DNA of 61,893 nt, the filler included, from Dugesia japonica (taxonomy: Eukaryota): the NCBI GenBank assembly GCA_001938525.1. It is 6 parts of 6 records of this genome, joined end to end, with 100 filler letters (N's around TTAATTAATTAA, not from the genome) between each part and the next. Parts side by side here need not be neighbours in the genome. Positions count along the whole stretch, not along the records: positions 15,620 to 24,879 come from MQRL01587939.1; 5 more parts are not named here. One strand, written 5' to 3'. The notes below the pieces were generated by a model. The model saw nothing but the letters and a program-made list of their open reading frames with translations, ran no database searches and was not told the origin of the DNA. The position numbers and the translations under genes were made by a program. This document shows positions 1-61,893 of this stretch, piece after piece; position 1 is the stretch's first letter, and each line of letters begins with the position of its first letter.

Positions 1-12770: not shown

Positions 12771-12803
12771 ATTCCTGACGAAGACAAAGTCGAAATATCG
12801 AAT
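12771..12803 (+). ncRNA. Minimal type I hammerhead ribozyme (second complete copy)
   Basis: ATTC-CTGACGA-A-GAC-AAA-GTC-GAAA-TATC-GAAT; core identical to 12103-12137. Confidence 0.8.
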
Positions 12804-12894
12804 CAATCTCTAAAAAACAATAAAAAATTTTTTTGATCGAGGCTTTTATTTTAAAAGGATTATAAATATTTATTTATCTTAAAATTGAACCATA

Positions 12895-13530
12895 TCGTCA
12901 GTCTTTTCAAAATAAAAGAAATTAATTTTGCCTTCAAATCCTCTAGTTGACGACAATACACGTCAGCGTTAAAGGTTTTATTGACATGTAGAGATTCATA
13001 ATAGATTATACCTTCAGAATCCCACCAAATTGAAAGTAAAACGTTTTTTGGATGCAACCCAGCTTTATATTGGCGAATACGCGAATCGATAGGCATTATC
13101 TTGCACTTAATATTTTTACAAATGATTCATTTTTTGTCACATGTGATTAGTCTTTTAAAAATTGAACGTCCTTATTTAGTTTTAAGTGCAAATTACCAGC
13201 AGAAATGCGCTCATTAATGTTTTGCTTCTGTCAAACTTTAAGGTACCATAGTTTTATAACAAGAAATATANNNNNNNNNNNNNNNNNNNNNNNCGTCATA
13301 TGTCTGGCTTAATTTTAGGATCTCTGATATCTCTCGAATTGTTCTGCATTGTCATTTTTGAATTAAGCTCATTATAAATTTATCATTGACTGTCTGTGGC
13401 CGTCCTGTGCGATCTGAGTCTTTGAAGGAAAAATTTCCAGCTTTAAATTTTGGAAACCCCATTTTAAAATTGTGATCGGTCACAGCATCCTCTCTATTAG
13501 TTACACATATTTCCCTTTGTGTTTTACCAC
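12895..13530 (-). pseudogene. Mariner (Mos1/SETMAR-like) transposase remnant
   Basis: HTH region FKAGNFSFKDSDRTGRP, LKRLITCDKK (ITGDEKW-like), GLHPKNVLLSIWWDSEGIIYYE...ADVYCRQL. Confidence 0.85.
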
Positions 13531-14200
13531 AAGAGTCTAGTGTTGTTATTAACTTGTCGTGAATTGTTTTCACATTCACAGCTTCCAACTCAACCAAGTC
13601 AACGAATAAAGATGAACAAAATTCATTAGTTTCCGCTTTTAAAAACCGGATTTAACTGGTATATTTGATGTTTCATCAGTTATTATATCAAATTTTAAAT
13701 GTTTTTTGAATACGTTACCAAAAACGGTTTTTCTAATTTCTCTTGCAATATTTTCGATTATTTGATTTGTTAAAAAAAGTGAATGTAACCCAATCCCTAA
13801 GTCAGCGCTATTTTTGATGTGCAGTTCAACTTCATGTTCCATATCAGATAATGAACGGTTTCTTTTTGCTAAAATGTACATGATGTTAAAAGTTTTACAT
13901 GTTTTATTTATCATATNTTGTTCATTTTATCAATACTTTTAGGAATGGCATCTATTTTAGCTGTTTCGCGGTTCTCAACAAGCAATAAATGAGATTTTAA
14001 ACTGAAATGTTTGCACAATTTTTTAATCAATGAAACTTGATGAAAAACTTAGATTTGTTCAAATGAAACAACGGCAGAATTTTGTCATTTTTCTGAAATA
14101 TGGATGGTTTTATTCTTGTTTATCTGTAGAGAACTGAAATTAGCGCAGTATGGCCACCTGAGTTTTTTCTGCTTCACTATAAGATCATGATATTTTCTTT
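13530..14200 (-). pseudogene. hAT (ZNF862/C17orf113-like) transposase remnant
   Basis: FNIMYILAKRNRSLSD...ELHIKNSADLG...IIENIAREIRK...FDIITDETS...FVDLVELE. Confidence 0.75.
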
Positions 14201-15313
14201 TGATATTGACAAGTTGGTTTTCACTCCAGCAATCTGGGATATCAGCATTTGGATAAGACAGTGCTGCAGGTATAAAACATTCACTTCAGTTGAAGAATTT
14301 GATTTGGCTGGTTGTGGCTCGTGTTGATTAATGTTTTCATTAGTTCTGGTTTTTTTTAAAAAAACGTAGACACCGAAGGTTGTGATTGTTGCTTCATAGC
14401 TATTGACTTCTACATTATAAAAAATCATTATTTATTTTTTGATTTAACTAAACACCTTTAAATTACCTTTTTTGTTGTTAAATAAGAACATATAGAACAC
14501 AACTTACAAATTCAGGAATTTTTTGATAATTCTTTAGAACGTATAATTTGATTTTTTGATTGCGCAATTTCTTTGAAATTAAATAAAAGAATTTGTTTTA
14601 AAAAACATCTTTTGTTTTTCAATTTAACAATCAAAAAGGATTAAATTTTAATTTGCCTTATAGGTTTCTCATAAATATTCAAACAGAGCCAAATCATCTG
14701 TATTTAAGATTGATTGACTTACAAAATTGCTAATTTTGGGGGAAAATAAAAAAGAACTATCTGTATAAAATGGTTTAAAATAAATATTATTATTTGCCTT
14801 NAATCATATATCCAAAATTAATTGATATAAGAAATGTTATTAAAACTAATAAGTAATAAAATATATTTAACAGTATAAAATGCATGCATTAATTATTAAA
14901 AATAACTTATTTCATAAAATCATTAGCTTATTTTTATCCACTAAATAAGGAATCTTTTCGCTTTAATTGCGTATTTTAAGATTTCTCTGAGAGAAAAATA
15001 TTTTTGATATTTACCATTATTGTGAACTCGATCCCTAAACAATCACTAACATCTTTTTAAAGGAAATTTTGTAGTGTTATAACGAGCGTTTTTATTTGAA
15101 TCTCTGCGTTTTGTTAGTATTTATCGTATTTTTATCTCTATCTCTATTAAATTAGCATTGGAAATGACATAATTCTTGATTGCGCACATTTAATTGCACC
15201 CTCTCCTTCAAAACTTTATAGGGATATAGCAGCAAATCATAGCCTTTTCTTCTTTGAAAACCAAAAGTCACTAAAACATAGTGACTATATACTTATTATT
15301 TGATTATTCATTT

Positions 15314-15519
15314 TATAATGACCATAGGTCATACTAGTATTTCTTCGACTTCAAATGCGCTTATTATCCAGACAAGACCATAAGCATTTCTTACTTTCTA
15401 TTGTGTAAACCTGTTGATTTATCGACCAAAAGCTAGTCTGCATAACCTTGTTTGGATCCTTTCTTTCTCCGTCTTCATCTTTATTATATAAATTTGTATA
15501 GTTTTGATTATTTATATAT
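15314..15519 (-). pseudogene. Polinton pPolB C-terminal fragment
   Basis: SINQQVYTIESKKCL...DNKR...TYGHYK matches the C-terminal DDKR...PYGH motif also seen at ~52070-52140. Confidence 0.55.
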
Positions 15520-15619
15520 NNNNNNNNNNNNNNNNNNNNNNNNNNNNNNNNNNNNNNNNNNNNTTAATTAATTAANNNNNNNNNNNNNNNNNNNNNNNNN
15601 NNNNNNNNNNNNNNNNNNN
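15520..15619. other. Artificial scaffold spacer N-TTAATTAATTAA-N (also 24880-24979, 35470-35569, 44016-44115, 53375-53473)
   Basis: Identical 12-mer, with stops in all six frames, centred in ~100-bp N runs five times. Confidence 0.95.
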
Positions 15620-16244
15620 AAAAAAATTTTTAGTTCAAAAAAAATTAATTTTATAATTTTGTGTGAAATTAATTCATTTTTGAATGAATTTAAAAAAATT
15701 TAAAAAAAATAAAAAAGAAATTTATAAAAAATAACATGTATTTAAAATAACATAAAATATATTTATAAAAAAAACACAAAATAAAATTTTTAAAAATTTG
15801 CAAAAAAATTACAAAAATTTAAAATTAAAAATTTCTAAATATAATATATCTAAAATTATTATAATCTAGTTATAAAAGTTATTCTAGTTATTCTAGTATA
15901 AATCCCCAAACTCTTGAAGTGATAACTTAAGTTCATTGAAAAAGTCTTTACAACATTTAATATAATTTAAATATGGAAAAACATATCATTATCATCAATA
16001 TTACATTTACATTCATTTATTGGGTAATATGTATTATTTAATTGTATTTGAATACTTTTAAGAGAAGGTTTTGTTGTAGCTTCTTTTTCTACAGCTGGAG
16101 TCCCTTCTTTTTTCTTTTCAGTTTTACTAATTTGTTGGATAAATAAATTATTATTCTTTTGATAAGAAATATCTTCATNNNNNNNNNNNNNNNNNNNNNN
16201 NNNNNNNNNNNNNNNNNNNNNNNNNNNNNNNNNNNNNNNNNNNN

Positions 16245-17079
16245 TTTCCAGAATCTAAAGTTGTACTTGAAGTAATTCTATTTAAAAATGAAACTTGGAT
16301 AGATTTATTTGTATAAATTCTTTCCAACAGATTTACTTCAATTTTTGGTAGTAAAATACATGCTGGTATATGTAATTCTAAAGTTGTTAATTTTAAAGTT
16401 TCTGTTTTACCTGTATCACCATAAAATAATAATTTATCATCAATTTGTCTCTTACCTATAAATTCAATTTTTGTATTATATAATAATCTATTGTAACATT
16501 GCATAAATCCCAATAAATGTTTTAAAGGAAAACAACCCACAAATTTCTTTTTTGAGTTATAAAGTTTATTTCTATTATAAAAACCTTTATTTCCTTCACA
16601 AGTAACATCTAAATCTCCTTTGTTTGTGTCTGGAATCCATCCAGATGATTCACCATAAATATTTTTATAATTTGAAGCAGTTTTTTATAAAATTTAATAT
16701 TGTTGATGTTATTCCAGGATCATGAATTATTTCTACATCTGAAGATCCCAAAGTTAATCTCATTGTTTTGATTACACTTGGAAACCAATTATTTTCCAAA
16801 GTTATTTTATCTCCATCTGTAACAGTTATCTCTACTNNNNNNNNNNNNNNNNNNNNNNNNNNNNNNNNNNNNNNNNNNNNNNNNNNTTGGAAACCAATTA
16901 TTTTCCAAAGTTATTTTATCTCCATCTGTAACAGTTATCTCTACTATATAATATAAGATTAAATTAGAAATATCTAATGGATTTGATGATTGTAAAGATT
17001 GAAAAACTATATCTCCATAAGACATTAAATGATTAATTGAACCAGATGAAGGTGAAATTCTTAAAACATCATTTTTCAA
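16245..17079 (-). pseudogene. Polinton/adintovirus double jelly-roll major capsid protein, type 1 (fragment)
   Basis: Joined across a gap and a frameshift: ITLENNWFP...QMRLTLGSSDVEIIHDPGITSTI...GWIPD...GFYNR...FPLKHLLGFMQCYNRLLYNTKIEF...LELHIP. PLKHLxGF is typical of Polinton MCP. Confidence 0.75.
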
Positions 17080-18459
17080 AAATAAATGTTGAAAATTAAT
17101 ATCACTATCAAGATCAAGTTTTGTATCAATTATATAAAATAATATATAATTATTATTATATATAATAATTATATATAATAAAAAAAATAATAAAATAATT
17201 TATTTAGAGTTTGAAGTTTTTACTACATAATTTGGTAAATCACTTTTAGCTGCATAAACTCTTTTTACATCATATCCATATTCTTCTGGTACTTTTTCTC
17301 GGGTAAATCTTTCTCGTAAATTATCACTATTTTCTTTTATTTTTTTAGCAATATAATTACATTATCATCTTCTTCCCATTTTATCAATGTCAGTTTCAAA
17401 CCAGGATATTCTATAAATTTCGGTTTTTGTTCTAGATTTAATTGTTCTCTTAATTTATTACATTCATCTCTTTCCTTTTGAAAATCTCTTTCCAATTGTT
17501 TTATAATTTTAACATTTTTGCATCTTCTTTAGAACAATGAGTTATTAATTTCCCTTTGCATTCTGCTTCACAATATTTAGAAACTATAATACTTAATAAT
17601 GTTTTGAACTTATCATTATCATTAAATTTTTCAANTTGTAAATACATTTCTTTCAACATACCTAAATATCTTTTTGCTGTTTTATTTGTCATTTCATAAT
17701 TGGTAAATTTTTCAATTTCACTAATACTAAAATTTTCAAGTTAAGAAAATTTATTTATACTAGCATATAAAGTATTTATACCCAAAACTTCTTCTACTTT
17801 ATTAACATTTGGTTTTGTACTAGACATTTACTTTACTGAAAAAATGATATTATAATTTCTTTCGAATAGTATCTTCAACAACTTTTAGAAAATCTGAATC
17901 ACTCATTTTATGATAATTTATTTTAGGATTTTGAATGGGACTGGTTGGGATTTGATTTTGAATTGGTTTCATGGGATTTTGATTTTGAACTAATCTAATA
18001 AGATTTTGGATTATTTTATTTTGTGTTTGATTTTGCAACCGTTTATATCTTTGTTTTAAGATTCATATTGACCATTTACATCTCTTTTTAAAGTTTTAAT
18101 CTTTGTTCTTCTATTATAAAGAATATTAAATTCCCTTAAATATTTTCTACTGTTTTTTCACTACAGTTATTTTGTTTAGAAAAGCCCAAAACTGAATTTT
18201 CAATAAAATTATAACTTTTTAAGAGTTTAAAAAATTCTGCTTCAGGTGTATCTAATTTATTTGTGTTTTTATTACAAGACATTTTATAAATAATAATTTT
18301 AACACCATACTGTAATTCTATACTCTAATTCTATACTCTACTCTAATTCTATACTTTTATTCCATACTGAAATATTAATAATAAAAAACTACTATTTTAT
18401 TCTAATATTATATTTTTTAAAAACTCAAAATACAAAAAATCAAGACGAAAAGAAATATA

Positions 18460-18646
18460 ACGGGTAATGGGAAAATGACGACTTTAACGCGGGTAATTAG
18501 CACTATAATATACGACGGCATTTATATACCAAAATTACCAATCAAATCCTAAAACACAATTTTTGAACTTGTATATTATCACTTTGCCTTATGCCCGGAG
18601 TATAGCTACCATACTGCNNNNNNNNCGTCATTTCTCCATTACTGTG
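18460..18646. mobile_element. MITE with ~17-bp TIRs
   Basis: GTAATGGGAAAATGACG ... CGTCATTTCTCCATTAC. Confidence 0.5.
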
Positions 18647-19083
18647 CTAAGAGAACATTTCTCAGAATCAAGCTGGAAAATCATCAATATCTGATCCGAA
18701 AAATGCGGCACAAACTTCGCACTCATTTAATCATGTTCGAACGGAAGTAAAAATTAATCCCATTGGACATTTTATACAAAGAACAATCGGTGGAAAAGAA
18801 AGAAGATCTGCCGTATGCAAAAAGAAATGCAAGAAAACAATGATCAGAATATAATTTAGAACTTCATGTTTATTATATTAAAGAATGGCACAATTAAATT
18901 TTACTATTAAATATGTATTTTTTTACACACCATATGCCATGATCCCATTTGGCAACATTTATAAAAAATAACTTTTTATAGGGATAAAGAGGTTTATCGT
19001 TAAAATATTTTTCCAAACTTATTTTTAAGTAAAAAAGAACACATCACAAAAAACGGAAAAAAATCTGGCAAGTAACGGGTTAA
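18647..19083 (+). mobile_element. piggyBac 3' end: C-terminal Cys-rich domain remnant and right terminus
   Basis: GHFIQRT...ERRSAVCKKK...NLELHVYYIKEWHN* (degenerate CRD), then a terminus ending ACGGG followed by TTAA at 19080-19083. Confidence 0.7.
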
Positions 19084-20908
19084 TTTATTTTACAAATTTT
19101 CTGCATTTCAGTGGAAACATCTTTCTTATATTTTTTAAACTGCGATTTTAATCAATAAATTTGGTAAAAACTTACCGATAAATAATAATAAATAATAATC
19201 ATTTTAGAGAAAATTATATTTCAAAATTTTTATTTAAAATTGCTATTTTAAATTAATTTTTTTGATTTCCTGCAGTATAATAACCTTTTTTAATAACCTT
19301 TGTTAAATATATACTTCCGCCTTTTTAAAACTGTAAATTTAATATTTTCTTTTGATTTCAGACCAAAGATTTTCAACTAAAATTGTGAATTTAGAAGTTT
19401 ATTCATTTTTTGCGGAAGTAAAAATAAATAAGTTTCATATGAAGGTAACAATTTTTATTATTCATAAAATAAAAAAGAATAATTAATTATTCATTGTATT
19501 ATTTATGAGAATAGTTTAGAAAGTCTGTGTCAACATAATATTTAGTTAAAACAAAATTATTATCTCAAATTCATCGATCTCAGTAAAATGAATTGTACTA
19601 ACATGAAATTTCTGAATGAACTTTGTTATAAATAAATTATAAATTTCTATATTTATTCTTTGTATAATTGATTAAAATGTTTTAATTAAAAGTATCCATT
19701 TGTCAACGTTTTGCTTTTCTCAATATTAAAATATTAATAATTAATTATTATCTTTTAACAACCAAGAGTGAGGTGAGTTGTAACTTAACTGAAATAAAGA
19801 GTAAGAAAATGTTAATGCGCGTGTTTGAATATATATCAAACCGAAATAACCCAATAGTTTTTCTGATTTATTTTCAGTTCTTGGTTACTTTCACTTTCCT
19901 TTCTAAACCTGCTTTCAATATTCGCTATTTTCCATATTTATGGTTTTCATAATAATATTGTTTTACATCATTATTTGGTTTTTTCCAAATAATTCAATAA
20001 ATTACATTCAAGAATAATATTTTCACCTAGATAATGATAATCTGCTTTGATAAATGTTTGTTACCTGCAATTTATTCAATTATATTACTTTTTATTTTGA
20101 AAATTATAATAATATTGAGAATAATGGCAAATAAAATGATGACCAACCGTAAAATAGATTTATTGGAAAAATAGTAAATTAATAGTAAAATATTGAAATC
20201 ATTTCAAAATTAAATCATGATTTATAAACCTAAAAGTATGTTATATTTTACAAAAGTTGAACAAAACGCATGGTGTTATTTTGTAAGATAAATCTGTGCT
20301 TCATAGTTTGAGTAGAGTTATTTTCTACAAATACTAAGTTAAAGATCAAAGATTTATTCAAAAAAATTTAAATTTAAAAAAAGTTTTTAAAAGAGCTTTT
20401 ATGAATTATTGAAGAGGAATTAATGAGCAAAAATTAACCAATAAAAATTGGTTAAAACTATTTTAATTAGAAGATTAATTCCATTTTTTTATATAGTTTT
20501 CCTTGAATTTTGTTTAATAAAGTTTTTAACTTGGTTAATTTTTGAATTTTGTTTTCAAATTTTTTCAAACGCCTTAACTCTCTAATAAAATTCTAGATGC
20601 GTAGAGGAAGTGGTTGCAAAATCTTTAAAAAAAGTTTTAAATTCGAAGATATACCATCATTTTTTACCGAGAAAATCTTATACCAAAATTCGAAACTCCG
20701 CGCAAATTTTCTACAAATCAAACCGAAAAAAAATGTTCTACCCAAATGTGTAGGCCAATAAAATCGTTATGCTTTTAGATCCCCAAGTTATCTAGATCAC
20801 CTCGCCAGNNNNNNNNNNNNNNNNNNNNNNNNNNNNNNNNNNNNNNNNNNNNNNNNNNNNNNNNNNNNNNNNNNNNNNNNNNNNNNNNNNNNNNNNNNNN
20901 NNNNNNNN

Positions 20909-20962
<54 letters not shown>

Positions 20963-20997
20963 CATTAAAATTATTATTATTAGTATTATTATTATTT
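20909..20997. repeat. (TTA)n microsatellite
   Basis: Direct observation. Confidence 0.95.
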
Positions 20998-22377
20998 AAC
21001 TTTCTAGTTTCAAGTCTAGTTGATTTTTTTTTAACAAAATAGTAAGTATATTGTTGAGGTAAAATGACATAGTCTTTTCTTCTGCATATTTAGAAAATCC
21101 ATAAAAAAATAATTGTTCCATTCCATCACAGGAAACCTTTGGGAAACTATATTTTAAAGAATAAATTTATAAAAAGAGCTTATAAATTATTACTTGAATT
21201 CATTGGCTTGGACGCATTTTGAATATTATTTATTAATTTAACGATTTTTTAAAATAATAATTCACACAGATTTTGTGACTTTTGAAAATATTTTTACACG
21301 TGATTAGGATTAAATGATGTCACTATAAAGAACTGTTAAGGTTAATGGGGCGTAATAAGATGGTTGGACTTACTAGTTTTCGTGTAAGTTACTTATTATC
21401 GTGCCAGTTAATATTAATCGTCTGAGTTACTAGTTTTCGCGTAAATATTTTGGTTGTAAATTTAAAACTTGAAATTTTTATGTGTGAAATTCAAAATTAA
21501 AACCTTTTGGGGGGAAATTTAAAATTTTTGTTATTTTATTTCATTTTTTTTGAAAATTTTCTTGTCGCCAATTTTAAAAATTTTTTCTTTCTCTATCATT
21601 ATTTTTTATCTTTTATATTTTTTATTTTTAAAAAATTAGATTTTAAGTTTCAATGTTATATTTGAATAGGGTTTGTAAATTTGTATACAATGTCATTTAC
21701 AAAAATATTCATGTTGTTTAAAGTTACATGTTATCAGATTTTGGTTTAAGCGGTCTAGTATTGCGAGTTTTTTGTTGAATTTGCATGAATTTTGCTTTGA
21801 ATGAAAGAGGAAGACGGGAGACATGTTATGGTGTAAATGTTTAGTATTTTGTAGGTGATGGTGCCTGTGTGTATATAAAAGTGTATTTTTAAAATTAAAA
21901 TCGCGACAGAATATGTGTCAGGTGATAATTTTTAGGTTCCATTAGTATATTTGAGTTGGCCATCAAAATAAGTTTATAGGTTGCCAAAGGTAACTATGGG
22001 CTAAAATGAATGTGTATTGCATTTATGCTGCTTTTGTGTTGCAAAATGAGTTTCAAGTATAGTTTTTTATGGTTTTATGAGATTAAAAATTAATAAACAT
22101 GTGATTTTAGATGACGTGTGTTTCTCATGTGTTGCATCTGAGTTGCAACCGTATTACAATAATAATATTTTTAGTGTATTTTAATGGTTTTAAAATTCAC
22201 AGGCACGTGATTTATGTGAATCTGTGTTGCATCTATGTTGCAACCCTGTTATAATTATATTTATTTATTACTTATAAAAATTTTTGCAATTAATAAAAAC
22301 TATTTAAATAAAATAAAATAAAGCATTTATTCAAATAAAATTTATTTTCATAACAAATAAAACCTTTATTCTCAAAG

Positions 22378-22972
22378 TTATGCGACATCTTGAGTATATT
22401 TTATTTCAAGATATTGTATGGAACTATGTTTTTGTTGAATGGGAAGTCGAATTGAAGTTCCAAAATAAAATCTTCCATTGTGATATCAATATCTTATACA
22501 TGTTCTGGCTAAAATATAATCCCAATAATCTTCAGAATTCATATCTTTGGTTTCTTCTATGAAATGTGGAATTTTTTCATTGACTATCTGTCTTGCTGAT
22601 TATAAAATAAAAGATATTAAATAAATATACATTAAATAAATTTTTTACGTTTAAAGTTATATTTATATCTTCTTCATTAAACTCTTATTCACCATCCTCA
22701 TTGGGTTTCTGATTATTTTCAATTTTTTACTGATTATCTTCAATTGGTTTCTGATTATCTTCGTTTGGTTTTTGTTGACCACAATCGCAAGTCACTTTTA
22801 TCTTTGGATTATCTAGTATTTGTTCATTAATTGTATTATCTTCTTCTTCTATTATTTCTTCAAGTATTTTTTCATTATCTATGTCTTCAATTATTTTTGT
22901 ATTATCCTGACTTCGAAACATATTTTCACTAGAAAAAGCAGTAATCTCAAAGTAATCTTGAATGGTAGACAT
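22378..22972 (-). pseudogene. Cassette gene B (unknown; acidic N-terminus, one short intron)
   Basis: Exon 1 MSTIQDYFE...; donor at 22648; exon 2 ARQIVNEKIPHFIEETKDMNSEDYWDYIL is homologous to 45344-45565; premature stops. Confidence 0.6.
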
Positions 22973-23199
22973 TTCTTAAAAAAGTGAATTTATTGTGAAA
23001 AGCATGTTCTAGTTATATAATTCAAGTATCCAATCCTATCAATTAAAACAAATAATAACCAATCATAAAACCAATAACTAATCATATCTTTTAAAAGTGG
23101 CAACGTTCAATTGAAACTGACGAATAATAAGTAAGTATGTATTACAACAAGTATATAAGCAGTAGTTTTCATAAAATTAATCACTTTCACAATTCAAAA

Positions 23200-23636
23200 A
23201 TGCAAGAAACTAATTTCAATAAAGATAATGTTACATCAATTAGCTTGGAACTGAAAAAAATTACAGATTTCTATCATCGCATGATGTATTTCCGGAAGAA
23301 TTCAATTATTTTATGACTTAAAAGTATGATTTTTATTTCTTTTTATAAATTAATATTTTCTTTTAGAAACCTGTTATGGTAAAAAGATCAAAATATATTC
23401 TCTTAATATCAGGAATTCGCGAAAAAGATAGGACCATATTTGAAGGTTTCTTATCGATATTTAGCAGAGATATCGAAATCACTGAAACCATTTTCATTAA
23501 TTTTAAAGAACGTGATGGAAACAAGTATGAAGATGAATCAAAATGGATGATTCAGGTGGAGATAAAATTATATAAGAAGTCTATAAATAGTACTTGGATC
23601 ATCTGGAAAATCAAAAACATTGAAAAGAAGAATTAA
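23200..23636 (+). pseudogene. Cassette gene A (unknown, possibly an OB-fold ssDNA-binding protein), 43-bp intron at 23324-23366
   Basis: MQETNFNKDNVTSISLELKKITDFYHRMMYFRKNSII(Y)DLK|KPVMVKRSKYILLISGIREKD...KWMIQVEI...IWKIKNI with one frameshift; TATA-like GTATATAAG at ~23151; homologous to 44526-44942. Confidence 0.65.
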
Positions 23637-24120
23637 ATTTGTTTGTTATTGAACTTAATGTTTATGAAATTAAGTTTTAAAGCGAAAGTTTTAAGATTAA
23701 AATTTTTAAAAAGAAATTTTTAATGGATTGCACAATTTTACCGAAATTATGTTCAATAAATGAACCATCTATGAAAATATAAAAACATCGTTTTGATCTT
23801 TGCAAATAAAAATAAATTTTATTTAAATTAGTTTTTCAAAATATTTGTTTAATATTTTTTTATTTTTTTTAATAAATGTTTTAATATAAATATCTTGTTG
23901 ATTTAAAAAAAATTATAGTTGTTTTAATAAATAAATAAAAACTAAATAATAATAATACATTTATTTTTTATCAATTCATTAGTGGTAACAGAAATAGTCA
24001 TTGTATTTCTTCATTTCAATTTGATACTTTTAAATTTACGTGAAAACTAGTAACTCAGGCGATTACTATTAACTGACACGATAATAAGTAACTTACACTG
24101 TATCTAGTAACCTATACGGT

Positions 24121-24332
24121 TGATGTGAGCGCATTGGATCACTATGTATTATCAAGATACACCCCTTCCCCTTCCCCAGCACACAAAACAATCAATAATT
24201 AATCACTTCAAAATCAGATCAAAAATCGATAATCAATGAGATCAAAAATGAATCAAATTTGAAAATCAATATATCGATCTGAGGCTAGGCAGAGAGCTCG
24301 ATAACTCATAGTGAGCCAGTGCGCTCACATCA
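24121..24332. mobile_element. MITE with ~35-bp TIRs
   Basis: TGATGTGAGCGCATTGGATCACTATG ... CATAGTGAGCCAGTGCGCTCACATCA. Confidence 0.8.
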
Positions 24333-24586
24333 TAATTGCTAATTTTTCTAATTTTGAGTGGTTTGTGTAATGAAATTCAAGTTTATTTGTTTAACATCAT
24401 TAAAATTATCAGAAAAATCTCAATTTTCTAAATTACTTAATTTAAAATATATTTAATAAGAAAAAAATAGATAAATGTTTTATTTTACCAAATTTATTTA
24501 TATTTAATTATATTCCAATTTTAATATGAATCTCAAGAAAAATTTGTTGTATGATTTTTGTTAGTATTTAACTATTTAATGTTTAG

Positions 24587-24731
24587 ATTTACAATTCTTC
24601 CAACATGAAATTAATTGAAACTCAACTCATTGAAATATATCAATCGAGTTGCATCCTTGAAGATATTATTGTAGGTGGCTCACATATTGATATTACTGAT
24701 AGGTTAAAAAATTTTACAGGATGTTTCTCAA
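24587..24731 (+). CDS. Exon of a laminin-G-domain-like protein
   Basis: tttag/gtaagt boundaries, open: ...DIIVGGSHIDITDRLKNFTGCFS, fitting the LamG motif (I/L)xGG...FxGCxxNL. Confidence 0.6.
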
Positions 24732-24814
24732 GTAAGTCTTAAAACAAATATATTGTGTGAACTGACAATAAATTCATTTAATAATATTTAAAATTATTAA
24801 AAATTATTTTATAG

Positions 24815-24861
24815 ATCTTATTTTGTCTTCGCCAGTGAAAGAATTTACATGGGATCAAATG
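24815..24861 (+). CDS. Next exon of the LamG-like protein
   Basis: 83-bp intron, phase-compatible, NLILSSPVKEFTWDQM then a gtaaag donor. Confidence 0.55.
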
Positions 24862-24979
24862 GTAAAGTTCCAACAATATNNNNNNNNNNNNNNNNNNNNN
24901 NNNNNNNNNNNNNNNNNNNNNNNTTAATTAATTAANNNNNNNNNNNNNNNNNNNNNNNNNNNNNNNNNNNNNNNNNNNN

Positions 24980-25018
<39 letters not shown>

Positions 25019-25024
25019 ATATAT
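24980..25024. repeat. (TA)n microsatellite
   Basis: Direct observation. Confidence 0.95.
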
Positions 25025-25779
25025 TCACATAAAAATAATATTAAATGATTCCATTCAATAAAAATTTAAATTAATATCCTTTGTTTATATCCGGTAAAAT
25101 TAGAAACCGTAAAAACTGCGGAATCAATTATTTCCATAAAACAAATTTTCTCTAAATCTCAGAAAATTTATTATAGTAATATACTGAAAAAAAATTTCTC
25201 GCATTTCATTTTCTTTTCAACGATTACTTTTGGTTTACTTTTTCTCTATTAAAAATTTAAAATCGAATTTAATAATATTTTAAACAAATAAAACATGAAT
25301 GTAATTAATCGAATTTTCATTTACTTCTTGTCAAAACATATCGTTTAATTGAATTAAATTTTTTTACAATTGTTATTTGTTTATTTATTATCAGTATAAT
25401 TAATTATTATTTTGCAGTATTTATTTATTTTTTCTAAATTATTAAATAAGTGTTTCTATGATTTATTAAATTTCTAGTTTAAGTAAAAAGAGTTTATATA
25501 AGTTTATTTCTTTATTAGGTAAATAGTAACTATTCTGAAATCTGAAAGTCAAAAAAGTGTAGGTCAAGGTCAAATAAATTCTTTAAAAATTATATAATGT
25601 TTTTACTTTCAATAACAACAATTTTGGTATCATTAGATGCGCAATATAGTGTAATTAAATCTTCAATCAGACTGGTGAAAAGTTATAAAAAATTTAAAAT
25701 GCGTATACAAGGCACCATTTTTGAATATCTCATTTTGAAACTTAAACGATTAAATAGAGAATAAAAATTTGTTTTTTGA

Positions 25780-27230
25780 AATTTCTTTCATGAAAATAAA
25801 CATAAAACGTAAATCATGTGAAACGTGTGTGCAATGCCAATCGATTCATGAAATGCAAAAAAACAGAAAATCAAAGCAACAATGATAAACAAGATTTCAG
25901 ACGATATAGATACAAACGTAATGAAAGAAAGAAACTTGGGAAATGAACATTTAAAGAAATGAATTTTAGAAGCACAGATGATTTCAAAATTTCAGGAGAT
26001 ACACAGATTGTTGTGCGATGTGAATGTGGAAAAATGGCACATACAGAAATACTTGAAAGTTATTTAAATATACTTTTAAAATTATATCACAACTTTCTAT
26101 AAATAAATAAAGTTTATAAGATATTAGAGTGGGTGTATTCAGATTCATACCAGATAATAAAAGAATATTGAACAGCGGAAATTGACTCATTGCCATATGG
26201 ATACTCATTGAAGGTCGAAATGGTAATTCCAGTCGAAATACAAAATGAATTAAATTATCTCCAAGTTATCTAAAAAAATCAAAGTTCTCTAGAATCAACG
26301 ATCAAAAAGTTAATTTTAACTCAATATCCAAAGAATAATTACATAATTCACTGGGGGCTGCTAAAAATGTACATAAGGGTAGGTTTACAAATAACAAAGG
26401 TACACAAAAGAGTTAAATTCAGTTATGATGCATTCTTTCAAAAGAATTTAGATGTAAATACAGAAATAAGATCAGGATGTCAAATATGGTTGAAGATAAA
26501 ATATTGCAAGTTGTTAAATAATACCCTACATGATAAAACTATAGAGAATATAAAGAAGAGAATAAATCTGCGCTCATGTAATTCAGCTAAAGAATCGATT
26601 GAATGTAAATTAAAAGCTGAATTCGGTAAAACCACAAAACATAACGATGATTTGTTAGCTGTTTTAATGAATAAAAACATTGTTTGAGTCAATTAAACTT
26701 CATTAAATAGACTGTACTGGAACTCTCAAAGTTATGAATATACGAAATAAATTACATTGAGTTCCAAAAGTACAGAAGAAAAGAGAATTGTAAGATAAAT
26801 ATAGTAGCTGGTAATACGGTTAGTTTTTCCTGGATATTAAGAATATAATTTTAGAAAAACTAACCGGATTAATGATGAAGGATCAACTATCAGAGACATC
26901 CAATTATAGCATGAGCAATCTCCTTAACATTAATAAATTAAACTTCGTCATCTGAAAATTCAAGGATTAAAATAAAGAGAAGAAATATCAGAAGTGGATT
27001 TTTTTAGGTCAAAAGTATCAATAAAAGCTAAGAGCATACCATTAAAAACACAGAAATCACACCTTGACCTCCATAATCAGAATGAAATGATTTCTGTAGA
27101 TTAATTTCGAATAACATCGATAAATTACCAACTCTAAAGTATTAAGAGTAAAAATATAGCTCTGTCCAATAAAGATGGTAAGAGAGAGTGTAGATGTTTA
27201 GCATACAGACATTATACATTCGATGTATAA
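25780..27230 (+). pseudogene. Polinton protein-primed DNA polymerase B remnant
   Basis: NNYIIHWGLLKMYIRVGLQITKVH...KLLNNTLHDKTIENIKKRIN (KLxxNSxYGK motif), IVAGNTVSF (DTDS motif), YRHY at the C-terminus; collinear with 52006-53374. Confidence 0.85.
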
Positions 27231-28099
27231 TAATTTTTTCTCATAGATTGATGGATACAATAAAGTAAAATCGAAAGTAAAGTATGAAATTTATTTTGTA
27301 GATAATATTTTAAATATTTTTATTCAGGCTGTTAATTGAAAATATTAACTTTCAAATCAATCGATAAATTAATTAAATTAAAAAAATTTCTTAACTGTCC
27401 TAAATAATCACATATGTATTTAAATTTAATTCAAAATAAATTTATTTACTAAAATTCTATTTTCAAACACCATTTTAAAAAATATTTTCTTTTTACTAAA
27501 TATTATATATTTTCCTTTTAAAAGCGGGTTGTTAAAATATAAAATTGAATCTGAAAAAACTGTTTTATCAGCTTTATAAAATAATTTATGTTGTATAAGA
27601 ATTCTAATACACCATATAAATTATATTTCAATCTTATTTATAAATATAATGGCACTAGAAGAGACTACCTGCCATCTCTGTAGATGAATTTTTGGTACAT
27701 TGAACACTGACGACTGGATTGTTAAAGTAATATTGTTGAACATAATATCATTAGTAAATCAATTATTAATATTTTTATAGTATACAGTAAATTTAAAGAT
27801 AATTGGAAGAGAGTTGTGTTAGATAAAAGAAATTCTTAAAGAACATCTCATAAATAGGTTTTTGCAGGAAAACTATGAAATACAAATTTATATTAAAAGT
27901 TTTTTAACAATAAATATTTTAATAGGATATAACTTACTTAATATTCCTTTAATTATGTTTTTGTTTTCTATAATCTTTTCTAGAATTCGAATGGTTGAGG
28001 TTGGAATTGGGCCAAGTAATGCCATTATGCAAGTATCTAATTCTACTTTAAAATCAGGCTTCGCAATTTTCACTTTATTTTTTAGTATATCAGTAGATA

Positions 28100-28340
28100 G
28101 ATCCTGGCGCATGTAGCCATCCCCCCTCCCCGAGGTAGAAAAATTTTCAAGTTCAAAGTGGCTACATATACTTAATTCTGAATGGTTGACATATTTTTAA
28201 GGTCAAAGTATACTCTGGTTGGTCGAAATTTTCAATATTATCTCAAGGTCAAAGTTACTAGTCTACTTGATTCTTCTATTTTACTTGAGTCTAATTTTTC
28301 AAGGTCGAATAAATGTATGTCAAGGTTATTTCCATGGAAA
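28100..28340. mobile_element. Probable Polinton-type terminal region with repeated (TCA)AGGTCA motifs
   Basis: GC-rich start AGATCCTGGCGCATGTAGCCATCCCCC resembles the reverse complement of ~45795-45820; several AAGGTCA-like repeats. Confidence 0.4.
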
Positions 28341-28679
28341 CTATCATCCGACAGAATTAATATTTAAATTCCCTACAAGGACTTAATTTTAATATTATTT
28401 TTTTGTTTATTTAGTTTATTATAGTTGCTTTCGTGTTGCTTTTTCTTTAAAATAGTGAAATTTTTCTTGTTATAGTTACATTTTTGTTTTAATGTTTATT
28501 TTGTTTTTTTTTGTTTTGTTTTAATAAAAAGTTGATTTTTGTAGGAATTGTAAAATTTGTTTTACTTTTTGGTAATTTTTTATTTCTTAAAATTTTTTTT
28601 TAATATTTTTTTCTTTTAAAATTTTTTTTTAATTAAACACACATTTTAATATAACATTTTTTAATATAACATACAAATA

Positions 28680-31600
28680 CTTTGTTATATTTTAATAGGC
28701 TTATAAGTAATTTTTATACAATTTCAGCGACTTCTATGCAATTTTCAAAACTTTCGGTCGACGTCTATGTAATTTATGAAGTATTTCACCGCATTCTATG
28801 TAATTTATTAAAAATTGCAATGATTTCTATGTAATTTTGGAAATATTTTAACGACATCTAATTAATACAGTTGAAATATCTATGTAAGATAACACACGAA
28901 AGACAATTATGAGAAAGATATATTTAAATCACTGACATGTTCTTTATTACACATTTAAAAATTCAATCAATGTGTCTTCATCAGTCATTTCTTCACCAAT
29001 CATATCCTTATTTGTATTTGTGTCAGACATTACTTTATCAAAATTATCATCATTTGGAGGCATATTAATTATTTTTTCATCAATAATGATATAATTTTCA
29101 GGTATATGAGGTATTTCCTAATCAATAATGACATCATTTGCTTGTGCATCAATCATTTTCTCGGTAATAATAACATTATTTGGTTAAGTATCGTTCATCT
29201 CTTCCTTTGATTTTGCATCTATTTCATCTATTTCTACATCATTTTATGGAAAATCATATATTATTAAATAATTATTTAGATTAATATTAGTTATTATTAC
29301 TTTGAACCGATGAAGTTATATGTTCAATTGTTTATAATTTTATACAAATGCATTACTAATCAGTAGTTAAGTTTATATAAGTCCTTTGTTTATCATATAT
29401 TTTCGTTGCTTAACATGTATTTATGATACACACCTGGATTAATATGTATAAAATTTTAATATTCCCCCGGGAACATTCAATATTCTGTGTTTTATACAAC
29501 TCTATAGGGTTTATAGCGTGTATTATACCATTTGGGTTTACTATGTGTATAAAATCCATTGAGTTTTCTATGTATTAGCCTCATTAAGTTTATTAGGTGT
29601 ATAATACCCATTGATTTCATGTGTGTATAAAGTTCATTAGGTTTTATGTATATAAGATAATATTAGAAAATTTGTATATTTAATTGACTTTATTTGGGTA
29701 TTTGTATGTATATTATATGACTATATTGAATTCATTGTAAGTGTTATATAAATATATTAAGTTTATTGTATGTATTTATTTGTATGTATTAGTTGTATTC
29801 TGTGTATTTAAAAAAGTTTATTTTTTGTGTGTAGTTTATGACTATATTGAGTTAATTGTATGTATTATATGACTGTAGAGTATATTGTGTGTACTTCAAT
29901 GATTTTAATAGGTTAAATATATGTATTATAACGCATTACTTATGCAATTTATGACATTATTTCGTGTTTTATAAGGTATATTATATGTATTATATGAATA
30001 TATAGAGTATTTTCTGTGTATTATATCACTATATTGGGTTAATTGTGTGTAATATATATCTTTATAGATCTTAATGTGTGTATTATAAGAACCTATTGGG
30101 TTTATTGTATGAATCTAGTGACTATATGGTTTATTGTGTATATAATATCCATTGGTTTACTGTGTATAAAACTCAATAGTTTACTGTGTATGAAGCTCTA
30201 TTAAGTTTTGTGATAGACATACACGTATGTTATGTTTAAAAATATTACCTAGACATCTATACTATGTCTGAGAATATAACATAGACATCTATGTTATGTT
30301 TGAAAATATAATATAGACGTATATGCAATTTATGTAAACTTTCATTGACTTCTATGCAATATTTGTGTTATTTTTCCTGTTTTACATAGGAATTTGTAAT
30401 CGTTTGGTGACATATATGTTAAGTTTGACATTATTACATAGACATCTATGNNNNNNNNNNNNNNNNNNNNNNNNNNNNNNNNNNNNNNNNNNNNNNNNNN
30501 NNNNGACATCTATGCAATTTCAAAATATTTCATCAGCAAGCACATATGAAACCCTACAAAACACAATAATAACATATAAAACCCAATAATTCTAAATAAA
30601 ATCTAGTCAAACATTATAAGACCATATAAAACCTTATAATAACCCTATAGTTACCATATAATTACCATATAAACCTTTCAAAACCCTATAATAATATAAA
30701 TGCCATATAATCATCCCATAAAATACAAAAATTATCTTATCAAACCACATAGAAACCATATTGAAGTTAGTATAATATTTTTCATGTAATTTATGAAGAT
30801 TTGTATGAACTTTGTAAATTTTATTAATAAAATGATATATAAATTGTACAGATTAGATGTATTAATAGGTTTTTGAATGTTCTGAATACATTTAATGTAT
30901 AGATTTCTTTGAATTATTTGCGTTCATGTGATGTAATTATTGAATGTATGCTGTTTGTTGTTTATTTGAGTGTATTGGCTGTATTGAATGATTTTCATAA
31001 CTCTAGTAAGTTTTTCAGGAACATTTAGGGACCTTTAGTAACGTTTTTGAAATAATTACCAGAACTCTAGTAACGTTTTGCAAAAATTACTGGATCTCTG
31101 GTAACCTTTTGAAATATTTTAGAGACATCTAGTAACTTTTTGAAAGAATTAACAGATCTCTGGTAACTTTTTATTGAAATATATGTTATTTTAAAACGAT
31201 TGTTTAATTAGCTCATATAAACGCATATAATTACTCTAAAAAACCTATGATTATCTTATAAAATATATATAATTACTATATTAAACTTTATAAAAAGCAT
31301 ATATTTACTCTATAAAAATCTTAAACAACCTATANAAACCATATAAAAAGCAATGTAATAACAAATAAAACCACATAAATGCCCTATAGAAACCTATAAA
31401 ACCCACCAATCATAAAATATCTCTATTAAAACCCTATAATTACCTTATAAAAACCTATAATAACCATATATTTACCTTATAAAAACTTATAGTGACTCTA
31501 TAACTACCTTAGATAACCATATAATAATCATAAAGAAACATATAAATACCTTATAAAACTCTATTAAATCATTCAAAAACCATATTAAAACATATCAACC

Positions 31601-32130
31601 ATATAAAACTCTATTAAATTCATATAATTACCATTTAATTACCATATCAAACCCTATGATTACCTTGTGAACCCAATAAGACTATATAAAATCCTATTAA
31701 AGTATATAAAAACCCGTATATTTACTTAGTAAACGAACTTTTGTATACTTATATTCCTATTTGCAAACCTATAATGTTTTTGTTAACTTGCTCAAGTATG
31801 ACTCATGCTGTTTGTTCTAGTTGCACTTGTATTGCAATGTCTTTGTTTGACTTGCACTTTGGTTGTACATGTAGTATTCATACCCTTTTTAAACATGTAT
31901 TTGCGTGTATGTGTATTAATTTATTAAGTGATAAAAACTTAATATAAGTTCGATAATATTTAGTAAGACTTTAAAACCCTATAAAACACTCATACCAATA
32001 TATAGAAAAGTTTCATATAAAACCCATATTGATAAAATTTAACCCTATAATAACCATATAAAACTATATAAAAACCATATAATAACCCATTAAAAAACTA
32101 TGCAAAACCAAATCTTATTTCAACACTCAA
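28680..32130. repeat. Strand-asymmetric degenerate short-unit repeat tracts (CATCTATG, AAACCATATAA, CTCTAGTAAC)
   Basis: Blocks of short recurring motifs with alternating strand bias. Confidence 0.55.
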
Positions 32131-34028
32131 TTATGCTTAGTAATCAACCATTTACATCGTATTATGGTATGATCATTGTAAGTANACGAGTTAAATTGCG
32201 GATGAATTTAGTTTATTATTTGTCTACATTGGTATTTTGTACATGTATTGTTCATTACGCATCATTATTGTTTTGTTAAAAATGATTTTTTACTAAAATA
32301 AATGCAGTTAATTTATATTAAAATTACCACAACGCAACATATTTTAAAATACTGCAACGTAATATATTTTAAGAATGCTTGTCTAAATTTTCTCTCTCCA
32401 TTATATAAATATAAATCTAAATAAATTTGTCATTTTTGTAATAATTATATATGTTGGGTTTTTAGGATTTCGGATCTGGTTCAATATCTGCACTCTTCCT
32501 ATCCAATTATTTCCACAACTAACTAAATCCGATAAATTTCGTCTAGGGGCATACCTAAAAACCACAAGCATTTAGTCACCTCTGTGACATGCCCCTCTTT
32601 CCGCGGGTTCAGCGCGACTTTGTGGTATCGCGTCTTACGTTTCTTTCCCAGGAATCACAATTACCAACACACTCATTTACTCTTTACTCATTAGATTGAT
32701 CATATCGTTTTCCAATATTTCTTTACACTATACTCGGATTTCACCATCAATTTTAAATATTAACATACACAATGGCGAATGATAAAATTCGAACTCCTTG
32801 ATGAATTAAAATAAATACTTTTATCCAGTAAATAATAAATAATCTGACACTTATTTAATTTTATCAGAAATGTTCAAATCATTTAAACTGATCTTTGACC
32901 ATTTCCCTGTAATATCTGGACATCATTTCTGAAATAATTTACTTGTAATCACTAGATTTCATATTTTTCGGATTTCATAACTTTCCTTGTTCGCAGATAT
33001 GATAACTCTGTAAACTCCCGAACAAACGAAATAAAATTAAAATAAAACGCAACTGATTTAACTCTGCCTCTGCAGCTTATCGTGACGTACATATCACACT
33101 TTCATCGATTTGTTATAACTCAAAAAAATAAAAAAAATTCAACAGTCAATTTTTAATACGTTTAACAATTTTTATTGGACATTACATCTGAAGCCGTGCC
33201 AGCACCGCTCAGGCCCAGCAAGCTTCGCATTATTTCACCCTCTTCTTGGTCGGCTTGCGAATGCAGCTCGCCTTCTTCAAACCCGTTCCCCCTAGGACCC
33301 ATCTCCGCTGATTGAACGGCCCCGGTAGCAGCGGTCGAGTCGGTCTCCTCGAGGACCGTCATCAGTCGATCTCGCTGCCTCACGAGTTATGATTTTCACA
33401 AATCGATTAATAAAAATGATTTCTCGATCCTGAGCATAGTACGATCATCACTAAAAGCTCCTTGAAATAAACGAAAACGACATTCGGACAAGTTTCGCAG
33501 GGGTTTTAGTTAATGTCGATAGCTCCAAAATCATCAACAGTAAAATAATAATAAATAAATATAAAAATAAAAAAATTTACTATTTACTCGTTATATGTCG
33601 TCCTCGGGATTATATCTGTGAACTGAATATTAAAATGCTGCTTGAATAAAATTTTGAAATAATTCGCATAAAATTTACAATAAAAATTCTGACCGTTTTC
33701 TTCGTGTCTCTATGTTTTATTTCGTTCTCGAATCTGAAGATTGCTCACCCAATCGCCTATCCTTATTTCGCAATCTCGACATCCTATTGGCTATTGCTTC
33801 CTGCTTCTCGTAAATATTTTGTTGGTCCTCTGTCGTCGTGCGGATTTTTCTATCCGACTGATGATTGAGAACGAATTAGGAAAACCAAATTCGTGTCGTC
33901 AGGAGAATGTCCTTGCCTCACTGTCTGATTTTCCAACTGAATCATCGCTTGGAAAAACCAGAAATAAACGTGACTCGAAATAAATTTTTCTATATTATTA
34001 AACGCTAATTAGCGTTATTTATAATAAC

Positions 34029-34168
34029 GAAATTGGGTCGTAGAGGCCCTTTTAATATTTTATTATAGTATTTTATATTATTTTTATTATTTGGCTCATT
34101 ATTTCCTGTTGATACATCAAAACTTCGTTATTGTTACCCACAATTTGGGGTCCTCTACGCCCAATTTT
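34029..34168. mobile_element. Small MITE
   Basis: AAATTGGGTCGTAGAGGCCC ... GGGGTCCTCTACGCCCAATTT inverted termini. Confidence 0.6.
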
Positions 34169-34349
34169 CATTTTGCTCATTCCAAAATATAACCGTATAA
34201 TAATAGTAATGATAATTATATAATAATAATAATAATAATAATAATATAACGTAAAATATCTGGTCCAGCAACAATTTACACTTAATTTCCTACTTGCTAT
34301 CCTGTAGATCTTATTATTATTTCAAGATTTGTTCTAGCCCAACATGTAT

Positions 34350-34530
34350 AATAAAATTATTAAAGAAACAGCTCTTGCCATGCTTAAAAATGGTTAAACG
34401 TTTGTCGAAATTTTAAATCGCATGAAAATATCAGTTTCAACTTTATTCAAGTAGAAAAATGGAGATCAACTATCAAATAAAAGAAAAACTTCTGAACAGT
34501 CAACACTTCAGAGAAAATTAAGAAAGATGA
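34350..34530 (+). pseudogene. Possible Tc1/IS630-like transposase HTH remnant
   Basis: IKETALAMLKNG*TFVEILNRMKISVSTLFK*K has an HTH-like pattern; no catalytic domain seen. Confidence 0.3.
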
Positions 34531-36008
34531 TGAAACCCAAAATGAAAACTGAAATGAATAAAAGTATTCCTGTTAGAGTTCCAAAAGAAGAAAGACAATT
34601 TCATGTCTTCATTGACGATTATCCTTTTGTATTTGAGTATGACAAATCTTATTGTCATCAAATGATGAAAGGGAATCAATCCAAAACCATGCATGGTATT
34701 ATCCCTAGCTAGAAACATTTAATATTGATATTTTGGTCCTTTATATTCAACCATAAAGGAATGATTTTATGTTAATTTCAGATATAATAATTTGAATTTT
34801 CGTTTAATAAATGTTAATTTCAAATTTCGTTTTTGTAATATAATTGTTTATATGATTTTATATATGGTTTTGATAAGCAATCTAGATATTGTATTATGAA
34901 TTTTATGGAAGTTTATATGATTTTATTAGGTTTTTTTACAGTACATATTGAATAATTTAGATATTTTGATAGAAATATCTCAAATATAAATATATAATTT
35001 TGGAACACAATAAATCGGTCAACACCAAAAACAAGAAAATATATTTCAGTGTACACGCTTATTATTCTGAATTGATAATATTGACATCTATTATTTATAC
35101 TATCAAATATTTGCCGTCAAGATCTATCACGTATGTTATGACAGATCATCCCATCCAATATTGTTAAATATTAATTTCAATCATATATTCAATTGTTCGA
35201 AATCTAATTTTCGATTTAAGTTGCAAAATGATCACGAGTTTATAAATTAAATAATTTTAAATGATTATAAATCATTAATTTTAAAAATTATTATCAATTC
35301 AATTCAAAATTTCAATTTAATCAATCAAAGTCGATAACAATATTTTTATGTTAAAATATAGTTGATTGCTTTTAATGCAAATGATATTTTTATTATAATA
35401 ATTGATAGTAGAAATAGTTGAATTACTAACATTGAGTTTATCTATAAACATATTAAATTGAAAAGATAANNNNNNNNNNNNNNNNNNNNNNNNNNNNNNN
35501 NNNNNNNNNNNNNTTAATTAATTAANNNNNNNNNNNNNNNNNNNNNNNNNNNNNNNNNNNNNNNNNNNNTTAACCAAGTTTTCAAGTCCCGAGAAAATAT
35601 TTGACTAAATTCACCTGAACCAACCAAAAATTGACCAAATCGTTCACAAAATGAACCAAATTAACAAACCCGAGAAAATATTCAACCAAATAATCGAATA
35701 AATTACCCAAACTGTCCATTATCGAGGAAAAATTCGACCAATTCTTTCAAAAATTACCCAAACAATGCAATATCGAAGAAATATTGGACAAATTTTATCT
35801 GAATCACCCAAAAATTGACCTCATCAAGAAACCTTTCAACCAATTTGATCTAAACCAATCAAAAATCGACCTTATTCTTCCTCACCAAGGAAATTATCTA
35901 CCAAATTCCCCTGAATCATCTAAAAATCGATCTTATTCGACCTTACTGAGGAAATTTTGGACAAAAACCACCTAAACACAATAAAAAATTGACCTCACCG
36001 AATAAATT

Positions 36009-36355
36009 CCCAACTAAAAGGCCTGAAAAATATTGCTGCTAAAAAAGCCTAAAAAGTTTTCCCAACTAAATACACAGGGAAAAAGTAACACCACATAACC
36101 GCTTAAAAAGCCTAAAAAATTTCCCAACTAAATACACAGGGAAAAAGTAACACCCCATTACCGCTTAAAAAGCCTAAAAAAATTTCCCAACTAAATACAC
36201 AGGGAAAATGTAAAACCAAATTAAGTACTTTTACAAAATGATTTTATTTTTAAATTCCAAACTAAATACATTAGGATTAAATTTCATTACGTTACGTCAC
36301 GGCGATGGGGACTACTGAATGTGTGCGTGGTGCGGACTGCTACTATCTATCTACT
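36009..36355 (-). repeat. ~62-bp tandem repeat (about 3 copies) leading to a Polinton-like terminus
   Basis: Unit CCCAACTAAATACACAGGGAAAAAGTAACACC...CCGCTTAAAAAGCCTAAAAA; the end reads AGTAGATAGATAGTAGCAGTCCGCAC on the minus strand. Confidence 0.7.
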
Positions 36356-37029
36356 TTTGGCAATTTTTAAATAGATCAATAATGATCAGCGTAAGTTTTT
36401 CCACCTAATAGAATGATTGATGATCAAATTTGAGAATAAAATTGTTTTTCTTGCTAGACAAAATTCTGTGGTCATTCCCAGTCGATTAATGTAAAAATCT
36501 CGATAAAAAATTTTCAAAATTTAGTTGATCATTCAGATTCTTTGAAAACTTTTAACTATTTAAACAAAATCGGCTTTTGCCTGAATTTCCGTAAAACATT
36601 TTGACAAAATCACTCAAAATTCGTCCATTGTGAGCAAATTTCTTACCAAAATCGACCAAAACAGATCATACCGAGTAAATTTATGACTAAAATAAACTTT
36701 TGTGATCAAAGGTTTGATCTAAGTATACCACTTGGGACAAAGTTTTAACCAAATTCGACCACACCGAGCACATTTCTTACTGAAATAACCAAAATTTGAC
36801 CAATCCGAGAAAAGACTTGACTAAATTCGATCAAAGTTAACCAAATGCGTATAGCTCGAGTAAACATTTGACCAAATTCGACCAAAATGCGATTAGTTCG
36901 ATCAAATTTTTGACCGAATTTACCAAAATCAACCTTTCCAATGAAATAATTTGACCAATTACAAAAAAATTGTATGAAAAAATCATCATATTTTTTTAAA
37001 AAAATCATCGCAGTTACATGATTAATTAC

Positions 37030-37212
37030 CACTTTACAAAAATATTTTCCACAACTAAAAACATGAAAAAATCATCAGTTGCATAATATTACTTAATATG
37101 ATGTCATAAAAAATTCCCAACTAAAAATACATGTATTAAGTAAATCCTCTTACGTAACAAGCGAAGGGGGTTTCGCGTGTTAAAAGTGCGCCACTATCTA
37201 CCTACCAGTACT
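37030..37212 (-). mobile_element. Polinton-like terminal segment
   Basis: Shares CCCAACTAAA..AATACAT..TTACGT with ~36.2 kb; the end reads AGTACTGGTAGGTAGATAGTGGCGCAC on the minus strand. Confidence 0.5.
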
Positions 37213-37510
37213 AGCTGAATTATTCCATTTAAGCACCACAGAAAATCATTTGGTCAGTCCCGTTTTGTAGAACAAATTGTGTACTTCCTAAACTCTCCAA
37301 TTTTTATCAAAATTGACTCCCGAGTCATTCTGAAGTACTTATTTTTTAAATTTGTAATTAATACTGGTGACAATTTCTTCGAGTCTAGGTATATTTTCTA
37401 TTATACCAGTGACTCTCATTGTATCATAGCCAGTCAAAGAAATTTAAATTGATAAAAAACCTCGACAGTCTATAGTTGTACTGGAATATTCTCTCATGTA
37501 CACTGAATTC

Positions 37511-38200
37511 AGTAGTGGGTTAATGGCGCACTGTGCTCTTATCTCCGTGATAGAATATTTTTGTGTGTGATTACGTAATCGGGGGAATAATACTGCTATT
37601 TGATTGGTCGAAATGATGTGTGTGTTTATTACGCTATTTTTACGCCACGGTAACGTAACGATTGTGCAATCATTATGTTATAGTTATTGGTGAACTTTTA
37701 TAAATTTTTGGTTAAATGAGGTAGAATTAATTTTTTTTGTTTAAATAAATTGAATTGTTTTATTTTGTTTGAAATAAGTGCAATTATGTATTTTTAAAAT
37801 TAAGTGAAATTAATTATTGGTTGTTTAATTTAAGGAAAATTAACGATTTTTTTGTATTAATTTTGATTTGTATTAATTTTAAGCCGATAAATTTTGAACC
37901 ATATTAATTATAAGTTGCTAAACTTTGATTCATATTAATTTCAAGCTGTTAAATTTTGATTCGTATTAAATTTTAAGCTGTCAAATTTTGATTTGTATTA
38001 ATTTTAAGCCGATAAATTTTGAATCGTATTAATTATAAGTTGCTAAACTTTGATTCATATTAATTTCAAACTGTGAAATTTTGATTCATATTAATTTCAA
38101 ACTGATAAATTTTAATTTGTATTAATTTTAAACTTTTTAATTTGGATTCTTAAGCTGATAAAATTTGATTCTAATTAAATTTTTACTGATAAATTCTTAG
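37511..38200 (+). mobile_element. Polinton-like terminus followed by a ~28-bp tandem minisatellite (37850-38170)
   Basis: Starts AGTAGTGGGTTAATGGCGCAC; unit TTTGATTCATATTAATTTCAAGCTGATAAA repeated roughly ten times. Confidence 0.6.
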
Positions 38201-40148
38201 TTTAAAATCTCATGAATTTTAGGGTTTATGATGAAAGTTTTATTTTCAATGCCGAATTCTATACTTTGTATGTAGTTGTCTCTAATTTTCTTTGATGACT
38301 CGTGTATTTACCATGACGATACCTGTATATTATATGATGAAGTGTCTATGTTTTCTGATGAAACCATAATTTTCCATGACAAAGTATTATTCTTCATTTG
38401 AAAGTGTTATTTTAAATAATGAATCCTATATTTTGCATGTTGTTTTAGAATTTCCTGTGATGAAATGTAATTTTATAGCGTTGACTTAGAAATTTCAATG
38501 TGATAAACTATATTTTTAGTGTGATCTAAAAGTTTAATTTGTTGTTTTGAATTTTTTAATATCTTCTATGTAATTTTTGAATATTATTGAATACTTCTGT
38601 GTAATTTATTAAACGATTTAATAGAAACATACAATGCTCGAAATGTTTTATTGACTTATGTAATTTTTAGTAAATTTAATTGCTTTTATATAACTTTAGG
38701 ATGATAAATTATAATTTTTTTGTACTGGTTTAGAAATTTTTTGTGACTACTTAGAATTTTACTGTAATTGAATGCAATTTTTGTGAGATAGAATGTAATT
38801 TTAGAAAATATTTAATTTGAAAGTTTATTTTATATCAATCAATATTGATTAATAAATTGCTAATGAATCATTAGTTGGGCTTATATTATAACAAATTTAA
38901 AAAAAACTAGATTTATTAGCTAGTGCATATTCAATGCGTTGGGCTTATATTATGGAAAACATGTTATTAAAATATGTTATAATTAATTTTATAATTATAA
39001 ATAAATTTTTTAATTAAAATTTTATTTTTTTTCATTTGGAAATGTAAAAACAGGTACGAGTTTGGTTATGCTTAATATTGAATTTTGTTTGTATTTTGAG
39101 ACACTTTGATAATTATTTATTTATGAAATTTTAAAATTTTCAATTTTTAGAAAACACCCAAAATTATTCACAACGGAAAAATGAAAATTTAAAAACAGGT
39201 ACGAAGTCGGTTATATCCATAATAACTTGAATATTTAAATATCTATAAAAATAAAATTGCTAAAATTTTGGTATAAGACATAAGTAGTGAAATATTTTTA
39301 TTAATTTTGTTAAATTAATTATCAAAACTTGAATTATAGAAATAGTTTTATATAATTATTATTTAATTCTTAAAATCAAATTAAATTAAATGAAAATAAA
39401 CATCTATATAACTATTTTACGTTTTGTTTGTATGGTTAATTGGGAATTTTCAAATTTGTTTAACTCTTTAATTTTAAACCCTAAATGATTCGAACTTGCA
39501 ATTGTGACTAATTTTTAAAAACCTAAGTCTCGTGTTATATTACATAACTATTCTGTGCACGTTCGTATTAACTTGTTAAATTTAAATAAAATCATACAAG
39601 TAATTATGTTAACTTATACTTAGTTTAAATTACTTTTCTTTTTTATACATTTGTTCTCAAAATATTAAGATATTTAGATATTAAGATATTAAGATATATT
39701 TTTTATTATTTTGGTTAAACAAACAAGGTTACACTAAACTTACGACATTTGTATTCATATGTTACTTATATTATTATATACAACAGAATTCTGATAAAGT
39801 GAACATTTCGGGACAAATTAATTTGTTCATTTTACTCGATAATTAGTATATTTATGATTTAAGATAATTAATATTTCAACAAAATGAAACAGTCTGTTCA
39901 TTATAAACGTAAAATCTTGTATATCAAAAGTGTTATAAACCGAATCTGCTGTATCAAAATCCGAAAATCTAAAAAATGAAGTTCATAACAAAATTATGCC
40001 ACTATTTACAAAATTGAACATATTTGTAAATATGTTCAATTAATTTTCTGTAATAAAAACTTGATTTTTATGGCAGGTTTTTGTACAATTAATGTTTATT
40101 AAGGAATTATCAAATTTTATGCTTTTTAATTTTATGTTTTCTTTTTTG

Positions 40149-40406
40149 TATGGAAGTCCGCAGGGGGGAGCTAATGGTAAAACCTAAAGCAGAGGATTTA
40201 CTGTCATAAAATTTTAAATTTTAAAATTCTTAATATAAATTTATAAAATATAGCAGTTGGGGATACACTTCAGACACCGTCGGGAGAAATTACGACGCTC
40301 CCTTTGCATGCCTGCTAATCATGAGGGTGCTGAGGCATCCTCGTTTGTCTCCGTCCCAACAATTTAAAACTTTGCTCCCCCTAAAAAAATTCTATGGACG
40401 CCTATG
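40149..40406. mobile_element. GC-rich non-autonomous DNA transposon (hAT-like MITE)
   Basis: Imperfect termini TATGGAAGTCCGCAGGGGG ... GGACGCCTATG. Confidence 0.4.
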
Positions 40407-40677
40407 TATATATGGGAATTACTTTTATGGCAATGTATGAAAATCCTATTGTTAATTTTTTTTCATAATTCGGCAATTTCTTTGAAGTTTTTAAAATTTT
40501 TAAATTCTTCATGTTAGGTTTCCAAATCAAAACTAATATTTTGAGACATCATTTATTTTATTACTACAAACCATGTTTCATAATATAAATAATATCGAAA
40601 TACTAAATTTCAATATTAATATTTATATAACTCAATTTCTATTGGGTGAAATTATTAATTAATAATTATTTCCTCAT

Positions 40678-40870
40678 TAATAATTTTTAATTAATAATTA
40701 TTTTACAATTGCAATTATTACGAGAATAATTGTTGGACTTAACCATTGATCGTTTTATAGTATTCATTTAATATAAAAGCTTAGATCAAAATTATTGATA
40801 TTGGATAACAATTCGATATTTCGACCTTGTCTTCGTCTTTTTATATTTTGATCTAAGCTTTTATATTAAA
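40678..40870 (-). mobile_element. Penelope-like pLTR mini-insertion with hairpin and truncated hammerhead
   Basis: 18-bp flanking direct repeat TAATAATTATTTCCTCAT (40660-40677 and 40871-40888); 26-bp internal inverted repeat; GACGAAGACAAGGTCGAAATATCGAATT on the minus strand (40810-40837); family end motif AATAATTGTTGGACTTAACCATTGATCG. Confidence 0.8.
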
Positions 40871-40894
40871 TAATAATTATTTCCTCATAATTAT

Positions 40895-43800
40895 TATTAT
40901 TATAACTCTGCCATTTGGAAATAATTTTCATTGAAAAGAACTGAAAAAGGGACTTGAAAAGCAAAGTTTAATATCTAACTTCTGTGCAAACTCTCTCATA
41001 ATTCTGGATTCAAAAGCTTTTCCACAATCGAGTCTTATTTCTCTTGGAGATCCAAATCTCAATATCCACTTTTCAAAAATAGCTTTGCGTATTTTTTCTT
41101 CGTCTTGTCTAGGTAATGGTATAAGAACCAGATATTTACTGTACTGATTGATTATTCCAAGACTATATTTTTTTCGTCCACTTGTTTCCCGCATTGGCTC
41201 ACATATATCTGAGAATATCACTTCAAATAAATTGGTAGCTTCTAATCTTTTAGTCTTCTCTTTAGTTGCTGTCGTCACTACTTTGATGTTTTGGCTAATT
41301 TCACAACTACGAAGTATTTTATATATTTGGCTCTACAAATTCTTCGCAATGTATTTATTTCTCTCAACTCCTACATGACATAATAATTTGTGTATTTCTT
41401 TTATTGACTCATGTATTTTGTCATCCGAAATTTTAATTTTCTTGATTAAATTTGTTTCCTCAGAAATGTTTAATTGCTCTTTTTTCCTTTTCAATAATGT
41501 TCAGTATTCTTGTTTTAATCTTACCTTTCTTGGCATCTTCATGTGACATTTGACATTTTACACATACCTCACATCTTGGTCTAGTAACATATCTGCATTA
41601 CCATGTTAAATTCCTTTTATATATTCCTAAACCATGTCTAGACTATTCAGATGATTAACCCATGTCTGGAATTGCGACATAATTGATTTCTTCGTCGTCA
41701 TCATGAAGGTTAGAGCTTTATGGTCTGTTCTAAGAGTAAATCTTGTACCGTACAAATAGTGTTTGAAGTGCATGTAGAAATAATAAAAAGCCAATAAGTC
41801 CTTTCGTGTGATCCAATATCCATTTTCATGACTCGTCATTGAGTGTGAACCATAGGCAACAACTCTTTCTCTTCCTTCCTTATCTCCCTGGGACAATACT
41901 GCTCAAATCGTATCAAAACTGGCATCTATATCTAATATAAATTCTTTATTTATGTCCGGAAAACACAATATTGGTGCAGCCATTAGAGATTTCTTCAGAC
42001 CCTCAAAGTATCGTTTATTTCATCTGTCCATTCTAATTTTTTGTTGCTTGGCCCGCTACACGCTGCTCTAAGATCCTTGATTTTCTTGCGTAGTTTTCTA
42101 TAAACTTTCTGTAATAATTACATATTCCTAAGAAACTTCGTAACTTCTTCACACAGTTAGGTTTGCCAAAGGTTCTTATTGCTTCTATTTTAGACGGATC
42201 AGTTCTAACACCATCCCTGCTAATGATGTGTCCAAGAAATTTGATTTCGCTTTGAAGAAACTGACACTTTTCTGGATTAATTTTTTAACCAGCCTTCATT
42301 ATTTCTATTAATACTCTTTCAATGACTTCATAGTGTTGATCTTTATTGTTCGTAAATATCAGGATGTCATCAAGATAAACNNNNNNNNNNNNNNNNNNNN
42401 NNNNNNNNNNNNNNNNNNNNNNNNNNNNNNATGTCATCAAGATAAACCATGGCTCCATTGATTCCGCCTACCACTTTTGTCATCATCTCCTGAAATGTCC
42501 CTGGCATTCTATTAAAACAATATTGTCCATGCTTTGTTGAAAACGCCTTTTTTCTTGAGATTTTTTTTCGAGCTCTACCTGATAGTATTTCCCAAATCTA
42601 TTGAACGAAAATTTTTTACTCCATCTAACTTGTCCAGCATTTCATCGACATTAGGCATAGGAAAAACTTGTCTTTTCGTTACTGCATTCAATTTTCTAAA
42701 ATCCAAACATATTCTTATGTCCTTCTTTTAATTTTTCAAAACACAGATCAGTGGGGTATTCCATGGAGAGTTGTATTTCCGGATAATATTATTCTCGAAA
42801 AGGCTTCTTCAATTTTATATTCTAAGTTCATTGGTTGTCTTTACGGTTTGACATTGATTCGTTCACCATTTGTGATTATTTTGTGTCTTCTCAGATGTGT
42901 GCGTCCTACATCCCATTTATCTGCCATAAAAGCATCTTCTTTACTTCCAATTATTTTCAATAATCGCTTATCCTTATTAATCTTCAAAGTATTTAAGGCT
43001 TTTGTCAATCGCTCTCCTTTTCTTAATTTGTCTTCTAAATTTCGCTTCAATATTTCAAATGTAATTTTCGACTTTTCATTCGTTTTGCTATCAGCCTTTC
43101 GCATAAGCTGGTTTTCAAAAATCTTCTGCATATCTATTTCTCCTATGAGATCTGGTGTTACTCTTTTAGCAACTAAGAAAATAATCTTTTTGAAAACGTA
43201 ATCAATTATCACTCAGGTTCTAACTTTCCCAACAATTTCAAGAGTACTATTATTTGAACAGCGCAAACTTTTCATAACTCATTTCTAAATTTACTTCTCG
43301 TAATTTATTAAAACAACTCAAACTCATCACGGTAATTCGAGCCCCTGTATCTAATAGACATTCTACTTTATTTCCTTGAATTGATAACTCTTGGTCTGCC
43401 TTGTTATTTATGGTACGAAATATTTGTTTTCTGTTCTGTTTCAACTGTTCCAACCCATTCTAATTTTCTATCATCCGCAAAATTTTCCCTCTTTAAGAAC
43501 CTGAATACTTTTTCTGTAACTTTTCCGATATCATCCCATTTTTCGACCCCTTGAGGATAAATACTAACTTCATTTAACAATGGATGGCTGCAACCAACTC
43601 CTCTACTGACGGAGCCCTGCCTTTTGGGTACTGCCTTTCACTTTCATACACTTTTTCATAAAAATTGTTTGTATTGACATCTTCATCTTCAATCGCATGT
43701 ACTAGATTATATCGGTTTCTTGATCTTTCTGCAGTCATAAATTTCTCACTTGTTCTTTTCGTTTTAAAATTTGTGTAGCATTTTTCTGCTCTATGTCCAC

Positions 43801-44015
43801 CATTACCACATCGTTTACACCTCACTTCTTGAATTACCCTTCTAATATGGCCAACCTTTCCACAGCCAAAACATTTTGTTGGTTTTTGTTTGGACAATCT
43901 CAACTTATATGTCCTGTTTTATGACAAGTCCAAATCTCTATCACTTTTTTGGTCGGACAATTTGCTTTAGTATGACCGATCTTATGACATAACCAACATT
44001 CAATATTTTGTTTTT
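40895..44015 (-). mobile_element. Ty3/Gypsy retrotransposon (gag-PR-RT-RH-IN), degenerate and truncated at both ends
   Basis: CCHC knuckles, protease LLDTGA, RT (MVYLDDILIF), RNase H (ILDIDAS, VVAYGSH, LRTDHKAL), integrase (IFSDICEPM, FGSPREIRLDCGKAF). Confidence 0.93.
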
Positions 44016-44525
44016 NNNNNNNNNNNNNNNNNNNNNNNNNNNNNNNNNNNNNNNNNNNNTTAATTAATTAANNNNNNNNNNNNNNNNNNNNNNNNNNNNN
44101 NNNNNNNNNNNNNNNTTTTTTTTATTCACAATTTTAAATTTTAATTTAGATATTATGGCTCTTATTCTTTTCCGAAAGAAAAGAGTCTTAGGAAAAGATG
44201 AAAAGGATTTCGTTTTAACGAAATTCTACAAGGAGATATATCAGAATTCAGCTTGCGAGTGTTTCAGATGTGGATATTCTCTCTTTGAGAATATAATAAA
44301 CAATATTTCATGTTAATAAAATTTAGTTTTAAAAAATTGTTGTTTATTTTGTTTATTTATCTTGTTGTTATTTATTTATCATAAATTTTTTTTATTATTT
44401 TTAAGTTAATTATTTTAAAAGTATTTTACTTTTTATAGTTATTATTCTGAAATAAGTCTGTTTTATATGAAATTAATAAATAAAAAAGAAATAAAATTAA
44501 CAACATTTATTTTTACTAAATAAAT

Positions 44526-44942
44526 TCAATAAATCTCTCGAACTTTCCAAATAGTAAAGGATATTTTTCTGTTTATTGACATAATATTGTCTCCATTTAC
44601 CTTGGTTCCTTGGATTTCCACTTGGATCATATATTTTTCGTTCTTGTCGAATACTNNNNNNNNNNNNNNNNNNNNNNNNNNNNNNNNNNNNNNNNNNNNN
44701 NNNNNNNNNGGTTCTATTCTTTGGAATAATAAATTTAGAATATTTTTATCGTTTGAACTAATATCCGATATTAGTAAACTATACAGGTTCCTAAATGGAA
44801 AGCAATAAATAAAAAATAAAAGAAAAACCTTTACTTGAAACGTATATATTATCGGTCTTTTAAAATATTTCATTTGAATTCCATGAAAATCAGTAGGCTT
44901 TCCATAATCCGCAGTGATGGGCAACACACTATCTTTGTTCAA
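44526..44942 (-). pseudogene. Cassette gene A, diverged homologue; 44-bp intron at 44791-44834
   Basis: NKDSVLPITADYGKPTDFHGIQMKYFKRPIIYTFQ|EPV..YSLLISDISSNDKNIL...KYMIQVEIQG...FTIWKVREI aligns by eye with 23200-23636, with the same phase-0 intron. Confidence 0.65.
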
Positions 44943-45105
44943 TGTAATTATTGGTTGCTTATTAAAATTATGAAAATTTATCGAAGGTTTTCGTTTATAT
45001 ACTCATGGTTGACATGTATGTTTCTTTTTTTTCTATTTTATTGTTTGCTCTTGTGTTAGTATTGTTAATTATCATGTTTTCATTGGTAGTTCTTTGTTTA
45101 ATATT

Positions 45106-45565
45106 ATGATTGCATGCAAAGTGCAAAACGAATGCAAGTTAAANNNNNNNNNNNNNNNNNNNNNNNNNNNNNNNNNNNNNNNNNNNNNNNNNNNNNNNNN
45201 NNNNNNNNNNNNNNNNNNNNNNNNNNNNNNNNNNNNNNNNNNNNNNNNNNNNNNNNNNNNNNNNNNNNNNNNNNNNNNNNNNNNNNNNNNNNNNNNNNNN
45301 NNNNNNNNNNNNNNNNNNNNNNNNNNNNNNNNNNNNNNNNNNNCTTGCAAGAAGAATAATAAATGAATTGTTTTCAGAATGTGAAAGAAAATCAAAAGTG
45401 TTGGAAGAAAAAGAATATTGAGACTATGTTCTGAAAGAAGAGTTGATTGATATCGAGAGGGTTTTATACCTTTTCGAAAGCAAATTTGAAATAATATCAA
45501 TATATGAAACCAATCCATCTCCATACTGGGTAATGCGGACCGTTATTGAGGAAAGATTTCCATAA
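45106..45565 (+). pseudogene. Cassette gene B, diverged homologue (partly in an N gap)
   Basis: LARRIINELFSECERKSKVLEEKEY*DYVL versus ARQIVNEKIPHFIEETKDMNSEDYWDYIL; same head-to-head orientation to gene A. Confidence 0.6.
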
Positions 45566-45754
45566 ATTTTGTTTGTTGTTGATGTCATTTTTATTGTATT
45601 GATGTTGTCTTGTAATTTTATTGATGTTTAATAAATTTTATAACTTGATTTGTTTCTTTTGTTTACTTTAAAAATTAAAAAAATAAAAAAAAATTTTTTA
45701 AAACAAAATTAAAAAAAAAATTTTTAAAACAATATTTAAAAAAATTTTTAAAAA

Positions 45755-45930
45755 AAAACGATGAGTCATCCTAATCTAGAAATTTTCTTTGTCTAAGGGG
45801 GTGGTGCCATGCAGATCTAGAAAAACGATGAGTCATGGTCTTTGTTCTAAGATAAAGGATGACTCGTTGTCTTCGTCGTTATGAGTCATACCTGTGAGTC
45901 ATCGTCTTTGTCTTAGTCATCGATGACATT
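45755..45930. promoter_or_regulatory. Cluster of AP-1-type TGAGTCA motifs in an element-terminal region
   Basis: Perfect TGAGTCA at 45762, 45829, 45882 and 45895, plus near matches. Confidence 0.45.
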
Positions 45931-46807
45931 AAATCAAATATCAATTAATACAAGAACTAGGTTTTACGGAGGCCATGAAAAAAACTCACGAAGACCACAG
46001 GTTCTCTATCTTTGATATAAGGGTTTAAATTTATAGAAATTTTTCATATGGATTCAATTAGTTTTATTGATTTAACTACTCAAACCCCAATGAAGATTTT
46101 CTATAATATTGTGACAGCACTAAACATTGTTGAAATCACTGACATATTAATACCAGAAATAATTTTTCGCACAATAATATTTCAATGAAAATTGCTTTGT
46201 ACAGAGAATAGAACAGGAAAGGTTAGTTCACTGCAAGGTGCATCAAAATATATGCAAAAACTGTGAAAATATCCGATGAATTCCAAACCCTTTTGCGTAT
46301 GTTACACTAAGTTACAAATGCAATGACGAAGACAATAAAACAAATTTAAAGGTAGAAGATTTAGTTGTTCTTGAATACCTTGCTAACGGAAGAAGTTTAA
46401 AGCAAAAATAAATTTTCTGACAAAAATATTTATTCAATTAATAATTTATTATTAAATATTTGAAAAAATTCATTGATTATCTGGAGAATTATTTGAAACA
46501 TGTTAATAATTTGATTTCTGGATGCACGAATTAATATTCAGTAAGATCTTCTAAAAAATTATTAAATGTTTTTATTTGAGTTGATTAGTTTATTAATGAG
46601 ATTAAATCAATCTAAAGCATAAATTGTACAAGCTTATGTATAATTTATTTATAAGTATTCAAATAATATTTCAACCAATCAAATTTAAATAATAAAATAC
46701 ATACAAAACCGAAATTTTGTTAGTATTCTCGCTAAACATAATTTTAAGCGTTACTGAAGATAATAAAATTTTATTTAAAATTTTGCCTTAGCAAAGAAAA
46801 TTAATTT

Positions 46808-47782
46808 ATGATATTTTTTAAATCATTATTATTATCTCTAGCACTTCTTTCAATTTTACTAAAAAATTCATTAAATATAGAAAATGTTATTTCCGAAAAA
46901 AAATTCTGTTCAAGGATAACCACTGATTCATTATTACATTATGGAAGATCGCATCGTTATACCAATAAAATACCGAAAATTATTCATTATGTCTATAAAA
47001 CTATGTATATTCCAACTCAATATTCGCCACACATCAGAAATTGTATGAAAATCAATAAAGATGCAAAATTTGTATTTTGGAGTGATTTTACAGCGTATCG
47101 ATTCATTATAAATCATTTTCAAAATTCTTTAGATTTATACTCGAGCTATTTTAACAAAAATATTGAATTATTAAAAATATCAGATTTGATTAGATATTTT
47201 ATTTTGTATAAATTTGGTGGTATTTACATGGATATGGATACAAAATGTCAAAAANCTTTTGATATTGTTATGATTAATAGTTCGTGTATTTTGAGTCAAG
47301 AAGTCAATGAACAATCTCGAATAATGTGGAATGTGCCTTATTTAGCAATGAACAGTTTAATGGCTTCAACACCGAATCATGATTTTTTGACATATGTCTT
47401 AGGAAAATTAACAAAAGCAGATGGATCGTGGATATTAGGACAAACTGGACCTGTTTTTCTTACTAAAATATTTGAAGCTTATCAGAAATTATTTACAAGC
47501 AATCCTCATTCATTACTACCAGTTACTTTAGCCGACCCATATATGTTTTCACCACACACTGAGAATCATCTTGAAAACCGATGTTCTAAGCTTAGTGGAG
47601 ATTGGAAAATAAAAGGATGTAAGGATTTACCCATGCATAGAAAAATACAAAAGAGCAAGATTAGCGATGCAATTGTAGTCCATCTATTTATGCATTTAGG
47701 ATATAATTTTGCCAAGGGTAATATTAAAGTATTGGATAATTCTTGCTTTGCATTTACAAGCATGTCGATAATCTGGTTATAA
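46808..47782 (+). CDS. GT32-family (DxD) glycosyltransferase, SUR1/CSH1/OCH1-like, type II membrane protein
   Basis: Intact 324-aa single-exon ORF; hydrophobic N-terminal anchor; KIPKIIH, FWSD, SDLIRYFILYKFGGIYMDMD, NSLMASTPNHDFL and TGPVFLT motifs. Confidence 0.92.
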   Translation: MIFFKSLLLSLALLSILLKNSLNIENVISEKKFCSRITTDSLLHYGRSHRYTNKIPKIIHYVYKTMYIPTQYSPHIRNCMKINKDAKFVFWSDFTAYRFIINHFQNSLDLYSSYFNKNIELLKISDLIRYFILYKFGGIYMDMDTKCQKXFDIVMINSSCILSQEVNEQSRIMWNVPYLAMNSLMASTPNHDFLTYVLGKLTKADGSWILGQTGPVFLTKIFEAYQKLFTSNPHSLLPVTLADPYMFSPHTENHLENRCSKLSGDWKIKGCKDLPMHRKIQKSKISDAIVVHLFMHLGYNFAKGNIKVLDNSCFAFTSMSIIWL

Positions 47783-47869
47783 AACAATTGTTGTGCTATT
47801 TAATATTTTTTTAACATTANNNNNNNNNNNNNNNNNNNNNNNNNNNNNNNNNNNNNNNNNNNNNNNNNN

Positions 47870-47934
<65 letters not shown>
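47870..47934. repeat. (TTA)n microsatellite
   Basis: Direct observation. Confidence 0.95.
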
Positions 47935-49163
47935 GTTTATAAAAACTTGGAAAATAAGAATAGTATGTGTTTGAAAACTTTATTTCAATTTTTATTGTAT
48001 GTAATAAAAATGGGTTTATGCTGTACTTTGATGTTTCCAGCTTTTTCGTTAATGTTCCACTGCTGGAAATAATAGGTCTTTGTAATTTTTTGAATTATTC
48101 AGAATCTTCAGAATTATTATAATTGTACACTTATCTAGTTTGTTACAGTTTGTACATAACCAGTCCATAAAGACTAAAGTAATTCTCATATTCACTATTT
48201 TTTATTTCACACTGAATTGTATTAAATGATAATCTGAAATTTATTTATTTAAAACCATAATTAATTTTGTTTTAATTAGCCTTCAGGCAAATTTCACGGG
48301 TTTCCATAAATTTTCGATTATTCCCTTCCAACAAGATTTTCTGAAAAGTTTTCTACGTTATAATAAATAAATTTTAGCTATTTATATTAAATAACAATTA
48401 GTTATTAATTTTGCAAAAATAAACAATTGAAACACAATTTTTTTTGAAACTTTTAGCTTATAATTTTATTAAAATCAAATATAATAAAATTAATTAAATT
48501 ATTTTTATTATTTTTCCTTAAACAAACATAAATATTTTGATATGAAATTCAAGAATATAAAATATTGACCAAATGTTTATTATTTAATATCAATGTTTAA
48601 AATCGATTGATAATTTATCGCAAATTTATTATCGAATATATTATTCATGTTAAAATTATAAACGACCTATTTTAAATCAATCACGAGATTAAATGATAAT
48701 TTATAATCTAAGTATTAAACGTTATCTAATCAAATTGAAAATTATTTCAATTGCATAAAATTTACACAAATAAAATTAAGTAGAAAATGCATAAAACAAA
48801 CGATAATTTATATTTACTATTATTTTTGAATTAACAAATTAATCGCTTACGTAAGTAGGTGAATTCAAAGATTTAGCTTGAATTTAAAATCTCATTGATA
48901 CCTTTAGCAGCCTACAGCGGCATTTAAAGCCTGGCAGGCTTTTACCCCCCTCGAATCAAGAGACAAATAAAATCGCTATCACTCAATCAGAATAATCTTC
49001 ATTTGGTTAGACAAGATAAAAATACATCATAACTCGTTCACTGATCACACCAATGCGCAAACCATTCAAAATCGTCTCAAATGACCACCACCACCCTTTT
49101 GTTTGATGACAATTTTTTTTAATCGATTTATTTCTTGTTTTTTTTATCAAGTACTATTTTTGT

Positions 49164-49826
49164 TTATACCAATGGTTTGTAAACTGTTATTCCTTCCGAA
49201 TTGAAAATATCTGTTTTTACTCGTTCATTATCATGACTTTGTTGGGTAAAATCAATAAATAAATATTCATGTAGTTTTGTAGTAACATCGTGAAATGCAT
49301 CTGATAAAAATTCTTTATCTTGTGGAAATGCTTGACGGGAATTATAGTAAACCACGGTTTGATCTCGTAGATATTTGAATAAAACCGAATAATGGACATT
49401 TAGATTACGTGAACGATGCATACTGCTTTGATGAAAAAGATTTGGGTGATAAAGATGACAGTTACATTACCATAACGAGCAGTTTTTGGAGCGATTATTA
49501 AAATCAGCCTGCTTATTTGCCTCTTGAAACAAGTCATCGATTACAATGACATCACCAGTATTTAGTCTCTTTAACCAATCATCATCGAATTCATCAATTA
49601 TCGTATTCTTTCTTAACTTGCAAAATTGACCATTAGTCAGGCCAGCTTCAACTCCACCACCTTGATGCCAATAAATATGTTTGAACTTTTTCGGAAAGAA
49701 TTTGCTTTGTAGTAATTGGCAAACAAATAATGTTTTGCCGCTTACACTGGGACCGACTATTTGAAAAACCGTGTTGTTTTGTAGTACAATTTTACAGAAA
49801 TCATAGAAGTGATTAATTTTATACAA
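49164..49826 (-). pseudogene. Polinton A32/FtsK-like genome-packaging ATPase (frameshifted)
   Basis: Walker A IVGPSVSGKT, Walker B VIVIDDL, then FITQNLF, SRNLNVHYSVLFK, YLFIDF. Confidence 0.88.
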
Positions 49827-50339
49827 AAAGAGTATATAAGCCCATGATTATTGCTCATTCGTCATTAAACAATGTTATGAAATATTAATTACAGAGCTCA
49901 TCTAATTGATTCACTTTCAGATCTTCAATTTAATACATGGAAGTAACCCCGACAGTATGTAGTGAAAATGAATGATTATTCAGTAATTGTTTTTGAATAG
50001 GGAAAATTTAGAATAATGTGATGCAAAAAACCAATCAAGGATGAACAAATTAATTGCAAAAAATATCAAAATCCAAATAGATGGTATTTAATCAACTACT
50101 GTAACATGTGATCATGGACAAGTGGTGAATTTATATAAATTGAGCAGTGTATTAGATTGTTGGCTTGAACCAAAATTATTTCCTGCATTATCGGCTATAA
50201 ACAAGAGGGAACGACTAGATGGAACCATCTTCGCAAAATTAGCATGTATGCCGGAAAAACTAAATTATCGCTTTTTTACCTTAATATTCTACAGGTTGTT
50301 GTTGGAAGCTCAATCGTTGAAGAAATATACCCAAAAGAT

Positions 50340-51190
50340 TCTATAACCGGGTAGGTTTGACAACAAATTGAATTCAATATTATTGGTTCAGATAATGATT
50401 ACTTGGATTTGAATGATACGTTGCTCATTATAAAAATGAAGACGGTAAAACATGATGAAACGGACTTTGTATCAACTGATACTACCAACATGATTCCTTC
50501 CAATTATTTGCTTCACACTCAATTCAAAGAAGCATCATTAACACTAAATAATGTAAAGGTTAAAAATACAAATTATACGTTTATGCAGAAGGTGGTAATT
50601 GAAGCCCCTTTAAAGTTTGGATCGGATACAAAAAACACTTTTCTTGAAGCTGTTGGTTATCATAAAGAAGATGACAAGAGAAAAGGTTGGATTAAAACGT
50701 CTGCAGAGCTAACGCTCTGTGGTGCACTTAATTTAGATTTCTTTGACCAACAAAAGTATTTGTTGCTGGGAGTCAATGTTACAAATAAATTGACGAGAAA
50801 TATGGGTTCGATAATTTACAAATATAATAAAGACGTTAAGAACCAGTTGAAATGAATCCAAAACCGTACATAATAGATGCAAAATTGGTAGTGCAACGTG
50901 TTTGTGTTGATCAGTCGGTTATGATTGGACATCAAAATGCAATCTACCCTTTCCAGAAAACAAAAATCGTGAATTTTACAATTCCAAAAAACTCACATGA
51001 GGAATATAAAGATAATTTCTTTTCTGATGAATGATTACCGAAATTTGTTTTGATTGCTTTCCAATCTTCAAAACAAGCAAGTTGTGATTATGGCTTATTT
51101 TGTTCGACATTCTCAAATTTCAGTGTAAAGTCAATATGCTTGCCGAGAAACGTTGATTATCGAGAAACATACTACTGACTTTGATACCAA
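50340..51190 (+). pseudogene. Polinton/adintovirus major capsid protein, type 2
   Basis: IEFNIIGSDNDYLDLNDTLL...NYLLHTQF...LTLNN...LCGALNLDFFDQQKYLLLGVNV...IIDAKLVVQRV...AIYPF...LPKFVLIAF. Confidence 0.8.
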
Positions 51191-52005
51191 CTAAAGAATC
51201 TGGGCAAACCATTCATGTTGTTTAAATAATATGATAATTTTAAAATTTTTTGGGAATCTGAGAACAGTCTAAATTTTTGAAAAAATATGTTCTATCTCTC
51301 AGATTTCAAAGAATTTTGTACCAAACTGCTGAAAAATTTACGGTGAACATTTTTCACAAAAAAACTTTTCGAAAAAACATTTTCTTCTCAAATAGCCCAA
51401 CAAAGTTTCTATTCAATAGAGAAGGTTTTGATGATTCCAAATATATTAACGTAAAATCGTCAAACTTAAAAATCGATGAAATAAATGAGTTTTTGTGATG
51501 AAAAAAATGACAAAACGGATCTCAGTGCGCTGATGATAGCTATCGACTCAAATTTGATATTATTTTTGTCAGGAGGAAAAAGTGACTGTACAAATTTAAT
51601 ATATTGTCTCGGAAAAAATGTTTCCTAACGAATATGTACAGCCGCTCGCCCGGATTTGGTGACATTTCTCGAAAATATCAAAAGTACCTCAAAATTTATC
51701 GGAATTGATACTATCAGACTGGAAATGTTATGGTGAATACGAATAAAATGGTTAATAGTCAACTAACTTTATACATAAAAAAGTTATATAAAAAAACAAG
51801 TGCTTTATTCGAGAATCCATGAGGAACATTAAAAATAATAAAAACATACTTTAAAAACTAAATAATAAGATAAAGTCATTTTATAAGGTAAAAGATTTAT
51901 TTAATAAAAATCCGATCAATCTGTCTGTTGTTTAAACATTAACCTGTTTGAAAATACTGAAAAATTAATTAATTAATTAATTTAAATTTAATAAATAACA
52001 AATCA

Positions 52006-53374
52006 TTACCTTTCCACTGTCTGGACTGAATCTATGTCATCTTTATTAGAAGGTGATAATTTACAATGATCATATGGTAAACTTTTATTGTGTTCTACCC
52101 ATACTCGTTTATCATCTGTGTTTGTTAATGCTACTTTTGGATTATTAGAACAATATATTGTGTGGTCTTTAGTAAAAATTCTTAATTGATTTACTGAGAC
52201 CATTTCATTATTATTATAACAATCGAGGAATGACTGATGACGTATGTCAGTACCTTTTAATATTAAACCTTTAGCCTCCATAGAAGTATTTTCGCTAAGA
52301 AAGATGTATCATTTTGGTCTCAAAAAATCCATTCTTTATAACTTATGCCTTTGAACACGTCTGTAAATTTTTCTACAAATGAATTCAAGACATTATTGAA
52401 AAATGGATGATTTTTACTATCATTAAACGTGTCTAACAACCTATCTCTCACCATTAAGTGTAACAATTTCTCTAGTTTAATATCTTTAACCTCTATTTGT
52501 GTCACCTGCAAATATATTTATACAACAATTTTCTTTTTTACAGTTTTTCTCTAAATCTATATACTTAAGCTTAGATAAATCAATTACCGATTGACCAATA
52601 TAACTAGGACGATCTAAATAAACAACATACTTATTAAGTTGAATGATTTTAAAAGTTTTCCTAAGACTCGGTTTGGAAGTATAGGTCGCCAAATTTTAAT
52701 CAGAGTTACAAAGACGGAGATTCATCCTCTTCTTAAAATTTTTAAAAGTCTTGCCGTAAAGACTATTATTGAGCAGTTTATAATAATTTTTATCTAAATC
52801 ATTTTTACTTTCAGATGTTAATGCAGTGTTTCCATCTACATGAGCCTTAAAGATATAATCTTGGTCAAGTTTTACAGCTCTAAAAATTTATGTCACTTCA
52901 ACCCCCATTTGTAAATACAATTGAAGTAGTTTCCAATGTATTACATAGTTTTTTTTGAATGATGTGTAAGTAGTAATTTTTTTAACGTTTTGTACCTGGT
53001 ACTAATTGTGGTTTAGCAGCAACTGGCAAATCACTTAAATAGTTATGTAAATCGTTTGATATAAACAGGTCGACTTCAACACTATAACCATAAGACAACA
53101 AATTTAAGTCTAAAGTCCTACAATCAACAAGAAAATTTTCCAAGTCAGAATGAATCCATTCAAAGTTCTTATAAAGAAGCTTCTGGTTAAAGCCCAAGCA
53201 TATAGATTCTTGATATCTATGTATAGTAGCTCAGTGTTTTCATTAATCTTTACTTATGTTTATTTACAAAAGTAAGACCTCCTTTAATACCAATTTCAAA
53301 GAAAGTGTACATATTTTTGTCAGTCAAAGGTTCAATAAGTTCATTAAGAGTCATTAAGGCAGAAGTCTAACTCA
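52006..53374 (-). pseudogene. Polinton protein-primed DNA polymerase B (C-terminal half)
   Basis: GIKGGLTFV, LLYIDIKNLYAWAL, EVDL, YKLLNNSLYGKT, AGDTN, EAKG, DDKRVW...SLPYDH. Confidence 0.92.
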
Positions 53375-53503
53375 NNNNNNNNNNNNNNNNNNNNNNNNNN
53401 NNNNNNNNNNNNNNNNNNTTAATTAATTAANNNNNNNNNNNNNNNNNNNNNNNNNNNNNNNNNNNNNNNNNNNNAATAAAATAACCATTTACTCGGACTA
53501 ACA

Positions 53504-53753
53504 TGGCGCTCCTCGTTTGAGCGATATCCACAAGGAGGGGCGCAGTTTCGAACCTTCTCTCCGAAAATGTTGAGTAGTAGAAGCAAAAATTGCTTTTTGT
53601 GTCTTGAGGATCTTGCAGTTAAATTTGAATAAACTTAATCTATTTGGTTATTAATTTATGAATAAATCTTTTTTTACATCAATAAACGTGAAATGTTGTC
53701 AAGGTTCGAAACTGTCACATTCCTTGTTGATATCGCTCAAATAAGGAGCGTCA
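53504..53753. mobile_element. MITE with ~53-bp TIRs
   Basis: TGGCGCTCCTCGTTTGAGCGATATC...CAGTTTCGAACCTT versus AAGGTTCGAAACTG...GATATCGCTCAAATAAGGAGCGTCA. Confidence 0.8.
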
Positions 53754-53754
53754 A

Positions 53755-53827
53755 AATAATTGTTGGGCTTAACCATTGATCGCATTTGAGATTTCATAAA
53801 AATGAAGACAAAGCTTCGATCAAAATA
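53755..53827 (-). mobile_element. Penelope-like pLTR end fragment
   Basis: AATAATTGTTGGGCTTAACCATTGATCGCATTTGAGATTTCAT...GCTTCGATCAAAA matches 59720-59876. Confidence 0.7.
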
Positions 53828-53829
53828 GT

Positions 53830-54212
53830 TATTGCAAATATTTATGGATGTGCATTAGTCCAGAAATTACCGTGCAAAGAGTTTCAATGGATTCACACAG
53901 TATTAGAACAAATACTGGGAATATATAATAAAAGACTTGTATTCTTTATCGTATAAATACATTGTAGAAGTAGACATGCAAATTCCAAATGAGCTTCATA
54001 ATTATTTAAGTGATTTACGAATAGTAGCTGATCACCAAAGTGCTCGAAGATCGAAGGTAAAAAAAACTTGAAGAAACGTCTGGATCTCTGGTTATCCGGC
54101 TATGTAATTCAGCTACAAAGTTTATGACCTATACCTCAAAGCCTGGATTCAGAAAAACTATTAAGATAGATGATGACCTAATAGCAGTGTTACTCAATAA
54201 AGAAATTGTTAA
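53830..54212 (+). pseudogene. Polinton pPolB fragment with internal deletion
   Basis: ANIYGCALVQKLPCKEFQWI...EVDMQIPNELHNYLSDL...RKTIKIDDDLIAVLLNK. Confidence 0.75.
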
Positions 54213-54218
54213 TAGTTT

Positions 54219-57208
54219 GTTATATTATAAGATTATAGTATAAAAATTGTTATATTATAAAACTAATAATGTAATACTCATTTTCTTAAATAATTATTAA
54301 CAATAAAGCCAAAACTTTTTAACGTGTACTTAAAAATCAATTCTATGTTTAAAATTTTTATATAAAAATTAAATACAAGGATATAAAATTAATAAAGATT
54401 TTTCAATTATTTTATTAATAATAAAATTCTATATAAGAAAATAATTATTATTTAATATTTTTAGCCAATAGAAAGTGAGTTAATTCGGTAATAAGTTTCA
54501 ATCAGTTCTTTTCAATGATAATTATTTCCAAATAGCAGAGTTGTAGTAGTAAAAAAAATAATGTCTCAAAATAGAGGAGATGATATTAAGAAATTCATAA
54601 AGCAGTGTTAATTGTATTTTGAAGCTAAATCATCACCGATGTGAAACAATAGGAGAGATTAGTCTCTTGTTTTTTAGATGATGATTTGTTTGAAGAATAT
54701 GCAAAGACCTAGAAAAAAGTTGAAGGTTTTCAGACTCGTTTAAGTATGGGATTTGAGAAAGAAAAAGATTTTATCAAAGATTTTCAAAATTTGATTAACT
54801 ACAGGCGTGGAAATGAAGATATTCAAGTTTATTTTAAAAATGTAGAGATTTTGAAAAAAGATTTTTTACAAATAAAGATTTTACTGAAGAAGAAATGGTA
54901 TCAAAGATGCTAGTATATTGTTCAGATAACAAAAATGTTGAAGAAGAATTGATTTTACGTAAACGAGAGAATATAGAAGAAATTAAAGAAACAATGACGT
55001 TAGTAGATAGAGTAAAGAAAAACAGAGATCAAGTTAATGCAGTTAGAAGGGACTCGAGAGTTACAAATCGAAATTATCAGAAACCAGTAAATCATACCGT
55101 GAATAGAGATGCTGATTAAAACAAAATATCAAATGTTGGTTATGTCATAAGATCGGTTATACTAGAGCAAATTGTCCGACCAAAAAAGTGGTAGAATGTT
55201 GAACTTGTCATTAAACATGACATATAAGTCGAGATTGTCCAAACAAAAAACCAACAAAATGTTTTTGCTGTGAAAAAATTGGCCATATTAGAAGGTTATA
55301 TCGAGAATTGAGATGTAAACGATATGGTTATGGTGGACATAAAGCATAAGAGTGCTACAAAAATTTGAAAATGAAAAGAACAAGTGACTGCAGTTAGTTC
55401 AAGAAACCGATATAATCGAGTACATGCAATTGCAGATGAAGATGTCAGTATAAACGATGGATATGATAAAGTATATGAAAATGATTCCAAAAGACAGTGG
55501 AGGTGTTGGTTATAGCCATCCATTATTAAATGAAGTTAGTAATTATTTCGAACCAGTCGAAAAGTGGGATGATATAGGAAAAGTTACAGAAAAAGTAAAT
55601 AGTTTCTAAAGGGGGAAAATTTTGCGGATGATAGAAAAGTAGAATGGGTTAGAACAGTTGAAGCAGAAAGGAAAACACATATTTCGTACCATAAATTGCA
55701 AGGCAGACCAAGTGTTACAGTTTCAATTCAAGAAATAAAGTAGAATGTCTATAAGACACAAGGGCTCAAATTAACGTGATGATTTTGAGTTGTTTTAATA
55801 AATTACGAGAAGGAAATTTAGAAATGAGTGATGAAAGATTGCGTGGTGCAAATAATAGCACACTTGAAATTATTGGGAAAGTTAGAACCGGAGTGATAAT
55901 TGATGAAGTTTGCAAAAAGATTACTTACTTAGTTGCTGAAAGAGTAACGCAAGATCTGATACGAGAAATAGATATGCAGAAGATTTTTGTATACCAGCTT
56001 ATGTGAAAGGTAGATAGCAAAAAGAATGAAAAAGTCGGAAATGACAGTTGCAATATTGAAGCGAAATTTGGAAGACAAATAAAAAAAGGAGAGCGATTGA
56101 CAAGAGCCTTAAATACTTTGAAGATTAAAGAGGATCTGCGATTATTGAAAAAATAAATAAACAAAAAAAATAGATAAATGAGATGTAGGACGCACACATC
56201 TGATAAGACACAAAATAATCACAAGTGTGAACCAATCAATGTAAAACCGTATAGACAAGAATTTGAATTGTGGAATAACGCGGGATGAATTAAGAATAAA
56301 AATCCATTTTTTAAATTTGTACTTGCTTAGAATCTAAAATTGAAGAAACTATCCAAAACCTTTTGGAGAATAATATAATCCGGAAATGCAACTCCACTGA
56401 TATGTGTTTGGAAATAAGAAGAGAAAGACATAAGAATATATTCGCATTTCAGACAAAAGAACCCATTTACTATAAGTACCAGAGGGATTTTTATTTACAA
56501 GCCTTTCCTATTCCTAATGTCGATGAAATGCTGGACAAGTTAAATGGAGCCAAATATTTTAGTTCAATAAATTTAGGAAATGCATACTATCAGGTAAAGC
56601 TCGAAGAAGAATCTCAAGAAAAAACGTTTTGAATAAAGCATGGACAATATTGTTTTAATAGAATGTCATATGGCATCGTAGCTGCATCATCGATATTTCA
56701 AGAGATAATGACAAAAGTGGTAGGCGGAATCAATTAAGCCATGGTTTATCTTGATTACATTCTAATATTTACGAACAATAAAGATCAACACTATGAAGTA
56801 ATCGAAAGAGTATTGACGGAAATAATGAAGGCTGGTCTAAGCATTAATCCAGAAAAGTGTCAGTTTCTTCAAAGCGAATTCAAGTTTCTTAGATATATAA
56901 TTAGCAGGAGTTTTGTCAGAACTGATCCGTCTAACATAGAACAATAAGAACATTTGGCAAACTTAACTGTGTGAAGAAGTTACGAGGTTTCTTAGGAATA
57001 TGTAATTATTGCAGGAAGTTTATTGAAAACCACACAAGAAAATTAAGGATCTTAGACCAGTTGTGTAGCTGGCCAAGCAACAAAAAATTAGAATGGACAG
57101 ATGAAATAAACGATACTTTTGAGGGTCTAAAGAAATCTCTAATGACTGCACCAATATTGTGTTTCCCAGACATAAACAAAGAATTTATATTAGATACAGA
57201 TGCCAGTT
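54219..57208 (+). mobile_element. Ty3/Gypsy copy of the same family as 40895-44015 (putative 5' LTR ~54219-54530, gag from 54561, RT, truncated in RNase H)
   Basis: High nucleotide similarity to the reverse complement of ~41.9-44.0 kb; AFPIPNVDEMLDKLNGAKYFSSINLGNAYYQV, MVYLDYILIF, FILDTDAS; PBS-like TAGCAGAG after ...TTCCA. Confidence 0.92.
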
Positions 57209-57945
57209 AGTATCAAAGTTGAAGAAGGTAATGAAACTCATATCCAAAAGGCAATGATTGAAATTATTTTAAATTATAATGGAGACAGTAAGAAAATTTC
57301 TCTTTTACCGATTGGATATAGAAATAAAAAAGATAGAAAAAAGTCTATTAAAGCTTCTAAAGCATTGCCTCTATGTGGATGGTTGCAGCTTGATTTCATG
57401 GATCAACCAAAATATCTTATTTCTGGTATTAATGTTCACATTCGAATTAAAAGAACAACTTCAAGACTATGTTTCTAATGGATGAACCTGAATATCAATT
57501 ACTTGATGCAAAATTAATGGTTAGAAGAGTTCGAGTTTAATCATCGGTACTGATATCAACAGGGACTAAAGAAGCGAAATGTAGTTTACCCAATAAGATC
57601 CAATGAAATTGTTGCTCATGCTATTAGTAGAGATAGTAAATCGTTTTACTAGTAACAAATCTTTGGAGATCGTCGATTGCCTTAATTTTTGTTGGTAACA
57701 TTTCAAAGTGGAAAACAATATAATGATAGTTATAGAAGCTCTAGCTCAACATTTCAATGTCAAATCTATGGCTTATTTTTTTCAAAACAGTGATTATTGA
57801 GAGTCATATATTCCAGATTTTGAAAACGTTAAATTAAGCACATCTTACATGCTAACAAAAATTTGAATTGTGGAATAACGCGGGATGAATTAAGAATAAA
57901 TATCCATTTTTTAAATTTGTACTTGCTCCGGATTTTGATATTAAT
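57209..57945 (+). pseudogene. Polinton major capsid protein, type 2, second copy
   Basis: KAMIEIILNY...LCGWLQLDFMDQPKYLISGINVHIRIKR...LLDAKLMVRRV parallels 50340-51190. Confidence 0.8.
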
Positions 57946-58019
57946 TAATAATAAATTAATTAATAACAATTAATAAATTAATAACAATTAATAATTATTA
58001 AATTATTTAATTAGTTCAA

Positions 58020-58345
58020 TTCAGATAGATAAATTTCGAAAAGAATGGCTTGGATCAACGTTTCTCAGTGTTATCCATTGGATAAGCTTCCATTTATTCT
58101 TGTTAATAAAGCTTTTATCGTTAATACTCAAACATCAAATATCGGTGGAGAACATTGGTTAGCGGTTTACAATAAAACTGAAAATATACTTTTATTTGAT
58201 CCATTTAGATTTTATTATCCATCATTGTTGGTCTCGCATCTATCAAAATTACCAAATCCAATTATATTTAACAAAATTAGATTTTAAGATCCATTTACTA
58301 CAACTTGAGTTCAGCATTGCTTATTGTATTGCTTATAGTATTATC
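58020..58345 (+). pseudogene. Adenain-like (C5) cysteine protease of Polinton
   Basis: FIVNTQTSNIGGEHWLAVY...FDPF...KIRF*DPFTTT*VQHCL: HW, FD and degenerate Q...CG..C motifs. Confidence 0.85.
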
Positions 58346-58589
58346 AGAAGGATCCACAGACATTTGGTATAAAAACGTTTTGGTATAAAAACATTTTGGT
58401 ATAAAACTTTTTTGGTATAAAAAATTTTTGGTAATAAAACTTTTTGGTCTAAAAACTTTTTGGTAAAAAAATAATTAATAAAAAATAATTAAAAAAAAAT
58501 AATAAAAAATTAATTAATAAAAATTGTTAATAAAAAAATAATTAATAAAAATATAATCAATAAAATATAATTAATAATAAATTTTTTAA

Positions 58590-60247
58590 TTAATATCAGC
58601 ATCTACTATTGTTCCAGGCTCAGAAATTAACAAAAAGATATTTTTCAATAATNNNNNNNNNNNNNNNNNNNNNNNNNNNNNNNNNNNNNNNNNNNNNNNN
58701 NNNNNNNNNNNNNNNNNNNTTTCTTCAATTCTTTGGTTATTTATTATGTACATTTTTTTAATCGGGTGTCTTATTATAATATGACCCGCATCTAGTTGTG
58801 CAATGAGAATTTCATTATCTCTCATCTTTTTTAATGAACTCGATAAATTTCCAAATTGCAGCATGTCTGGATATTATCGCACTCTGAAATTTAGAGTGCC
58901 ATCCCTCTACAACGTTATTAGTTCTTCTTTCATGGTTGATTACATAGTTATAACAATTCTATATTGACATTGAAAACCTTGGTATAATTTCAATCCATTC
59001 AATACCATCTCTTACTAGGCCAATATAATTTGTACCATAAAATCTGACAAATCTATCTAATAAATGATAGCTCTTAAGGCTAACACTTTAAACATATCAA
59101 TTACATCTTCTTGTGGGATAAAAGGCAGTGCCATAAAACATGTAATTGAATTTCTTAATTCAGTATTATCAGCTGTCAAATAACGGGATGACAGTCCATC
59201 TAACTGTATTTTGCGCCAAAGAAACTGATTCAAATGAAATAAACACTCTCTGACGCTAGTATTTATAAGATTTTTTCTTACAGATGTCATCGCAGCTATT
59301 TCAAAATCAACCATCACACTTTCAGGTAAAAACGATAGTCCTATTTGCGATGCAGCGTCAATCAAATGAGAATATATTAAATTATATGTGGCACGAGTCC
59401 TTCTTACACATAAAGCATAGACACATGGTAATGTATGACCAAAAACATCTGCATTAATAGTGTAAAGCTGGTAAAGAAAACTTGAAACTGTATCGAATGT
59501 TCCATCTGCATAAATGTGAGAACTTCTAATTAAAGATCGAATTCCCAAATCAGAATAAAAGATTAAAATTCGATTGGGATCATTTTGCCCGGAATCCAAC
59601 CTAAAAAATGAATCGATGGAATATGTTCTATCATATGGCGCTGTAATTACTAAGCTGTTTAAATCTTGAGGAAGATTTGGTCGCGTAGCATTTTGAACTC
59701 TATTGACCATCTTTATTAATTAAAATAAGATAAGGCTTCGATCAAAACAAAATTTATTTGTAAAAAAAGTTCAAATAAATTTTGTTTTGTTTTGATCGAA
59801 GCCTTATCTTATTTTAATGAAATCTCAAATCCGATCAATGGTTAAGTCCAACAATTATTCTCACAATAATTGTAAACATCTTTATTAAATTCATATGCTC
59901 AAGGATGCTTCTAAGATTTCAATATTAGTAATTTCCCTTATCTCAGTTTGAATTATAGAAGATGATCGTTCATTTGGATTACTCACAGCACTTAATTTGA
60001 TAGCTCTTGTGACAGTTCTAATAGCCGCTATCGATTCATTATTCATATGAACGTGTTCTGTTCTCTTGAATACAGTAACACCATCCCCAATGTCAAAATT
60101 TGTAGTTATTCTTGCCTTGCATGAACTTCTTTATGAGCAAACCCAATATTTCATAGTACAATTAGAGTTTTTTGAATTGTAATAATATTGGTAATCATTA
60201 TCGATGATTATCGGCTTGCCTTTGCTAGACATTACTACAGTTATCAT
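58590..60247 (-). pseudogene. MULE transposase with FLYWCH-like N-terminus
   Basis: SSKGKP...YWVCS*RSSCKARI...HVH; IYADGTF, QLYTI, VMVDFE, CLFHLNQ, RTNNVVEGWH; stops, frameshifts and a 157-bp insertion. Confidence 0.9.
59720..59876 (+). mobile_element. Penelope-like pLTR hairpin mini-insertion
   Basis: 12-bp TSD CATCTTTATTAA (59708-59719 and 59877-59888); inverted repeat TTAAAATAAGATAAGGCTTCGATCAAA / TTTGATCGAAGCCTTATCTTATTTTAA; family end motif GATCAATGGTTAAGTCCAACAATTATT. Confidence 0.85.
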
Positions 60248-60627
60248 TGAAATTAGTCTAAAAAGTCAATTTCTATTAAATTTTCCAGGTCTGATATCAT
60301 AATTAAAACACACGTTAAAACTTTGATATCATATATTAAAAAAATATTATCTTAATATTGTGGGAAAGAATTATAATTCAAAAAAACTGTGCCCAATATA
60401 ATTTAAAAATTAATATTTTTTAAATCATAACATAATAATTTAATAAATTAAATAAAATTTTGATAACTGAATTGATAGATCAATTTGATTTTATAAAACA
60501 AAATTCGAATAAATCTGGTTTTAAAACCAAAATATAAAATCATCTGACTTTATTCCGAAAAGTTTTTATACCAAAAAGCTTTTATACCAAAAGGTTTTTA
60601 TACCAAGTGTCTGGGTACCATCAGAAG

Positions 60628-61545
60628 TACTGGTAGCAAAATCGTTTAAAATAATTAAATAATTCAAGGAAGTAAATATTCTATTTAGAATCAACATAGA
60701 ATTTGTGACAGACGTGGATATTAAAACATGTATGATATCGAATCCAGCTGTCCTTAACCATACGTTTCTCGATGAAGGTATAAAGAATTTAAATGCGAAG
60801 ATTGTAGTAAGGTGTGAATTAGTTAGTAGTTGGATTCTTAACCATATTCTAGAAATTAACTTTAAAAGTATAAAAGTTTGTAAAATTAGTAGACTTTCAC
60901 GAAGTAGCCACATTCCTTATCCTAAAAATTTGGGAAAAAAAGCCTTAGTATAGAATAGTAATCATTTATGCTTTATTTATAGCATTTTTGCAGTTCTTAA
61001 AATATATGAAATTAGAAAAACCAACATCGAGTCGCAAAATTTAAAAATTATATGACAGAAGTAGTATTTGATGAGTTAGACATACATGCCCATAAAACTG
61101 GTAAATATTCCAAAATTTGAGAAGCGAAATCCAGGATATGTGATCAACGTCTTCTCCTGAAATTCACAAACAGTTGAAGATAATGATGACATAGTCATGA
61201 AGCATCTGAACTTGGAGATTATTCTCCGGTTTTAATTAGAAGACGGAAGAAAATTAACTTTTTATTTTTTTAAGGTAGAGAAAAATACCATTACAATGTA
61301 GTAATGGATTTAAACAAATTAATGAATAGAGATATAAAAAGGGACGGTGTACAAATTAGATCAATCTGGTGTCCTAATTTTTTTAATGGATTCAAGGACA
61401 ATATTGCTTTTAAATCCCATAAAGCACTTTGCAACAAAATCTTAACTGGTACAATTAAGTACACAATGCCGACAGAAAAAGAATTAATATTAAAAGAATA
61501 TTCTAAAGCTGACTCCACCATTCGTGATTTATGTCGTTTTTCAGT
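60628..61545 (+). pseudogene. Polinton pPolB N-terminal region
   Basis: SSWILNHI...SSHIPYPKNLGKKAL...HLCFIYSI...IPKFEKRN...INVF...HYNVVMDLNKL...CPNFFNGF...HKALC, typical of the region upstream of the exonuclease domain. Confidence 0.75.
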
Positions 61546-61575
61546 CAGTTTTAGAATAGGATCTGATTTATCATC

Positions 61576-61893
61576 AGTAAATAGGGGGATAGTGGCGCAC
61601 TGCGGCAATTTTTTTAANGCAGTTATCGCGGGAGCTGCGTTTTTTTAACCATGATTTTAGGGTTGGTTTTTTTTTCTAAGATTTTTGGGATCAAGAAAAT
61701 TTTCAAATATCACAAAGAGTACCCTTTTTGAACTTTTTTTGATAGATATATATTTATCATGTTATAGTAGGGGGATAGCGGCACACGGGCCCCAATTTTT
61801 TAAGCAGTTATCGAGGGGGACCCCGGGGGAGCTCGGAAACACATTACGCTTAAGCTGCGTTTTTTTAATTATGATTTTTGTGATGGTTTTTTT
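61576..61893 (+). mobile_element. Two tandem Polinton-like terminal motifs
   Basis: AGTAAATAGGGGGATAGTGGCGCAC (61576) and AGTAGGGGGATAGCGGCACAC (61766), each followed by CAATTTTTTAAGCAGTTATCG...GCTGCGTTTTTTTAA. Confidence 0.55.

Follow-up and report, generated by a model that had tools for sequence, protein, structure and literature searches.

A decayed head-to-head gene pair in Dugesia japonica and a protein family predicted to be shaped like viral single-stranded-DNA-binding proteins

Layout, recurrence and decay of the gene pair

The window analysed here is a stretch of 61,893 nucleotides from Dugesia japonica (assembly GCA_001938525.1), divided into six contigs by five 100-nt spacers (44 N, TTAATTAATTAA, 44 N) that start at 15520, 24880, 35470, 44016 and 53375; neighbourhood across these spacers is not genomic neighbourhood. 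The DNA is A+T-rich (16–38% G+C by kb) and crowded with decayed mobile elements, namely Gypsy-type, mariner, MULE and Polinton remnants. On the contig at 15620–24879, inverted repeats of 77 bp bound a unit of 2741 bp end to end that carries copy 1 of a pair of small divergent genes, A and B, and copy 2 of the pair lies on the contig at 44116–53374. The features are as follows.

21370–21446, plus strand: left inverted repeat, holding two copies of an 18-nt unit (21370–21387 and 21427–21444)
21447–22377, unstranded: spacer between left repeat and gene B, G/T-skewed, with a 37-nt direct repeat (22128–22164 and 22223–22259)
22378–22596, minus strand: broken exon 2 of gene B, whose first 34 codons are conserved in copy 2
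22597–22648, minus strand: probable gene B intron, from one copy only; donor at 22648, acceptor off the phase of the conserved frame
22649–22972, minus strand: exon 1 of gene B, which is acidic and contains tandem repeats of 21 and 27 nt and two in-frame stops
22973–23199, unstranded: divergent promoter region; TATATAA at 23152–23158 faces gene A and is kept in copy 2
23200–23323, plus strand: gene A exon 1, frame broken near codon 38–39 (stop at 23314–23316)
23324–23366, plus strand: intron of gene A, 43 nt with GT-AG borders, placed as in copy 2 and in the database relatives P0008 and P0009
23367–23636, plus strand: gene A exon 2
24034–24110, minus strand: right inverted repeat
44526–44960, minus strand: gene A of copy 2, on the other contig; intron 44834–44791, with a 54-N gap
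45344–45565, plus strand: gene B exon 2 of copy 2, with one in-frame stop

An earlier note on this DNA had described a transposase-less unit with 77-bp terminal repeats round two divergent genes about 230 bp apart, with a TATA-like box between them, and this layout was recovered throughout. The repeat arms are identical at 69/77 positions, gene B runs on the minus strand from an ATG at 22972 and gene A on the plus strand from an ATG at 23200 to a stop at 23636, the gap between them is 227 bp, and no transposase-like frame was found inside the unit.

The recurrence of the pair at 44.5–45.6 kb, in the same geometry, was likewise borne out. The TATA box of copy 2 (45001–44994) is the same as the TATATAA of copy 1, and the GT-AG intron of gene A sits at the same place, with 43 nt in copy 1 and 44 nt in copy 2. 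In the shuffled control that the note had proposed, none of 3000 shuffles reached the score of gene A exon 1 (54, best shuffle 37), gene A exon 2 (55, best shuffle 45) or the first 34 residues of gene B exon 2 (55, best shuffle 51), and copy 2 was the best match among 1164 frame-chunks of the window for all three exon queries. The similarity claimed for gene B (ARQIVNE..YWDYIL) thus holds for those 34 residues but not for the remainder of exon 2, which does not rise above shuffles (445/3000 reached). The note had also regarded copy 2 as recognisable at the protein level only; BLASTN indeed misses it, but a local DNA alignment recovers the TATA box, exon 1 and the intron.

Across the 126 codons that align, identity between the copies is 0.56/0.63/0.38 by codon position, with pS 0.78 (saturated) and pN 0.41, figures to be read with the bias that alignment on protein similarity favours a selection-like pattern. 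The codon pattern fits long purifying selection and an old, formerly selected module, in agreement with the view taken in the note. The gene A copies of the window are 34% identical to each other. Beyond gene A of copy 2 lies a small, spliced-looking decayed frame (44149–44316) that converges on A; beyond gene B come a strong hairpin of TGAGTCA repeats (z -3.06, 0/200 shuffles) and, past it, a further decayed frame (46048–46410). As the 77-bp repeats of copy 1 are absent there, copy 2 with its flanking frames and hairpin looks like a piece of a larger element.

All four genes are broken, so that the pairs are pseudogenes and not the intact genes they had been taken for. Gene A of copy 1 has the stop at 23314–23316 in frame and 124 nt from ATG to donor, and its intron can therefore be called phase 0, as the note had it, only across the frame break, while its place and GT-AG borders stand. 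Gene B of copy 1 has in-frame stops at 22729–22727 and 22687–22685, a frame break after YWDYIL and, at the expected place, no canonical acceptor in phase with the ARQIVNE frame. In copy 2, gene A lacks an in-frame ATG and loses its frame directly after the acceptor, and exon 1 and the intron of gene B fall within a 200-N gap (45144–45343), which is why the gene B intron is seen in one copy only. Of the short intron attributed to each gene, that of A is thus present in both copies but that of B in one, with its acceptor out of phase.

Divergence of the repeats (3–5% per arm) predicts 1.4–2.4 nonsense changes in the 918 coding nucleotides of copy 1, and 2 to 3 are observed. Since the nonsense count matches the repeat divergence, the genes of copy 1 were probably still intact at the time the two arms were identical, and the changes since then would be neutral decay. 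A ciliate-type code as an explanation of the stops in B was set aside by reasoning: gene A and a glycosyltransferase frame of 325 codons both end in TAA and need no recoding. The locus as it stands is a fossil.

Relatives and predicted fold of the gene products

Exon 2 of gene A alone retrieved nothing (word-indexed search, 3 candidates and 0 matches; Atlas, none; Pfam, none), and relatives emerged only with a profile of the two window copies, which drew 11 proteins at E 2e-9 to 9e-4 from 1.84 billion representatives. A second search matched 9 of 1172 candidates, six of them already in the query alignment and three new. Gene A, presented earlier as an orphan, accordingly has 14 database relatives, none of them named where names are shown. 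Ten of the 14 start near the beginning of exon 2; P0008 and P0009 continue past exon 1 into an intron-like tail where copy 2 has its intron, and P0004 and P0010 span the exon junction unspliced. The twelve relatives other than these last two would be prokaryote-style calls on spliced genes. In reverse, a profile built from 12 database rows brought back both window copies (E 2.5e-18 and 1.2e-15), with no other match under 0.18; this result is partly circular, since the rows had themselves been gathered by way of the window profile.

Copy 2 shares 63% identity with P0001, and copy 1 shares 43% with P0011, while P0004 is 25–28% identical to the window copies. Being closer to outside relatives than to each other, the two copies appear to be separate lineages within one genome, as is the way of mobile elements. 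P0004 lies on a contig of 17,960 bp, which is Polinton- or PLV-sized; the other eight source-listed relatives are on contigs of 0.5–2.8 kb, and eight of the nine are single-member clusters. A tree of 13 rows, from which P0005, P0008 and P0009 were omitted, joins copy 2 to P0001 at 81/84 and leaves copy 1 unplaced; with 1 of its 10 inner branches well supported, it was given no evidential weight. Copy 1 deviates from the family at the near-invariant glycine of a GYKK motif.

By sequence, the family matches nothing in Pfam, NCBIfam or the PDB, and none of 11 alignment members matches Pfam DUF2738, DUF2815 or Pox_I3. Two PDB sequences met by the family profile (E 0.17 and 0.27) are designed helical proteins and were rejected. 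The best common PHROGs family, phrog_38213, is unnamed and was found in 4 of 14 members (E 0.0012), and tblastn of the family against phage genomes yielded none. In GTDB, P0004 led to 52 candidates and a single locus (L001), which proved false: it falls within a bacterial frame resembling an amidohydrolase.

A structural model of P0004, predicted on a 14-row alignment (pLDDT 87.5, pTM 0.76), stands for a relative 25–28% identical to the window copies and not for those copies themselves. Against 48,161 representative chains, four reached Z of at least 5 and the next 4.9: T7 gp2.5 (Z 7.1, rmsd 2.9, 103 aligned), DUF2815 (Z 6.9, rmsd 2.7, 99 aligned), ASFV CP312R (Z 6.8, rmsd 3.5, 113 aligned) and the Enc34 SSB (Z 6.7, rmsd 3.1, 101 aligned), a Z near 7 being a common best score in a search of that many chains. 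On re-alignment of the 1000 best Foldseek chains the gp2.5-type family fills ranks 1–8 (Z 6.1–7.1, next 4.6), and in the Foldseek PDB search it fills ranks 1–7, with the Enc34 SSB and DUF2815 first at E of only 0.055–0.15. The OB fold of the model is nearer to gp2.5 and Enc34 than to cellular SSB and RPA (Rim1 Z 4.2, RPA at most 3.8). A viral structure library gave 22 models at E<=0.001 (best 1.5e-6), the named ones being uncharacterised giant-virus proteins. Atlas neighbours at 0.93 are mostly Nucleocytoviricota clusters and its rows at 0.88 include DUF2738 (10% of members) and Pox_I3 (12%), which serve as a lead only; the Atlas recognition value was 1826, under the 2300 mark. As no single score is strong, the assignment rests on the agreement of these searches upon one family, and on this predicted structure we consider a gp2.5-type fold very likely for the gene A family.

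The closest known proteins are hence the T7 gp2.5-like SSBs (1je5; Enc34, 5odj–5odl; DUF2815, 4klk and 4jg2; CP312R, 8hw5 and 7yeq; nucleocytovirus DUF2738), with which the predicted OB fold aligns over 99–113 residues at rmsd 2.7–3.6 and Z 6.1–7.1. The gene A family conserves aromatic and basic residues on its last two strands, and these are counted as gp2.5-like. The differences are that gene A has about 120–130 residues against 166–274 in gp2.5-type chains, at 3–11% identity, and that it is split by a spliceosomal intron. T7 gp2.5 carries an acidic C-terminal tail, which is absent from the gene A family in the sequences seen. From the modelled fold, the gene A product may be expected to bind single-stranded DNA, and the family appears to be a previously undescribed one shaped like viral single-stranded-DNA-binding proteins. 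The available text of PMC4889955 places T7-like SSBs in phages and giant viruses, calls their fold virus-specific and notes the lack of close cellular homologues, and to that extent the virus-like origin proposed in the note is supported by the predicted fold.

Gene B has an acidic, repeat-rich first half and an all-helical but poor model (pLDDT 56.8). A search of lengths 18–126, full-length unspliced forms lying outside that range, gave one candidate relative and no match; 0 of 7 viral structure rows reached E<=0.001, the best PDB sequence had E of at least 0.14, and Pfam and NCBIfam held nothing above cut-off. Its acidic repeat-rich half and the common promoter suggest that gene B was a partner in the same process as A.

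Ends of the unit and its setting

The inner 65 nt of the repeat arms agree at 61 positions, and each arm holds the 18-nt unit in two copies. The repeat sequence has no other match anywhere in the window, which leaves one repeat-bounded copy in 62 kb; with copy 2 bare of repeats and beside other decayed frames, it does not follow that the 2.7-kb unit is a family. The arms fold no better than shuffles (z -1.26 and -0.09), Rfam gave 0 matches, and the spacer at 21447–22377 has no protein family match in six frames. Among 72 x 105 = 7,560 boundary pairs scanned, no target-site duplication with well-matched ends was found, though decay or lost outer ends could mask one. Absent likewise are the 5–8 bp duplication expected of a non-autonomous Polinton derivative, for which the note had proposed 6 bp as the mark of a Polinton integrase, and an AG-repeat terminus where the arms end. 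A 7-bp direct repeat, TCACTAT (21320–21326 and 24139–24145), was rejected as a target duplication: its ends match at only 2/10 positions, and by hand estimate one or two such matches are expected in 7,560 pairs.

Of the partial terminal motif pointed out in the note at about 21341, a 9-mer (11/12 nt) at 21340 is indeed common to a Polinton-like end at 37518, but it lies 30 bp outside the left repeat and the alignment around it shows no extension; its chance is about 0.015, computed post hoc for any 9-mer of that terminus near either end. The motif at 37511, on a contig other than those of the two pairs, begins AGTAGT. The flanks read TTAA-GGTTA at 21336–21344 on the left and TATA-GGTTA at 24116–24108 on the right, offset by about 28 bp. 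Kolobok elements have a TTAA target duplication and purine-purine ends, and the flanks may resemble Kolobok-type ends, though the fit is poor: left and right agree at only two of the four letters of TTAA and TATA.

Polinton protein remnants in the window are the following.

16247–16684: double-jelly-roll domain remnant
26.1–26.7 kb: pPolB-like pieces, from self-comparison
49470–49847: A32-like ATPase remnant, below the Pfam cut-off
52699–52887: pPolB remnant, below the Pfam cut-off
58033–58284: adenovirus-type protease remnant, below cut-off

Both gene pairs have such remnants on their own contig, with N gaps and microsatellites between. Because remnants occur on 4 of the 6 spacer-joined contigs, this co-occurrence says little and the Polinton link is circumstantial; the nearness on which the note had leaned is mostly artificial, since copy 1, copy 2 and the 37518 motif are on three contigs. 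With neither a 5–8 bp duplication nor an AG-repeat end, the Polinton dependence suggested there does not follow. Neither copy is joined by uninterrupted sequence to a capsid, polymerase or integrase gene, none of pPolB, integrase, capsid, ATPase or protease lies between the repeats, and the unit has no SF1 helicase frame. Nucleocytovirus core genes (VLTF2/3, HUH endonuclease, capsid) were absent from 143 window frames, on decayed contigs of 8–15 kb.

Polintons, in the available text of 10.1101/2023.08.22.554363, measure 13–25 kb, with inverted repeats of 100–1500 bp and duplications of 5–8 bp. The unit differs in its 2.7 kb, 77-bp repeats, want of a target-site duplication and want of core genes, and so falls outside the size and repeat range of autonomous Polintons. 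It resembles Polintons/Mavericks (Polintoviricetes), especially group 2, in its terminal inverted repeats and in the remnants on 4/6 contigs. Intron-bearing cargo by the repeats and variable replication modules are further points of likeness: passages of 10.1101/2022.07.12.499685 describe Maverick core genes as intronless with intron-bearing cargo beside the left repeat, and passages of 10.64898/2026.06.19.733378 describe variable replication modules of group 2 Polintons, with helicase-primases swapped in and no SSB named there. The term SSB has 0 occurrences in the available text of four Polinton papers (PMC11071308, PMC8502044, PMC5499653 and PMC11296320), and a literature search, mainly of main texts outside subscription journals and without Repbase or supplementary gene tables, turned up no transposon or Polinton described as carrying a spliced gene of gp2.5 type.

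PLVs and mriyaviruses (Gamadviridae) are small eukaryotic DNA viruses with terminal repeats and a DUF2738 or T7-like SSB; DUF2738 is marked in the legend of a PLV genome map (10.1101/2022.07.28.501842), and T7-like SSBs are attributed to gamadviruses (mriyaviruses) in part of PMC11253617 and to ariadnaviruses in part of 10.64898/2026.08.29.747986. They are, however, capsid-encoding protist viruses of 15–45 kb, and here there is only a broken, spliced two-gene cassette. Transpovirons, which a passage of PMC5499653 derives from PLVs by gene loss, share with the unit a small linear DNA, terminal inverted repeats, a divergent gene pair and no capsid, but they are mimivirus parasites of about 7 kb with an SF1 helicase and a Zn-ribbon, whereas the unit has no helicase and its genes are spliced. 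By the points checked and the modelled fold, the unit is neither an autonomous Polinton nor a transpoviron, and the cassette most likely worked like a gp2.5-type replication accessory.

Origin of the unit

Since the gene A family is predicted to be shaped like viral ssDNA-binding proteins, the unit is best read as what is left of a virus-like mobile element: at a probability of roughly one in two, it is a dead and reduced leftover of either a eukaryotic DNA virus that integrates or a virus-like transposon, at the grade of Polintons and PLVs. With this reading fit the gene A fold, the place of P0004 on a Polinton/PLV-sized contig, the separate lineages and a decay that matches the age of the repeats, and by analogy the intron-bearing Maverick cargo, the group 2 replication swaps and the DUF2738 described in a PLV. 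Against it count the missing target-site duplication, repeats shorter than the 100–1500 bp of Polintons, the lack of a contiguous capsid, polymerase or integrase gene, modest fold scores, the departure from the GYKK glycine and a gene B without relatives. The SSBs of protein-primed replicons are described as unrelated to OB folds in part of PMC4889955, and part of PMC8276246 makes this exception too, with Bam35 having a divergent OB-like SSB; by analogy, such non-OB SSBs would speak against a classical pPolB Polinton as the parent.

On the preferred reading, the parent element would have borne the two-gene cassette in opposite directions from one short promoter, to be read by the host nucleus, as the TATA box and spliceosomal introns suggest. 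The gene A product would be a small gp2.5-type OB-fold protein that coats the ssDNA laid bare during copying or recombination of the element. Gene B would code for a partner under shared control, acidic in its N-terminal half and helical in its C-terminal domain, which most likely took part in the same step of replication as A. The inverted repeats may be the element ends or subterminal repeats required in cis, and the unit may have inserted here while its genes still worked, with a full-length relative providing the copying enzymes, and decayed afterwards.

That the two repeats enclose the two genes and no further coding sequence could also mean that the unit is a family of its own, a mini satellite made of ends, an SSB and a partner gene, which borrowed the polymerase and integrase of a helper Polinton or virus. 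Genes that were probably whole at insertion, as judged from decay matching repeat divergence, a pair geometry kept across saturated synonymous distance and the 9-mer of a Polinton-like end that lies 30 bp beyond the left repeat (p about 0.015) point that way; but one repeat-bounded copy in 62 kb, repeats without a further match in the window, additional small decayed frames flanking copy 2 (44149–44316 and 46048–46410) as in a larger element, and the want of a target-site duplication make it doubtful. The nearest structural and feature neighbours of gene A are giant-virus proteins, and the T7-like SSBs of mriyaviruses and ariadnaviruses (in the available text of PMC11253617 and 10.64898/2026.08.29.747986) agree with a pair that is a piece of a larger endogenous nucleocytovirus-like genome, of mriyavirus or small Megaviricetes grade, while the repeats belong to an unrelated cut-and-paste transposon that either captured the pair or flanks it by chance. 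The flanks TTAA-GGTTA and TATA-GGTTA, which may be Kolobok-like, suit such a transposon, but they differ at 2/4 positions with ends offset by about 28 bp, no core gene occurs in 143 window frames, and genes and repeats have decayed to one common age; we judge this origin unlikely.

A still more improbable origin is a host one, in which A and B descend from a virus but form an SSB family domesticated by the host, the window holding pseudogenes of it and the repeats being incidental. The short canonical introns, the TATA box and an intron position common to proteins from other samples would be at home in host genes; yet both copies (2/2) are broken, none of the nine source-listed relatives is named and eight are single-member clusters, and the two copies diverge more from each other than from outside relatives.

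Overall, the remnant of a Polinton/PLV-grade element remains our preferred reading. A compact, intron-split family of T7-like SSBs in a repeat-bounded nuclear element would add a missing replication component to Polinton-grade elements and, if true, would mean that viral SSB genes gained an intron which lineages then retained. Should many 2.7-kb copies exist, they would form a new kind of satellite: an undescribed class of enzyme-less, repeat-bounded nuclear satellites of integrating DNA viruses, about 2.7 kb in size, is a speculative and rather unlikely prospect, in which a spliced viral-type SSB and its partner might recruit the replication machinery of a helper to their own ends. Such a lifestyle would be transpoviron-like but nuclear, with lineages that are synonymously saturated and an intron common across hosts. 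The gene A family gives a profile with which the parent elements may be found.

Assembly spacers and contig limits

The 100-nt assembly spacers found at window positions 15520, 24880, 35470, 44016 and 53375, each composed of 44 N, TTAATTAATTAA and 44 N, are five in number and join six separate contigs, and claims of neighbourhood that reach across them are void.

Contig of the 2.7-kb unit

The contig carrying the 2.7-kb unit, in which inverted repeats enclose the divergent genes A and B, also holds these features:
15967-18324, minus strand: head-to-tail run of decayed frames
18650-19000, plus strand: Cys-rich stretch between the capsid remnant and the unit
24121-24332: 212-bp MITE-like unit, starting 10 bp past the right repeat of the 2.7-kb unit

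A double-jelly-roll capsid domain (Pfam PF21738, E 2.5e-8) was detected within the run of decayed frames. The Cys-rich stretch was without a Pfam match and is reminiscent of the C-terminus of piggyBac transposases. The inverted repeats of the 212-bp unit measure 26-36 nt (92% over 26) and no target duplication was seen. Its arms are loosely like the AGTAGT-led end at 37511.

Acidic frame and mobile-element remnants

28950-29250, minus strand: acidic decayed frame with a possible donor at its end, flanked by 31-bp tandem arrays
37511-38200: stretch led by AGTAGT and richer in G+C, with 31-bp tandem repeats after it, on its own contig
41917-44014: Gypsy-type retroelement remnant
55118-57208: Gypsy-type retroelement remnant
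59060-59719: MULE transposase
12863-13651: mariner pieces

The acidic frame resembles exon 1 of gene B in character; its phmmer comparison was not significant and no gene A neighbour lies beside it. The AGTAGT-led stretch resembles a Polinton end. The two Gypsy-type remnants, situated on different contigs, are 74-90% alike.

Surroundings of the second gene pair and the relative P0009

44149-44316, plus strand: last exon of a small frame, bearing a CxCxxC motif and convergent with gene A of the second pair
45754-45930: TGAGTCA repeat cluster, 190 bp beyond gene B of that pair
46048-46410, plus strand: small broken frame with His/Cys residues, flanking the pair
46805-47782, plus strand: intronless DXD glycosyltransferase of 325 codons (PF04488, E 1e-14)

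The TGAGTCA cluster forms a strong hairpin (z -3.06, reached by 0/200 shuffles) and could possibly represent an origin or subterminal repeats. Neither of the two small frames had a Pfam match. The glycosyltransferase frame, with a hydrophobic anchor at its N-terminus, stays open amid decayed elements and is probably a host gene.

In P0009, a database relative of gene A, exon 1 of the gene A family comes immediately after the C-terminal end of exon 2; this order suggests that another sample carries either tandem copies or a circular molecule.
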